Shown one piece after another: positions 1-64,000 of a DNA stretch of 64,000 nucleotides (the stretch's first letter is position 1; every line of letters starts with the position of its first letter). The stretch is taken from contig CAXXOU010000001.1 in assembly GCA_963677495.2 (NCBI GenBank), positions 480,001-544,000 on the forward strand. Reading direction: 5' to 3'. A program made the translations under genes and the position numbers. Origin of the DNA: Candidatus Cloacimonadales bacterium (GTDB taxonomy: Bacteria; Cloacimonadota; Cloacimonadia; Cloacimonadales; JAFGVF01). The notes beneath the pieces are model-generated. The model was not told the DNA's origin. It saw nothing but the letters and a program-made list of their open reading frames with translations, and did not search any database.

Positions 1-218
1 AAAACAAAAGTAAACATATATTTTGCGCAATAAGTGAATAATTATTCAGTCCCTTCTTACCCTCTTGGAATGCACGTCAATCGAATATATCGAGTATAAT
101 TACTGATATGAAATGTTTTATATGAAAGAAACAATACCTTGACAAATAATTTGCTAAAGTGCTTTATTTCTGCATCTTATAATAAACTAAATGCACCGAA
201 TATAATGCAGGAGGATAA

Positions 219-713
219 ATGAAAAGAATAAAATCGGGAATAATACTATTCCTATTACTCTTTCTTTTCTGGGTACTTTTAGCAGGAACAGGACGCAATG
301 AAATAATCGTAGGTGGATTGATATCTGCCGTATTATCGTTACTATTTTCACCAAGAGTTAGCAAAATGGGTTGCCTAAAACTTAACCCCAAAGCTATCTT
401 TTTCATGTTCCTCTATATCCTAGTCTTTTTTAGAGAGCTTATTAAAAGCACTTTCGATGTAGCACGGAGAGTTATTTCCAAGAACCTACCAATTAATCCC
501 GGAATTGTAAAAGTCAAAACCAAGTTAAGTTGTCCAGTGGGCAGAACCATCTTAGCTAACTCAATTACTTTAACTCCCGGAACCATGACAGTAGAAACCA
601 AAGGGGAATATTTCTATATTCATTGGATTGATATTCAAAGTGACAATATTCAAGAGGCAACAGAATCAATAGTTTCAACTTTTGAGAAATACTTGGAGGT
701 GATCTTTGAATAA
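219..713 (+). CDS. mnhE: Na+/H+ antiporter subunit E (MbxA/MbhA-like)
   Basis: Hydrophobic N-terminus, PGIVKVKT and LANSITLTPGT signature of MnhE; AGGAGG RBS; first gene of operon. Confidence 0.93.
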   Translation: MKRIKSGIILFLLLFLFWVLLAGTGRNEIIVGGLISAVLSLLFSPRVSKMGCLKLNPKAIFFMFLYILVFFRELIKSTFDVARRVISKNLPINPGIVKVKTKLSCPVGRTILANSITLTPGTMTVETKGEYFYIHWIDIQSDNIQEATESIVSTFEKYLEVIFE

Positions 714-975
714 CATAGCATTTCTAATTTTTCAGATAGCTTTCATGATTGTGGGATTAGCTTTAGTTTTTGCCTTTATCCGCTTGATTAAAGGACCCAC
801 TTCTGCAGATCGAGTCGTTGCTTTAGACGCAATGACTATTTCGGGTATATCACTAATCGTGTTTATAGCATTAAATGCAAATAGAATCATCTACTTAGAT
901 GTGGCGATGGTTTATGCCCTAATCAGTTTTTTAGGTGTTATCGCAGTAGCACGTTACTTGGAAGGGGGATTATAA
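706..975 (+). CDS. mnhF: Antiporter subunit F (MbxB-like)
   Basis: RLIKGPTSADRVVALD motif; TTG start after GGAGGT; overlaps previous stop. Confidence 0.92.
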   Translation: MNNIAFLIFQIAFMIVGLALVFAFIRLIKGPTSADRVVALDAMTISGISLIVFIALNANRIIYLDVAMVYALISFLGVIAVARYLEGGL

Positions 976-1307
976 TGCAAATATTAGGGGCAATCATATC
1001 TCTCATTGGTTCAATATTTATCTTTCTTGGTGCCTTGGGTGTACTTAGGATGCCGGATGTCTATAACAGAATGCAGGCGGGAACAAAAGCAACAACCCTC
1101 GGGTCTATGTTAACCCTGCTTGGAATTGGGATAGCAATACCTAGTTGGTTAGGAAGAATTGTTATACTTATAGTTTTCATTCTCTTAACCAATCCTATCA
1201 GCTCCCATGTCTTGGCTAGAGCGGCTCATTTTACAGGGATAAAGCTTACCGATAAATCGATAAAAGATGACTTAAAAGATGATGAAGAAGGAGATAGTAA
1301 TGTATAG
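975..1307 (+). CDS. mnhG: Antiporter subunit G (MbxC-like)
   Basis: RMPDVYNRMQAGTKATTLG and NPISSHVLARA motifs. Confidence 0.93.
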   Translation: MQILGAIISLIGSIFIFLGALGVLRMPDVYNRMQAGTKATTLGSMLTLLGIGIAIPSWLGRIVILIVFILLTNPISSHVLARAAHFTGIKLTDKSIKDDLKDDEEGDSNV

Positions 1308-1554
1308 CACAATCATTATTATAATCCTGTCGGTTGTGAGTGTTTGGGCGGCTATCTATGCTGTATTAGCAAGGAAACTTATAAATGCAGTTATAGCAAC
1401 CGGCGTAATAAGTTTAAATGCTTCAATCATCTTCCTTTTCTTAGCATCTCCTGATGTTGCGATGACAGAAGCATCAATAGGCTCAGCCTTAACAACAGTT
1501 GTGTTTCTTTATGCACTTAAGCAGATAAAGAAGTTCGATAAGGGGGAAAAATGA
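1300..1554 (+). CDS. MbxD/MbhD-like small membrane subunit (DUF4040-type)
   Basis: SPDVAMTEASIGSAL motif; start moved to ATG 1300, which follows an AGGAGA RBS (ORF track gives 1279). Confidence 0.85.
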   Translation: MYSTIIIIILSVVSVWAAIYAVLARKLINAVIATGVISLNASIIFLFLASPDVAMTEASIGSALTTVVFLYALKQIKKFDKGEK

Positions 1555-2240
1555 TTCGCTATATATTGATTATACTTGTCCTTATTGGATTTGGTTTAAT
1601 CTTCTATCCCTTAGCTACAGCTAACAACTCAGAGATGAGCATGCTCTCACAGGAGTATGTAGTTAAAAGTGCCTCTGATCTTAATATACCCAATGTTGTA
1701 ACAGCTATTGTGGTAACCTTTCGAGGTTTAGACACACTTGGAGAAGTAACAGTTCTGTTTCTTGCCACAGCAGGAGTTGGTTTCTTACTAAAGAAGAAGG
1801 AGAAGAAGGACTGTATGAAAAGGGATGGTTCGGAGATTATCAAGACAGCATCAGGAATTCTTACTCCAACGATAATCCTGTTTGGGATTTATATTTTTGC
1901 ACATGGACATCTAACTCCCGGAGGAGGTTTCCAGGGTGGGGTTGTCATAGCATCAGCTTTCCTCTTGCTAATTATGGCTTTTGCAAACTTTAAGATGTCT
2001 CATCTTCTTATACACATAACAGAATCGCTATCAGGTCTTACGTACGTACTGATAGGTATTGCCGGGATAGCATTGCTTGGTGTGAATCACTTTCTTGATC
2101 CATTATGGTTAAAACCCGGAACTTGGGGCGACTTGATCTCCGGTAGTGCAATCCCAATAATATACAGTTTGATCGGTATAAAAGTTGGAGCAGAGATGTC
2201 CAGTTTACTGGATTCTCTCAAAATGGAGGTGGATGAATGA
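1551..2240 (+). CDS. mnhB: MnhB-domain subunit (MbxE+MbxF-like)
   Basis: NVVTAIVVTFRGLDTLGE and HGHLTPGGGFQGG motifs. Confidence 0.92.
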   Translation: MIRYILIILVLIGFGLIFYPLATANNSEMSMLSQEYVVKSASDLNIPNVVTAIVVTFRGLDTLGEVTVLFLATAGVGFLLKKKEKKDCMKRDGSEIIKTASGILTPTIILFGIYIFAHGHLTPGGGFQGGVVIASAFLLLIMAFANFKMSHLLIHITESLSGLTYVLIGIAGIALLGVNHFLDPLWLKPGTWGDLISGSAIPIIYSLIGIKVGAEMSSLLDSLKMEVDE

Positions 2241-2608
2241 TAGTTTCAATACTTGGTTTTATCCTCATTCTTATAGGCATCTGGGCTATGCTGACCAGAA
2301 AGAATATCATTAAAATTATTATTGGTTTTGCTATCGCTGATACAGGTGTAAATATCGTGATCGTGGCTTTGGGTTATCTTAAGAGTAAAACAGCTCCAAT
2401 AATTGATAGTGCTGTCAGTGGTAACAGTGGATTATCAGCAGGTGTAGAAGCTGTTGGTCAGGTTGTTGATCCAATCCCTAGTGCTTTAGTTCTTACTGCG
2501 ATTGTGATAGGATTAGCTGTTACAGCGTTGATGTTAGCGTATGCAGTAAGATTATACAAAGTTAGTGGAACCTTGGAAATCGATAAGTTTAAGGAGCAAA
2601 AATGGTAA
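2237..2608 (+). CDS. mnhC: Antiporter subunit C / NuoK-like (MbxG)
   Basis: NIIKIIIG and DPIPSALVLTAIVIG motifs. Confidence 0.93.
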   Translation: MIVSILGFILILIGIWAMLTRKNIIKIIIGFAIADTGVNIVIVALGYLKSKTAPIIDSAVSGNSGLSAGVEAVGQVVDPIPSALVLTAIVIGLAVTALMLAYAVRLYKVSGTLEIDKFKEQKW

Positions 2609-5600
2609 ATCCTATCTATTTAATAGCAATGTTCCTATTCTCAGCATTTTTGATTGCGCTTACTGATAAAGTAAACAGAAAGCTAAGCTTTGGTCTATTC
2701 TATCTTACTTTAACCGGAGGGATAGTTTTAACAATCTTTAGGTTCTTAGAATTGTCGGGAGCAAGTGATATCCAGAATGTTGTCTATACTGCCGGTTTCA
2801 AAGCTCCGCTTTCAATAGTTCTGAGCTTTGGGATTAAAGAAACTGTAATGTTGATGTTTATTAACCTTGCCGGTTTACTATCAGGAATCTATTTCTTCCA
2901 AGAGTTCAAAGATAATGTCTATCAACCTTTAGCGTTATTTATGCTTATCTTGTTGGGAGCAAATGGTCTCGTGATGACACGTGACATATTCAATACATTT
3001 GTATTCTTAGAGATAATATCTATAGCTACTTATGCACTCATTGGAGTTAAGGGAACCAAAGAATCTCTGGCAGCTGGTTTCAAATATATGATGGCAGGAG
3101 GGATCGCAAGTTTACTTCTTCTACTTGGTATTATTTTTGTGTATAAGTATACAGGAACCCTAAATCTGGACTATTGGATATCAGCTAATATTGAGATGAG
3201 CCAAGGTTATCAGATTGCAATCTTCATGTTGATAATGGCAGTGATTATTGAACTCAAGCCTTTCCCTGCGAATGGATGGGCACTTGATATCTATCAATCC
3301 ACTCATCCTGGAATGGGAGCTATAATCTCATCTATTAATACAGGTGCATTACTATTCCTACTCTACAAACTAATACCTGTGATTCCTGAGAATATGCTTA
3401 CACTTATCTCGATGACAGGTTTGTTCAGTTTTATATTATCTAATCTTGTCGCTTTGAGGCAAAATGATGCAGGTAGACTATTAGGTTACTCATCAACAGC
3501 CCAAACAGGCTTAATTATCTTCGTTTTGACCGGACTAACTAAGATGAATGTTCCGACTTATACCATTGAGATTATGGCGTTAGGCCTATTCGTTACCAAT
3601 CTGTTTGCCAAGACAGGACTTTTCTGGTTGAAAGGAGTAATTGGAACAGTAGATATCAAAAGATGGAGTGTCTTACGTGTAAATCCTTTCCTTCTGATTA
3701 TGTTCATTATCTTCGGGTTAGCACTAGCAGGACTTCCTCCTTTCCCTGCCTTTACAACAAAATGGGAGATTGTGAAAGCTTTGGCACAATCTCAAAGCTG
3801 GTGGCTTGTAACTTCCCTATTGATTGGTTCATTGCTGGAAGCTACCTACATTTTCCGTTGGTTTGGGTACACCCAGAAGGGTAGTCTTGTTAAGACATCA
3901 TTCAATGATGCTTTCTCAACTATAATACCAGTCGCAATATCAGGATTGATGATGTTCCTGTTTGCTCTGTTTACAGGAGTAGTGAACTATAAATGGGATA
4001 TGGTTACTCTATTGCCGATAGTTGCATTGTTAGTCTTTGCAATCTTAGACCCGTTACCATTGAAACTTAAGGGTTTCTTAGCGATAGCGATACTCGGTGT
4101 ATGGGCTTGGAAGGTTGTTTATCCTTCTCTATCCGGAATTGGTTACTTTTTCGGAATAATCTTAGTTGCCGGAAGTATCATACAGATATTTGGGTTTATA
4201 CATCACAAGCAAAACAGGCGTGGTTTATTCCCACTTCTTACAATGTTGATAGTAGCTTTAGGAAATCTATTGCTTGCTCACTCAAAGATGGATTTCTTCA
4301 TTGCTTGGGAAATGATGACCTTAGCAGGATACTTCATGATAATGCGAGGGGAAAAAGCTGAGAAACCGGGACTGAGATTCATGGTATTCTCACTAGCAGG
4401 AGCTTATGCAATTCTAACAGGATTGAATCTAATACCTGATACAGGATTAACTACACCTTTCTACCAACAGGTTTCTCATACAAGTATTGGACTTCTACCT
4501 GTTATCCTACTCGGCATAGGATTTCTTCTGAAGATGGGAGCTATTGGTGTTCATATCTGGTTACCCGGAGCATATGCAGAAGCTGAAGATGAGTTCACAG
4601 CTGTACTCTCATCAGTATTCTCAAAGACAGGTGTACTTGGTTTATTCTTTGTACTTGTAATGGGTAAAGATACTTTCCTTAAGAGCGTATATTTACCTCA
4701 TATCCTAAGTTGGATAGGTGTACTAACAGCTTTCTTCGGAGCTCTAATGGCTGTGTTCCAGGAAGATGTTAAGAAGCTTTTAGCCTACTCAAGTATGGGG
4801 CAGTTGGGATACATAATTCTTAGCTTTGCTACATTCTCGCATCTTGGCTGGACTGCTGCTCTCTATATGACAATGAATCATTTCCTTTTCAAGGTTCTAA
4901 TTCTTATGGCAATAGCCGGAGTTCTATATAGAACCAAGACACGCTGGATGTATGAGATGGGTGGGCTTATAAAGAAAATGCCTATCTCCTTCATTAGTGT
5001 CTTGATGGGGATTATTGCAGTTTCAGGTGTTCCGCCACTAAGTGGATATGGAGCTAAATGGCTGATATATACATCTTTGATTGCTAAGGGCTTTTACCTT
5101 CAAGCCGGTTTAGCTTTCTTCTCTGGTGCTGTATCTTTCCTTTACCTATACAAACTGATTCATACAGTTTTCTTAGGTCAAGCTAAGACAGCACATAAAG
5201 ATGTTAAAGAAGCTCCTATCTGGTTACTGATTCCTCAAGGAATTTTCATAATGTTAATTATGGGTATATCGATGTTCCCTAATATGATTACATTCCCAAT
5301 TTCAGGCATTGTAGATAGCTACATCGCAAGACCGGACTGGTTAACTTGGGATGGTTATAGCTTCACACTACAATCAGAGATTCTTTCAGGGAAGTGGGAT
5401 GGTAACACTGTAATGATGGTTACGATGGGTGTATTTATGCTTCCCCTACTATGGTTGCTTGCAATAAAAGGCAAGGTAAATAGAGTTAAGCAACTTAACA
5501 TTGTCTTCGCTGCTGAACGTCCTTTAAAACCTGAAACGACTCATTTTGCTCACAACATGTTTGCACCATACAACAAAGCCTTGGGATTCCTTGTTGATCC

Positions 5601-5751
5601 ACGTGCCACACAATTCTGGAACAGGATACGTGAAGGAGTGAATTCAATAGGAGCAATGTTTGCACACATATACACCGGTGATGGGCAAACATACTTATTA
5701 CATATTTTCCTATATATTTTGGGCCTGTATTTTCTTGGAGGTATAAGATAA
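2602..5751 (+). CDS. Fused double antiporter-like proton-translocating subunit (MbxH-MbxH' fusion; MnhD/NuoL-M-N family)
   Basis: Two successive modules: FVFLEIISIA...RLLGYSS...GLPPF and FFIAWEMM...HIWLPGAY...KKLLAYSS...GVPPL. Confidence 0.9.
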   Translation: MVNPIYLIAMFLFSAFLIALTDKVNRKLSFGLFYLTLTGGIVLTIFRFLELSGASDIQNVVYTAGFKAPLSIVLSFGIKETVMLMFINLAGLLSGIYFFQEFKDNVYQPLALFMLILLGANGLVMTRDIFNTFVFLEIISIATYALIGVKGTKESLAAGFKYMMAGGIASLLLLLGIIFVYKYTGTLNLDYWISANIEMSQGYQIAIFMLIMAVIIELKPFPANGWALDIYQSTHPGMGAIISSINTGALLFLLYKLIPVIPENMLTLISMTGLFSFILSNLVALRQNDAGRLLGYSSTAQTGLIIFVLTGLTKMNVPTYTIEIMALGLFVTNLFAKTGLFWLKGVIGTVDIKRWSVLRVNPFLLIMFIIFGLALAGLPPFPAFTTKWEIVKALAQSQSWWLVTSLLIGSLLEATYIFRWFGYTQKGSLVKTSFNDAFSTIIPVAISGLMMFLFALFTGVVNYKWDMVTLLPIVALLVFAILDPLPLKLKGFLAIAILGVWAWKVVYPSLSGIGYFFGIILVAGSIIQIFGFIHHKQNRRGLFPLLTMLIVALGNLLLAHSKMDFFIAWEMMTLAGYFMIMRGEKAEKPGLRFMVFSLAGAYAILTGLNLIPDTGLTTPFYQQVSHTSIGLLPVILLGIGFLLKMGAIGVHIWLPGAYAEAEDEFTAVLSSVFSKTGVLGLFFVLVMGKDTFLKSVYLPHILSWIGVLTAFFGALMAVFQEDVKKLLAYSSMGQLGYIILSFATFSHLGWTAALYMTMNHFLFKVLILMAIAGVLYRTKTRWMYEMGGLIKKMPISFISVLMGIIAVSGVPPLSGYGAKWLIYTSLIAKGFYLQAGLAFFSGAVSFLYLYKLIHTVFLGQAKTAHKDVKEAPIWLLIPQGIFIMLIMGISMFPNMITFPISGIVDSYIARPDWLTWDGYSFTLQSEILSGKWDGNTVMMVTMGVFMLPLLWLLAIKGKVNRVKQLNIVFAAERPLKPETTHFAHNMFAPYNKALGFLVDPRATQFWNRIREGVNSIGAMFAHIYTGDGQTYLLHIFLYILGLYFLGGIR

Positions 5752-6662
5752 TGCAAGAACTAATGATAAAAATACTATATGCGTTTATTTCGCTAACTGT
5801 CGTTACTATCTGGGGTTTAACCCTTGGTGGAATGGTAAGAAAGATATATGCTCGAGTTCAGGGACGTATAGGTCCTCCTGTATGGCAACCATTCATTGAT
5901 ATTCTTAAGAACTATAGTGTCAGAACAGGTATTAACCATGGGATTATGTTCTACCTCGGTCCAGTCTTCAGAATCGCCGGAGGTATTGGAACATACATGT
6001 TCATACCGGTTATCTTTGAATCAGTCGTATTCTCAAACTTCTCTATAGCCGGTGACTTGCTTCTGGTTATGTACTTCATATTCTTTGGACAGCTCGGAAT
6101 GGCTCTGGGTGCCGGAGAAGGTGGACATCCATACTCATCTGTTGGTGTCAGTAGAGGTTTGGCTCAAATGACAGCCTTTGAGGTTCCTTTTGCTATATCG
6201 GTGATTAGTATTGCTATACAGTATCAAACTCTCAACATAACTTCGATAGTTGCTGCTCAGCAAGGTAGTATGTTAAACTGGACAATGATGACAAACCCCT
6301 TTGCTGTAATAGCTGCAATGATTTCCATGTTGGGAATGAATATGCATAATCCATTCTCAATTGTGATTGCACCGCAAGAGATACCGATGGGACCGCCTAC
6401 CGAATATCAAGGTGGATTCCTTAGTTTCCTTGCAACGAACAGAGGTATCTTCGCCGGGGCTAAGCTTGTCCTATTCATGAACCTATACTTTGGTGGTGCA
6501 ACTAACTTGTTCTCACTTATGATAAAGACTTTTACAATCTACATGTTTAGCGTAATCGTTGGTTCATCCTTCCCACGCTTTAAGACAGAGGATTCAATTA
6601 AATTTTTCCTCACTATTCCAACAGCTATAGCCTTATTGGGCTTGCTATATATCTATTTATAG
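5751..6662 (+). CDS. nuoH: NuoH-like membrane subunit (MbxM)
   Basis: RKIYARVQGRIGPPVWQPFIDILK and PRFK motifs. Confidence 0.92.
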   Translation: MQELMIKILYAFISLTVVTIWGLTLGGMVRKIYARVQGRIGPPVWQPFIDILKNYSVRTGINHGIMFYLGPVFRIAGGIGTYMFIPVIFESVVFSNFSIAGDLLLVMYFIFFGQLGMALGAGEGGHPYSSVGVSRGLAQMTAFEVPFAISVISIAIQYQTLNITSIVAAQQGSMLNWTMMTNPFAVIAAMISMLGMNMHNPFSIVIAPQEIPMGPPTEYQGGFLSFLATNRGIFAGAKLVLFMNLYFGGATNLFSLMIKTFTIYMFSVIVGSSFPRFKTEDSIKFFLTIPTAIALLGLLYIYL

Positions 6663-6670
6663 GAGTGATA

Positions 6671-7333
6671 ATGACTGATAAAGATAAAAAAGCTCCATTT
6701 AAAGACAATTGGACAGTTGACGATAAGACCTTGGCTAATGCTGATCTCCCTCAAGAGGAAAGAGATTGGTTTAGTGATGAGCGCCCACAACCCGTTAAAC
6801 CTGCATCATGGGGGCCGATGGAGAAGTTCCTTAACTGGGCAAGAGCAAATAGCCTTTGGTTACTTGCTTTTGGTACCGGTTGCGGAGCTGTAGAGCTTCG
6901 TCCTCTTCTCACTGCCAGATATGACATATCCCGACTTGGTATGGCTCCGAGACCTACACCAAGGCAATCATCAGTATTTATGATTGGTGGATATGTATCT
7001 ATTAAAACTCTTAAAAGGGTTATTAGAAGTTATGAACAGATGCAAGGTCCAAAGTTTGTAGTAGCAGTTTGTTCCTGTGCCATAAACGGAGGAATGTATT
7101 GGGATTCATATAACACAGTGAAGAGAATTGATCAATATATCCCTGTTGATGTATATGTTACAGGCTGTATGCCAAGACCTGAAGCTGTATTAGCGGGATT
7201 TGAGAAGCTTAAGAAGCTTATCATTGAAGGTAAAGCTGAAGGACAGAATCAATATGCTGAGAAGTTTGATTGGTATAAAGCTAATCAGAAACGTGTTATT
7301 AAAGACTGGAACATGCCAGATTACAACTGGTAG
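6671..7333 (+). CDS. nuoB: NuoB-like Fe-S subunit (MbxJ)
   Basis: FGTGCGAVE, CSCAINGG, IPVDVYVTGCMPRPE; ATG 6671 follows AGGAG. Confidence 0.93.
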   Translation: MTDKDKKAPFKDNWTVDDKTLANADLPQEERDWFSDERPQPVKPASWGPMEKFLNWARANSLWLLAFGTGCGAVELRPLLTARYDISRLGMAPRPTPRQSSVFMIGGYVSIKTLKRVIRSYEQMQGPKFVVAVCSCAINGGMYWDSYNTVKRIDQYIPVDVYVTGCMPRPEAVLAGFEKLKKLIIEGKAEGQNQYAEKFDWYKANQKRVIKDWNMPDYNW

Positions 7334-7339
7334 GTTAAT

Positions 7340-7864
7340 ATGCAAGCAATTATTGAAAAACTACAAAACCGATACAGCCTTTCAGATATTGTTGAGCAAA
7401 GGGCTAATCTTACCTTTGTAACAGTAAAGCAAACTGATGCTGTTTCCATTATAACACATCTTAGAGATATTGAAGGATTCACACATATTGTCCTGATGAC
7501 AGCTGTTGATAGGATTGAAGAGAATAAGTTCCAAATTACCTATCTTCTACATAATTATGATCTACATTCGGACTTAGGTATCAGAGTTCTGATAGACAGA
7601 GACAATCCCGAGATGGAATCCATACATCACCTTTGGAAACATACACGAGTTTTCCAACGCGAGCTACATGAGATGTTCGGAATCAACTTCCCCGGAAGCC
7701 CTGATGTAGATGTCCCAATGTTACTTGAAGGCTGGGATGGACCTCCCCCTATGAGAAGAGATTTTGATACTAAGAAGTATTCAGAAGAGAAGTTTGACCA
7801 CCGACCAAGAAACCATGTCGAACCTGAAAAGCAGTTCAGGCAAGAGATGTACCCGGAGGACTAA
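7340..7864 (+). CDS. nuoC: NuoC-like subunit (MbxK)
   Basis: QRELHEMFGINFPGSP...PPMRRDF motif. Confidence 0.92.
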   Translation: MQAIIEKLQNRYSLSDIVEQRANLTFVTVKQTDAVSIITHLRDIEGFTHIVLMTAVDRIEENKFQITYLLHNYDLHSDLGIRVLIDRDNPEMESIHHLWKHTRVFQRELHEMFGINFPGSPDVDVPMLLEGWDGPPPMRRDFDTKKYSEEKFDHRPRNHVEPEKQFRQEMYPED

Positions 7865-9021
7865 TGAAAGATTTATACCCACCAATTGTAGATGGTAAAT
7901 CCGTTTATGACTTAGATAGTCAGAAGTTTTTAAAGATGTGGCAAGGTCCACAACATCCGGGTGTAACAGGAAACATGAGCTTAGAGCTGGATATCAGTGG
8001 TGATCAGATAGTTAAGTGTACTACTCATGTTGGTTACCTGCATCGTGGTTTCGAGAAGCTGATGGAACGTAGACGCTATATTAACTGCTTCCCGATTGTA
8101 TGTCGGATATGTGTTCCGGAACCGGATACTAACGAATATCTCTTCGCAGCTGCAACAGAGGAGCTTCTGGGAATCGAGATTCCTGAAAAAGCTAAATGGC
8201 TTAGAACTCTTGATCTTGAACTTTCCAGATTAGTTAGTTTCCTCATGTGGATAGGTGGACAAAGTGGTTCATTTGGTTCAGGAACTGTATCCCAATGGGC
8301 TGTTGCTCATCGTGACTATGTACTTGATCTGTTTGAAGAATTATCAGGTGCCAGAATCTATCACATGTATATTATCCCAGGTGGTGTACGTGGTGACCTT
8401 CCAACGGGATGGATTGAGCATACAGAAGCTGTTCTACGTAAAGTAGAGAAGCTCCTCGATGAGATTCATTATGTTCTCTTTAACAATGCTGTCTTTAAAT
8501 CCAGAGCTGTTGGCTTGGGAGTTATCACACCGGATATGGTTGATAAATATGGTATAGTCGGACCTAATGCCAGAGGGAGTGGTGTCAAGCGAGATGTAAG
8601 AAAAGACACACCATATCTGGTTTATGATAAATTAGATTTTGATGTAATCACAGAAGATGGTGGTGATGCTTATGCCAGAGCATTAGTACGATGGCGCGAG
8701 ATGTATCAATCAATAGATTTGATAAGACAGATTCTTACTAAAATGCCTGTTGAGGGTGAAATATATACTACATTACCGAATGTTCTTCACCTTAAAGTAC
8801 CGGCAGGTGAAACCTATGTACGTGCTGAGTCCACACGTGGAGAGTATGGTTACTATATGGTTTCTGATGGCACAGCATTCCCTCGTAAGGTGACTGTTCG
8901 TGGTCCATCATATTCGCATGCAATGGCACTATTGGAAGATTTAGCAGTTGGTGGAAACATAGCTGACACTCACGGATTAATGATGTCACTTCACACATAC
9001 CCACCAGAGATAGAGAGGTAG
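7864..9021 (+). CDS. nuoD: NuoD-like catalytic subunit (MbxL/MbsL type, no complete NiFe ligand set)
   Basis: GPQHPG, GYLHRGFEK, RICVPEPD, ESTRGE; C-terminus SLHTYPPEIER. Confidence 0.92.
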   Translation: MKDLYPPIVDGKSVYDLDSQKFLKMWQGPQHPGVTGNMSLELDISGDQIVKCTTHVGYLHRGFEKLMERRRYINCFPIVCRICVPEPDTNEYLFAAATEELLGIEIPEKAKWLRTLDLELSRLVSFLMWIGGQSGSFGSGTVSQWAVAHRDYVLDLFEELSGARIYHMYIIPGGVRGDLPTGWIEHTEAVLRKVEKLLDEIHYVLFNNAVFKSRAVGLGVITPDMVDKYGIVGPNARGSGVKRDVRKDTPYLVYDKLDFDVITEDGGDAYARALVRWREMYQSIDLIRQILTKMPVEGEIYTTLPNVLHLKVPAGETYVRAESTRGEYGYYMVSDGTAFPRKVTVRGPSYSHAMALLEDLAVGGNIADTHGLMMSLHTYPPEIER

Positions 9022-9024
9022 ATT

Positions 9025-10827
9025 ATGAGTTTAAAAGATGTAATATCTCCATTATACGTTTGGAAAAGAGCTTTCGAAAAACCATATTCAATAAAAACAC
9101 TTAAAGAACCGAGACCCGGTGCTGACCGCTACAGGGGTTTTCATAAAAATGACTTAGAGAAATGTATTGGATGCGGTTCCTGCGCTGAGATATGTCAGAA
9201 TGTCTCAATCGAGATGCGTCCGGTTTCTGAGACCAAACATGGTGACAGTGGCTTACGACCTAAGATTGATTATGGTCGTTGTTGCTGGTGCGCGCTTTGT
9301 GTGGATATATGTCCTTCAGGCTCATTAACTATGTCTAATGAATATATCTGGGTTGAAGAGGGTTTGGATAAGGATACGAGAGAAACCTATTGCTATATCC
9401 CGGGAAAAGACAAAAAACCTTGGGATGATAATGAGCAAGGTTATCAAAGACCAAAAGGTTATGAACTAACCAATCTTAAGCGAGTAGAGATGGAACAACT
9501 TCCGGCTGAGGAACGTGTGAAATCTTTCATTGAGATGGTTAAAGGTTTCTCAAAAGAACAGGCTAAGAAGGAAGCTGATCGTTGTATCGAATGCGGTGTA
9601 TGTACTGCTACTTGTCCCGGCCATATGGATATTCCGGGTTACATTCGTGCAATTAGAGAGGATAACCTCGAAGAGGGTTTCAGGATTATCTACGAAACTA
9701 ATCCGTTACCCGGTGTTTGCGGACGTATCTGTACAAGAAAATGTGAAGAGGTTTGTTCGTTATCTCTTAGAGGAGAAGCAGTCTCTATCCGTTGGCTTAA
9801 ACGCTATATTATCGATAGTGTTGAATCCATTGAATACAAGGAAATACTTTCTGATACTGTTCAACCTACAGGTAAGAAGATAGCTATTGTGGGTGCAGGT
9901 CCCGGTGGGCTTAGTGCTGCATACTATCTCCTTAGGATGGGACATGAAGTGGAAATCTTCGAGAAAGACAACGGTGCAGGTGGTATGCTTCGATACGGTA
10001 TCCCTGAATATCGTTTACCGTATGAGATGCTTGATAAAGATATAAACTTTATCACAGAACTCGGGGCAAAGCTTAATCTTGGTGTTCAGGTCGGTAAAGA
10101 TGTCAGCTTCGATAAACTCTATAAAGAGAATGATGCTATCTTTGCCAGTATCGGACTCTCTGACTCATATAACATGGGGCTGGAAGGTGAAGACCTACCA
10201 GGTGTTACAACAGGCTTAGCTGTTCTTAGAGCTGTGACAGAAGGTAAAGACCCTGAGCTTGGAAACAATGTTGTTGTAATTGGTGGTGGTAATGTTGCCA
10301 TGGACGCAGCGCGTACTGCAAAGCATATGGGCTGTGATGTGACTGTTCTTTATAGAAGAAGACTGGAAGATATGCCGGCTGATAAGGAAGAAATACATGA
10401 AGCAATGGAAGAGGGAGTTGTCTTCCAATTCCAGGGAATCCCACTCAAGATAGAGCAAGCAGGCGATAAACTCGACTTCATCTGGGGTGAAGCTGAAATG
10501 GTTGATAAAGGTGACGGTAAACGTCCTTCTCCTGTTCTCATTGAGGGCAGTAGAAACGTTATCCACGCTACTAAAGTTGTTGCAGCTATCGGTCAGGAAG
10601 CTAACTACGAATGGCTTGATGGAGAAACAACGAAAGAGGTTAAGCTCGGAAAACGTAAGATCGAAGCTGACAGATGGGGTAAGACTGATGACCCTAAGAT
10701 TTATATTGGTGGAGATATGTTCAATCGTACTGCTGATGCCATCAGTGCTATCGCCGATGGACATCGCTCTGCTCGCGCTATCGATAGCTTCTTAAGTGGA
10801 GAAGAGTTCCCTAAGAATAGATTTTAA
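9025..10827 (+). CDS. NuoI-like 2x[4Fe-4S] domain fused to GltD/NfnB-like FAD/NADPH oxidoreductase (MbxN-GltD fusion)
   Basis: YRGFH, CIGCGSCAEIC, CCWCALCVDICP, then EADRCIEC..CP, CGRIC, GAGPGG (FAD), GGGNVAMD..LYRR (NADPH-type fold). Confidence 0.92.
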   Translation: MSLKDVISPLYVWKRAFEKPYSIKTLKEPRPGADRYRGFHKNDLEKCIGCGSCAEICQNVSIEMRPVSETKHGDSGLRPKIDYGRCCWCALCVDICPSGSLTMSNEYIWVEEGLDKDTRETYCYIPGKDKKPWDDNEQGYQRPKGYELTNLKRVEMEQLPAEERVKSFIEMVKGFSKEQAKKEADRCIECGVCTATCPGHMDIPGYIRAIREDNLEEGFRIIYETNPLPGVCGRICTRKCEEVCSLSLRGEAVSIRWLKRYIIDSVESIEYKEILSDTVQPTGKKIAIVGAGPGGLSAAYYLLRMGHEVEIFEKDNGAGGMLRYGIPEYRLPYEMLDKDINFITELGAKLNLGVQVGKDVSFDKLYKENDAIFASIGLSDSYNMGLEGEDLPGVTTGLAVLRAVTEGKDPELGNNVVVIGGGNVAMDAARTAKHMGCDVTVLYRRRLEDMPADKEEIHEAMEEGVVFQFQGIPLKIEQAGDKLDFIWGEAEMVDKGDGKRPSPVLIEGSRNVIHATKVVAAIGQEANYEWLDGETTKEVKLGKRKIEADRWGKTDDPKIYIGGDMFNRTADAISAIADGHRSARAIDSFLSGEEFPKNRF

Positions 10828-10836
10828 TTATTAACC

Positions 10837-10870
10837 GGGTGCGCGGACATCCTGTCCGCTCTCCCTTTTT
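10837..10870 (+). repeat. REP-like hairpin GGGTGCGCGGACA-TCC-TGTCCGCTCTCCC with T-run; may act as terminator
   Basis: Imperfect palindrome 10 bp after operon stop; related copies at ~43902-43924 (+) and ~49838-49859 (-). Confidence 0.6.
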
Positions 10871-10874
10871 CTTT

Positions 10875-10908
10875 ATCTTCTGAATGGTTGTAAACCTTCA
10901 GAATGGTG
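10875..10908. repeat. Bulged-hairpin repeat, module C variant (ATCTTCTGAATGGT-TGTAA-ACCTTCAGAATGGT)
   Basis: Same ACCTTNNNAATGGT x2 layout as at 42427 and in the 43.1-43.7 kb array. Confidence 0.65.
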
Positions 10909-10928
10909 AGATATTTATTTACTTTTGT

Positions 10929-10954
10929 AAACGGACAGTCCTGTCCGTTTTTTT
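10929..10954 (+). terminator. Intrinsic terminator of the Mbx operon
   Basis: AAACGGACAG-TC-CTGTCCGTTT followed by T-run. Confidence 0.75.
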
Positions 10955-10976
10955 AATGCTAATAATTCCACCATCC

Positions 10977-11108
10977 CCCCCATTCAATAGCAATTACTCG
11001 AAAGTATCTCAGTTATCCACAACATGTGACTAACTTACTATTTTGAGTAAGAGAGTAGTAAGGGAAAAGTAAGTGAGAAGTAAGAGTGATGTTAGTATTG
11101 AATGGGGG
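10977..11108. other. IR-bounded element with inverted DnaA-box pair and four 11-bp-phased AGTAAG motifs
   Basis: Perfect 13-bp IR CCCCCATTCAATA (10977-10989)/TATTGAATGGGGG (11096-11108); AGTTATCCACA-ACA-TGTGACTAACT (11011-11035); AGTAAG at 11046, 11057, 11068, 11079. Confidence 0.6.
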
Positions 11109-11149
11109 TGGGAAGTGGCATAAGACTTTGCCTGATGTCGTACAAATAA

Positions 11150-11230
11150 CCATGGATGAACCACGGGTAATCCACGCACAAACCACGCAAGTCGCGGTCA
11201 AACCATGGATTACCCGTGGTCAACCCGTGG
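11150..11230. repeat. Inverted 4+4 array of 11-bp-phased CCAYG / CGTGG-like boxes
   Basis: Left boxes 11150, 11161, 11172, 11183; right boxes 11192, 11203, 11214, 11225. Confidence 0.75.
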
Positions 11231-11328
11231 TAAAGTCAAGCTTTGAAAAACGGCAGTTTTGATAATAACGGATATTATTCAACCAATTATTACATGGTTG
11301 CATTATTATGAGATTTGTGGCTTCCAAT

Positions 11329-11355
11329 AAAAAAAGGGCACAGAGAACTGTGCCC
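11329..11355 (-). terminator. Intrinsic terminator of the minus-strand surface-protein gene
   Basis: GGGCACAG-AGAA-CTGTGCCC preceded on + strand by an A-run (U-tract on -). Confidence 0.8.
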
Positions 11356-11373
11356 ATAAATCTAACGAAAAGA

Positions 11374-14169
11374 TTATCTTAGATATCTATCAACAAGACT
11401 TTTCCATGTTGTTCCAGTTGGGGCAATAGCAGCCTGAGATCTTACTGTCCCATATTGTCCTTCATAATCACGGATTGCGATTACTTGATAGAACATCTGG
11501 TCAGCAAACCAATCTACACCAGTGTGGACATGATTTAAGTTTGTTGTGACAGCTAAATGAAGATACTCACTTGGGGCGTCTGCAGGGTCATCACTGTAAT
11601 TGATTACATAGAAATCAATATCAACATGGATACCATGTTCAGTTTGAGTAATGCTGTCCCAACTTATCGTAGCATCTCCATCCGTAACTACAACGGCAAC
11701 ATTTGTCGGTGCCGGGATTGCATCATATTCAGAGCTACCTGATAAGTTAATCTCAATAACTGGATTATTTGTGGAGTTATTCACAATAAACAGAGTTCCA
11801 CTGTGGTTAGCCTCATTGCTTGGCTCAAAGTTCATAAATATCGAATTTGTAGTACCAGGAGCAATATCCCCACCAAGGTTGTCATAATTATGTGAAAATG
11901 CACCGGAGCTACCGTTCTCATAATATATATCAGTTATCATTAAGTCAACATTACCATCATTTTGCACAATGATTTCAGATGTGTCGTCCTGACCAAAGTA
12001 GAGTAAGCCAAAATCAATAGCTGATGATGTTGTAAGTGTTAAGGTCATTACAGGAGGACCAGGTTCCGTAACATAAATATCTCTTGATAAAGTTCTACCG
12101 GTAACATCACAATTATAAGTACCTATGTAATCACCGGAAACAGGGACATTCCAATCAAGCTGAGCTGTTGTCTCACCTGCGAAGTTCGGACTATCTAGGA
12201 CTGATCCATTTTTATACCATTGATAAGTTGTACCTGATAGATCAGAGTTGAATTTTACATCTCCTGTAAGATAGTTACTGTTGTGAAGGGCGACAGTTTG
12301 GTCAGACGTACCATCCATAATTGTTCTGCTATTACTCCAAGTACCGTCATTGCTGATATCACCTTTTATAATAACTTCAAGGAAGCTTCTTGTAGAGTAG
12401 TCGGCAATTGAACCATTATTTATTATATCACCATCAACTGTGAGAGAGTAGAACATCCATGACCTGTATGTATTACGCAAAGCTCCGGTAAGCACAGTTG
12501 TTCCGGTGAAGACATTGTTATCTCCGTTAATACGACATACACCCTGAAACTCAGCATTTTCAACGGTTGTATTCTGCATATAAGCATTATTAATCATGTT
12601 GATAACAGAGTCATTTGCTTCTATGAAAGCTTCATTTATATAGCCGTCATTGATTGTAAGTGTGTAGTCAGGTTGTAGAACCAAAGTGTTATTATTGAAA
12701 TTTATAGTTGAATTTACGAGTTCAACATCAGAATAGAAATAGACGTTACCTACTGATGCAGCAGCATTGAAGTATGCCTGCTGGAGAGGACTTGTACCAT
12801 TAACCGTAAAGAGTTGGTCGGTTCCTTGTAGTTCAACATTATGAACAGTCCAAGTACCATTATTGACTATCGTAATATCGTTAGGAAGATTAATCGAAAG
12901 GAGCTCGTTTCCTCTGTTGCTGATAGTACCGTTATTTATAATATCGCCATAAATAGTTGTAGTACAGTGGTCATATGTATTAAAACCACCATATAAAGCA
13001 CCAGTCACAGTAGTAGTGCCATTGAAAGTAACATCATCACCATTTATAAGGCAGGCACCATGAATATTTACATCATAGAAATCAATATTTCCAACTGTTG
13101 TACTATTTGTGAGATTAACTATAGCTCCACTTGAGTATATAGATCCGTTAGAGATAGAACCACTATCTAAATTAAGAGTAGTTCCTGAAGGAAGTAGTAT
13201 ATCATCTCCCTGAAGGTAGATGTTAGTATTGCTTAAGTTAATACCTGTATCAAAGATTAAATCATGACCATTGCCACTACAATACAATGAAGGTGTACTA
13301 ATGGGCTGTGTGCCTGAATAGATAAAATGTTGATCCATTGTACCTGTAAAATAAGTCCCACTACCGTTCCAACTACCGTTGTTAATAACTTCAACATCAC
13401 CCGGAATGTTGAATAATATTACTTCATTCCCTGAATTGCTGATCGTACCATTGTTGATGAATGTACCTGTTATGGAAGGTCTAACACTATCATAATAGTT
13501 ATTGCCTGGGGTGAGTGATCCGGTTATTGTAGTTGTACCAGAGAACAGGCTATTATCACCTTCAATTCTGCATGTACCTCTAAGTTCAAGGTCCTGAGCA
13601 TGGCATTCAGCTATTCGTGAAGAGTTTGTCATCTCTATTGCAGCTCCGTTACCACCAATTATATGAGCATGGTCAATTCCACTTTGATCGAAGAAAAGGT
13701 CATAACCGTTTGAAAGATCAAGTGTACCATTTTGCCAGTTTAAAGATGCACCACTGAAATAAAGGTCACTCATCGCTACGATATAAGAACCATTACTATT
13801 TACAATACCAGTTTCGATTGCGTTACCATTAGGGCATGAAATACTCTGTGCACCGGAACTCGTTAGATAGATTCCATTACAGTTCCAAACACCATAGTTA
13901 GTGACTGTACTGTTAGTATAAATATAGAGAGAGCCTCCGGAACTGTTCGTAATAATTGAACCTTCGTTTGTTACACTTCCATTAACTGTTAAAACTACAT
14001 AATCATTCCAGTTTAAGTTTGTAACTGTTGCTCCGGGATGGATATGTAAGTTTTCATCAATTGTTGTGTCAACTTCTAGTGCCCATGTTCCATAAATGTC
14101 TAAAGCTCCTAATGAAACAATAGCATTAAGAAGTAGTGCAATAAATACAAATATACATTTCGTTTTCAT
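11374..14169 (-). CDS. Secreted Asn/Gly/Thr-rich beta-solenoid-like protein with Ig-like/choice-of-anchor-D-like domain and FN3-like C-terminus
   Basis: Signal peptide MKTKCIFVFIALLLNAIVSLGA (start 14169, GGGGGA RBS); about three repeats of F.GTTT.TG.L...I.G.IINNG.I; IDFGLLY...IVQNDGNVDLMITDI. Confidence 0.75.
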   Translation of the reverse strand: MKTKCIFVFIALLLNAIVSLGALDIYGTWALEVDTTIDENLHIHPGATVTNLNWNDYVVLTVNGSVTNEGSIITNSSGGSLYIYTNSTVTNYGVWNCNGIYLTSSGAQSISCPNGNAIETGIVNSNGSYIVAMSDLYFSGASLNWQNGTLDLSNGYDLFFDQSGIDHAHIIGGNGAAIEMTNSSRIAECHAQDLELRGTCRIEGDNSLFSGTTTITGSLTPGNNYYDSVRPSITGTFINNGTISNSGNEVILFNIPGDVEVINNGSWNGSGTYFTGTMDQHFIYSGTQPISTPSLYCSGNGHDLIFDTGINLSNTNIYLQGDDILLPSGTTLNLDSGSISNGSIYSSGAIVNLTNSTTVGNIDFYDVNIHGACLINGDDVTFNGTTTVTGALYGGFNTYDHCTTTIYGDIINNGTISNRGNELLSINLPNDITIVNNGTWTVHNVELQGTDQLFTVNGTSPLQQAYFNAAASVGNVYFYSDVELVNSTINFNNNTLVLQPDYTLTINDGYINEAFIEANDSVINMINNAYMQNTTVENAEFQGVCRINGDNNVFTGTTVLTGALRNTYRSWMFYSLTVDGDIINNGSIADYSTRSFLEVIIKGDISNDGTWSNSRTIMDGTSDQTVALHNSNYLTGDVKFNSDLSGTTYQWYKNGSVLDSPNFAGETTAQLDWNVPVSGDYIGTYNCDVTGRTLSRDIYVTEPGPPVMTLTLTTSSAIDFGLLYFGQDDTSEIIVQNDGNVDLMITDIYYENGSSGAFSHNYDNLGGDIAPGTTNSIFMNFEPSNEANHSGTLFIVNNSTNNPVIEINLSGSSEYDAIPAPTNVAVVVTDGDATISWDSITQTEHGIHVDIDFYVINYSDDPADAPSEYLHLAVTTNLNHVHTGVDWFADQMFYQVIAIRDYEGQYGTVRSQAAIAPTGTTWKSLVDRYLR

Positions 14170-14372
14170 TATTCCCCCTTGCAGACTTAATTCCATTCTA
14201 TAAAGACTACCAACATCTATATGATTGTAATTCATTATTGTCAAAACAATTCTTGGAAGAAAGGTGCTTTAAAATCATGTGAAGGATTGAAGAATAGTAT
14301 TAAATCGCATTAATCTCTTGACGTCGAATTAGTTTAGTCACAATAAAGAGAAAACAAATGAAGTAGGGATGA

Positions 14373-15107
14373 ATGAAAGCATTACTAACTTTTATTGGGA
14401 ATCATGACCCTTTTGCAGATGGCAAAGCTCAGCTTGGTCCAATTCTGTCTATTCTTGAAAAGCGTAAGTTCGATAAGCTTTATCTGCTATTTAACAATGA
14501 TAGGTATTGGGATGCAGTGTTTAAAACTCAAGAGATATGTAATCAGAAGTATCCTCAGATGAAAGTGGAAATGCGACTAACTGAAGCAGTGAATCCTATC
14601 AATTATAACCTTGTTTATCCTGCTATGTATAATGTTGTGCAGAGAATTGTGAAAGAGAATAAAGGGATGAAATACACTATCTCAATCACTTCCGGTACCC
14701 CTACTATGCACTCCTGCTGGATACTGCTTGTGCAGGGAGGTGTGATAAATGCTGAGATTTTGCAAGTTTCCAGAGAAAACGGGATTGAAAAAGTAACATT
14801 TGATCTTGATGATTTCCCTAATATTGCTGAGACTCCCGAGACGAAGGTAGAACTTACCCGACTTGCCCGTGAAAATGCTGAACTAAAGAAGTTTCTTAAT
14901 CCGGAGTATAGTATTCATAATGGATTCTACATTCCACCTGAAGGGCTTAAGCTTGATAATGAGATTGTCCCCGCCTATTATATCGGTGCTTTGAAAGCAA
15001 CAAAAGGTAACGCAACCAAAGCTGCAAAGCTCTTAGGTTTGGAACCCCATACCCTCAGAAAACGGCTTCGTGGGCTCGGTATAAATATTGCAGACTATAA
15101 AGAATAG
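14373..15107 (+). CDS. RtcR/CARF-like N-terminal domain + Fis-type HTH regulator with no AAA+ domain
   Basis: ALLTFIGNHDPF, SITSGTPTMH (CARF/RtcR-like), ALKATKGNATKAAKLLGL..HTLRKRL (Fis HTH); no Walker A or GAFTGA. Confidence 0.7.
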   Translation: MKALLTFIGNHDPFADGKAQLGPILSILEKRKFDKLYLLFNNDRYWDAVFKTQEICNQKYPQMKVEMRLTEAVNPINYNLVYPAMYNVVQRIVKENKGMKYTISITSGTPTMHSCWILLVQGGVINAEILQVSRENGIEKVTFDLDDFPNIAETPETKVELTRLARENAELKKFLNPEYSIHNGFYIPPEGLKLDNEIVPAYYIGALKATKGNATKAAKLLGLEPHTLRKRLRGLGINIADYKE

Positions 15108-15311
15108 TAACGAATGTTACGGCAATATTGTATTAAAGAATTATTAATGAATATTGTAACAGATTGATAGATAAGTTTATAGAGTGATAAGGCAAAATTT
15201 GAGTGGACAGTTGTAAGAAAATAGATACAATCATTTCTGTAGTCAGATGAAGTTATCTTGATGAATGAGGGTAGCTATGAAACGAAACTCAGAATGATAT
15301 GTGAGGTTAGA

Positions 15312-17006
15312 ATGAATAAGAAAATAGATGATAGAAAATATGATAGGGTTGAGAAGAATGAAAATGATGTTGTTTCTGAGGCTGAAGCTTACTATAAGAG
15401 ATCTCAAGACAAGTCATTGTCTAATCCTGAACAAATTGAATTCCTGACTAAGGCAATTGAACTTGATGGAAACAATTTGAAATATATGCTTACAAGAGCT
15501 ATTACTTATAAAGATTCAAGTAACTTTGCTAAGGCATTGGATGACTTTGCGTCTATTTTACACACAGAAGAAGAGTCATGGGTAAGGGAACTTGCTCATG
15601 CCCAGAGAGTAACGATCTTCAAAGATAATCTGAAAGATTATAAAAATGCAGTCGTTGAGCTAACTAATGCTATTGAACTGGAACCTAATAAAGAGCGTGG
15701 TTATACACATAGAGCTGAGTTCTATCGAGATTTTGAAAAGAACTATAATAAGGCATTAACCGATTATGATAGAGCGATAGAACTATCCCCTGATGCTGCT
15801 GATTTATATTATACTAGAGGAAAGCTTTATGAAGAGAATCTCAATGATAAAGTTAATGCATTCAAGGATTATTGTAAAGCTATTGTTATTGATTCAGAAT
15901 GGGCAAGCACATGTATAGATTTTATGTACGAAAACTCAGAACTAATATCAATTATTGATAAAGAACAAGCATATATTTTTTGTAAACAAGTACAGAAAGC
16001 TATTAACTATTATGATGCTGATTTAACTTACAAGTTACTACCATTTCTACAGTTTCAGATAGAGTATCATGAAACAAAAAATGAGTTCAAGGAAGCAATA
16101 GATATTCTAACGTGTATAGAAGATGGCTACCATTTTGGTGAAGATTCAGGCTACTTCATTGATTGGACATGTGAATTGCAAGACAAACTTAGAGAGCAAG
16201 AAGTAGAGAAAGCCAAACTTGAAGAGAAAGATAGGATAATGTTTAATCTTTCTCACACAATTAAGAATATTTTAGGTACAATCATAGATCCCTTAAAGAA
16301 CATGAAGGCAGATAAGGAGTATGAAGAGGTTACTATTGATGATGCCTTACGAGGGACACAGATTATAAGAGGGATTGTGAATGCAATGAGTTTAGGATTC
16401 TCAGGTTCAATTGATGATTTCAAGTATGATGTTAAGAACTCAAATGAAAGTTCTAAATCTCTGTATGACTTGATACTTGACTCATTTAAATACTCTGTTG
16501 GTGCTATGTTCGATGATAAATACTTTGGTAAGTTTTCAGAAAACTACTTTGAAACCGATGAAGCATTATTCAAAGCAGAAGGAGAATGGAATCATACTTC
16601 TAATACAAACAACCTAAATAGATTAGTTGATTTTGTGAATAAGCATATGTTTGATATTGAGATAAATATAGATAGTGCGAAAGAATTAGTTTTAGGCGAT
16701 GATAAGGGGTCTGCTTTGAGGATGCTTATTATGTTTCAGGAAATAATTCTCAATGCAGTAAAATATGCATCACCAGTTAAAAGAGACAATAGAAAAGTGT
16801 TTATCAGTCTTATCCGTACAGATAAAAGTGTTGTCTTTGAGGTAAAGAATAGCTTTAAAGCTAAATCAAGAATGAAAACAACCGGATTAGGAAAAGAAAT
16901 AGTTAAGAACTTTGCTAAACTCTTAGAAACTGAACCTTGCATTAAGATGGATGATTATTATTACTCAGTAAAGATAGAGTTTAACAACTTCTGGAGGAAG
17001 AAATGA
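15312..17006 (+). CDS. TPR-repeat soluble histidine-kinase-like protein (degenerate HATPase)
   Basis: TPR repeats (KAIELD, NAIELEP, RAIELSP); H-box LSHTIKNIL; N-box EIILNAVKY; TGLG; ATG 15312 follows GAGGT (ORF track 15258). Confidence 0.72.
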   Translation: MNKKIDDRKYDRVEKNENDVVSEAEAYYKRSQDKSLSNPEQIEFLTKAIELDGNNLKYMLTRAITYKDSSNFAKALDDFASILHTEEESWVRELAHAQRVTIFKDNLKDYKNAVVELTNAIELEPNKERGYTHRAEFYRDFEKNYNKALTDYDRAIELSPDAADLYYTRGKLYEENLNDKVNAFKDYCKAIVIDSEWASTCIDFMYENSELISIIDKEQAYIFCKQVQKAINYYDADLTYKLLPFLQFQIEYHETKNEFKEAIDILTCIEDGYHFGEDSGYFIDWTCELQDKLREQEVEKAKLEEKDRIMFNLSHTIKNILGTIIDPLKNMKADKEYEEVTIDDALRGTQIIRGIVNAMSLGFSGSIDDFKYDVKNSNESSKSLYDLILDSFKYSVGAMFDDKYFGKFSENYFETDEALFKAEGEWNHTSNTNNLNRLVDFVNKHMFDIEINIDSAKELVLGDDKGSALRMLIMFQEIILNAVKYASPVKRDNRKVFISLIRTDKSVVFEVKNSFKAKSRMKTTGLGKEIVKNFAKLLETEPCIKMDDYYYSVKIEFNNFWRKK

Positions 17007-18004
17007 AGATACTCTATGTAGAAGATGAGCTGAAAGCAAATATCCCAAAGATTGAGAACTTGTTTAAGAAATTCCTATCAAAGCAAGATTTACAGCAATT
17101 ACGATACTTAAAAGCTCAAAGAAGAAAAACTAAGGAACAAATTAAGCAGATTGTTCAGAATTCAGGAAAAATAGATGTGGCATATACATTTCCAATGGCC
17201 TTAGGGTTACTTAGAAATTATCAGGTATATGACTTGTTTATAATTGATAGAAACTTATCTGATGAAGAATATGATTTTGAAGAGTTAACAAAAAATGACT
17301 CTAAATTCCAAGAGAAGCATTATGACCTTTTCTTTGAGAGGGAGGGTGATTACATTCTCAGCAAGCTGGTTTCTGAGAGCATAGTGGTAAGAGATAAAGT
17401 ATTCTTTCTAACAGCAAACTCAAATGATGAGCTTAAACGAACTGAGAGAATAGATTCTCTTCTTGATTTTGGACAATTTAGTAAAGCAAATATAATTGAT
17501 AAGACTGATGATGTAGAGATTGATAGATTAAAGCACTTAATTGAGAATAATGAAGAAATACGAATTAAAAAAGAGTTTGCTTTTGAAATAGAGATTTTGC
17601 GCACCATAAGTGAAAGAGCAGTTGAGTTATTCATAGAGATTATAAAGCGTAAAGAGGCAACAGATAGATCAAGTGTTGTAGAAAACCTATTAAAACTCCG
17701 CAAACTTAATGAAAATCTTCTAATAATAGTTGCTAAAAACTATATAAAAGAAAGAGGTGTTTTTAATGACTATGATGAAGTAAACATCGGTTCAGTAATC
17801 TATTGGCTTAAAAATAATGAGAAATTCAGACTAGATAGTAATGCACTAATAGTTAGTTATTTATATTGTATCAAAGCTCTTGGTAGTGAGTATGGCTCAC
17901 ATGAGAAATTAGAAGAGACAGTTCCGACTACATCTAACACTGTAAATGCATTGTTTTATGCACTTCTAGATATAATACGTTGGTTTAGTCAGTTAAAGAA
18001 TTAA
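17003..18004 (+). CDS. Atypical receiver (REC)-domain protein with helical C-terminal domain
   Basis: MKILYVEDE, YDLFIIDRNL, VFFLTAN receiver strands with long inserts; ATGA overlap with kinase stop. Confidence 0.62.
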   Translation: MKILYVEDELKANIPKIENLFKKFLSKQDLQQLRYLKAQRRKTKEQIKQIVQNSGKIDVAYTFPMALGLLRNYQVYDLFIIDRNLSDEEYDFEELTKNDSKFQEKHYDLFFEREGDYILSKLVSESIVVRDKVFFLTANSNDELKRTERIDSLLDFGQFSKANIIDKTDDVEIDRLKHLIENNEEIRIKKEFAFEIEILRTISERAVELFIEIIKRKEATDRSSVVENLLKLRKLNENLLIIVAKNYIKERGVFNDYDEVNIGSVIYWLKNNEKFRLDSNALIVSYLYCIKALGSEYGSHEKLEETVPTTSNTVNALFYALLDIIRWFSQLKN

Positions 18005-18020
18005 TTTACATTAGCAAATT

Positions 18021-18108
18021 CAGCCCATATAGGGCTGTGGCTTCATGGTTTTGTACTTTCCATGGGCTTACGCCACATGGCTATTCACATTCTGCCCTTT
18101 TCGGGCAG
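18021..18108. repeat. Triple-hairpin REP/REPIN-like element
   Basis: CAGCCC-ATATA-GGGCTG; CCATG-GGCTTACGCCA-CATGG; CTGCCC-TTTTC-GGGCAG. Confidence 0.55.
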
Positions 18109-18243
18109 TAAGAGCATTAATGCTGATTAAGTCATTTCTTTGAAGGCTTCACAGAGTGTTATTTGCGAATAGTCGCAAACTACTCCTAATATCCTCCCAA
18201 AATCTTTACTTGACTATTAACAATAGGTTTAGAAAGTCGAATA

Positions 18244-19023
18244 ATGAATAAAAGTGCGATACTGGTAGTAGATATAGGAAACTCACATGTTGTGTTAGGA
18301 TGTTATATAGACGGGATTTTGACCGCTAATTGGCGGTTACATTCCGATCGGGAGAAAACATCTGATGAGTACTATTGTCAAATCCAGACCTTTTTTTCAA
18401 CATCAATCAAAGAGGAAGTATATATCGAGAAAGTTGCTATGTCATCGGTCGTACCAGAATTGACCAGAATTTTTACCCATTTAGTACAGCGGTATTTTGA
18501 TTGTCCGCTAATAAACGTAACCGGAGTTTTACCATTAGGATTGAGCTATAGCATAGCAGATCCGTCGTTCATAGGAGCAGATTTGATAGTAAATGCTTAT
18601 TCGGCCTGGAAGAAGTATAAAACCAACTGTATTGTTTGTGATTTGGGAACAGCCACAACAGTTCAGTTCATTGATAAAGATGGTCATTTCCACGGGACAG
18701 CAATATCCCCTGGAATCAGAAGTTCTGCCACAGGTCTATTTACAAAGGCTGCACTTCTCACTAATATCCAATTGGACAAACCGGAAAGTTTATTGGGCAC
18801 AAATACTAAAGAGGCTTTGTTGTCAGGAATAATTCGAGGACATATCTACATGATAGATGGGTTCACGAAAGCAATCAGGCAGCAATTTAAGCATCTGGGT
18901 GAAATCAAATGCATAGCGACAGGCGGTATATCCAGTCTGTTGGTTGGAGAGTCGGAAGAGTTGGACATTGTTGATAAACAATTGACGCTTGATGGCTTGT
19001 ATATGATTAGCCAGGCAATCTAA
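18244..19023 (+). CDS. coaX: Type III pantothenate kinase
   Basis: VVDIGNS, SSVVP, IGADL, VCDLGTATT, ATGG motifs. Confidence 0.95.
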   Translation: MNKSAILVVDIGNSHVVLGCYIDGILTANWRLHSDREKTSDEYYCQIQTFFSTSIKEEVYIEKVAMSSVVPELTRIFTHLVQRYFDCPLINVTGVLPLGLSYSIADPSFIGADLIVNAYSAWKKYKTNCIVCDLGTATTVQFIDKDGHFHGTAISPGIRSSATGLFTKAALLTNIQLDKPESLLGTNTKEALLSGIIRGHIYMIDGFTKAIRQQFKHLGEIKCIATGGISSLLVGESEELDIVDKQLTLDGLYMISQAI

Positions 19024-19058
19024 TCTGAAAGAGAGTTAGTAAACAAATAAGGCAACAA

Positions 19059-22000
19059 ATGTATAGAAAAAGCATTCTGATAGCAGTCTTAATCCTATTT
19101 TCAGCAACACTTATCGCTGATGTATTCCCTCCGGAAATAAGACTGAACGGTTATCCCAAGATTACAGGAAACAAAGTAACATTCTTCAATATACCCAAAA
19201 CACCGATATATTCATACGAAAAACCATACATAAACAATCTTCTAAAACCTGATACTCAAATCGAAATAGACTTCGATAAAATGAAGGTTGTGTATAAAAC
19301 AACATATCGTAACGTGGAAGTTCTACCTGATCTTTATGTTAGTTTTGACGGTTATTTCGCTGAGATCTTAAAAAATACACTTACTGAAAAGATAACTAAG
19401 AATTCAATTGATTTTATTATGTCAGAAGATCGCCAAGTTGATACAGGTATTATTCCAGAAATCACTATCAAAATACCTAAAGAAGCTATCCCCAAAGGTA
19501 TGCGTTCGTTTCTTGGTGATGAGCAAGGAAAACTGAATCTTGATGGTAGCCAAAAACTTACAGTTACCGGAACTAGCACTAAACGTGAGACAAATATTGT
19601 CTATGAAGGGAAAGATAACAGTAATTTTGACCTTGAGATGAAGCAAGAGCTAGACCTCAGACTGCGTGGTAAGATCGGTAAGAAGATCTCTGTTGACCTT
19701 AAGCATAATTCAAATACCGACGAGACCCTTTTTGACCCTAATAACATACACATTGAGTATGATGGTGATGATGATGAAATTGTGCAGAAGGTTGAAGCCG
19801 GTAATATCTCACTTTCTTTATCAGGATCAAAGTATGTTTCAACAAGTATCTCCTCTCAAGGACTGTTTGGTGTTAAAGGTGAAGTACAGGTAGGTGATCT
19901 GAAAGTACAAGCAATCTTCAGTGAAGAAGAGGGTGAGAAGAATAAGCAGAAATATACGGGTAATACTCAACAGGATTCAACAACAATTTATAGTAAGAAT
20001 TATGCGAATAGGACTCACTACTTTGTAGAGCCAATGCAACGATTGTTCCAGCTCTACACTCAAGCTGATGCTGATGCAGGAACCTGTCCGCCCGGTTGGG
20101 TTAATAATGCAATTAAGACTGATAACGGTGATTGGTTACTGACTGATGGTAATCTGTTACCTCAGCCAAACTCTTTAAAAGTTTTTCTTGATGACGGTAT
20201 TGCTACTAATAATGAAGCAAATACACGAGAGGGTGACCCAATTGTAAGTGAAGATGGTCAGATATATACTCCATTTTATGAAGAGCAAGTTGAAGGTGTC
20301 GATTACTTTGTTGATTATGACGCAGGTATGATTGTTTTCCTAAAATCTATTAACAAAATATACACTATTGGTGTCAGTTATACAGACGGATATGGGCAGT
20401 TAATTCCTGCAGATTTTGATTATACGAATCCTGATGAACCCTTACATTTGAAACTTCTTCGAATTCGTAATCAGATTTATACTGATGACCCTGATAATGA
20501 GTACTCACGTTGGACATATATGGGTATGAATATCTATGACTTAGGATTGAACAACATCAAGAGTGAAGGATTTGAATTAAAAGTTTATACAAAAAATGAA
20601 GATAACACTTGGAATGAAAGATTGCCAGACTCTTTAAGTGTTGCAGGTAAAGTTACTTATGTAGATTACCTAGGTTTGAGTACAAACGGTGATATTTATG
20701 TTGATGCAAATGATAAAACAATTGATTTATCATTAGGCTATATCTACTTTCCACTGATCAAACCATTTGCCCCATTAGGTGATATCAACATATATAAGAA
20801 AGACCAAGAATATGTTCAGTCAGATGACTATAGATTTAATATGTCAGTTAAAGGGAGTATTAGTAGAGAAAGAATTAATCTAAATCAAATCAACATACTT
20901 GAAGGCTCTGTAACCGTTAAGGTGAATGGGTCAACTCTATCTGAAGGAGTTGATTATATAGTTGATTATGACATGGGAGAAATCTCTTTCTTGAACTCAA
21001 AAGCTAAAGATCCTAATGCTGAAATTGATATAGAGTATGAGTTCCGTTCCGGTTTCTCAGTAGAACGTAAGACTATGGCTGGTCTAAGAGCTGATTTAGC
21101 TATAGGTGACGTCGGTAACATTGGGTCAACATTAGTATATAAGAGTGAGAAAGTTACTGATGAGCATCCTGAAATTGGTAACGAAAACTATAACATGGTT
21201 TTAGGTGATATTGATGCAAACATCAAATTCAAGCCGGAATTTATGACTAAAATGATCGATGCTATCCCACTTGTAAAAACTACTGCAGAATCTGAAATTA
21301 GTTTAAGTGGTGAAGCTGCTTTCTCATACATTGATGTATATGGTAACAATGACACGAAGGCTAAAGAAGCCTATATTGATGATATGGAATCAGTCATTGA
21401 ACCTTATCCATTAGGAGTAACAAGACAGGTATGGAATCCTGCCAGTAAGCCTGACAATACCGACCTTGAAAAATCGAAAATAAACTGGTTCAAGCAACAG
21501 AATATTGATATGGGTGATGTTTATGATCCTGACACACTTACTGAGGAAGAGGAAAATGACGAAGTCAATGTGATGGCTATCAAAATGACACCGACTGAGG
21601 AGCCTGTAAGACATTGGGGTGGTTTAATGCGTTACATTGGTAATGAGATAGATTTCTCTGAAATGAAATACATCCAAGTGTTACTTAAAGCTGAATCAGG
21701 TGAAGTTGGATTCCCATTATCCCAAGTAAGAATGCATATTGACATTGGTGATATTAGTGAGAACTTCTATACCTATGGCGAAGTAGATGGAATCCCAATT
21801 TTACACAGAGAAGATGGAGCAAACGGTGGGTCTCTTGACGGTGATTTAGAAGTAATCGAAGACGTAGGTCTTGACGGAATACCAAATGGGCAAGAAGGCG
21901 ATGATCCTAATGATGATTTCGATAGTACTGAAGACCATTTTGAATACCCTTTTATAAACGGAACAGAGGAAAATGGTATTCTCGATACCGAAGATATGAA

Positions 22001-25000
22001 TGATGACGGAATTGTAAATACTCTGGATAGATATTTCGAATATACAGTTGAAGATATAACCGACAACTCAACCTCAGAATACTTAGAGAATGATAATAAT
22101 GGTTGGAAGTTATTCCGTATCCCTATTGATGCTAGAACTATGGTAGCACAAGTAACAGAACCTGACCTTTCCAAGATTAAATATGCAAGAATCTGGTTCG
22201 AAATAAATGAGACTACTAAAGTGAACCTTGTTGAGTTTGAAATAGTTGGGAATAAATATCTCCAACGTCCAATTTATGAAGCATACTTAAATATTGATGA
22301 GCTTGAGCAATATGCTCCAGTAGACCCATTGTTGCTAGAACAAAATGATGAATACATGCAGATTGGCATCGCAGATAACCAGAAAGATAACCATTATACA
22401 TCACCTAAGGACACATATAAAGTAGAAAAAGGTACTCAGACCTTAGAGCAATCGTTGAAACTTACTGCTAACAATATCCAAGGAAACCATATCGGTCTCG
22501 TTAGGCATAAAGAAACTCAATCATCAAATTGGCTTTCATACAACAAGCTTAAGTATTGGGTTTACCCCGAAATGGATGAAGAGATCGCTTATAATGACCC
22601 AATATACATAGTGATGCGTGCCGGAGCAGACTCTCTAAACTACTATGAAATAAGATACGAGACAAAACCCAATCGTTACTTACCAACAATGGAACGCAAT
22701 AATTGGATGGAAGTTGAAGTAGATTTTAGTGAACTCACTAAACTTAAAGCTGATAGCCCTGACAATCCTGATACAACCTTCGTAACTAAAGGGGAGTTTA
22801 CTTATATCCGATATAAGAATCCGACCCTATCTGCGATTCAGGAAATTTCTTTAGGTATAATGGTTCCTGAAGGTAATCCACAGTTTACAGGTACTGTTTA
22901 TTATGATGACATTAGGGTTGCTGATCCCTATACTGAAATGGGATTTGCTTATAGTGTGGACTTGAGAACAAAGTTTGCTGACTTCCTTGACTTTACCATA
23001 GGCTATGAACAAAAATCTGAGAACTTCCGCAAGGAAATTGTACGTAATACACAACCGTCTTATGTTGCACAAACCAACTTCGATATGACCGGTAAAATGT
23101 ATCTACATAAGTTCCTACCTTATGATTGGGGTTATAATATTCCGGTGCAAGTGACAAGAGCCCAAAACTGGGGTATTCCACGCTTCAAGGCTAACTCTGA
23201 TATTTTGAGAAAGGATTTAGCAGATAAATATCTTGATAAAGAGGAGAATAAGAGTAAATCCTATACTGCAGAAATCAACTTCTCTAAGAATGCAAGTAAA
23301 CCTAAATGGTGGACTAAATATACTCTAGACTCAACAACCTTATCAGCAAGAGTCACTTACACTGAATCAAATACACCAACAGCCATTGACACCACTTTCA
23401 CTTACAATGGAACATACACATATAATTTAAGCATTCCACGTGAGAAAATTGGTGTGAAACTGTTTAAGAACTATTATTGGTATGTGATACCTCGTTCATT
23501 TGACAATTCAATAACATTAACAGCTGATGAACCTGAGCGTTATACTTGGGATAACAACGCTGGAGATTTCTTGCCGGCACTTAACTCAAGGGATACGAAG
23601 TATATTAATACATCCAATACTGTTAACTATGACTTATTCTCGGATTTATCTTCTACCTATAGATTAACAACTAAACGTGATTTAATCTATAAGAAGTACT
23701 ATCAGGATATCAATGTTGGAGAAGAAACAGAATATAAACAGACTATCGACGTCTCTTATAATCCAAACTATTTCCCTAATGTTTATACATTTTCAATTTC
23801 ACCTCAGGCAACTTTTAATGAGACCAGAAGACTTGTAAATGGTAACACGACTAATGATGCTGATAAGGAGTATGAATTTGAGAGACTTGGCAGTGTCAAA
23901 CGCAATACAAATGTTAACTTTACACTCAAAAACTCTGATATGTTCAGTTCATTGGCTAGAAAAATAGCACAGAAATCACCAAAGCAAGACAAGAATAATA
24001 AGTCAGATGAGCCCAAAGATGATTTAGAAGAAAAGAAAGGAATAAGCAAGGAATACGAAGGCTCATCATCTCTACCGAGGGATACTGGAAAAGATAATGG
24101 AGACTTCGCTAAGAGCTTCGAAGAGTTTAAAAAAGAACTTCAAGAACAAGTTGATGCAGGCAAAATACCTAAAGACAAAATGGCAGATAAGCTTGCTAAC
24201 TTTGAGAAGGAACAAAATAAGCAAGAAAGTTCAGGAAGAAAGGCTTATGATTACAACAAACCTCGAGATGATTATAAAGGTAATAAGTCAGGACGAGGAA
24301 GCAAAAATAATGAACCTAAAAACATCTTCACATATATCTCTAAGCTAAAGAATATCTCTGTTTCATTAGATAATAATTATCAGACAGATTATAACGACTT
24401 GCAACACAGGCCCAACTTCATGTACCAACTTGGTGTACCTGATATAGTTGAAAAAGATTCTTTGAATTCCATTAAGAATAAGAATATGTTCTCTGTTAAT
24501 ACAGGTATAGAGTTAACAAGAACTATTGATATATCCACCGGTTATTCTTATACATTTGAAACTACAGAAGCGAATAGTAGCTCTCAAAGAGAAGATGTTA
24601 CTTTCCCTGATATTAGTGTAAATATTAGCGAGTTCCAGAAGTGGTTTGGCATAGAACGTGTACTTACCAGTTCTAGACTTTCTAGTAGTTATTCCTATAC
24701 TGTGAAGAAAACCGGTGATTTTGAATGGGATAAACCTAACACTGTGACAAAAGAACTTTCACTTAATCCTCTCATTAACTGGAATGGTAACTGGCTTAAA
24801 AATATTAATACAACTGCCAGCTACGGCTTTACAAACAGTAAAACCACTACAGATCGTGGTTCATTCGAATCATTGAGTGAGCGTAATAGTAATAATTTCA
24901 ATGGTTCTATCTCATATTCATTCACAGCTGCTCGTGGTCTTAAGCTCCCATTCATGAAGAAAAGAATGCGACTTAAGAATGAACTTACATCCACTTTAAA

Positions 25001-25220
25001 CTTCAGCTATATTATCGATAAAGAGGAAAATGAAGGTGATGGAAACACAGTTGTTGTAATGGACAAAACCAAGTTCACATTAACACCTACGGTGACATAT
25101 AACTTTAGTAAGAATATCAAAGGTGGATTTGATTTGCAATATTCAAACGATATGAATCATAAAACAGATGAGGCACTAAGGGTTTTCTCAACAGCTTTAT
25201 GGGTTCAAATTAAGTTTTAA
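19059..25220 (+). CDS. sprA: SprA/Sov-like outer-membrane translocon (T9SS)
   Basis: Signal peptide; GKIGKKISV, QKVEAGNISLSL, GLFGVK, EGVDYIVDYDMG, AYIDDME, EDVGLDG, WKLFRIPI; beta-barrel C-terminus ending in F; 2053 aa. Confidence 0.85.
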   Translation: MYRKSILIAVLILFSATLIADVFPPEIRLNGYPKITGNKVTFFNIPKTPIYSYEKPYINNLLKPDTQIEIDFDKMKVVYKTTYRNVEVLPDLYVSFDGYFAEILKNTLTEKITKNSIDFIMSEDRQVDTGIIPEITIKIPKEAIPKGMRSFLGDEQGKLNLDGSQKLTVTGTSTKRETNIVYEGKDNSNFDLEMKQELDLRLRGKIGKKISVDLKHNSNTDETLFDPNNIHIEYDGDDDEIVQKVEAGNISLSLSGSKYVSTSISSQGLFGVKGEVQVGDLKVQAIFSEEEGEKNKQKYTGNTQQDSTTIYSKNYANRTHYFVEPMQRLFQLYTQADADAGTCPPGWVNNAIKTDNGDWLLTDGNLLPQPNSLKVFLDDGIATNNEANTREGDPIVSEDGQIYTPFYEEQVEGVDYFVDYDAGMIVFLKSINKIYTIGVSYTDGYGQLIPADFDYTNPDEPLHLKLLRIRNQIYTDDPDNEYSRWTYMGMNIYDLGLNNIKSEGFELKVYTKNEDNTWNERLPDSLSVAGKVTYVDYLGLSTNGDIYVDANDKTIDLSLGYIYFPLIKPFAPLGDINIYKKDQEYVQSDDYRFNMSVKGSISRERINLNQINILEGSVTVKVNGSTLSEGVDYIVDYDMGEISFLNSKAKDPNAEIDIEYEFRSGFSVERKTMAGLRADLAIGDVGNIGSTLVYKSEKVTDEHPEIGNENYNMVLGDIDANIKFKPEFMTKMIDAIPLVKTTAESEISLSGEAAFSYIDVYGNNDTKAKEAYIDDMESVIEPYPLGVTRQVWNPASKPDNTDLEKSKINWFKQQNIDMGDVYDPDTLTEEEENDEVNVMAIKMTPTEEPVRHWGGLMRYIGNEIDFSEMKYIQVLLKAESGEVGFPLSQVRMHIDIGDISENFYTYGEVDGIPILHREDGANGGSLDGDLEVIEDVGLDGIPNGQEGDDPNDDFDSTEDHFEYPFINGTEENGILDTEDMNDDGIVNTLDRYFEYTVEDITDNSTSEYLENDNNGWKLFRIPIDARTMVAQVTEPDLSKIKYARIWFEINETTKVNLVEFEIVGNKYLQRPIYEAYLNIDELEQYAPVDPLLLEQNDEYMQIGIADNQKDNHYTSPKDTYKVEKGTQTLEQSLKLTANNIQGNHIGLVRHKETQSSNWLSYNKLKYWVYPEMDEEIAYNDPIYIVMRAGADSLNYYEIRYETKPNRYLPTMERNNWMEVEVDFSELTKLKADSPDNPDTTFVTKGEFTYIRYKNPTLSAIQEISLGIMVPEGNPQFTGTVYYDDIRVADPYTEMGFAYSVDLRTKFADFLDFTIGYEQKSENFRKEIVRNTQPSYVAQTNFDMTGKMYLHKFLPYDWGYNIPVQVTRAQNWGIPRFKANSDILRKDLADKYLDKEENKSKSYTAEINFSKNASKPKWWTKYTLDSTTLSARVTYTESNTPTAIDTTFTYNGTYTYNLSIPREKIGVKLFKNYYWYVIPRSFDNSITLTADEPERYTWDNNAGDFLPALNSRDTKYINTSNTVNYDLFSDLSSTYRLTTKRDLIYKKYYQDINVGEETEYKQTIDVSYNPNYFPNVYTFSISPQATFNETRRLVNGNTTNDADKEYEFERLGSVKRNTNVNFTLKNSDMFSSLARKIAQKSPKQDKNNKSDEPKDDLEEKKGISKEYEGSSSLPRDTGKDNGDFAKSFEEFKKELQEQVDAGKIPKDKMADKLANFEKEQNKQESSGRKAYDYNKPRDDYKGNKSGRGSKNNEPKNIFTYISKLKNISVSLDNNYQTDYNDLQHRPNFMYQLGVPDIVEKDSLNSIKNKNMFSVNTGIELTRTIDISTGYSYTFETTEANSSSQREDVTFPDISVNISEFQKWFGIERVLTSSRLSSSYSYTVKKTGDFEWDKPNTVTKELSLNPLINWNGNWLKNINTTASYGFTNSKTTTDRGSFESLSERNSNNFNGSISYSFTAARGLKLPFMKKRMRLKNELTSTLNFSYIIDKEENEGDGNTVVVMDKTKFTLTPTVTYNFSKNIKGGFDLQYSNDMNHKTDEALRVFSTALWVQIKF

Positions 25221-25265
25221 TTAAGTACAAATAATGCAGGTGTAATCCTGTGTATAAAGGACATT

Positions 25266-26057
25266 GTGTTTTCATTATCAAGCGTAAACCATAAGTTTAG
25301 TATCATAATTATTGCATTTGTTATACAGATCTCTTTTCTGCAAGCTAACTCAAAATCTTGTCGGGAAATTTCATTAAAATCTAAGTTTCTAAATGAAGAA
25401 AGAAAAGTATTCATACATCTACCAGCATCTTATGATGATTCCAATAAGGAATATATAACATTATATCGATTAGATGGAAGAGAAGACTTTGACTATTCTG
25501 TCCCATTAATTGACTATCTTTCAAGGTGGAAAGAAATCCCTGAGTTGATAATTGTTTCAATTCCACATAAGAATAGATTTTCTGATCTATCATTCAACAA
25601 AGATCCTTATGTTGAACATGAATGTAATGCACCAAAGTTTACTTCTTTTATTATGGAAGAATTAGCTCCATATGTAGATAATAAATTCAGGACTAATGGA
25701 GAAAAAGCAATTTTCGGGCATTCGCTTGGCTCTATGTTTGTCTTGAATAATTATTTTAACAACAACGGCTTTTTCAATTATTATATCGCTGCAGGTCCTA
25801 ACTTCGCACGAGAGACTTTTTTACTACCCCAAATTAAAGAAATCCTTGAATCCTCTAATGATTTTAAAGGTAAGGTATTTATTAGCAAAGAACCTTATGT
25901 TTCCACTAAAGATAGAAGTGAGTATGAAAAGTTTATTGCTCTGCTAGATAATAACTCTAACCTTGTTTATAGTCAAGAGTATATGGGAAATGATAGCCAT
26001 ATATCGATGGCTCCCAAAAGTCTTATTAGTGGATTACGCTGGTTATTTAAGAGGTAG
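25266..26057 (+). CDS. Alpha/beta-hydrolase esterase (IroE/Fes-like)
   Basis: IHLPASY, YRLDG, GHSLG nucleophile elbow, C-terminal DSH. Confidence 0.85.
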   Translation: MFSLSSVNHKFSIIIIAFVIQISFLQANSKSCREISLKSKFLNEERKVFIHLPASYDDSNKEYITLYRLDGREDFDYSVPLIDYLSRWKEIPELIIVSIPHKNRFSDLSFNKDPYVEHECNAPKFTSFIMEELAPYVDNKFRTNGEKAIFGHSLGSMFVLNNYFNNNGFFNYYIAAGPNFARETFLLPQIKEILESSNDFKGKVFISKEPYVSTKDRSEYEKFIALLDNNSNLVYSQEYMGNDSHISMAPKSLISGLRWLFKR

Positions 26058-26096
26058 TGTTTTATATTTCATCAATTCCTAGAGATATCATCAACA

Positions 26097-28511
26097 CTAT
26101 TTAACAAGCATCATTTTTTTCACTACAGACTCTGATTCGATAGTTAACTTGTAAAAGTATATCCCTGACGCCACTCTGTTTCCGTTATTATCTCTGCAGT
26201 TCCAGGTTACACTATAGGAATTTGATGATTTAGATTGTTCTAGTCCGGCATTCTTGATCATCTCTTCCCGACTCTTACCTACTTTTAATGTTCTAACTAA
26301 TTGCCCTTTTATATTATATATTGAGATTTCGGGTACTTCAGTTTGCTTATTAGGAAGTTGGAAATCTATGAATGTATATGGATTGGAGTGGGCTATGTCT
26401 ACAGGATTAGGATAGTTATAAAGCTTTATCTGGTTTGTGACTTGAGGTTGAGTTTCATCGTTGTTGGGAACACTGTTGTACTCATAGCAACCGATATCAA
26501 TAACACCATTCCAGATCCTAGCTGCTCCATCAAGATCAGTTGGTGGTATGCCTAATCCGAGTGTATCTGGAGTTCCTGCATCAATGCATAATGATGACGG
26601 ACTGAGTCGATAGTATTCGGGTGAATCATCTAAAACACTGTAATCTGTTCCTCCAAAAAACAAAGGATTGCCAAAAATATTATTACTTCCACAATTCAGA
26701 GTATTCCCATCAAATGTGTATATTGTATCAAGTCCATCTGCTATACAACAAAAATCTATATCAAGGATATGACAATTATTTTGTCCCTGTATCCCAAACT
26801 GTATTTCACGGTGAAGGTTAGGATTACTCAATATTGAATTTCTGATTAAAAAGTCACCATATAACACCACAACTTCATCAGCAGTATAATTATGAGCAAA
26901 TGTAGAGCTATTTATAATGCTTTGGTTTGCCCCATTAGCAATGTATATTGTATGGTCAGAACCCTCGCTGTTATATGCAGCATTATGAGCAATGAGAGAA
27001 TTGTTAATTATACATCTATTGTCATATTCTGGGTAATTCACATAGTTAAAAGTACGTCCTGTATAATCATAACAATTAATGATATAGGAATTATTCATGA
27101 TTAGATTACTATTTAAGAATACCAGTGGGATCAATCTATTAGTGCCATATGCTGTTAAGTCTTCGAAATGACAATTATCTATAATAATGCTAGAATCGTT
27201 TGTTAATAAACCATAAGTATTATAGTCTGAATTAATGTTAGTCATATCAACATTTATTAATTGGACATTATCGCAATGCATAGCGATAATGTTTCCTGCA
27301 TTTCTCATTGAGCAATTTGAGAATCTTACATTCTCAAACAATATGTCTTGGCTTTTCTCTACATTTATAAGACTCTTTGAGTCGAACATAAAACCGTTCA
27401 CAATAGATATATCTGTAAATGATATATTTTTCAATGAATCTAACAAGGTCATTCCACCACAGTTTTCGAGATCAATAATCGTACATTCCAATCCAGAGCC
27501 ACAAATGTTGATGTTTGATTTCATCCTAAAAGGAAAGTTTTGATTGTTTTCACTTCTTCTATAAATGCCAGGATTAATGTGGAGGGTTACACTCTCTGCT
27601 AAATCATCCACCATATTAACCGCTTTCGCTATACTCTGTATCGGTTCATTCACTGTTAGACCCGTATTATTGTTATCTCCTTGAGTAGACACAAAAATAT
27701 CTTGCGTAATATTGTTATACAATGCTTGGTTCAACACAATGTTTGCAGCTTCCATTTCATATGTCTTTATATAATACTCACTGTTCGAATTAGAAGATGA
27801 AGCAAAGTTTAGATAGACATTCAATGAATAGTTCTGTAAATGGTTGCAGTTACTAAAACAAAGATCCATTATTAAATTCGAGTAATTTCCATAAATACTA
27901 CACCTACTAAAACTATCAAACGTGACCTGTGAATCTAAGAAAGCAGCCCCTCCTACTCCATACAAAGCTTGATTCTCCATTATGGAAACATTACTTAGAA
28001 AAATATCAGTACCTGCATGCACATACAATCCACCTGCAACATATGAAACACATTCTGTAATCGTACAATCTAACAGTTCAAGGTTACTATTTGAGACATA
28101 AACTCCACCCCCATAAACTTGATTTATTGTTGGATGACTGTAGTTTGAATTGGATATCGTAAAGCCTTGTATTATTAAGTTAAAACAATCTTCTATGGAT
28201 GCTGTTGTTAATAGTTCAGTTCCTAGTATTCTTGTATTCTCAATATCTTCAGGATTGTCAGTTAAGTAATATGTGCTTTGCAATGAGATATTTTTACTAT
28301 AAATGCTAATGTTTTCGTGAAAAGTCCCCGGATGCACTAAAATAGTATCATTATCGACAGCAATATCAATTGCTTCTTGTATAGATGTGAAGTCATAATT
28401 CCCATCTGAAGAGACTTCATATGTAGTCGCTTTTGCAAAACATGTTAAAAGTAATGTAATACATCCCATTACGAATCTTTTATCTGTGCTAATCTGAGAA
28501 ATCAGTGGCAT
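26097..28511 (-). CDS. Secreted right-handed beta-helix (pectin-lyase-fold-like) protein with FlgD-Ig/T9SS-A-like CTD, paralogue 1
   Basis: FTSIQEAID..VHPGT, VSTQGDN, LCIDAGTPD..IDIGCYE, NYPNP..SGIYFYKL..KKMMLVK; likely start ATG 28511 after AAAGGAG. Confidence 0.8.
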   Translation of the reverse strand: MPLISQISTDKRFVMGCITLLLTCFAKATTYEVSSDGNYDFTSIQEAIDIAVDNDTILVHPGTFHENISIYSKNISLQSTYYLTDNPEDIENTRILGTELLTTASIEDCFNLIIQGFTISNSNYSHPTINQVYGGGVYVSNSNLELLDCTITECVSYVAGGLYVHAGTDIFLSNVSIMENQALYGVGGAAFLDSQVTFDSFSRCSIYGNYSNLIMDLCFSNCNHLQNYSLNVYLNFASSSNSNSEYYIKTYEMEAANIVLNQALYNNITQDIFVSTQGDNNNTGLTVNEPIQSIAKAVNMVDDLAESVTLHINPGIYRRSENNQNFPFRMKSNINICGSGLECTIIDLENCGGMTLLDSLKNISFTDISIVNGFMFDSKSLINVEKSQDILFENVRFSNCSMRNAGNIIAMHCDNVQLINVDMTNINSDYNTYGLLTNDSSIIIDNCHFEDLTAYGTNRLIPLVFLNSNLIMNNSYIINCYDYTGRTFNYVNYPEYDNRCIINNSLIAHNAAYNSEGSDHTIYIANGANQSIINSSTFAHNYTADEVVVLYGDFLIRNSILSNPNLHREIQFGIQGQNNCHILDIDFCCIADGLDTIYTFDGNTLNCGSNNIFGNPLFFGGTDYSVLDDSPEYYRLSPSSLCIDAGTPDTLGLGIPPTDLDGAARIWNGVIDIGCYEYNSVPNNDETQPQVTNQIKLYNYPNPVDIAHSNPYTFIDFQLPNKQTEVPEISIYNIKGQLVRTLKVGKSREEMIKNAGLEQSKSSNSYSVTWNCRDNNGNRVASGIYFYKLTIESESVVKKMMLVK

Positions 28512-28535
28512 TATAGCTCCTTTTGTTGAACAAAC

Positions 28536-28560
28536 GGGGCAGGAAGAAAATACCTGCCCC
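28536..28560 (-). terminator. Conserved intergenic hairpin, copy 1, weak U-tract
   Basis: GGGGCAGG-AAGAAAATA-CCTGCCCC; followed on minus strand by GTTTGTT. Confidence 0.6.
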
Positions 28561-28568
28561 ACACTTGC

Positions 28569-30992
28569 TTATTTAACAAGCATCATTTTTTTCACTACAG
28601 ACTCTGATTCGATAGTTAACTTGTAAAAGTATATCCCTGACGCCACTCTGTTTCCGTTGTTATCTCTGCAGTTCCAGGTTACACTATAGGAATTTGATGA
28701 TTTAGATTGCTCTAATCCGACATTCTTGATCATCTCTTCCCTACTTTTACCTACTTGTAATGTTCTGACTAATTGCCCTTTTATATTATATATTGAAATT
28801 TCAAGTGCTTCTGTCTGACGTTTAGGAAGTTGAAAGTCTATGAATGTATATGGATTGGAGTGTGATATGTCGACCGGGTTAGGATAATTATAAAGCTTTA
28901 TCTGGTTTGTGACTTGAGGTTGAGTGTTATCGTTGTTTGGAACAATGTTGTATTCATAGCAACCGATATCAATAACACCATTCCAGATTCTCGCTGCTCC
29001 ATCAAGATCAGTTGGTGGTATGCCTAAACCGAGTGTATCTGGAGTTCCTGCATCTATGCATAGTGATGAAACACCAAGACGGTAGTATTCGGGCATATCA
29101 TCAGTTAGATCTTGGTCACTTTCTCCCTCAAAATCGGGATTATACTCAATGTTACTAGCATCATAGTTAACTGAGTTACCACCTGTTGAGAAGATAGCAA
29201 ATCTCCCATTTTCAATGCAATTATTGTATGCATTGATAGCCTTATCCCCAATATGACTTAACCAAACGAAGTCAATCTCTGCATTACAACCTTGATTATA
29301 AAGTATACTATTTGTCAGTTCTAAATCACCATACACTTCAAGCATCTTTGAGCCATTATAGTTATTAGCAATTGTTGTATTAGATATTGAAATCGGATTT
29401 GAGGTATTCGAGAGATACATCAATGCAGGCCACCATCGTTCTGCTCCTGAGGAATTGTTAGCGACTAATGAGTTGTTTATAATACATCTGTTCTCAGGGT
29501 GTTCCTCATCCGAGCAGTACATAAAAATTTTCCCATCACCACAATAATTATTTGTAATCATTGTATTATTCATTACAAGGTCACAATCGGATAAATAGAT
29601 ACCTGTATAACTAGCATCGGGATCATCTGTTCTAATGTTATCTATTACGCAGTCGTTCAGTATTATTGAAGATTCTAGACCATATATAGCCTTTATATCG
29701 CAAGTATTTGATTCTGTATCATTTATTTCAACATTATTTAGCAGAACACCCCTAGAATAGGTTATTCTTACTCCGCATTTGCTTGAGATACAATTAGAGA
29801 TACTGACTTTATTTAACTTAATATTGTTGGAAAAAGATATCTAAATAGGCGGACTACTTGTATGCATATAGCCATTGATTATTCTAATATTAGACAGCAT
29901 GGTGTTTTGACTTTGCCAAAGCCAAGTTAGGAGACCATCTCCTTCAAGGTCTAAAACAACCTCTCCATTTCCAACAAGATTTATATAGCTTTTACATGCA
30001 AAGGGGAATATCTGTTGATTATTCGTAAATGAATAGGTTCCGGGAGAGATATAGATACTCCTTTGGTTCAAACTATCAGATGCTATTATATTCATTGCAT
30101 ATGCAATGGTTATTAAAGATTCATCTGGAGTCATACCACTGTTTGAATCATCTCCTTCTACTGAGATATATAGATCTGACTCAATGTGGTTAAAGTAGCT
30201 ATCCTCAGCACTAATGAGTACCTCGTTCATATTTACTGCTCTAAAATAATACTCATCAGGCTGGTTGATGTTTTGGGATACAAGTTCCAAAGATATATTC
30301 ATACAAAAGTTTTGAGACTCATTACAATCCATTACGAAAATATCCATTCCTCCACCCGCGTAGTTGTTGTATATGGAACATTTATTCTCATTATCGAACT
30401 GGATATAAGACTCTTCTATGCTCAATCCTCCACCATGATACAATGCAAGATTATTATAAACGTTTAAACCACTAACAAAAACTTCTGAGTTGTTACTAAC
30501 CATTAAACCCGACCCTCCTCTTGATATACTATTCAAGACTGAGCAGTTTAAGATATCTACATGAGAATCATCAACAAGAATGCCACCACCACTTACTTCA
30601 GGAAAGATATAAGCAGTTCTTAAGTAATTGTTCGATATTTTAAAACCTTGAATTGTTACACTTTCAGAATTTTCCACTCTTATAGCTGAATTGTCTGGAT
30701 CTCCACTAATGAATGTATTCTCAATATCTTCAGAATTGTCAGTTAGGTAATATGTGCTTTGCAATGAGATATTTTTACTATTAATACTGATGTTTTCATA
30801 ATAAGTTCCCGGATGCACTAGTATTGTATCATTATCGATAGCAATATCAATTGCTTCTTGTATAGATGTGAAGTCATAATTCCCATCTGAAGAGACTTCA
30901 TATGTAGTCGCTTTTGCAAAACATGTTAAAAGTAATGTAATGAATCCCATTACGAATCTTTTATCTGTGCTAATCTGAGAAATCAGTGACAT
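28569..30992 (-). pseudogene. Paralogue 2 of beta-helix CTD protein interrupted by one in-frame TAG at 29841-29843
   Basis: ORFs 29841-30992 and 28569-29573 share a frame; 29574-29840 translates open (ISFSNNIKLNKVSISNCISSKCG...YTGIYLSDCDLV) and aligns to paralogue 3. Confidence 0.8.
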
Positions 30993-31016
30993 TATAGCTC
31001 CTTTTGTTGAACAAAC

Positions 31017-31041
31017 GGGGCAGGAAGAAAATACCTGCCCC
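31017..31041 (-). terminator. Conserved intergenic hairpin, copy 2, weak U-tract
   Basis: Identical to 28536-28560. Confidence 0.6.
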
Positions 31042-31049
31042 ACACTTGC

Positions 31050-33473
31050 TTATTTAACAAGCATCATTTTTTTCACTACAGACTCTGATTCGATAGTTAA
31101 CTTGTAAAAGTATATCCCTGACGCCACTCTGTTTCCGGTATTATCTCTGCAGTTCCAGGTTACACTATAGAAATTTGATGATTTTGATTGCTCTAATCCG
31201 GCATTCTTGATCATCTCTTCCCGACTCTTACCTACTTTTAATGTTCTAACTAATTGCCCTTTTATATTATATATTGAGATTTCGGGTACTTCAGTTTGCT
31301 TATTAGGAAGTTGGAAATCTATGAATGTATATGGATTGGAGTGGGCTATGTCTACAGGATTAGGATAGTTATAAAGCTTTATCTGGTTTGTGACTTGAGG
31401 TTGAGTTTCATCGTTGTTGGGAACACTGTTGTACTCATAGCAACCGATATCAATAACACCATTCCAGATCCTCGCTGCTCCATCAAGATCAGTTGGTGGT
31501 ATGCCTAAACCGAGTGTATCGGGTGTACCGGCATCTATGCATAGTGATGAAGCACCAAGACGGTAGTATTCGGACATATCATCAGTTAGGTCCGGGTCTC
31601 TTTCTCCCTCAAAATCGGGATTAAACTCAATATTACTAGCATCATAATTTACAATGTTTCCTCCACTCGAGAAGATAGCAAAACGTCCCCCATCAATGCA
31701 GTTGTTATTCGCATTCAATGTTCTATTTCCAATTGGAGAAAATCCTGGAAAGCTTATCTCTGAGGGGCAACCCTGATTAAAAAAAATGTTGTTGTTAAGT
31801 TCCAAATCACCGTATACTTCGAGCATCTGTGAATTGTTGAAGTTGTTTGCAATCGTAGTATTAGATATTGTGATCGTATTTGAGGTATTTGAGATATCCA
31901 TCAATCCTGGCCACCATCGCTCTTCTCCTGAGGAATTATTTACGATTAATGAGTTGTTTATAATACATCTGTTCTCTGGATGCTCTTCATCTGAACAGTA
32001 CGTAAAAACTTTTCCATCAGCACAATAGTTATTTGTTATGATTGTGTTATTCATCACTATGTCACAATCAGATAAATAAATCCCTGTATAACTAGCATCA
32101 GGATTATCAGTTCCAATATTATCGATTACACAGTTATTCATGATTATTGATGAATCTCGACTAAATATTGCTTCTAAATCACAAGCATTTGACTCAGTAT
32201 TGTGAATTACTACATTGGTTAGTTCTATATATGTAGAATGGTAAATTTCTAATCCACAATTGCTTGAAATACAGTTTGAAATATTTACGTTTGAAACTAA
32301 AGTATTTTCTGCATAAGTTATAACTAACGGCGCATTACTCCCAAACATATTTCCATTAATAATCCTAATATTCATTATTCCAATATTCTGTGCGCAAATA
32401 ATCCAGCCAAATAAACCATCCCCCTCTAAATCAATTTGTACATTTTCTTCACCAATAACATCAATGTGTGATTTGAACCCGAATGGGAATATCTGTTGAT
32501 TTTCAGAAAATGAATAGGTTCCTGAAGCAACATAAATGTTTCTTTGATTTAAACTATCGGGGGATATTATGTTCATTGCATAAGCAATCGTTTTTAATGG
32601 TTCATCTGGGGTTATCCCACTATTTGCATCATTCCCATCAGGTGAAACATATAAATCTGTTTCAATATAATTCATACAGCTCTCTTCTGCATTAACAATT
32701 ACATCATTCATTCTGATTGATCTTATGTAGTAGTCATCAGGTATAAGCATATTATTTGAAACTAATTCAAGTGATAGATTTACATTAAAGTTTTGCTCTT
32801 CATTGCACTCAATAAGGCAAATATCCATGCCACCAGCAGAATAATTGCCAAACACTGAGCACTTATAATTATCATCAAAGACTATTGATGAGTATTCAAC
32901 ACAAACACCACCACCGTAAAATAAAGCATGATTATTATGAATTATTAGACCACTTAAAAAAACATCTGAATTGTTTCCAACCATTAATCCTGAACCTCCT
33001 CTTGAAATACAATTCACGATTGAGCAGTTAAAGATTTCTGCATTAGAATCATCAATAAAAATTCCTCCCCCACAAACCTCAGGGAAAACATGTGTTATTC
33101 TTAAATAATTATTCGATATTTTAAAACCTTGTATCGTAACATTATCAGAGCTTTCTACTCTAATAGCTGAATTGTTGAATAAACCACTTATAAATGTATT
33201 CTCAATATCTTCAGGATCCCCGCTTAACGAGTAAGTACTTACCAAACAAACACTCTTATCGTATATTGTAATGTTCTCATGATATGTTCCAGGATGAACT
33301 AAAACTGTATCATTATCGCTTGCATTATCAACAGCTTGCTGTATTGATGTAAAATCATGATTTCCACTTAGCGATACTTCATACATGGTCGCATTAGCTG
33401 AATACATTAGGAAATAGAATATGATACCTAATACAAACCTTTTTACCGAGCAATTCTTAGCATTTTGTGACAT
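31050..33473 (-). CDS. Secreted beta-helix protein with FlgD-Ig/T9SS-A-like CTD, paralogue 3
   Basis: Same architecture as paralogue 1; likely start ATG 33473 (MSQNAK) after TGGAG. Confidence 0.8.
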   Translation of the reverse strand: MSQNAKNCSVKRFVLGIIFYFLMYSANATMYEVSLSGNHDFTSIQQAVDNASDNDTVLVHPGTYHENITIYDKSVCLVSTYSLSGDPEDIENTFISGLFNNSAIRVESSDNVTIQGFKISNNYLRITHVFPEVCGGGIFIDDSNAEIFNCSIVNCISRGGSGLMVGNNSDVFLSGLIIHNNHALFYGGGVCVEYSSIVFDDNYKCSVFGNYSAGGMDICLIECNEEQNFNVNLSLELVSNNMLIPDDYYIRSIRMNDVIVNAEESCMNYIETDLYVSPDGNDANSGITPDEPLKTIAYAMNIISPDSLNQRNIYVASGTYSFSENQQIFPFGFKSHIDVIGEENVQIDLEGDGLFGWIICAQNIGIMNIRIINGNMFGSNAPLVITYAENTLVSNVNISNCISSNCGLEIYHSTYIELTNVVIHNTESNACDLEAIFSRDSSIIMNNCVIDNIGTDNPDASYTGIYLSDCDIVMNNTIITNNYCADGKVFTYCSDEEHPENRCIINNSLIVNNSSGEERWWPGLMDISNTSNTITISNTTIANNFNNSQMLEVYGDLELNNNIFFNQGCPSEISFPGFSPIGNRTLNANNNCIDGGRFAIFSSGGNIVNYDASNIEFNPDFEGERDPDLTDDMSEYYRLGASSLCIDAGTPDTLGLGIPPTDLDGAARIWNGVIDIGCYEYNSVPNNDETQPQVTNQIKLYNYPNPVDIAHSNPYTFIDFQLPNKQTEVPEISIYNIKGQLVRTLKVGKSREEMIKNAGLEQSKSSNFYSVTWNCRDNTGNRVASGIYFYKLTIESESVVKKMMLVK

Positions 33474-33486
33474 AGTAACTCCATTA

Positions 33487-33519
33487 GAAAAAACGGGGCA
33501 GGGAGAAAATACCTGCCCC
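33487..33519 (-). terminator. Conserved intergenic hairpin, copy 3, strong U-tract
   Basis: GGGGCAGG-GAGAAAATA-CCTGCCCC; followed on minus strand by GTTTTTTCT. Confidence 0.7.
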
Positions 33520-33527
33520 ACATCGTA

Positions 33528-36431
33528 CTATTTCAGAAGTAACATCTTTTCAGATAAGGTATCAAGGGGAGTAATGAGCTTGTAGAAATATACACCACTT
33601 GGAAGGTTCTTCCCATGCTTATCTTTACCATTCCATGTGATTTCATGTCTACCTTGCTCTTGATACTCATTAACCAATGTTGCTACTTTCTGTCCTCGAA
33701 TATTAAATACATCGAGGTTGACCTTATTCGCTTTTCCAAGCGAGTACATTATTGTTGTTGTTGGATTAAACGGATTAGGGTAATTTCCAAATAGCTTTGT
33801 TGGGACTATATCCACATCTTCACCATTATCCTCTAAATCAATGCCTATCTTATAGAAGTCTTCTTTTTCACTCAAGTCGATATGTCTATACTCATAATGG
33901 CCTGTTGCGTAATTCATGACTTTATAATCAGTAAATGACTTCGTCTTTTGTTTTGAAGGGAAATACATCCTGAATTCTAAATCATCCATTACAGGATCAT
34001 ATTCATTTAAGATATAAGCATTTAGTTGAACTTGATCGTCCTTAATCAGAGAAGCACCTTTACACTCATCGTTAACAAAGATGGCTATCTCAATCGGCAC
34101 TTCACCGTTCTCATACTCATCCAGGAAGATCTCAATGTAGATTGGGATGTAATCTTCTTGCTCTTCATATTCGAAGTGAGTTGTCATCTTTCTGTAATAT
34201 GGTTCTGAGAATTGTGGGTCATCAGGACCCCAGGAGAAATTGACATCATCACCAATATACTTTACAGAGACCATCTCTCCATAGTTTATCGCAATATCCC
34301 CTAGGTCTCCACCAATCTCCCAGTTATCTGTATAACCAATTGGAGTTTTAGCGTCCGGTGTCGCTATTGGAACTCGGGAAATGCACCAATCCTGAGCTTT
34401 TATCATGACAATATCATCAATTACATCATCTAATGCCTCGAAGGGTGACATACTCTGCTCAACATAGTATCCGAGCCAATACTCTTCAACCGAACTACCT
34501 GTATACTCAGGAAGATCAAGTCCAACATCAGGATTAATAGTTGAACCCATCTGGTGACCTGAATACTCAAGATGTAATGAGTTAACTCCATCCACCAGTT
34601 TAACTTTGTACCCGTAGTTGGATTTTGCAGTTACTCCAACCGGTTCCCAAATTTGTGCAGTTGTATTAAGTTTAAACACATCTTCATCATCAGGATATTT
34701 CCAACGAATCTCATCAATGAATTCTGCTTGTAGAGATACTATTTCCAGCCATCCCTGATCATCATACTCATCAAAGATATACTCGAAAGTTTTATCCATG
34801 CCAAGTGCCGGGAAGCAAATCCAGTTTATACCAGCAGTGAATTTCCTACGATTATTATCATGATAAGGATCATCGAAGTGAACAGCACCAACATCCATCC
34901 TGGTCATGTCGGGATCACAGTCATCAAGATCGAAGTCGGTTTCACCTTCAACCCAGAGATAACTATCCCCATCCAGATTCGGATGTCCCATATCAATACA
35001 TGGAGAGTATGTTGTTGTATTCCAGATTGGTTCATAGCTGGAGTCTAAGCAGGGATCACCACTATAGATCTTGGTAGTGGTAAGCGGATTAGTAGAACTT
35101 CCGGAAAAATCCCAGTCTCCAAGCGTGTTATTATTAAATAGTGAATAGTTGATTTCCAGACTTTCAGTTGAGAATTGACTTCCATCATCCCAATCAATGC
35201 CATAACCAGTGTTATTAGCAAATATATTGTTATTGATTACATAATCAGCTGCTCTATATAGAACAAGACCATTACCATCAATATTGATTAAGGTGTTGTT
35301 ATCAAATCTCAAATAGTCAGGATTACTAGGGAGTCCACCATAATAATGAAGGTAAAATCCGTAAGTTTCACAATTATCAATAACATTATTTCTGAAATCA
35401 AGCGATACACGTCCATTCTCATCAAAGAAATAAACTGCTCCGCAATCATAATCCTTGAATGTATTGCCTTTCATCACTACATCTGCATCACTATAGTGGA
35501 CAGGATGATCAAATTGATCTTTGTCTATCAAGTTAATACTTGAAGCCCAAGAATATGTGGTTGGTGCATTCGCTGTATGATAGAACTCACATTCGTTTAT
35601 AACAATATTATCCATATTGTCGCACCGTTTAACCATTATATCATGAGCCTTATGTTGACCATGATTATCCTCAAAAATACAATTATCAATTACTATGTCT
35701 CCTGAAGTATCTGCATTATATATAAGAATCGCCCCACCCATACTTGCAGATCCATTATTCTCCATACAGTAGTTATCAATAAAGCTACAGTTTAAAACAG
35801 ATGCAGGACCATATAAGGCTAGTCCGGCACCACCATTAATATCACCACCAAAGTTGTTGTTAAATTCACAGTTTTCGATTATTACTTGCTCAGTGTACCC
35901 TACAGCTCCATCAGCTAAGATACACACTCCCACTCCCTCCCAAACATCTATATTAAGATTGTTTGGAGCAGAGATTGAGTTGTTTAAGAATTTACAGTTT
36001 GTTATTGTTGGAGTAGCACCATTTACCAATGCTATACATGCTCCGTATAAGTAATGCTCACAGTTCTCAAACTGAAAACCGGAGATCAAGTCCTGATTGT
36101 TAATTCCAACACCTGAAAGGTAGATTGCATGATTTCCATCCGTTGTTAGTATTGCCGGGTTATTCGGATTAGTAACTAGATTTATATGTCTCCCGGTCCA
36201 CGTTAACTCGTTAACGATATATGTTCCGGCTAGAACTTCAACAGTTCCGCCATCATCTATCATATCCAATGCGCTTTGAATAGTTTGTACTTGTGATGGG
36301 ACAACGATGTAATCAATTGTCCTGCTATTTTTGCCACCCTCTAAGGTTACTTGCTCATTTTCAACGCTACACACATTTGACGCGAAAACAAGCATAACAA
36401 GGATGATTGTAATGTTTACATAATTCTTCAT
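33528..36431 (-). CDS. Secreted beta-helix protein with FlgD-Ig/T9SS-A-like CTD (divergent head of the tandem cluster)
   Basis: Signal peptide; TIQSALD..VLAGTY; NCxFxNN repeats; SPCIDMG..RMDVGA; GNYPNPFNPTT..SGVYFYKL..KMLLLK. Confidence 0.82.
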   Translation of the reverse strand: MKNYVNITIILVMLVFASNVCSVENEQVTLEGGKNSRTIDYIVVPSQVQTIQSALDMIDDGGTVEVLAGTYIVNELTWTGRHINLVTNPNNPAILTTDGNHAIYLSGVGINNQDLISGFQFENCEHYLYGACIALVNGATPTITNCKFLNNSISAPNNLNIDVWEGVGVCILADGAVGYTEQVIIENCEFNNNFGGDINGGAGLALYGPASVLNCSFIDNYCMENNGSASMGGAILIYNADTSGDIVIDNCIFEDNHGQHKAHDIMVKRCDNMDNIVINECEFYHTANAPTTYSWASSINLIDKDQFDHPVHYSDADVVMKGNTFKDYDCGAVYFFDENGRVSLDFRNNVIDNCETYGFYLHYYGGLPSNPDYLRFDNNTLINIDGNGLVLYRAADYVINNNIFANNTGYGIDWDDGSQFSTESLEINYSLFNNNTLGDWDFSGSSTNPLTTTKIYSGDPCLDSSYEPIWNTTTYSPCIDMGHPNLDGDSYLWVEGETDFDLDDCDPDMTRMDVGAVHFDDPYHDNNRRKFTAGINWICFPALGMDKTFEYIFDEYDDQGWLEIVSLQAEFIDEIRWKYPDDEDVFKLNTTAQIWEPVGVTAKSNYGYKVKLVDGVNSLHLEYSGHQMGSTINPDVGLDLPEYTGSSVEEYWLGYYVEQSMSPFEALDDVIDDIVMIKAQDWCISRVPIATPDAKTPIGYTDNWEIGGDLGDIAINYGEMVSVKYIGDDVNFSWGPDDPQFSEPYYRKMTTHFEYEEQEDYIPIYIEIFLDEYENGEVPIEIAIFVNDECKGASLIKDDQVQLNAYILNEYDPVMDDLEFRMYFPSKQKTKSFTDYKVMNYATGHYEYRHIDLSEKEDFYKIGIDLEDNGEDVDIVPTKLFGNYPNPFNPTTTIMYSLGKANKVNLDVFNIRGQKVATLVNEYQEQGRHEITWNGKDKHGKNLPSGVYFYKLITPLDTLSEKMLLLK

Positions 36432-36820
36432 TACGTACTCCTAATTCACCATGGCTTTCTTTATTTAGTCCAGACCCTTTAATTCTAACACAACATTATT
36501 TCGACATTAAATCCTGTCAATGACTTTTTAATTTTTTATATTTTATATTCAATACATTTCATGTTAGATATTATTGCTATTTGTAAATATTTGCTATATC
36601 GAGCTATTACATAGATTAGTACTGGAATTTTATTACTCAATATCTCCCTTATCATTCATAAAAAAGGTTACTAGAAACGATTTCAAAGTGGTCTTCAGTA
36701 CATAATCACTAACTTGTTTAGCCACACTTAACGGTCTAATAACCTTCTTGAATTGCAATAAGTCATTGTGTAATACACTGCCTAGATGCATGTCTATGCT
36801 GAAACAATATTAAAAAGTAA

Positions 36821-36849
36821 TTGACACACACTTTTCTAAGTATTAGATT
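36821..36849 (+). promoter_or_regulatory. Putative sigma70 promoter for the 1799-aa gene
   Basis: TTGACA-17 bp-TAGATT, ~110 bp upstream of AGGAGG/ATG. Confidence 0.5.
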
Positions 36850-36956
36850 TGCATCGGTTAGTTAGAATTGGTAGAATAGAAGCATGCATAGGGAGATTCA
36901 ATCCACTTGAATATTATGCATTTAATCAGAAACACTTCTAGTTCTAGGAGGTTCTA

Positions 36957-39900
36957 ATGAGTAAGAAATTGCTATGCACTCTTATAGCAACTTTATTCAT
37001 ATTTTGCTTATTCGCAGAGGGCACAAACACAAGTGCCGGGGCTCCTCAAGTTGAAACCTTACCCTTTACTGAAACAGGTGACTTGAGCGATAACACTAAT
37101 GATAATGGTGAAAGAGGAAGAGACGAATGGTGGGAACTCACACCTTCAATTGATTTAACAAATGTCGATATTCATCCTGTATATGATGGTTGGGATGGCT
37201 ACCTTTATGTTTATGATTCAAATTTAACACTTATTGCATTCGATGACGACGGTCCTGCCGGAACAGGAGACTCACAGTTAATTATGGATATTACAGCAGG
37301 TCAAACTGTGTTTATCTGTGTTGATGAGTTCTCTGCATCCACTGATGCCAGAACTTTCACATTAAATATATCTGCTGATCAGGTTGGTGATGTGGTTGAT
37401 CATGATGCACCTGAGCAGATAACTAATGTGTTCCCAGCTCCGGGAGCAGCTAACATTGAATTGCTACCAACAATGACTTGGGATTTTGGGGCTAATACAG
37501 AAACCTATGATCTCTACTTTGATACTGCTAATCCCCCTCTTAATCAGGTCGTAACTGGTGGTATGGCCGGGGCAACAGGCTCGTTTACACCATCCGCTGA
37601 CTTAACCCTTGATACAGAGTATTATTGGTCAATTGTTTGCCATAACAGCACAACTACAACTGTTACAAACAACAGAGGTAGCTTCCACACAACACTTGGT
37701 GATGATATAATCCAGGTTGGCAATGGAACAGTTACTAATCAACATCTTCCCATTGAACCTTACTTCGGTTATTCATACACACAAACAATCTATCTTCAAA
37801 GTGAAATAGATGTGCAGGGAAGACGAATCGAACGTATATCTTATCAATACAATCAGGATAACACTTTAGCCAATTGTAATGAATGGGTTATATATATGGC
37901 TCATTCAGCTGAAACCGGATTTGCTGATACTGATAGCTGGCTACCAATTTCTCAGTTCACTGAAGTGTACAATGGTCCACTTCCAACAGTTGATGAAAAT
38001 GGTTGGATTGAGTTTGTATTAACAACTCCGTTTGTATACAACAATTCAGATAACTTGGTAATCGCTGTAGAAGAAAACCAAACCGGATTCGGTGAAAGCA
38101 CTGAAGAGTTCTTCTGTGAAACAGTAACCGGAAATAGAGCTATCGCATATTTCAACGATCAAACTGATACTGATCCTAATAATCCGCTTACTGCAAACTC
38201 TCTCATGACATCTATCCCAAACACTAAGCTTGAGTTTGGTGATATTCCTGTTGGTGCACAGATGATGCTAAATCCTGAAACTATTGATTTCGGTACAAAC
38301 TTCGTTAATACAACTACTAATCCTGTTTCAGTTAGTATGCAGAATACTGGAACTGGAACCCTTACAGTGAGTTCAGTTGTACTAAATGATGATGTAAACT
38401 TCTCATTAGTTGATAACAATGCATATCCGTTGGCTCTCAATTCAACAGAATCAGCTAGCTTTGATGTACTGTTCAATCCAACTATTGATGGTCCAATCAA
38501 CAGTACTATAACAATTACGGATGATATTACAAGACAGACATATGATATAGCTATCTCCGGTACTGGATTCGAGGCTACTGTGTCTAACTTCCCTTACATG
38601 CAGTCTTTCGATACTGCTGATTATCCAATTGAGTGGACTGTAGACCCGGAAGATAGTTGGTTTATTGCCAGTACAGACTTTGGTGGTCATGGTGCTGACT
38701 TCGAGGCAACAGGTAACAACGGAAACTTCATTGGAGTTGATGATTCTGATCCTGATACTATTCCGGCTCATCTATATTCACCTCCATTTGATCTTACAGG
38801 TTTATCTAACCCAATATTGACTTTCTATTACTGGATTGGTGACAACACTAATGCTGCATCTCTTAATCTTGATCTCATTATTGATGGCAACACAACAGCA
38901 GATGTAGCTGTTATTACTGATCCTGACGGTGCAACAGAATGGACTCACTATGAACTGTCTCTTGCTGCCTATGTTGATCAGATAGTTACTATTGATTTCC
39001 GAGCTATGGAGGAAGCTTCCAACTTCTATGGTGATATTTGTTTGGATGATATTGGTGTATACGATAATTCAACACCTCCTTCTCCAACAACTCTAGTTTC
39101 TCCAACTGATGCTGAAATCGGTGTTGCAATGACTGGAGACCTTAGCTGGAGTCCTGCTCAAGGTGCTGATGGTTATTATGTTTATCTTGGTACTGATAAT
39201 CCACCTACAGATGTTTATAATGAAGAAGATGTGACAGATGCCTTATCTTTAGCATATTCAGGACTGCAAGCCGGAGTTGTTTATTACTGGCAAGTTGTAC
39301 CTTATAATGTTAACGGTGATGCTGTGAATTGTCCTATCTGGTCATTCACTACATTTAATGATCTACCTTTAGCAGCAACTCTGGTTGCTCCTGCTGATGC
39401 TGCAACAGCTATATCTGAAACACCTACTCTTAGTTGGGCTGATGGTGGTCAGTTCCCTGATGGTTATAGACTTTATCTTGGAACAGATAATCCACCTACT
39501 GACACCATAAATGGTGATGATATGGGCAACAATACATCTTATGAAGTATCAACAGCTCTACAGTTCGAAACAACATATTACTGGCAGGTTATACCATATA
39601 ACTTTGTTGGTGATGCTGTAAACTGTCCGGTTTGGTCTTTTACAACAAACTCAAACCAAAACTACGGCGGAGATGGAAACTTATATGGCGGTTACTACTT
39701 TGCAAACAATACTCCTAGTGGTATTGGCTTAGGTTCCCAACCAATATTTGAATGGGTAGATATCAGTACTACAGGTACAGCTCCGATTTACTCTAACACA
39801 GATGATGGATTTGCTACTGTACCAATTGGTTTCACATTTACATACTTCGGAAACGATTACACTGATATCAGTCTCGGAACTAACGGTTATGCTATGTTCA

Positions 39901-42356
39901 CCAATCCCGTTGGTAACACAGCATCTGATATGACAATTCCTAACACAAACACACCAAACGATGTAATCGCCATGTTAGCAATGGACTTACATACTACTGA
40001 TATCCCTTCAAACTGCTATTATGGTCTTGATGATATGGGTAATTTTGTCTATACTGTCGAGATGTGGAATGACTACAATGACACTTCTGAATATATTGAT
40101 GTTCAGCTCATTCTTTATCCAACAGGAAGAATCAAAATTCAGTATAGAAATCATGTTAATCCTAACAGTGATGTTGATTTACAATCTATTCCTGGAGATG
40201 CATGTATTGGTATTGAGAATGCAGATGGAACCATTGGACATCAATATCGGTTAAATGGTGTTGGTGGTCCTTTAAACGAAGGTATGGCTCTTTGCTATGC
40301 TCTTAATCCGGGTGACCTTTCTGATGGTGGCAACGGTCTGTTTCTGCCGTCAGATATTGAGTTTGATGTTGTGACTGTTGACTCAGACTCAGATGTCTTC
40401 GAGTTAAGAATGCGCAACTTTACCGATACAGCAATCGAACTTGCAAACCAACCGGTTCTGAGTGGCGACAATGTAGATCAGTTCTCAATCACTGATAACA
40501 ACACTTATCCATTAAGCATTGCCGGTGGTTCAGAAGCAACAATAGACATTCAGTTCTCACCAACATCTGTTGGTCATAAGACTGCAATGCTTACAATAGT
40601 TGATGACTATGTTGAAACTGAAAGAAACACTTATGAGATAACTATGCATGGTTACGGTTATATTGCTGATTCTAATGACACATCTGATGAAGCAGATGAG
40701 TTTGCTATCTACATTGAAGATATTGAGGATTATCATGCAATCATCCAACCTGAAACTGATATCGATTGGTACGTTTTCTGGCAGACAGCTCCGGCTGAGC
40801 TAAATATGCACACTGAACACATCAACGGTTCCTCAGTCGATCTGTCTGCTTTCCTTTATGGACCATATGATGATGTGGATATTACAGTTGATGAATTAGC
40901 ATCAATAGCTTTCAGTGATGACGATTGGACTGACGGTGTAAACCCTCATATCGTTCATGATGTTCCGGATGGAGCTTCAGGATTCTATTATCTACGTATT
41001 GCTCGTAGTGACAACTCCCCTACCCCTCCAACTGTCAGATCTGCTATAAGTGGCTTAGAACAGGAAGAGAAATCTCTTACTTCAAAGAATAAGAAGACTG
41101 AAGTAATTCAGGAACAGACAAATACTCAAACAACCCCAACTACAAGATGGGCAACCGGTGACTATGCTCTCTGGATTTCAACAGATAATCCGGTAGCTCC
41201 TTCAGGATTTGATCCACCAACTGCCTTAACTCATAACATTACCTATCAAGGTATTGAGCTTAGCTGGCTTGCTCCTGAGCTTGAAACAAGGCAGTTAGAG
41301 GGATACAACGTTTATCGTGATGATCTGGTTGTGAACACAGAACCTGTTCAAGCTCTATTCTATCTTGATACAGATCCTATTCAAGATCAGACATATGAAT
41401 ACAAGATTACTGCACTTTATTCTGCTCCGGCAGGTGAATCAGTTCCTTGTGATTCAATAGAAGTCACATTCGAAGCTGTTGACCCTCCAATCATAGCAGA
41501 GGACTTCGAAACATATGATGACTTTGCTACTGAGATGCAGTATTGGACACTTCTTGACTTAGATGGTGAGGGCACACATGGATTTAATAACGGTATTGAT
41601 TTCCCTGGTGAACACAGTGAAATGGCTTTCATCGTTTTCAATCCAAGTGCAACAGTTCCGGTACTTCAGTTTGCTGATGCTTATAGTGGTGACAAATATG
41701 CAGCTTGCTTTGCTGCTGACTCCGGTTCAAATGATGACTGGCTGATTACACCAAGAATTCAGCTAACTGACGCTGTAGCCTATCTAGACTTCAAGGCTCG
41801 TTCATATACAACTCAATATGGACCTGAGCTCTTGGAAGTGGGTATCTCAATGGGTGGCACAGATCCAAGTGATTTCACAATTATCTCCGGTGACACTCCA
41901 CTTGAATTACCTCAAAACTGGGATTCATATCATTATGATCTTGATGCGTATTCAAATGAATTGATTAGAGTTGGGTTCCGTTGCACATCAAGTCAAACAT
42001 TCTTCGCAATGATTGATGCGATTATGATTATGAACGATGGGGCTGCTCTAAGTGAAGAGGAACAAGTTATTATCCCTGAGACAACAGCACTCAGAGGTAA
42101 CTACCCAAATCCATTCAACCCTGAAACAACAATCAGCTTCGATGTAAAAGAGAACTCAACTGTGACTATTGATGTTTATAACATCAGAGGACAGAGAGTT
42201 AATCGTATAGTAGAAGGTGATTATAACGCAGGAAGACATAGCATTGTTTGGGATGGTTCTGATGATTCAGGTTCACAAGTCTCAAGTGGTGTTTATTTCT
42301 ATAGAATGCAATCAGGTTCCTATGCTAAAACAAAGAAAATGATACTAATGAAGTAA
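36957..42356 (+). CDS. Large acidic multidomain adhesin-like surface protein (FN3-like repeats, choice-of-anchor-D/J-like domains, FlgD-Ig CTD)
   Basis: Signal peptide; three Y.LY.(G/D)T.NPP FN3-like units; WTLLDLDG..NDDWLITP (cleaved-adhesin-like); GNYPNPFNPET..SGVYFYRM..KKMILMK. Confidence 0.82.
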   Translation: MSKKLLCTLIATLFIFCLFAEGTNTSAGAPQVETLPFTETGDLSDNTNDNGERGRDEWWELTPSIDLTNVDIHPVYDGWDGYLYVYDSNLTLIAFDDDGPAGTGDSQLIMDITAGQTVFICVDEFSASTDARTFTLNISADQVGDVVDHDAPEQITNVFPAPGAANIELLPTMTWDFGANTETYDLYFDTANPPLNQVVTGGMAGATGSFTPSADLTLDTEYYWSIVCHNSTTTTVTNNRGSFHTTLGDDIIQVGNGTVTNQHLPIEPYFGYSYTQTIYLQSEIDVQGRRIERISYQYNQDNTLANCNEWVIYMAHSAETGFADTDSWLPISQFTEVYNGPLPTVDENGWIEFVLTTPFVYNNSDNLVIAVEENQTGFGESTEEFFCETVTGNRAIAYFNDQTDTDPNNPLTANSLMTSIPNTKLEFGDIPVGAQMMLNPETIDFGTNFVNTTTNPVSVSMQNTGTGTLTVSSVVLNDDVNFSLVDNNAYPLALNSTESASFDVLFNPTIDGPINSTITITDDITRQTYDIAISGTGFEATVSNFPYMQSFDTADYPIEWTVDPEDSWFIASTDFGGHGADFEATGNNGNFIGVDDSDPDTIPAHLYSPPFDLTGLSNPILTFYYWIGDNTNAASLNLDLIIDGNTTADVAVITDPDGATEWTHYELSLAAYVDQIVTIDFRAMEEASNFYGDICLDDIGVYDNSTPPSPTTLVSPTDAEIGVAMTGDLSWSPAQGADGYYVYLGTDNPPTDVYNEEDVTDALSLAYSGLQAGVVYYWQVVPYNVNGDAVNCPIWSFTTFNDLPLAATLVAPADAATAISETPTLSWADGGQFPDGYRLYLGTDNPPTDTINGDDMGNNTSYEVSTALQFETTYYWQVIPYNFVGDAVNCPVWSFTTNSNQNYGGDGNLYGGYYFANNTPSGIGLGSQPIFEWVDISTTGTAPIYSNTDDGFATVPIGFTFTYFGNDYTDISLGTNGYAMFTNPVGNTASDMTIPNTNTPNDVIAMLAMDLHTTDIPSNCYYGLDDMGNFVYTVEMWNDYNDTSEYIDVQLILYPTGRIKIQYRNHVNPNSDVDLQSIPGDACIGIENADGTIGHQYRLNGVGGPLNEGMALCYALNPGDLSDGGNGLFLPSDIEFDVVTVDSDSDVFELRMRNFTDTAIELANQPVLSGDNVDQFSITDNNTYPLSIAGGSEATIDIQFSPTSVGHKTAMLTIVDDYVETERNTYEITMHGYGYIADSNDTSDEADEFAIYIEDIEDYHAIIQPETDIDWYVFWQTAPAELNMHTEHINGSSVDLSAFLYGPYDDVDITVDELASIAFSDDDWTDGVNPHIVHDVPDGASGFYYLRIARSDNSPTPPTVRSAISGLEQEEKSLTSKNKKTEVIQEQTNTQTTPTTRWATGDYALWISTDNPVAPSGFDPPTALTHNITYQGIELSWLAPELETRQLEGYNVYRDDLVVNTEPVQALFYLDTDPIQDQTYEYKITALYSAPAGESVPCDSIEVTFEAVDPPIIAEDFETYDDFATEMQYWTLLDLDGEGTHGFNNGIDFPGEHSEMAFIVFNPSATVPVLQFADAYSGDKYAACFAADSGSNDDWLITPRIQLTDAVAYLDFKARSYTTQYGPELLEVGISMGGTDPSDFTIISGDTPLELPQNWDSYHYDLDAYSNELIRVGFRCTSSQTFFAMIDAIMIMNDGAALSEEEQVIIPETTALRGNYPNPFNPETTISFDVKENSTVTIDVYNIRGQRVNRIVEGDYNAGRHSIVWDGSDDSGSQVSSGVYFYRMQSGSYAKTKKMILMK

Positions 42357-42374
42357 TTCATTTGCATTAAATAT

Positions 42375-42402
42375 AAGCCCCTGCGAAAGCGGGGGCTTCT
42401 TT
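42375..42402 (+). terminator. Intrinsic terminator
   Basis: AAGCCCCTGC-GAAA-GCGGGGGCTT-CTTT just after stop. Confidence 0.8.
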
Positions 42403-42426
42403 AATTCAAATCACCGTTAATCTACT

Positions 42427-42460
42427 ACCTTTTCAATGGTCCTTAGACCTTGAAAATGGT
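42427..42460. repeat. Module C bulged hairpin, solo copy (ACCTTTTCAATGGT-CCTTAG-ACCTTGAAAATGGT)
   Basis: Same core as the array module, with paired arm changes TTTTCAA/TTGAAAA. Confidence 0.7.
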
Positions 42461-42488
42461 TCTCTTATAAATTCCTCTCTACGAAGAG

Positions 42489-42542
42489 TAGCTTTCAGGC
42501 TATAGCCATAATTATTAACTATAGCCTGTAGCTTATAGACTA
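42489..42542. repeat. Degenerate heptamer cluster of GCTRTAG/CTAYAGC type
   Basis: GGCTATAGCC...CTATAGCCTGTAGCTTATAGAC directly after the stop of the minus-strand gene. Confidence 0.5.
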
Positions 42543-42546
42543 TTAA

Positions 42547-43005
42547 TTAATCAGTTACTAACTGATTAATAAGTTCTTCAAAGCGTGGAACCATGGGGAT
42601 AATCCCGGCTTCCACAGCTTCTCTGATTGTTGTTATCGGTATTCCTCTTTCAATGATCTCCTCTATAGTCACAGTCCTAAGATCCAGATCAGGAATCGCA
42701 TGACCTAAGATGTACATAAGTTTCAAGAGCATAGAGAACCCGTTTAACCTGGTTCCGTGTCCCATGATAATTATATTTAATCTGTCAGCGTAGTTCTTGA
42801 TATCGCTTACCCAACCCGGACTTGCTGCTGCGTAAAATAGAGAAAGGTTCTTAGTACGATTACCAAGGTTTGTATTATTTATTGTTTTATGAGGTACCAC
42901 ATAATCCCGACAATACATTGTACCGGTGAACTTATCTATGTAATAAACCAACTCACTTAACTTCCCACTGAACCCCACGAAGGGCTTTGCTACTGAAACC
43001 TTCAT
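42547..43005 (-). CDS. Hypothetical protein, 152 aa
   Basis: Likely start MKVSV (43005) with GGAG RBS; N-terminal GFSGKL..VYY......Y.R.Y..P pattern. Confidence 0.7.
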   Translation of the reverse strand: MKVSVAKPFVGFSGKLSELVYYIDKFTGTMYCRDYVVPHKTINNTNLGNRTKNLSLFYAAASPGWVSDIKNYADRLNIIIMGHGTRLNGFSMLLKLMYILGHAIPDLDLRTVTIEEIIERGIPITTIREAVEAGIIPMVPRFEELINQLVTD

Positions 43006-43125
43006 TTTAAATCTCCAATAATGCCTTGTACGCGACTGCACTCAGTTGCGGTAGTAAAGATTGTATCATTGTGGTTAAATGGTCGTTATTATGGACTGCA
43101 TCAACTGTATAGATGCAACTGCAAG

Positions 43126-43762
43126 ACTACCCAGGAAGAAGTGAATCGCAACCTAGTGTGAGTCGCTAATTCCCGTAAAACGTCACTCTGGGACGTTCAC
43201 CAGTACCTTGCGAATGGTCCTTAGACCTTCTCAATGGTACTCCCGGGAAGAAGTGAGTCTCAGCAAAGTGGGACTTGCTAATTCCAGTAAAACGTCTCTC
43301 CGGGGCGTTCACCAGTACCTTGCGAATGGTCCTTAGACCTTCTCAATGGTACTCCCCGGGAAGAAGTGAGTCTCAACAGAGTGGGACTTGCTAATTCCAG
43401 TAAAACGTCACTCCGGGGTGTTCACCAGTACCTTGCGAATGGTCCTTAGACCTTCTCAATGGTACTACCAGGAAAGAAGTGAGTCTCAACAAAGTGGGAC
43501 TTGCTAATTCCCATAAAACGTCACTCCGGGGCGTTCACCAGTACCTTGCGAATGGTCCTTAGACCTTCTCAATGGTACTCCCGGGAAGAAGTGAGTCTCA
43601 GCAAAGTGGGACTTGCTAATTCCCGTAAAACGTCTCTCCAGGGCGTTCACCAGTACCTTGCGAATGGTCCTTAGACCTTCTCAATGGTACTACCAGGAAA
43701 GAAGTGAGTCTCAGCAAAGTGGGACTTGCTAATTCCTGTAAAACGTCTCTCCGGGGCGTTCA
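43126..43762. repeat. Tandem array of ~5.6 units of 112-113 bp, each a mosaic of three hairpin modules (BIME-like)
   Basis: TAAAACGTC recurs at 43176, 43288, 43401, 43514, 43626, 43739; units near-identical, first one degenerate. Confidence 0.92.
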
Positions 43763-43763
43763 T

Positions 43764-43800
43764 TCCCCTCTCATAGAGGGGTGCCGCGTAAACGGCTGGG
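43764..43800. repeat. REP-like hairpin CCCCTCT-CAT-AGAGGGG with GC-rich tail
   Basis: Palindrome directly abutting the array end. Confidence 0.5.
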
Positions 43801-44021
43801 TGTTTTCACTCCATATCCACAATGATTCATCATTTCAAATATCATTTGAATACACATCACATCTGAGTTGTCTTTGGCTTCAGACCTCCATTGGAGTAAT
43901 TGGTCCGCGGACATCCCTGCCTGCCATTTCGAAGCTTTGCGTAGGGTGTTCCGCATTTAATCTGCTACTACCAAGTTAGCAGACATTAGATTCCGACAAT
44001 TAACATATCATGTAACTCTTA

Positions 44022-44082
44022 GCTATAGGCTGTAGGCTGTAGGCTGTAGGCTGTAGGCTGTAGGCTGTAGGCTTTAAGCTAT
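44022..44082. repeat. Heptamer tandem repeat (GCTGTAG)6 with degenerate flanking units
   Basis: Six perfect copies 44029-44070. Confidence 0.9.
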
Positions 44083-44127
44083 ATTGTTTTCTTTTATCAA
44101 CATTTTCAAAAGTCACGTAATTATCTA

Positions 44128-44304
44128 TCTACGAGTCAATTGTAAGTCTGATGCGTCCTGCGTCAAGAACCTTTTTCAACCCTCTAAAAAGTTATGCACA
44201 CGATGTGGATAACTTTAGGGGTTCATAGGGAGGGTCTAGGGAGGCTAAAGGGAGGATCAAGCGAGATTCTAGGTTTTTGATGCAGGACGTACCAGACTCG
44301 TAGA
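44128..44304. other. IR-bounded element with inverted DnaA-box pair and 11-bp-phased AGGGAG motifs
   Basis: 27-bp IR 44145-44171/44272-44298 (23/27 match); AAGTTATGCACA-CGA-TGTGGATAACTT (44189-44215); AGGGAG-like at 44227, 44238, 44249, 44260. Confidence 0.6.
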
Positions 44305-44414
44305 GGAGAGATGGATTTTTTTAGTCAAAATGTATGACATTTTAGTTGACATGCTTAAGCTTTATGCAATGTATTATCTCAAAATTAGCTGAAGATATTA
44401 GGTAAACAAACAAC

Positions 44415-45023
44415 ATGAATTCAACTTTAAAGTACTATAATGAGAACTCTGAGAGCCTGATGAAGAGATATGAGTCTGCAAATGTAGAGGATATCCATAA
44501 GTTAATATCAGAGAATTTTACCAAAGGTAGTAAGATACTAGAATTAGGATGTGGATCCGGTAGAGATGCAGCTTATGCTTTTTCTACAGGTTTAGACATA
44601 TATGGTGTGGATGGGGCAACAAACATGGTTGAATCAGCAATAAAGGTTCATCCAGAACTTAAGCAAAGGTTATCTGTTGCACTTATCCCACAAGATCTTG
44701 AAGATACACCATCTACTTATGATGGAATCTTCGCAACTGCATTGTTAATGCACCTTGAAATAGGAAATATAAAGGAAACTTTTGAAAGGGTTTTTACTAT
44801 TTTAAAAGAGAAGGGAAGGTTCATTTTCTCTGTTCCATTAAGTCATAATGAACTTGATAATAATAGGAAAGATGCTAAAGGTCGTTTGTTTATTCTATTA
44901 CCTAAAGAAGATTGGTTCAAATTTGCTGACGACAAAGGATTTAAGCTTATACAATACAACATTACTGCTGATGGGTTAGATAGAAGTCAAGTTACATGGC
45001 TGACATGTGTAGTTGAAAAGTAA
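44415..45023 (+). CDS. Class I SAM-dependent methyltransferase
   Basis: ILELGCGSGRDA, GVDG, YDGIFATALLMHL. Confidence 0.9.
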   Translation: MNSTLKYYNENSESLMKRYESANVEDIHKLISENFTKGSKILELGCGSGRDAAYAFSTGLDIYGVDGATNMVESAIKVHPELKQRLSVALIPQDLEDTPSTYDGIFATALLMHLEIGNIKETFERVFTILKEKGRFIFSVPLSHNELDNNRKDAKGRLFILLPKEDWFKFADDKGFKLIQYNITADGLDRSQVTWLTCVVEK

Positions 45024-47630
45024 TAAGTTTATGCTACAACAAGTATCTAAAGCTCTAAAAGAGCTTAACTATAACCTCCAACGTAAAGCTATCAGAGGGT
45101 ACCTTTTCACTCGAAACAATGATGCTATACTTGTAGATATTGATATTTGCAATAACACAAATTATTTTGATTACGCTGAATACACAAAAGAACAGAACGA
45201 GTTTATGTTCTTTTACTCTTCATTATATCGATTCAATGTTGAAAATATTGATGATGTACAATCGATGAAAGCTGAGTTACTTAGATATTTGAACAAAGAT
45301 TTTCATGAAGATGACATCAAAAACTATGGTGCAAATCGTGAATTAGCAAATCCTGATCCAACTCCACCAGAGTATCTTTTTGAGGATATGTTCATAGAAG
45401 TATATGGACGAGAAGCCGTTCAGTATTTAAATAGAGAGTTTCCAATTATTGATATCAATGGAAGCACTCGCTTTTGTGATTATGTAATACATAAAAATGA
45501 TTACAGAATTATCATTGAAGAAAATGGAGTATCATACCACCACCCGATAATAATTGGAAGAGAGAAATATAAATCCCAACTTCAAAAACAAAACTCAATC
45601 GTTTCATATGGCGACAAAGTCTATAGATGGGCTTTAGAAAGTATGAAAGACAAGAATAATTTTGCTGAAGAAGTGAAACAGTACTTAGGTGAATCATCCT
45701 CTTTTAAGCTGAGTCAGAAAGTCACAGTATCAAGGCAATTTAAGTTATATGCCCACCAAGAGAAGATCGTTGATAAGATTGCTGAATCAAAAGAATCCTA
45801 TAATTCAAGTAATCTTGTTGTTTTACCTACTGGAACAGGTAAAACCGAAATTTTGATACATGATTTAGTTCATGACTATAAAAAGAATCCTAAATTCAAA
45901 GCACTTATTATTGTACCTTCTGTTAAGCTTAAAAGCCAATTTACCACTAAACTTAATGAACGTTTAGCAGATTACTCACTTACTGGTGACCACTTACAAG
46001 TTGGTCTCGATGTAAATGACAATGTCTTAGTCAAAACAAATGCTTGGACATGTAGAAACTATTACAAATTCAAACCTAAACATTTTACTTACATCGCAAT
46101 TGATGAAGCTCATCATGCTGTAGCCCCTGCTTTGGGAAAAGCAATAAAGCATTTCCAACCGGAATCGCTGATTGGGCTAACTGCTACTCCTAAAAGATTA
46201 GACCATAAGCAACTTGAAGATATGTTTGGTCAATACGAAACTTCACTAAGTTTAACTGAAGCAATAGAACAGGACTTGTTAGCTCCAATTAAGGCTTTTA
46301 GACTGAAGAGCAACATAGACCTTAGTGAGATACGGTTTAATGGTAGAGATTATGTAAATAGTGATTTACAAAAACGAATAGTAGTTCCTTCAAGAGATCA
46401 ACTTGTTGTTGATACCCTGAAGAGATACTTTGCCGATTCAAGCTTACCTTCATTGTCTGGCTTGATTTTCTGTGTCTCTGTAGCTCATGCCGAAAGTCTT
46501 TCAAAAAGGATGAAGCAAAATGGATTATCTGCTGAATCAGTTTCCGGAAAAGATAAGAATTCAACTGAGAAAATTGAAAAGTACCAAAATGGAGAAATTC
46601 AATTCTTAACTACTTGTTCTTTACTAAGTGAAGGTTGGGATTCTCCAAGAACATCTATCATAGTCATGGCAAGACCAACAATGTCAAAGGTTCTTTATAC
46701 TCAACAACTCGGCAGAGGAACGAGAAAACACGATGGAAAAGAAGCCTTATACGTAATTGATGTTGTCGATAACTATTCTGGAGTAGGTAGTTTCAATAAT
46801 CGTCCATGGAGTATACACGCTTTGCTGGGAGTTGATAATTACTTGCCTTGGGGAAACGTTCTTGATTCTACGAAAACACCCACAGAACAAGATTCTATCT
46901 TAATAAGTTTATCTGAGCAAGTAAGAAAGATAGAGCAGATAAATATCTTTACTTTCGAAAAGCTTTACGCTGATTATATGAGTGAAGAGCAAGTTGCAAG
47001 AGAATACTTTGTCTCTACTGGCACTATTAAGTCTTGGATAAAGAAAAGAAAGATAAGAGCAGATGTGGAAGTGCCTTTTTTGGACGAAGAAAATTGTATT
47101 ATTTCTCATCTAAGACTGTTGAACAATATCGATTTAGATTAGAGATACCAATCCATGATGAGACAACTATATACAATGATTTCTGGAGTTTTATCGAAGA
47201 TAAGAATTACACAATGTCATATAAAATGATAATGATCTTATCAATGATAAAAATACTTGATAATCACGGTGAATGTTCATTAGAAAAGTTAAAAGAGGAG
47301 TATGTTTCATTCTATAAAGATAGATTAGAACATAAGCTACCTGTTGATAAGAAGAATTGTCCCTATGATCAATCTGGATATTTGGATGATGATCATAAAA
47401 TGAAAACAAGTATTCTAGCGAATCCTTTTGAAAAGTTCGAAAGAAAAAGATTCATGTACCATTGTAAAGACTTAAACCGCATCTCTTTCTCTCATAACCT
47501 CTGGACACAATTAGTATCGAATATGCGTATTGCTGATTTGAAGAGTAGAATGTATAATGATTTATTGGAGTATTATTCAGAGTTAGGTGGAATTCCTGAG
47601 AAGTGGAAGGAGTATTGGGGAGTAACTTAG
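45013..47630 (+). pseudogene. PD-(D/E)xK/Vsr-like nuclease + SF2 DEAH helicase (ResIII-like), frameshifted at T6 tract 47076-47081
   Basis: RFCDY..IIIEENGVSYH; LPTGTGKT, IDEAHH, GLTATP, QQLGRGTR; reading continues FGRRKLYYF...MSYKM in ORF 47034-47630. Confidence 0.75.
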
Positions 47631-47701
47631 CTTACAGCTAAAAGCCTATAGCCTATAACTTAGAGCTACAATTAATAGTTTATAGGCTACAAGCTATAGT
47701 T
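47628..47701. repeat. Degenerate inverted heptamer cluster
   Basis: AGCCTATAGCCTATAAC...GTTTATAGGCTACAAGCTATAG starting at the helicase stop. Confidence 0.5.
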
Positions 47702-48015
47702 AAAAGCAAGTGCAAGTTGAATAATTATGTTGTTACAAGGCAAAGGATTATATCTATATTTGCTAATCAATTTAATGGAGGATTCAGGTATTGGATATGA
47801 CTTGAAATCTCAGCAACTCAGGGGAATTGCAAGGCAAAATTATTACCCGATTCTCTAATACAAAGGCAGAATATTCTAAAACACCAGTTTGCATAAGATA
47901 CTTAACGAGAAACTATGACGCGTAAATCTCTTGAGGGCATATATTTACTAATTATCTTGACAATTCCATGTTTTGGGTAAATAATAGCACAAACATTGAT
48001 TAAAAGGAGTATTAT

Positions 48016-48204
48016 ATGGACAAAAAGCATAAACTTCATTGCACAGAAGACAAGCAAAATGATGTAATTATCTATGATGATAAGTTTATAAAATCTATCA
48101 GAAGTATGTCAAAGCCTAGTCCTGAGCTATTAGAAGAGATCGATAAGTATAGCAAAGAGATTAATACTCCCAAATCATCTGATAATACTAGATTCTCAAT
48201 ATAA
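48016..48204 (+). CDS. Small hypothetical protein, 62 aa
   Basis: AAAGGAG RBS; upstream TTGACA-17-AATAAT (47957-47985); ends 3 bp before the next gene. Confidence 0.55.
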   Translation: MDKKHKLHCTEDKQNDVIIYDDKFIKSIRSMSKPSPELLEEIDKYSKEINTPKSSDNTRFSI

Positions 48205-48207
48205 TTA

Positions 48208-49575
48208 ATGCCATTTCACATTGTTGATTTTGAAGACAATTTGTGGATAGAACTAGCACGAACAACAACTAAATCTAACTATGTAATAAACTATATTGAT
48301 AGTCTTGGGCATAGCTCAAATGTATCTTTATTAGTAGAAACTGATTATGTTGATAAAGATTTCTTAGTTGATTTCTCTTATTACTATTCACGATGTTTCG
48401 AAAATATTAAGAAGAAAACAACACGAGTTCATTTCTTTTCCTTGCAAACTGAGGCACTTACTAAGCTGTTATATTCGATCTTGGATGACCCTACAATTGT
48501 TGAAGAAAATGAGTTGAAAGTTCTAAGTGAACATTATCTTGGTTTTATGACCTTTAAACCACTAACCAAAACTAGTATTGGCAGAACAATCTTTAAACCT
48601 TACCCCAAGCTTGATCACGAAGGCAACGAAAGACATTTCCCAGTTTATTCTTTAAACAGTGCTAATATTGGTGGGATTGATATTAAACTTGAAGCGTTGC
48701 CTTTTCAAGAACAAGATAGAAATGTAGCTGCATGTGCAACTACTGCTATTTGGATTGCTTTACAAGCATTAAATCGAATAAGTGAAAACAGTTCTTTCTA
48801 CTCTCAGTATGAGCTTACAAAACTTGCTATAGAGTCTTTTGGTAATATGGGGAATAGGACTTTTCCGAATGAAGGTTTGTATACGTTTCAGATTTTAAAT
48901 CTTTTTCAAAGAATTGGATTTGATACAATATATTACCAACTTGAAAACCAAGAGAATTGGTTTATTAGTAATGTTATACAAGCTCATATGGATATTGGAA
49001 CACCTTTGTTAGCAGAACTTAGTATTATAAATCAGAATGATTTAATCGAAGGTCATCTCGTTACAATATCTGGATACAAGACAAGAAAAAAATCTAAGGA
49101 AATCATGGAACTTTACATCCATGATGATCAAATAGGCTTCTATAGTAAGGTTGAGCTTAGCAACGATAATTATAAGTCTTGGCATAACGAGTGGATAACT
49201 AAATTTGGAATGAAACAAGTAATTCTTAAGAGCATTATTGCTCCTGTTTATCATAAGATAAGAGTTCCATTTAACTCAGTCTTACTTTTCTGTGTCAATT
49301 ACTTGAAACTGAATAACAATCAACTCAACAATTTGAAGATTAGACTTTATACCTTGAGGATGTTTCGCAACTATTTAAGGAAACATCATGAGATCTATAG
49401 AGACTCTAAATCCTATTATAATGGGGATATTCACAATTATTCATCAAGAGATATTTTAACTTTGAATTTACCAAAGTATCTTTGGGTTGCCATAATTAAA
49501 ACTGATAAGAAAGATTTATTGATCGTTTTTGATGCAACTTCATACACAGTTTCTAATGTGTTATCTATATATTAG
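48208..49575 (+). CDS. Papain-fold (C39-like) cysteine peptidase domain protein
   Basis: PFQEQD...ACATTAIW (Gln/Cys), GHLVTISGY (His), LYIHDDQIG (Asp); no signal peptide. Confidence 0.65.
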   Translation: MPFHIVDFEDNLWIELARTTTKSNYVINYIDSLGHSSNVSLLVETDYVDKDFLVDFSYYYSRCFENIKKKTTRVHFFSLQTEALTKLLYSILDDPTIVEENELKVLSEHYLGFMTFKPLTKTSIGRTIFKPYPKLDHEGNERHFPVYSLNSANIGGIDIKLEALPFQEQDRNVAACATTAIWIALQALNRISENSSFYSQYELTKLAIESFGNMGNRTFPNEGLYTFQILNLFQRIGFDTIYYQLENQENWFISNVIQAHMDIGTPLLAELSIINQNDLIEGHLVTISGYKTRKKSKEIMELYIHDDQIGFYSKVELSNDNYKSWHNEWITKFGMKQVILKSIIAPVYHKIRVPFNSVLLFCVNYLKLNNNQLNNLKIRLYTLRMFRNYLRKHHEIYRDSKSYYNGDIHNYSSRDILTLNLPKYLWVAIIKTDKKDLLIVFDATSYTVSNVLSIY

Positions 49576-49784
49576 TTGCAATATGACTTATACCTATCTC
49601 ATTATGCTTTTACTACAAATACCTGTATGTTTAACAAAATGATAACCAATATTTATTCCATGCCGATCAGGGGTATTTGACTTACGTAACTTAGCAGTCT
49701 CGGCAGAATCACCTTCGAGAAGGTTTTGTCTATGAGATCTTAGGATGCGTGGGAAAAATCATCTGCGAGGGTAGTTTCGGAATA

Positions 49785-49806
49785 AACGCCCCGGAGAGAC
49801 GTTTTA
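49785..49806 (-). repeat. Solo inverted copy of array module B
   Basis: AACGCCCCGGAGAGACGTTTTA is the exact reverse complement of TAAAACGTCTCTCCGGGGCGTT (43288-43309). Confidence 0.85.
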
Positions 49807-49921
49807 CTTTAACGAACAAGGGTGTTCGTTGTACAATACAGGCAGGATGCCGGGTACCCGACACTGTCGATCAAGGGTGATCGACTTACATTTGCTATTA
49901 TCGTCAGTGGATAATATCTGA

Positions 49922-49973
49922 CCCCTCACCCGACATCCCGTTAGGATGTCGACCTCTCCCCGAAGGGGCGAGG
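49922..49973. repeat. REP-like double hairpin
   Basis: CCCCTCACC-CGACATCC-CGTTA-GGATGTCG-A-CCTCTCCCC-GAA-GGGGCGAGG. Confidence 0.55.
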
Positions 49974-49983
49974 TTATAAAGCT

Positions 49984-50020
49984 TAAAAAAGCCTGCCGTT
50001 TCCGGCAGGCTTATTTATTT
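49984..50020 (-). terminator. Intrinsic terminator, possibly bidirectional
   Basis: A-run-GCCTGCCG-TTTC-CGGCAGGC-TTATTT. Confidence 0.8.
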
Positions 50021-50036
50021 TACGATCTATTGTGTG

Positions 50037-53000
50037 TTATTTCATCAGAACCATCTTCTTAGATGAAGAGTGGTCTTTTGTATCGAGTCTATAGAAATAG
50101 ATACCTGAAGCAACTGAAGTTCCTCTGTCTGTTGTTCCATCCCAAGTTACACTGTGGTTACCTGATGCCATTGAACTGTTAACGAGAGTTCTTACTTTCT
50201 GTCCCTTAAGGTTGAAGATTGTAAGTTGTACATCTCCCCTATCCTTAAGACTGAAACTGATGTTTGTTGTTGGGTTGAACGGATTTGGATAGTTGCCCTG
50301 AAGCTTTGTTACAACTAAAGGATTACCGTTTTCATCAACAGCTGTATCGAAATCAAGGTCTGCCATGAGTCTTGGTGTTAAGAAGTTACCATCAGTTCTC
50401 ACATTTGGAATACCGATAAGGTTACCCTGCTCTGCAGGAATTGGGATACCGATATAGTCTACATCATAGAAGTTTGTTCTCATGTTGTAGTTATCTGTGC
50501 CATCAGTAAACTCATAAACCATACCGTTTTCGAAGTTACCGGTAGCATTTGTGAATGTTACATTGTTAACAACAACAAGACGTGATTCATATGCTGAGTA
50601 GTTTGTTGTAAGTTCGCTGATTGTAACCTCTACAGGAGTTACTGTGTTTCCATTAGATGATGCAGCAACATCAACTGTTGGTACAAACTGCAATAAGCCG
50701 TTATATTCTGAGAGATATCCGGTTAACCCTGTGATACCATCACCAACAGCAAGATCGGCTGTAATTACGCCGTTATTGTCGTCTATGAGGATACCTGCAG
50801 TTGCATCCTGGATATATTTCTGTCCACGGAAATCCTGTAAGTAGGTTATTACAACTTCACCTGTTACTTCAAACTCGTTAGTTGCACCAACGTGTGTGCG
50901 AAGTGTTGCAAGGTCAGCAACCTGTTGAAGTCCACTGTTCTCACTGTTTTCAGCACCCGGTGTACCACCTTCAACTGCACTTGCCTGCCAACTTGTTGGA
51001 AGATCATTGTCCATTGCAGGATCGATAAGCTCGAGTGATGGACCTGTACCGTCTGCTTGTGCAGGCCAGCCATCGGTATCTGAATATGATACTGAGTCTA
51101 CGAGAGTCATTGAGCTGTTATAGATATAGATAGTCTCACCACTGTTACCAAGGTTCCATGTGCAAACATCCAAAGCATCAAAATCAGCTGTGAATGGGAA
51201 TGGAACTGCATCTTGATCGTGGTCGATAGCAATAGTGTAATATCCGTTTGCAGGGATAGTCTGACTTGCAGGGATTACTAAGAGGTCATGATCAGGATTA
51301 CCATCAAGTAATGACCAACCACTGATATCAACATCTACATCAGTTGTGTTATAAAGCTCAACCCACTCGTTGTCATAGCTTGTTGAGTTATACATGATTT
51401 CGTTGAAGATAACATCAGGAGCAGGTGTATCATCGATAACCATATCCCAATCAAGGTTAGCTTCCTGTTCTGCTACAATATTAATTACAGATGTTTGGGC
51501 ATAGTAACCACCGGCCATACATGAGAATGTATAGTCACCTTCAAGAATGTTCTCGATTAAGTAAGAACCGTCAGCACCTGAAGTAGCTGAGTAGTTTCCA
51601 CTTTGGATAATTGCATTCTGGATTGGGTTACCTGTAGCAACTTCAGTAACAAGACCACTAAGAGAACCGAATACGTTTCCACTTGATGGTGTGAAGTCTG
51701 CTAAGCTACGTGCACAAATCTGTAATGTACCATTATATTCGAAAGCAATAGCAACAATATCCATTGGAGCTGTTGGAATAGCTGTATCTATATAATCAGC
51801 ATCAAAGAATTGAGTTCTGAATGTACATGAACCTGAACCATCAGAAACATTATAGTTTGAACCTGTTGCAAATGTAGAACCTGCATCGTCGAAGAGAACG
51901 TTGTTAACAACAACAAGTTCAGCTTCGTATGCTTCGAAGTTAGCATTGAACTCAGCAAGAGTTACTGCTACAGGAGTGATAGTGTTACCAGAAGATGCAG
52001 GAGCACCCGGATCTAATGTTGGCAAGAACTGAGTAAGTCCATTGTATGATGAAACATTTCCTGTAAGACTAGTGATTTCATCTCCAATAGCGTAAGGTGA
52101 TGCAATAACACCATTGTTATCATCAATAAGAATACCACCTGTAGCATCCTGGATGTACTTCTGGTTCCTATATGTTTGCGCAAAGCTTACATAAGCGGAG
52201 CCTGTAAATTCATAGATTGTATCGTCCTGGTTACCAAGTCTGAGTTCAGCAATTGTAGCAACCTGAACGATAGTTGGGTAGTTATATAAAGCAGAAGCTA
52301 TGATGCTTGGATTCATATCAGTAGCATATGCTCTTGCTCTAATTGTTGTAGTATCTGTGATATTGATTGGAGCTGTATATTGTGTACTAGATTCACTTGG
52401 CTCTGAACCATCAAGTGTATAATAAATAGTAGCACCATCAGTAGCACATGAGATTGTTACATCAACAGGGTCAGTGAAGATACCTGCACCCGGATCGAAT
52501 GTAGGCATAGCACATGTAGGTTCACCTGAACCGCCTGTGAAAGTATGCATACCGATATCGTCGAAGTAGTTAGCAGGCATAACAATCCACTGTGAATCGT
52601 CAGCGTTAGTTCCAGCACTTGCAGCCCAGTTATCAGTACCTTCACCTACATCAGCTTTTCTGATGAGAGTATGGTTTGCAGTTCCAGGATCTTCACCGGC
52701 AACCGGCCATGCAGCACCGGGATCTTCACCCTGTAGACCAATAACGTCGATGAGAACACCATTATGGAAAAGACCAAGGGCATCGTCACCATTATAGAAA
52801 GTTACATTACTTGTAACATCAGCTTCAGCAAGGATTGTAGGGTCAGAAGCACTATTAGCAATAACGAACACATCGTTATGAGCAAGCATAGTGTCACCTG
52901 TGTAGGTGTTGTTCCAGTCTCCACCGTTAGAAGCTAGTTTTACTTCATATTCAGAGAGATCGACATCAGCACCTGTACCATTGAAGATCTCGATAACTTT

Positions 53001-54974
53001 ATTGTTACCACCGTCACCTTCAACATATTCTGAGAAGAAGAGACCTGATGCAAATGTTTCGTTGCCACTTCCACCGTTAAGTTCTTCATAATAAGCAACC
53101 TGATTCTCACCAACAGCGATCATGAAGTCTGAAGTACCTGCAAGATAAGTCATGCGTACCGGATTAAAAGTAGTAGCAGGTAAAGATTCCTGAGACCAGC
53201 TCTGGCCATTATTAGAAGATTTCAAGATAGCCCAATCAGTTCCATAGTTACCTGCAACAGAGCTGTAACCTGCAACATAGATATCACCATCATCAGTAAC
53301 AAACATGTGATTCATCTCATCAGTAGCAGATTCAGTAGAAGTCATCCAATCAGAAGCTGTAGCTCCACCATTTGATGTATAGTAGATTGTACCTGCATCA
53401 GTAGTGAAAACACCTTCATCGTTGTTTAAGAAGAGGATATCTTTAATATCATCTGACCCAACAGTGATAGAAGTCCAGTTTGCACCACCATCTGTTGTTT
53501 TATAGATAACACCATTCTGTCCACCGAGAAGGATATTGTTTTCATCAAAAATATGGGAAGCATAAAGCTTTGTAGAACTGTTAATGCCACCATTACCAAG
53601 AACTGTCCAGTTAGCACCACCATCTGTTGTTTTAACATTAAGGTTACCCGGACCAAAAGCAAAGCCTACCATATCGCTGATGAATTCAATATTGTAGTAG
53701 CCCAATGTGCTTGAAACACCGGCTATTTGGTTAGGATTCCAACTGTTTCCACCATCAGTTGTATGATAGATAACACCGTCAGTTCTACCTGACACCCAAC
53801 CTTCCATAGCATCTTTGAAATAGCATGAATAGAAAGTTCTGAGTGTAGTCCCAGCCATTGCAGGAACGTATTTTCTATCAATTGTTGTTCCACCGTCAGT
53901 TGTAGCTAAAACAAGACCTTTATCTCCAACAGAGAACCAAGTGTCCTCATCGAGAATAGACATTGAGTATAGATCTACAGCTGTAGTTGATAATTCATTC
54001 CAATTTGTTCCATTAGATGAGCGGATAATTGAACCATACCAGCCAACAGCTACAAAGTCACCGTTCTCATCATACTTTATGTTTTGTAGATGATAGTTAT
54101 AATCATCGTCTAAGATTTGAGTTGAAGCCCAGGAATCATTAGTGTAAACAATTGTACCTTTCCAGCCAACTGCATAACCTTCAGAACCATTCATAACAGC
54201 ATCATACATTCTTGGTTCTTCTGAACCACCGGCTGTTGGATGATGTATCCAGTTCTGACCGTTATCTGTGCTATAACCAACATAACCGTCATCTCCAAGT
54301 AAGATAACATTGTTACCATCTTGTTTAACGTTATAGAGAGTAGGGTTACCTGTGATTGTGAGGTTAACAACCTGCCAGTTAGTACCAAAGTCAGTTGTTT
54401 TAAGGACTTTTGATTGGTCTGGAGATCCATTATTACATGTAATAAAACCTGTACCGGAACCTTCCATAGAGATGCCATATAACCAATCAGTTATGCCTGA
54501 AGTTTGAGCAACCCAGTTTTGTCCATGGTCGCTTGAATATACGATATATCCATCGTCACCACAAGCCCAAATTTTACCATCAATGTGGTAAACAACACTC
54601 TCAAGATCTACGCCATTTACAAGGGAAACAACCTGAGTTGCAGAGGTCCAGTTTTGACCACCATCTGTAGTGAGCATGAGTAAACCATCTTCACCAACAA
54701 CAACACCGTTCATATTATCGATGAAATCCATATCGTTTCCATCAATGTATGTACCTGCTGTTTCGTTATAAAGTGGAGATGGCAGGAACTGTAAAGTCGC
54801 ACCATTGTCATCTGAGTATCCCAAAGCTCCATCAGAGCCGGAGAACCACATTTCATTACCAATTATCTCTAGACTATAAATGTTAGCAGGGAAATCTGCC
54901 TGTCTGACAAGATCCCATGCAAACATTGAAGACAAGAGAGTTAACACAAAAACTAACACAATAAATCGTTTCAT
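50037..54974 (-). CDS. Large secreted protein: YCF48/BNR beta-propellers, two lamin-tail domains, chitobiase/Fn3-associated domain, OB-fold-like repeats, FlgD-Ig CTD
   Basis: Signal peptide MKRFIV (start 54974, GGAGG RBS); many T.DGG.NW Asp-boxes; FFSEYVEG; IFNEIMYN; IYYTLDGSEP; YIQDATxGI x2; GNYPNPFNP..KKMVLMK. Confidence 0.83.
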   Translation of the reverse strand: MKRFIVLVFVLTLLSSMFAWDLVRQADFPANIYSLEIIGNEMWFSGSDGALGYSDDNGATLQFLPSPLYNETAGTYIDGNDMDFIDNMNGVVVGEDGLLMLTTDGGQNWTSATQVVSLVNGVDLESVVYHIDGKIWACGDDGYIVYSSDHGQNWVAQTSGITDWLYGISMEGSGTGFITCNNGSPDQSKVLKTTDFGTNWQVVNLTITGNPTLYNVKQDGNNVILLGDDGYVGYSTDNGQNWIHHPTAGGSEEPRMYDAVMNGSEGYAVGWKGTIVYTNDSWASTQILDDDYNYHLQNIKYDENGDFVAVGWYGSIIRSSNGTNWNELSTTAVDLYSMSILDEDTWFSVGDKGLVLATTDGGTTIDRKYVPAMAGTTLRTFYSCYFKDAMEGWVSGRTDGVIYHTTDGGNSWNPNQIAGVSSTLGYYNIEFISDMVGFAFGPGNLNVKTTDGGANWTVLGNGGINSSTKLYASHIFDENNILLGGQNGVIYKTTDGGANWTSITVGSDDIKDILFLNNDEGVFTTDAGTIYYTSNGGATASDWMTSTESATDEMNHMFVTDDGDIYVAGYSSVAGNYGTDWAILKSSNNGQSWSQESLPATTFNPVRMTYLAGTSDFMIAVGENQVAYYEELNGGSGNETFASGLFFSEYVEGDGGNNKVIEIFNGTGADVDLSEYEVKLASNGGDWNNTYTGDTMLAHNDVFVIANSASDPTILAEADVTSNVTFYNGDDALGLFHNGVLIDVIGLQGEDPGAAWPVAGEDPGTANHTLIRKADVGEGTDNWAASAGTNADDSQWIVMPANYFDDIGMHTFTGGSGEPTCAMPTFDPGAGIFTDPVDVTISCATDGATIYYTLDGSEPSESSTQYTAPINITDTTTIRARAYATDMNPSIIASALYNYPTIVQVATIAELRLGNQDDTIYEFTGSAYVSFAQTYRNQKYIQDATGGILIDDNNGVIASPYAIGDEITSLTGNVSSYNGLTQFLPTLDPGAPASSGNTITPVAVTLAEFNANFEAYEAELVVVNNVLFDDAGSTFATGSNYNVSDGSGSCTFRTQFFDADYIDTAIPTAPMDIVAIAFEYNGTLQICARSLADFTPSSGNVFGSLSGLVTEVATGNPIQNAIIQSGNYSATSGADGSYLIENILEGDYTFSCMAGGYYAQTSVINIVAEQEANLDWDMVIDDTPAPDVIFNEIMYNSTSYDNEWVELYNTTDVDVDISGWSLLDGNPDHDLLVIPASQTIPANGYYTIAIDHDQDAVPFPFTADFDALDVCTWNLGNSGETIYIYNSSMTLVDSVSYSDTDGWPAQADGTGPSLELIDPAMDNDLPTSWQASAVEGGTPGAENSENSGLQQVADLATLRTHVGATNEFEVTGEVVITYLQDFRGQKYIQDATAGILIDDNNGVITADLAVGDGITGLTGYLSEYNGLLQFVPTVDVAASSNGNTVTPVEVTISELTTNYSAYESRLVVVNNVTFTNATGNFENGMVYEFTDGTDNYNMRTNFYDVDYIGIPIPAEQGNLIGIPNVRTDGNFLTPRLMADLDFDTAVDENGNPLVVTKLQGNYPNPFNPTTNISFSLKDRGDVQLTIFNLKGQKVRTLVNSSMASGNHSVTWDGTTDRGTSVASGIYFYRLDTKDHSSSKKMVLMK

Positions 54975-55264
54975 TAGTGCCTCCATATGTTTTCTTTTAT
55001 ATATGTTCGCAACACTCAATAATATAACGAACGCTAAAAGTGCAAGTAAAAAAATAAAAGAAGATTGGATTTAACCCCATTTTAACTAGCAATAGTTCAA
55101 TATCAAGTACGGTTTTACCTTGTTTCAAGACCATCAGTAGTACTCATTGAACTACAAATCGGTTTATACTCATACTTGTATATTAACTTTCAAGAATATG
55201 AATCAATGTTTGATATTAACCCTTCACGACTGTGCTAACTTTTGTATACCTCTTCCTATTTTTA

Positions 55265-55345
55265 CCACGCATTTTCCACGGGTAAACCACGCCTAAACCA
55301 CTGGAGCCGTGGTCAACCCGTGGTTTACCCGTGGTTTACCCGTGG
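55265..55345. repeat. Second inverted 4+4 array of 11-bp-phased CCACG / CCGTGG boxes
   Basis: Left 55265, 55276, 55287, 55298; right 55307, 55318, 55329, 55340. Confidence 0.8.
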
Positions 55346-55437
55346 TCGGGTTTGCCACATCTATCACAATGTTCTATACTATTTTGTGAGTTAATATAGG
55401 CAAAAGAATTACGTTAATTGTGATTAATTTTAGCAAT

Positions 55438-55462
55438 AAAAAAAGCCCCTCATACGAGGGGC
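55438..55462 (-). terminator. Intrinsic terminator of the pil operon
   Basis: A7-GCCCCTC-ATAC-GAGGGGC. Confidence 0.8.
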
Positions 55463-55485
55463 AATATATTTGGTTGTACGTTCTC

Positions 55486-56739
55486 TTATTTGAGACCCTG
55501 TGACATAGCTTGACCGAGGTCGAACACAGGAAGATAAACAACAATAACCAACGTTCCCACAACAGCAGCCATAAGCACAATAAGCAATGGCTCGATAAGG
55601 GAAGTAAGTCTTTCGATAACTGAGTCAACTAACTTATCGTAGAATTCAGCAGCTTTCTTAAGAAGTTTATCCATGTCACCGGTTTCTTCACCGGTAGCAG
55701 TGAGCTGTAAGAGAGTTGGAGGGAATACACCGGTTTTTCTAAAAGCACCGGCAACACTATAACCTTCCTTAACCATGATTCTAGAACGGCGGACCGCAGA
55801 TTCAACCACAGCATTCTGTACAACGTTTTCTGTTAATTCAAGCACTTCCATAATTGGAACACCGGCAGTCATCAGAATAGAGAAAGTTCTAGCGAACTTA
55901 CTCATAATACTGTTTGTAAGCAGGTTACCAATAACAGGAATTTTAAGGAGCATCGAGTCAATTATATACCTTCCACGGTCAGTAAGACTGACAATGAATA
56001 CACCAACAACAACACCAACGATCATAAGAATTGAGATAAAAATATTTCCACGTATCCAGTCAGAAATATTAATAGCCACAACCGTAGGACCAGGTAATGA
56101 AGCGTTAAAGTTAGCATAAACTTCAGCGAATTTAGGAATAATCCAAACGAACATACCCCATGCAACTAAGAAGAGGAAAATAACGATGAAGATAGGATAA
56201 GTCATAGCTGACATAACCTTAGTTCTTGTATCTTCCATTTTCTCATAATAATCAGCGAGTTCAGAAAGAATAGTATGAAGTGTACCGGAAACCTCACCAG
56301 CTTTAACCAATGATACGAAAAGCGGTTGGAAAACACCGGGGTGTTGTTCCATAGCTTCAGAAAGGGAGAAACCTTTCTTAATATCATCAGAAATCTTATG
56401 GAGGCATTTCTTAAACTTCTTATTCTTTTCCTCTTTCTCAAGGTCTTGTATAGATTTCTCAATGGTAAGACCTGCTGATATCATTGTTGATAACTGTCGA
56501 GTAAAGAAAACAATAGTTTTAAGAGAGACGCCGGTTTTCCATTTATAGAAAGTCAGCATCAATTTATCAAACATAGAAAGTTTACCTTTAAAAGCACCTT
56601 CAGAGGCACTCTTAATAGTAATAATAGTACTACCTTCTTTGCTTAATTTATCAACTGCTTCGTCCATGGTGTTAGCTTTAATCACACCTTCGGTGCGAGC
56701 TCCCTTGGCATCTTTTATAGTATATTGAAATGCAGGCAT
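55486..56739 (-). CDS. pilC: Type IV pilus inner-membrane platform protein (PilC/GspF family)
   Basis: FTRQLSTMISAGL, AGEVSGTL, TGEETG, LIEPLLIV. Confidence 0.93.
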   Translation of the reverse strand: MPAFQYTIKDAKGARTEGVIKANTMDEAVDKLSKEGSTIITIKSASEGAFKGKLSMFDKLMLTFYKWKTGVSLKTIVFFTRQLSTMISAGLTIEKSIQDLEKEEKNKKFKKCLHKISDDIKKGFSLSEAMEQHPGVFQPLFVSLVKAGEVSGTLHTILSELADYYEKMEDTRTKVMSAMTYPIFIVIFLFLVAWGMFVWIIPKFAEVYANFNASLPGPTVVAINISDWIRGNIFISILMIVGVVVGVFIVSLTDRGRYIIDSMLLKIPVIGNLLTNSIMSKFARTFSILMTAGVPIMEVLELTENVVQNAVVESAVRRSRIMVKEGYSVAGAFRKTGVFPPTLLQLTATGEETGDMDKLLKKAAEFYDKLVDSVIERLTSLIEPLLIVLMAAVVGTLVIVVYLPVFDLGQAMSQGLK

Positions 56740-56757
56740 AATCTTACCTTTTCTTTA

Positions 56758-58467
56758 TTAATCATCAATAACTGTCATCTTGATTACTTCGCGGATTGTA
56801 GTAATACCACGTTTCATCTTGCTGATGGCAGCATCATGAAGTGTTCTCATACCATTTTCGATAGCTTTATCTCTAATCTGGTCCTGACTAGCTTCATCAA
56901 AGATGAGCTGGCGAATTTCAGTATCAACTTTAAGAAGTTCAAAAATACCTGTACGTCCAGCATAACCAGTGTTGTCACAATGTACACAACCAGCACCGAT
57001 TCTGAAATTATAATCAGTAAGGTCTTCACCTTCTAAACCTGCTTCGATAAGCTCTTGCTCTGTTGGAGTATATTCTGTTCCACAATGTGAACAGATTTTT
57101 CTAACAAGTCTCTGAGCCATAACGAGAGCCAAAGATGAACCAACCAAAAATGGTTTAATACCAATGTCAATCAAACGAGTCACAGTTGCAGGTGCATCAT
57201 TAGCATGCAATGTTGAGAAAACAAGGTGACCAGTTAGTGAGAACTTAATAGCGATATCAGCAGTTTCTTGGTCACGAATCTCACCAAGAAGAACTATATC
57301 AGGGTCCTGACGCATCACAGATCTAAGAGCAGCACCGAAGGTCAAACCAATCTGAGCTTTAGTCTCAATCTGACACACACCTTCAAGACGATATTCAACA
57401 GGATCTTCAACAGTAACAATGTTGTTTTCTATTGAGTAGATAGTCTTCAAAGCTGCGTGAAGTGATGTAGATTTACCACTACCGGTAGGACCGGAAACAA
57501 TGATAATTCCATAAGGTCGTTTGATAACTCTTTTGAAGATTTTCATATCTTCTTCTTCGAAACCAAGAGTGGTAAGTTTGAAACCAAAATCACCTTTATC
57601 AAGAAGACGCATAACCACTTTTTCACCTAGCACTGTAGGAGTAAGTGATACACGAACGTCCATACTCTTCATTTGAGTTTTAAGAGAAATCTGACCATCC
57701 TGAGGAAGTCTTCTTTCTGCAATATTAAGTTTTGACATAACCTTAATCAGTGAAACGATACCGGAATGCATTCCCACAGGTGGATTCATAACTTCTCTAA
57801 GAGAACCGTCAATACGGAAACGAACACGAGTATGTTTAGTCATCGGTTCGATATGAATATCAGTAGCACCTGATTTAATAGCTTCAGTGAAGATCAAGTT
57901 AGTCAGCTTAACAACAGGAGCATCAGCTTCCTTGTTGCCTTCAATTGTAATTTCATTCTCGTCATCATCAACTTGAACAAAATCAAAACTTCCAACAGCA
58001 CTTTCAACTTCAGTAGTTGTACGAATACTCTTATAATACTTTTCTAAAGCATCATTAAGAGTTGAATCACCAATAAGAATAGGCTTAATATTCTTTCCGG
58101 TAACTTTCTTCAAGCTATCAAGAACTTCAATATCTTCCGGATCAGTCATGGCAACAATCAAACCATCCGGATCTTCTCTGAAAGCTAAAACTCTTTTTTC
58201 GTAAGCAAACGCTTCCGGAACAAGGCCAACAGTTTTCACATCAAGCTCAAGTAGAAGATTTTCATCAACTACAGGATATTGAAGCTGTTGACTAAGAGCT
58301 TTCATCAGTTCAGATTCTTTAATGTATCCGAGTTTGATTAAAGTTTCACCAATTTTGAGTCCAAAATTATTCTGCTTTATAAGGGCTTCTTTGAGTTCCT
58401 CATCTGTAATTGCCTGATTGTGAATAAGAACTTCACCTAATCGAGCAAATTCTGGATTAAAAGCCAT
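56758..58467 (-). CDS. pilB: Type IV pilus assembly ATPase (PilB/GspE family)
   Basis: RLGEVL N-domain, ERRLPQDG, GPTGSGKS, TVEDPVE, RQDPD..GEIRD, CxxC-CxxC. Confidence 0.94.
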   Translation of the reverse strand: MAFNPEFARLGEVLIHNQAITDEELKEALIKQNNFGLKIGETLIKLGYIKESELMKALSQQLQYPVVDENLLLELDVKTVGLVPEAFAYEKRVLAFREDPDGLIVAMTDPEDIEVLDSLKKVTGKNIKPILIGDSTLNDALEKYYKSIRTTTEVESAVGSFDFVQVDDDENEITIEGNKEADAPVVKLTNLIFTEAIKSGATDIHIEPMTKHTRVRFRIDGSLREVMNPPVGMHSGIVSLIKVMSKLNIAERRLPQDGQISLKTQMKSMDVRVSLTPTVLGEKVVMRLLDKGDFGFKLTTLGFEEEDMKIFKRVIKRPYGIIIVSGPTGSGKSTSLHAALKTIYSIENNIVTVEDPVEYRLEGVCQIETKAQIGLTFGAALRSVMRQDPDIVLLGEIRDQETADIAIKFSLTGHLVFSTLHANDAPATVTRLIDIGIKPFLVGSSLALVMAQRLVRKICSHCGTEYTPTEQELIEAGLEGEDLTDYNFRIGAGCVHCDNTGYAGRTGIFELLKVDTEIRQLIFDEASQDQIRDKAIENGMRTLHDAAISKMKRGITTIREVIKMTVIDD

Positions 58468-58486
58468 ATTACATTCCTTTTATAAG

Positions 58487-58510
58487 TCCGGGTAGGTTTC
58501 CCTACCCGGA
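58487..58510. other. Strong intercistronic hairpin without U-tract
   Basis: TCCGGGTAGG-TTTC-CCTACCCGGA, perfect 10-bp stem between the lipoprotein gene and pilB. Confidence 0.7.
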
Positions 58511-58521
58511 ATGATTATTTA

Positions 58522-61500
58522 TTAGTTAGGTAACATTACATCTATACTATAGTTGTAAACCATTACCTGAGCTGTTGTTGTTGCAGCTGTACCGAGTAAA
58601 CGGAAGTTAAGCTGAGCAGGAGTCTGACCAGGAGTCGCAGTCTGAGGGTCATAAGGTCTAATTTCATAGCAATTAAGAGCCCACCAGAAAATTGAAACAC
58701 CTTGTTCAAGGTCACCATCCTGGTTAAACCAGAATGTAGTTTCATAAACATCTGAACCTTGGTTAGCTGTTTCATTGATTCCAACAAATGAATCAAGGGT
58801 TTTAGGACCGTAATCAGGACCATCCCAATCATCACCTGAGTCTGACTGTACTTCAACGTTCACAAATACACCTCTATCGGCAGATGCTGAAACAAAAGCA
58901 CCATTTACAGGGTTACCCTGACCGTCAGAGATTTTAACTTTACATAATGTAGCAACTGATTGCCACTGATAACCTGTTCCGTCTGCATTCTGAGGCCAGA
59001 ATTCAAGTTCACCAGGCATTGCAACTGCTTCCATTTGAGGAGCATTCAATGGTAAAGGAAGTGTATTTTGTCCAGAAACAATCTCACCACCGGCACCAAC
59101 AGTATTTGCAATGATAGTTATATCATCAAATGTGTTAGAACCATGATAAGTAACTGTTGTAAATGCAACACCAGCTAATGAGTCTTCTTCAGAACTTTCA
59201 TTACCTACGAAAGCTTCCGCAATAATACTTGCATCAACAAAAGCAGGTCTGTCAAGTTCGAACCATACACTGGTACCATAATCTACAGGGTTACCCCATT
59301 CGTCTCTTACGTTAGCACCCGCGATGATTCTCCAGATACCACCACCCATCTCGTCACCAGTATCAAAGTCACCAATGAAAGGTTCAATGATTGATGGAGG
59401 ACCAGCATGGATAACAATATTAGATTTACGTGCATAAATAGCACCATCTAGAGCAGCTTCAGCATCTGAAGCATAAGTATTGTGGTTTGGTAATGTAGAC
59501 ACAAGTACACTAAGAATACCAGATTCTGAGCCTGCATTTACAGCTGCTTGAGCGATACCACCGCTTGAAGTAACTTCAACCGGATCATCATTCCAACCAA
59601 AGTTTTCATTGTTAAGGTTTGCTCCTTCTGGAACTTCTATGTTTCTTAACCAGAAGTACAATGTAGTTGGATTATTAAGCAAGTTACCATTGATGTCTCT
59701 TAAGTTCACACTAAGAATTGCAGATTCTTGTCCACCAGTACCGGCAACATTAATATCAATCTGGTTATCAGTAGTGAAATAGATAGAATATAAATCATCA
59801 GATGTTACTGTGAAAACATACTGAGCTTGTAATGTATCCTGATTTGCAGAGATTGTCATATTAGCAATACCTGATTCAAGACCTGGAGTAAAGAGAACTT
59901 TTGCAACACCATTTGCATCTGAATTCTTAATGATTTCTTCATCTTGAGATTCGAATGTACCAAGGTCTGTTAAGAATTTAACAGCAGCACTTGGGCACAT
60001 GTTGTTGTAAGCATCTTTAACTTTAGTTTGAATTTCAATATCAAACGGACTATTTACATGCCATGTGTCAGTTGTATCAACATAAACTTCTGAGTCATGT
60101 TCTTTAATAAATGAGCTAATCTCAAGAACTGCTGGGCGACCATTCTTCACAACAAAGTCATGAGAAGCAGACTGTACACCACTGATTGAAACAGAAAGTG
60201 AACCAACGTCTGATCTAAGACCAGTATTGAAGATTACAGAAGCTGTACCATTAGAAGTTGCTATTACAACAGCATTTCCTAATGCATTTTCTTCACTGTC
60301 TTCAAAGCTACCAAGTGTAGTTTCGAAAGTGATTAAAGTATTATCTGAAACTGGCTCACCATTAGTATAGTAAGCAGAAGCAGTAACAACTACTGTCTGA
60401 GCAACTCTGAATTCATCAGCAAGAGCACTAAGTGTAACACTGTCTACTGGAGGTACAGGAAGAATTTCAACCTGAACAGATTCCATAGACTCTGCAATAA
60501 TTACATCAGTATTAACTTCTGAATATGATCTAACAACAGCTTCGATTGTTGCAGTATTGTTTTCTGGATCATCTAAGTCAAGGTGACCATCATCCCAGAA
60601 AGATGTTGTTGCAACACCAGAGCTATCAGTTGTAATTTGACCAATAATTCTACCAACAGATGTTCTGAATTTAACTGGAACACCAGCGGCTGCGTAACCT
60701 TCATCATCTTCAACAACAACTCTAATATTAGAGAAAGTAATGTTGTTATCAGAATAGATTTCATCTGGAGTAGCAATTATGTCAGTAATTTGGTAAATTG
60801 ATGCAAGGCTTTCAATTGTGAAAGACTGGCTTTGTTGATAGTTACCAACTCTAATATAGATATTAGTTTCACCAGATTCGCTTCCTGTATTAAGATTAAG
60901 TTCAGCTGCACCATTGGTAGTAAGAACCATAACAGAGTCGCCTAAAGCGCCACCGGTTTCATTTTCAAAGAAACCTTTTTCTGTTCTGAAAGTTAATACT
61001 GTTCCATCTGGTACAAATTCACCTTGTGAATCTTTAGCAGTAACAGCTACATTAACAACGTCATTAACAAAAGGATTTGTTACAACTTCGTTGTTATTAT
61101 CTGGGTCAGAGATTACGATATCTATGTTAGATACATCTGGAACTTCAACGATTTTAACGTTAATGCTAGCTTCGTCAACGATAACAGCTGTTGTTTCATC
61201 ATCCACAGTAGGAGATGTAACATAAGCAGTTACAATTGCATCACCATGAGCATTATCATCGTAGAAAGTAGCGGTTGCTACACCATACTCATCAGTAGTA
61301 GAACTTGCAATAAGTTTACCAAGAGTTTTCTTAAAAAAGACTGTAGCACCAACTACTGGATCATTATCTTCATCTTCAACATAAACTGATATTTCTGCAA
61401 ATGTTCTTCCACCATCAAGATAAATTGAGTCTGCGGTAGTAGTAATTCGCACAATATTCATTACATTCGCGGGTTCATTTGAAGGTTCTACTGGAGAACG

Positions 61501-61572
61501 ATCATCACAACCGACAAATAATAAAGCTGTCAAAAGGAGAAGAGCTGATAATATTAATTTATACTTATTCAT
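58522..61572 (-). CDS. Lipoprotein with tandem bacterial Ig-like (Big_1/invasin-type) domains
   Basis: Lipobox LFVG-C (start MNKYKL 61572); repeated V.V.D..G.P...V.F.T..G......TD..GVA units. Confidence 0.8.
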   Translation of the reverse strand: MNKYKLILSALLLLTALLFVGCDDRSPVEPSNEPANVMNIVRITTTADSIYLDGGRTFAEISVYVEDEDNDPVVGATVFFKKTLGKLIASSTTDEYGVATATFYDDNAHGDAIVTAYVTSPTVDDETTAVIVDEASINVKIVEVPDVSNIDIVISDPDNNNEVVTNPFVNDVVNVAVTAKDSQGEFVPDGTVLTFRTEKGFFENETGGALGDSVMVLTTNGAAELNLNTGSESGETNIYIRVGNYQQSQSFTIESLASIYQITDIIATPDEIYSDNNITFSNIRVVVEDDEGYAAAGVPVKFRTSVGRIIGQITTDSSGVATTSFWDDGHLDLDDPENNTATIEAVVRSYSEVNTDVIIAESMESVQVEILPVPPVDSVTLSALADEFRVAQTVVVTASAYYTNGEPVSDNTLITFETTLGSFEDSEENALGNAVVIATSNGTASVIFNTGLRSDVGSLSVSISGVQSASHDFVVKNGRPAVLEISSFIKEHDSEVYVDTTDTWHVNSPFDIEIQTKVKDAYNNMCPSAAVKFLTDLGTFESQDEEIIKNSDANGVAKVLFTPGLESGIANMTISANQDTLQAQYVFTVTSDDLYSIYFTTDNQIDINVAGTGGQESAILSVNLRDINGNLLNNPTTLYFWLRNIEVPEGANLNNENFGWNDDPVEVTSSGGIAQAAVNAGSESGILSVLVSTLPNHNTYASDAEAALDGAIYARKSNIVIHAGPPSIIEPFIGDFDTGDEMGGGIWRIIAGANVRDEWGNPVDYGTSVWFELDRPAFVDASIIAEAFVGNESSEEDSLAGVAFTTVTYHGSNTFDDITIIANTVGAGGEIVSGQNTLPLPLNAPQMEAVAMPGELEFWPQNADGTGYQWQSVATLCKVKISDGQGNPVNGAFVSASADRGVFVNVEVQSDSGDDWDGPDYGPKTLDSFVGINETANQGSDVYETTFWFNQDGDLEQGVSIFWWALNCYEIRPYDPQTATPGQTPAQLNFRLLGTAATTTAQVMVYNYSIDVMLPN

Positions 61573-61589
61573 ATCAAACCCCATTCAGT

Positions 61590-63002
61590 TTAGTTTTCTT
61601 CATCTTCGAACTTAATCAACTGTTTTCCCATTCTTTCGTCAATAACGATTTCTCTTTGATCTTCGTTTAAATCAACGATTCTAGGAGTGATTTCGATAAC
61701 GAGATCAGTATTGGTTACAACTTCGTCACGATGCTGGAAAAGTTTACCAATAAATGGAATGTCACCAAGTAAAGGAAGCTTGTTAGTTTTTTGGCTTAAG
61801 TTAGATGTTAATAAGCCACCAACAATGATTTTCTTTCCACTTGGAACTGTTACAGTTGAATTAATTTTTCTTACTTTTGATCTTGGTACATAACCACCAA
61901 CTAAGTCAATTACTGAACTTACTTCAGGGCTAAGTGTGGTAGTAATGTCACCATCTTTATTAACGGTTGGTTTTACTTTCAGCTTGATACCGACTTCTTC
62001 TTTTTCAACTTGAACTTCTTTGTCACTATTTAATACAACATAAGGAACTACTTCACCAATGTGTATGTCTGCTTCTTCACCATTAAGTGCTGTTAAGCGT
62101 GTATCAGTTAACATTTTTGCAGCATTGTTTTCCATTAACCAATCAATTGTCACATCGAAAGCATAAAGTTGACGGCTGAAGTGACCGAAATCATCCCAAC
62201 TTTCCATTCTTTCAAAATACTGCTCTTCTGGAAGAACTTCGAAAGTAGTAGGGTCACCATGTGGTAAGGCACCTGTTTCATCAGTATAACTGTAAGGTAA
62301 GCCTGTTCCATCAGCACCGCGTGTATCTTCGGCAAATATTGTTGTTAAGTGATTAAGTTTTGACCAATCGATACCATATTTCTTGGAATCTTCGATTGAA
62401 ACTTCAATCATTCTTACTCTAATTTCGATCTGTTGCTGTTCTGTGTCGAGTTCCTTAATTCTTTCGATGATTTCATTGAAAGTCTGAGGGTTACAACGTA
62501 CTAAAAGAGCATTCTGCCCTTCAACAGCAACGATTTCACCAGGCATATCTTTAAAAGCTGCCTGAATTTTAGCTGCTTCAACATAGTTTAAATAGATAGT
62601 GTAGCTTCTTTCACCAGCTTCTTCCTGGATCTTCTGCTTGTCACCAACTAAAAATGTGTTTTCGCCGATTACTCTGTAAGTAAGACCAACTGATTTTGAA
62701 ACAAGCTCAACAGCTTGTTCGATTGGAACATCTTTAAGATGTACTGTAATTTGAGAGAATTGATCGCCTTCACCAGGTTTTTCATCTCCCTTAGAATCTA
62801 CTGCCAACACGATGTTGCAACCACTCATTTTTGAAAGAGCAGTTAAAACAGATGACAGCGTTGCATCGTCTGTATCTATTGTAACTTTCTTATTAAGCAT
62901 TTCTGATTCAGTGAATGTTACTGCAAAGAGTGCACTAACACTGAGCATCAGGAAAGTTACCATCAAGATAATCATTTTACGAGAAAAAATCGAAAGTTTC
63001 AT
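61590..63002 (-). CDS. pilQ: Secretin (PilQ/GspD family)
   Basis: QQIEIRVRMIEV, GIDW, VGIKLKVKP, LPLLGDIPFIGKLF, LVIEITPRI. Confidence 0.9.
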   Translation of the reverse strand: MKLSIFSRKMIILMVTFLMLSVSALFAVTFTESEMLNKKVTIDTDDATLSSVLTALSKMSGCNIVLAVDSKGDEKPGEGDQFSQITVHLKDVPIEQAVELVSKSVGLTYRVIGENTFLVGDKQKIQEEAGERSYTIYLNYVEAAKIQAAFKDMPGEIVAVEGQNALLVRCNPQTFNEIIERIKELDTEQQQIEIRVRMIEVSIEDSKKYGIDWSKLNHLTTIFAEDTRGADGTGLPYSYTDETGALPHGDPTTFEVLPEEQYFERMESWDDFGHFSRQLYAFDVTIDWLMENNAAKMLTDTRLTALNGEEADIHIGEVVPYVVLNSDKEVQVEKEEVGIKLKVKPTVNKDGDITTTLSPEVSSVIDLVGGYVPRSKVRKINSTVTVPSGKKIIVGGLLTSNLSQKTNKLPLLGDIPFIGKLFQHRDEVVTNTDLVIEITPRIVDLNEDQREIVIDERMGKQLIKFEDEEN

Positions 63003-63017
63003 AATTTCTCCTATTTT

Positions 63018-63554
63018 TTACCAGTTATATTCTTGTGCTTTATCTTCTTGGATTTCTACAGGTTTAGGTGGAATAGGTTGCTTAACCATCTCTTTGGTAG
63101 CTCCATTCTTTGTATAGATCACTTTACCATCAGTAATTTCAATGATCTTTCTTCCTTTAACCTCATCTCCAACGCCATAATAATGAGTCTGTCCATCGTG
63201 TGCAATAATAGCCATGCTATTACCATCTTCGTCAATTGAAGTTCCGGCTAAACGAACCATTCGTTTAACTTTGTCCTGCCAGATTTTAAGCTTATCACGC
63301 TTGTCCTGTACAATAAGATCCTGTTTAAGAGGGTCTTTCTTTACACTGAACTTGAAAAGTTTTCTATCTGAAATTGAACTTTCGATGGATTGGATCTGCG
63401 CCATTAATTCCCCATCAAGTTTTTGCTCTTTGTACTTTGAGTCTTTAGGGACTTCGTCTACTGTCTTATAGGAAGAGACATTTTTCACTGCGAATGCAAT
63501 CAGGATAACAAAAGTTAAGGTAATCGCAAAATCTTTTAAATATCTGAATTCCAT
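63018..63554 (-). CDS. PilP-like / GspC-like accessory protein
   Basis: N-terminal TM, KDPL, RLAGT...AII....HYYGVGD; lies between pilO and pilQ. Confidence 0.55.
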   Translation of the reverse strand: MEFRYLKDFAITLTFVILIAFAVKNVSSYKTVDEVPKDSKYKEQKLDGELMAQIQSIESSISDRKLFKFSVKKDPLKQDLIVQDKRDKLKIWQDKVKRMVRLAGTSIDEDGNSMAIIAHDGQTHYYGVGDEVKGRKIIEITDGKVIYTKNGATKEMVKQPIPPKPVEIQEDKAQEYNW

Positions 63555-64000
63555 TATGCCTCCTTGAGAACCTTAAAGACTGACAGTTCAATAGATACTG
63601 TATACATTGTAGCTTGACCTGCTACTTGAGCTTTATTTCTATCATACATTGGTTTCACTTCTAAGTAAGTAATTTTAATAATATGATCGAGACTTTCAAG
63701 TTTTGATAAGAATTTTCCCATCTGGATGTAGTCACACTGAAGCTCCATAGTGTAGTTCTGTTCTACTAAGTTAGCTCTTGTGAATACTTCCTTAGGGAAG
63801 ATATTTACAACAGATATTTTAAATCTATCTGCAAGCTCGGCTAAGTTTTTAACAAAAGCGTTTGTTTCTTCTGTCTTGAACTTCTTAGTTTTAGTTAAAC
63901 TATTCTGAATAATACGTGAGAATTCACTCAACTGTTCATTCATAATTTTAGCACTATTAAGTTTCTCTTGAGCAACTTTGATCTTCTTATCTACTCTTTT
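63554..64000 (-). CDS. pilO: PilO-like protein, 5' truncated by the window edge
   Basis: Frame open to the window end (KRVDKKIKVAQEKLNSAKIM...); LQCDYIQMGKFLSKLESLDHII PilO-like motif. Confidence 0.7.
   Translation of the reverse strand, partial: KRVDKKIKVAQEKLNSAKIMNEQLSEFSRIIQNSLTKTKKFKTEETNAFVKNLAELADRFKISVVNIFPKEVFTRANLVEQNYTMELQCDYIQMGKFLSKLESLDHIIKITYLEVKPMYDRNKAQVAGQATMYTVSIELSVFKVLKEA

Follow-up and report, generated by a model that had tools for sequence, protein, structure and literature searches.

RtcR, a sigma54 activator of CARF-AAA+-HTH architecture, controls the rtcBA RNA-repair operon, and Csm6 and Csx1 are the CARF-HEPN ribonucleases of type III CRISPR-Cas. HEPN nucleases are known to be gated by cyclic oligoadenylates, by antitoxins or by crRNA, and the outputs known for response regulators include DNA-binding, enzymatic (e.g. 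GGDEF, methylesterase and PglZ) and protein-binding ones. The accessible text of two studies places RtcR-like activators before HEPN-bearing defence operons and before R-M systems (PMC11090510, PMC4012209); the original prediction for the present locus had noted that such regulators often precede defence loci. Here we analysed three adjacent genes within a 64-kb window (the whole stretch of DNA under study) that encode a CARF regulator, a soluble histidine kinase and a receiver protein with an HEPN-like tail, and compared them with their relatives and with these systems. Judged from their sequences, the three proteins probably cooperate in stress or anti-phage defence.

Results

Organization and distribution of the locus

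Three intact, co-oriented ORFs lie upstream of coaX (Table 1; ORF list and Pfam), as had been predicted. The likely start of the kinase gene is an ATG with GAGG 8 nt upstream, and the predicted translational coupling of kinase and receiver is borne out by an ATGA shared between the kinase stop and the response-regulator start. The description of the genes as AT-rich holds for the kinase and response-regulator genes (GC 0.325 and 0.308; the window has 0.373 and coaX 0.399) but not for the CARF gene (0.395). The window copy is flanked by a secreted-protein gene and coaX.

Table 1. Coordinates of the module and its features in the window
Feature	Position	Strand	Basis or remark
Short RtcR-type regulator (244 aa)	14373..15107	+	CARF ~aa 1-170, Fis-type HTH ~aa 200-240, no AAA+
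Palindrome GTAACGAATGTTAC, candidate operator for HTH	15107..15120	.	Overlaps regulator stop codon
Sigma70-like promoter candidate TGGACA-16-TACAAT	15204..15231	+	Consensus scan
Soluble TPR-fronted histidine kinase (582 aa at most)	15258..17006, probable start 15312	+	Pfam, alignments, AlphaFold model
TPR repeats	~15390-15912	+	Pfam
H-box His	16254-16256	+	Family alignment
N-box Asn codon	starts 16752	+	Family alignment
VFEVKNSF segment in place of G1	16833-16856	+	Family alignment
G2-like TTGLGK	16878-16895	+	Family alignment
Response regulator (333 aa)	17003-18004	+	ORF list
Receiver (REC) domain, two helical inserts	17003..17554	+	Predicted fold, alignment
E7/D8 acidic pair	17021-17026	+	Alignment of 30 homologues
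Phospho-acceptor D82	17246-17248	+	Alignment of 30 homologues
T137	17411-17413	+	Alignment of 30 homologues
K167	17501-17503	+	Alignment of 30 homologues
HEPN-fold output domain, aa 200-333	17600..18004	+	Predicted fold
Invariant R233, helix 2	17699-17701	+	Alignment, model
Motif S295-x-x-G298-x-H300, end of helix 3	H300 at 17900-17902	+	Alignment, model
W327, helix 4	within 17600..18004	+	Model
coaX	18244-19023		Pfam Pan_kinase, E 1.3e-54

Of 36 fetched loci, 33 have a kinase homologue directly upstream of the response regulator and mostly overlapping it (in two of the three that do not, the locus begins at a contig edge), and an RtcR-like regulator is found upstream in 17 of the 21 loci with room for one; in one locus (L038) it adjoins on the other strand. 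The original prediction had considered that the genes might not co-occur elsewhere; they co-occur widely, and because the trio recurs in many genomes the association is far beyond chance. Within the phylum, 30 of 232 genomes encode the effector C-terminal domain; within the genus, two of the four genomes yielded no copy of the module; and synteny of the window with genome G001 begins only at 18199. The genes flanking the module vary from locus to locus, mobile genes (IS200, PIN and HNH) have inserted within it, and viral contigs yielded no relative. These sequence patterns suggest a conserved signalling module that is spreading horizontally, a view that we hold jointly with the full interpretation given in the Discussion and consider somewhat likelier to be right than wrong.

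A shortened RtcR-type regulator and its upstream region

The CARF protein contains an RtcR-type CARF domain, as shown by matches to Pfam RtcR (E 1.6e-9; score 37.9 bits, cut-off 23.1) and to the PADLOC profile RtcR_PspF2 CARF_AAA_HTH (E 1.6e-30, confined to the CARF part), while its NCBIfam cas_csm6 match (1.1e-11) falls far below the family cut-off. The HTH is matched by Pfam HTH_8 (E 1.5e-7) and is joined to the CARF domain by a coiled linker (LTRLARENAELK). Profile scans and alignment found no sigma54-interaction AAA+ domain in the window protein or in its counterparts at loci L017 and L022. Some 240 aa of the 486-503-aa relatives are cleanly missing, with boundaries identical in L017 and L022 (alignment A2), and maintenance of this same short form at 58-64% identity in these loci implies selection. 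Sigma54_activat was present in all 14 full-length relative regulators scanned; eight of these also gave Pfam CARF-type matches, and six gave none at 1e-4. The CARF-HTH gene is single-copy in a genome that carries rpoN and nine enhancer-binding proteins; absence of sigma54 is therefore not what imposes the short form. Because the AAA+ domain is missing, the window protein cannot be a sigma54 activator; the alignment shows it to be a short CARF-HTH version, itself conserved, of the full CARF-sigma54 AAA+-HTH activator. The predicted CARF-like-HTH regulator was thus correct as to both domains, but its nature as a shortened sigma54-activator form had been missed.

The palindrome GTAACGAATGTTAC precedes the kinase start by about 200 nt and is the sole GTAAC-N3-5-GTTAC in the window. 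Five such sites were found in the 398 kb scanned compared with about 1.1 expected, all within short-regulator loci (the window, L022 and L024), numbers that are small and come from related loci, with some L024 copies lying in repeats that flank an IS200 element. Sigma70-like sites occur at chance level (13 in the region compared with 16.6 expected, consensus scan). The promoter scan found no sigma54-type element before the window kinase gene, and none, strict or looser, in any of the four short-regulator loci; across the 17 regions scanned, the strict element TGGCA[CT]-N5-[CT]TGC precedes the kinase gene in seven and looser forms do so in four more. In most relatives, a full CARF-sigma54 AAA+-HTH activator thus faces a predicted sigma54-type promoter before the kinase gene.

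A divergent TPR-fronted histidine kinase

A soluble, TPR-fronted kinase with H- and N-boxes and no DxGxG had been predicted, and Pfam and a 40-sequence alignment confirm each element. The TPR repeats match Pfam TPR_11 (E 1.6e-10); the GHKL match is weak (HATPase_c_5, E 0.008, a profile matched by 5 of 25 kinase relatives), and there is no Pfam HisKA match. In an alignment of 33 sequences (A3), an invariant His falls in the motif LSHxIKN, and the model places it on its first long helix. The family motifs further include an N-box (QExIxNAvKYs) and a G2-like SGxG, and among the ATP-site residues N188, K191 and G234 (A3 numbering) are invariant in the 33 sequences, with G232 nearly so. The DxGxG G1 box is found in none of the 40 aligned kinases. 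An invariant Asn in this segment (ENrY in the family, KNSF in the window) replaces the G1 Asp, and ATP binding by the kinase is therefore not assured.

The AlphaFold model (pLDDT 81.9) gave 222 PDB matches at E<=1e-3 in Foldseek, including CpxA, HK853, ZraS and DivL (E ~3e-6 to 1.5e-5, probability 1.00). BCKDK/PDK are also among the top matches (E about 2e-6 to 1e-5), because an extra helical segment sits between the DHp and CA domains. Sequence motifs and predicted fold together indicate that the second gene product is cytoplasmic, carries a TPR sensor and belongs to a divergent histidine kinase family.

A response regulator with an HEPN-fold tail

The third protein has no Pfam, NCBIfam or PADLOC match, and Pfam Response_reg matches neither it nor any of 30 homologues at E<=1. 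Its N-terminal region is nevertheless predicted to adopt the receiver (beta-alpha)5 fold, with the large inserts noted originally appearing as two helical inserts. The five signature residues (E7, D8, D82, T137 and K167) are invariant in all 30 homologues and are positioned at the expected strand ends of the model. With every phosphorylation residue retained, the protein is, on sequence grounds, the cognate response regulator of the kinase.

The C-terminal domain is predicted to form an up-and-down bundle of four helices in which an insert separates helices 2 and 3, the arrangement of HEPN domains. Nine of 13 VIA-align rows for this domain are HEPN proteins of different families (best alignment 117 of 126 residues, rmsd 2.5), though VIA-align carries its own warning on helical bundles. 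Foldseek matched the response-regulator model to two HEPN domains at probability 0.98-0.99, and the best whole-chain match is Csm6 (6tug, E 0.012). At the profile level, Pfam HEPN matches were confined to 1 of 30 members and weak (HEPN_AbiU2, E 0.0079), and hhalign gave a probability of 0.4% against the HepT/DUF86 alignment, the sole HEPN family compared profile-to-profile. In one family member (P0182, 614 aa), TPR repeats are fused directly to the HEPN-like domain. The loose HEPN/DUF4145 resemblance that had been suggested was therefore upheld for the HEPN fold (Foldseek, VIA-align) but not for DUF4145 in particular, and the tail is not the ordinary DNA-binding output considered as the alternative.

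The His of the GSEYGSH segment is H300, which, like R233, is invariant in all 30 homologues; in a second subfamily with a plain receiver, R233 is again invariant and H300 nearly so. The tail motif has the consensus S-[DE]-[FY]-G-x-H. In the accessible part of PMC3710099, the HEPN motif His is placed where helix 3 ends and the loop to helix 4 begins, which is exactly the position of H300; the arginine of the Rx4-6H motif is missing, with G, S and E occupying positions -4 to -6 from H300. The same source describes a conserved helix-2 residue adjacent to the HEPN motif, and Parep1/8 HEPN families in which the His is kept and the Arg is missing. From alignment and model, the tail is an HEPN-fold domain with a His in the catalytic position and a putatively relocated Arg on helix 2.

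Defence context

PADLOC matches at E<=1e-8 were obtained for 27 of 184 flank ORFs of relatives compared with 8 of 124 control ORFs, a modest enrichment of about 2.5-fold (Fisher p 0.028) for which the control is one genome, several matches are of a generic kind (helicases, ATPases, methyltransferases) and relatedness among the loci means that they are not independent. Specific defence neighbours of relatives include an AbiE pair, HsdR, HEC-01A, PDC-M51A, ZorD/DpdE-like, PDC-S11 and WYL proteins. PADLOC identified nothing among the immediate neighbours of the window copy, and the nearest defence-like genes lie at 44415-47142; the defence-island setting originally envisaged does not apply to this copy and is seen only as the enrichment near relatives. 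Within the module, the kinase and response regulator match no PADLOC 2.0 family at E<=1, and only the CARF protein does.

Discussion

We favour, with confidence a little above even, the interpretation that this three-gene, horizontally spread module is a two-key stress or anti-phage switch. The CARF domain would bind a nucleotide or RNA-end ligand and set transcription of the kinase/response-regulator pair, and the TPR kinase would sense a second cue and phosphorylate D82. Receiver dimerization could then pair two HEPN-like domains, which may cleave or sequester RNA and so bring about growth arrest or abortive infection.

More tentatively, and with considerable doubt, the locus may represent the first two-component system with a phosphorylation-gated HEPN ribonuclease as response regulator, having a rearranged active site and standing behind an RtcR-type CARF sensor. 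The His in the canonical place and the helix-2 Arg would form the HEPN active site; an RNA-damage signal (e.g. 2',3'-cyclic phosphate ends) would prime transcription, and the cue sensed by the TPR kinase would fire the nuclease. HEPN cleavage yields cyclic-phosphate RNA ends, so the circuit would form a feed-forward loop leading to abortive infection. Such a system would be a new anti-phage class, with members in Cloacimonadota, Desulfobacterota, Fidelibacterota, spirochaetes and further phyla. Should the domain be an RNase, His-Asp phosphorelay would join the known ways to gate HEPN nucleases, the locus would be a second case besides CoCoNuT of an RtcR-type sensor before an RNA-targeting effector, and it would offer a compact three-gene system for clean kinase, receiver and nuclease mutant tests. 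The long and short regulator forms also provide a natural experiment in which an operon appears to switch from sigma54 activation to other control.

Inactive HEPN domains such as MtlR have a proposed regulatory role, and it is possible, though we think it rather unlikely, that the locus is an ordinary regulatory two-component system whose non-catalytic HEPN-fold output binds RNA or a partner protein and thereby tunes gene expression under some stress, with no role in defence. The incomplete Rx4-6H motif, the housekeeping neighbours of the window copy, an enrichment of only about 2.5-fold against a one-genome control and the lack of relatives found on viral contigs are consistent with this, as are the inactive, regulatory and nucleotide-binding HEPN domains described in the accessible part of PMC3710099. 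However, the conservation of R233 and H300 across both subfamilies is typical of catalytic residues and not of a binding surface, and the patchy, seemingly horizontal distribution and the mobile insertions in the module are more in keeping with conflict systems than with core regulation. It is improbable that the C-terminal domain is instead a generic four-helix bundle, evolutionarily not HEPN, that serves dimerization or partner switching and resembles a nuclease by coincidence: the missing sequence-profile link to HEPN families (Pfam; hhalign against HepT/DUF86), the weak Foldseek E-values and the VIA-align warning would suit such a bundle, but the predominance of HEPN proteins among the VIA-align rows, the high Foldseek probabilities and an invariant His that falls where the canonical motif has it argue against it. 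That the window copy is a decaying remnant, its operon silenced by loss of the AAA+ module and the sigma54 promoter, is very improbable, since the shortened regulator, the missing sigma54-type element, a sigma70-like site not above chance and the AT-richness of the kinase and response-regulator genes relative to their surroundings are set against three intact ORFs, an identical short form kept in L017 and L022, the presence of all conserved kinase and response-regulator residues and, where an operator would be expected, a palindrome that is specific to loci with the short form.

The switch that we favour shares with RtcR and with the RtcR_PspF-type relatives associated with R-M and CoCoNuT systems the RtcR-type CARF and Fis-type HTH of its regulator, whose gene, as for RtcR, stands at the 5' end and is co-oriented with the operon that it presumably controls; relatives of the module also have the AAA+ module and a sigma54-type promoter downstream. 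Unlike RtcR, the window protein has no AAA+, and RtcB (PF01139) was not found in the 99.5%-complete genome, there being no rtcB/rtcA linkage and the neighbours being the kinase and response regulator. The CoCoNuT superoperons, according to the accessible text of PMC11090510, likewise have an RtcR-like gene before an HEPN-bearing operon, but the genes controlled here are a two-component pair and neither RNA-repair enzymes nor McrBC-type nucleases. As in Csm6/Csx1, a CARF sensor and an HEPN-fold effector would form one functional unit; here they are on separate proteins with a kinase-receiver step between them, the window domain lacks the Rx4-6H arginine, and Cas10 (Csm1 or Cmr2) was not found in the genome. 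The tail has no detectable sequence similarity to HEPN-T / MNT-associated HEPN domains (AF_0298 2hsb, TT1696 1ufb, ST0689 1wol, sacsin HEPN) or Parep1/8, and differs further in having no nucleotidyltransferase partner and in occurring as a fusion with a receiver or, in a single instance, with TPR repeats.

With classical two-component systems (such as HK853-RR468 and CpxA) the module shares the DHp-plus-GHKL fold, the conserved His, the complete receiver phosphorylation residues and translationally coupled genes, and it differs in the absent DxGxG, the extra DHp-CA helical segment and an HEPN-like output in place of a DNA-binding or other known one. The E. coli REC + GHKL operons to which DefensePredictor assigns a predicted defensive role also combine a receiver protein with an HATPase_c_5-type ATPase in a candidate defence unit, but have larger proteins (543-615 aa and about 985 aa) and, in the accessible parts of that paper, no mention of a CARF regulator; its Fig. 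6F legend names TPR, HATPase and REC in listing the predicted systems that are highlighted, and its supplement file 7 marks the cloned E. coli REC + GHKL example as defensive = 0 (PMC13092281). CASK (Csx33 with Csx34), as described in the available portion of bioRxiv 10.64898/2026.08.25.746378, similarly couples kinase signalling to HEPN RNA cleavage and carries a TPR domain on the kinase; its kinase is a Ser/Thr kinase whose substrate is a DNA-binding activator, and its HEPN nuclease, Cas13, acts upstream and not downstream of the kinase, so the resemblance is one of analogy only. We found no description of an HEPN-fold response-regulator output in the literature searched, and no receiver fusion appears in the accessible part of the HEPN census; the module brings together known parts in an apparently undescribed combination.

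Organization of the three-gene locus

The locus encodes an RtcR-type regulator with CARF and HTH domains (gene 1), a TPR histidine kinase (gene 2) and a response regulator whose receiver is followed by a HEPN-like domain (gene 3). The kinase start is most likely the ATG at 15312, judging from the GAGG 8 nt before it, and the kinase TGA overlaps the gene 3 ATG in an ATGA, by which the two genes are translationally coupled. The coaX gene (Pfam Pan_kinase, E 1.3e-54) lies downstream of gene 3 after a 239-nt spacer. The three genes had been described in the original prediction as AT-rich, which holds for the kinase (GC 0.325) and gene 3 (GC 0.308) against a window value of 0.373, while gene 1 (0.395) is unremarkable. 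A conserved fourth gene was not found, either between the trio genes or 3' of them, and a repeat finder gave no convincing result for either intergenic region of the module.

The surroundings in the window are housekeeping and not a defence island; they comprise an Mrp/MBH-type membrane complex, secreted proteins, a large SprA-sized ORF and type IV pilus genes. The complex is encoded by a co-oriented cluster of antiporter-like and NuoB/C/D/H-like subunits with a 600-aa Fe-S/FAD oxidoreductase, and looks like a membrane-bound hydrogenase or Rnf-like energy-converting complex. The 2053-aa ORF right after coaX has no Pfam match at 1e-5 and may be a SprA-like type IX secretion component, as suggested by its size and context; its synteny with coaX is kept in G001, a genome of the same genus (76.6% DNA identity over 18199–21883). 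The many very large secreted proteins, two of them near-paralogues of 821 and 823 aa, end in FlgD_ig or Por_Secre_tail domains (type IX secretion cargo), and the type IV pilus/type II secretion genes (PilC-like T2SSF, T2SSE ATPase, secretin, PilO-like) include one for a 1020-aa Big_1/invasin-like protein.

Features of the window and of related loci (L-numbered)
Feature	Location	Remarks
Gene 1, RtcR-type regulator	window 14373–15107	244-aa ORF; co-oriented with genes 2 and 3
Gene 2, histidine kinase	window 15258–17006	ORF of at most 582 aa; co-oriented with genes 1 and 3
Gene 3, response regulator	window 17003–18004	333-aa ORF; co-oriented with genes 1 and 2
Palindrome GTAACGAATGTTAC	window 15107–15120	overlaps gene 1 stop codon
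GTAAC-N3-4-GTTAC sites outside window	L022:3275; L024:4526, 4672, 8043	
Mrp/MBH-type cluster	window 219–10827	
Large secreted proteins	window 11374–14244, 26097–42356, 50037–55019	
SprA-sized ORF	window 19059–25220	
Methyltransferase–helicase pair	window 44415–47142	
Type IV pilus/type II secretion genes	window 55486–63943	minus strand
Split short CARF-HTH gene	L024:3088–4514	Cloacimonadota
Tandem kinase–response regulator pairs	L032:6106–10596	Leptospiraceae
Extra response-regulator paralogue	L026:936–5360	
ORF directly 5' of kinase	L044:1840–3474	Verrucomicrobiota
AbiEi/AbiEii pair	L016 flank	PADLOC
HsdR	L030, L039 flanks	PADLOC
HEC-01A	L028 flank	PADLOC
PDC-M51A and AriA/GajA-like ATPase	L026 flank	PADLOC
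ZorD/DpdE-like helicases	L017, L020 flanks	PADLOC
PDC-S11 and PD-Lambda-2_B	L039 flank	PADLOC
WYL	L043 flank	PADLOC
NsnB-like ATPase	L044 flank	PADLOC

A response regulator with a predicted HEPN-fold output domain

Gene 3 was recognised by none of the profile libraries tried (Pfam, NCBIfam, PADLOC), and sequence searches of the trio proteins against PDB chains returned TPR, Fis-HTH and chance matches only. Homologues at E≤1e-3 number 139, of which the 120 listed span about 195–423 aa, carry no Pfam family and, where named, are called hypothetical, with the exception of a JGI record assigned to the YjgD/DUF1641 family. In the ESM Atlas the protein matches only unnamed clusters, the nearest named ones (iREC/Response_reg) scoring 0.85, at lead level only.

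The structural model of gene 3 (pLDDT 88.1) has two parts. The receiver part contains additional helices after strands 1 and 3; strands 1, 3, 4 and 5 end in E7/D8, D82, T137 and K167, respectively, all invariant in 30/30 gene 3 sequences. Residues 200–333 fold into four bundled helices plus an insert, and Foldseek matched two HEPN domains to this part with probabilities of 0.99 and 0.98. Invariant residues in the bundle are R233 on helix 2, G298, H300 and W327, and a mostly conserved acidic residue follows R233 by four positions on helix 2. In passages of PMC3710099, the Rx4-6H motif of HEPN domains is placed at the end of helix 3, where the loop to helix 4 starts, a conserved helix-2 residue is said to adjoin this motif, and certain HEPN families are described that lack the motif Arg and retain the His. 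H300 occupies exactly the canonical position of the motif His, and no Arg is found at −4 to −6 from it. We infer that the gene 3 tail adopts the HEPN fold and that its candidate active site is rearranged. Comparison of the tail profile with the HepT profile gave nothing. An HPt domain was also considered for the His-containing bundle and was rejected, the His being in the loop that ends helix 3, off the helix face, and all structural matches being HEPN proteins.

A divergent soluble histidine kinase

Pfam detects N-terminal TPR repeats in the kinase and a weak GHKL match; among 25 related kinases, TPR repeats were detected in 16 and HATPase_c_5 in 5. The C-terminal 255–271 residues align well across 33–40 sequences, with an invariant His in 'LSHxIKN', invariant N-box Asn, Lys and Tyr residues and a G2-like 'SGxG'. 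Conserved phosphorylation residues are present on both partners. The G1 box was predicted to be missing, and indeed DxGxG occurs in none of the 33–40 aligned sequences, an invariant Asn being present in that segment. The C-terminal profile finds almost nothing among PDB sequences, the sole match being to the CheA G2 region (E 0.9). The AlphaFold model (pLDDT 81.9) was matched by Foldseek to histidine kinases including CpxA, HK853, ZraS and DivL, at E values of about 3e-6 to 1.5e-5, and also to the kinase-like BCKDK/PDK, the latter because of a further helical segment that separates the His helix from the ATP-binding domain.

A conserved short form of the RtcR-type regulator

Gene 1 matches Pfam RtcR (E 1.6e-9, over the cut-off) and HTH_8 (E 1.5e-7); its best PADLOC model is RtcR_PspF2 'CARF_AAA_HTH' (E 1.6e-30), aligned over the CARF part only, and the NCBIfam models cas_csm6 and RtcR score far under their cut-offs. 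Alignment shows gene 1 to be ~240 residues shorter than related upstream regulators (47–52% identity to full-length relatives): the entire sigma54 AAA+ module is gone, and the CARF domain, conserved linker and HTH are retained. The boundaries of this short form are identical in L017 (64% identity) and L022 (58%), and gene 1 is therefore a conserved short variant rather than a lone truncation. It is present in single copy in the window genome, which also encodes RpoN and nine other sigma54 activators; neither Cas10 nor RtcB was found in this genome (completeness 99.5%).

Gene linkage and promoters

The linkage of the three genes is established from 36 loci taken from species-representative genomes. 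A kinase homologue lies immediately 5' of the response regulator in 33/36; two of the three others start at a contig edge, and L036 is genuinely without a kinase. Where there was room upstream of the kinase, an RtcR-like regulator was found in 17 of 21 loci, and it is missing in L015, L026, L032 and L044; in L038 it adjoins the response regulator on the opposite strand. All 14 full-length RtcR-like regulators scanned contain Sigma54_activat and AAA_lid_14, most contain HTH_8, and 8/14 have a Pfam CARF-type match at 1e-4, two of the remaining six being N-terminally short ORF calls.

Sigma54-type promoters accompany the full-length activators. The strict element TGGCA[CT]-N5-[CT]TGC, for which our own arithmetic gives a chance expectation far below one in the scanned sequence, lies between the RtcR-like and kinase genes in L011, L019, L025, L030, L031, L037 and L043, and less strict variants are present in L020, L021, L039 and L042. 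The element is missing from the loci with short regulators (window, L017, L022, L024) and from L014 and L016. Common to short-regulator loci are GTAAC-N3-4-GTTAC palindromes just 3' of the short-regulator gene, with 5 sites in 398 kb versus ~1.1 expected, all of them in the window, L022 and L024; given the few sites, the relatedness of the loci and the IS-associated repeat sequence in L024, the palindrome is a lead only.

Several loci depart from the common arrangement. In L024 two ORFs of 118 and 124 aa stand in place of one intact short CARF-HTH gene, and an IS200-type Y1 transposase gene, flanked by a duplicated ~90-nt hairpin block, lies between the CARF-HTH and kinase genes. L032 carries two tandem kinase–response regulator pairs without a CARF regulator. 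In L026 there is an extra 476-aa response-regulator paralogue, and an upstream 994-aa TPR protein replaces the CARF regulator; in L044 the kinase is directly preceded by a 544-aa ORF with no Pfam match and a weak PADLOC pAgo match (E 1.2e-11).

Distribution, architectures and defence context

A search of 1.84 billion sequences with the C-terminal domain profile gave 293 representatives at E≤1e-3, 142 at ≤1e-10 and 36 at ≤1e-30; in nearly all 293 the domain is C-terminal in a protein of 290–375 aa. In a second subfamily, of about 290–310 aa, the same domain is preceded by a plain receiver in which the DD, D and K positions can be recognised, and the R-x3-E and S-x-x-G-x-H signatures are common to the long and plain-receiver subfamilies. 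A single 614-aa representative, P0182, has ~400 residues of TPR repeats that run straight into the HEPN-like domain; it lacks both kinase and receiver and, by its sequence, joins the sensor type to the output type with the phosphorelay omitted. Of 232 genomes from the phylum, 30 encode the domain, and only the long subfamily was found among them. Of 225 pattern matches from a metagenome scan with the single plain-receiver protein P0173, none was confirmed, and the same holds for 35 from a scan of viral contigs with the family alignment. A search of sequencing runs gave 4 DNA-type holders, all in a single study, and none of RNA type.

The module is present in 7 of 41 relatives' genomes (G000 included), and two of the four genomes from the genus carry it. 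The flanks of the module vary between loci. Similarity between G001 and the window starts only at 18199 (coaX onward), with different genes before coaX. In some relatives, mobile or selfish genes have inserted between the RtcR-like and kinase genes; they encode IS200 transposase, PIN, HNH and RadC/JAB proteins.

Defence genes were scanned with PADLOC (E≤1e-8), with ten arbitrary 15-kb regions of G000 as the control; one RtcR fragment, being a module component, was left out of the flank count. Matches were found for 27/184 flank ORFs versus 8/124 control ORFs (odds ratio 2.5, Fisher p 0.028), and for 19/184 versus 4/124 (p 0.026) once generic classes (mad2, mad3, pVip, TPR, NYN, DEDDh) were removed from both sets, an enrichment measured against a one-genome control, over kin loci and from single-profile matches rather than system calls. 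The immediate neighbours of the window copy have no PADLOC match. The gene for a 202-aa SAM methyltransferase, at a distance of 26 kb from the trio, overlaps that for a 709-aa ResIII/DEAD helicase; the pair has mad2-like (E 3.4e-15) and mREase_IV-like (E 2.4e-42) PADLOC matches and may constitute a restriction-type defence locus.

Proposed function and relation to known systems

The domain identities of the three proteins are established. The module is real, conserved and apparently undescribed, and it may plausibly serve in defence and have nuclease activity. By analogy with RtcR, the CARF regulator would set transcription of the kinase–response regulator pair on a nucleotide or RNA-end ligand; the TPR kinase would read a second cue and phosphorylate D82; and the phosphorylated receiver would dimerise, pairing the HEPN-like domains to act on RNA.

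In the papers covered by full-text searches, no receiver-HEPN fusion and no trio of this kind was described, and the term 'REC-HEPN' was in none of them. The RtcR_PspF groups reportedly come from the 2020 census of CARF domains (Makarova et al.), and their gene neighbourhoods may be covered there.

RtcR reportedly responds to tRNA fragments bearing cyclic phosphate ends. Passages on CoCoNuT (PMC11090510) put forward the logic proposed here for HEPN-bearing operons preceded by RtcR-like genes, with feedback through cyclic-phosphate ends as part of it, and restriction–modification systems with linked RtcR-like activators appear in passages of Makarova et al. 2014 (PMC4012209). Nearest in print, among the papers found, are E. 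coli receiver-domain-plus-GHKL operons predicted by DefensePredictor (PMC13092281) to be defensive; one cloned example is non-defensive in its supplement, and the legend of Fig. 6F names TPR, HATPase and REC. The module builds on two-component signalling, HEPN effectors and RtcR-type control, and its novelty hinges on the 2020 CARF census and DefensePredictor.
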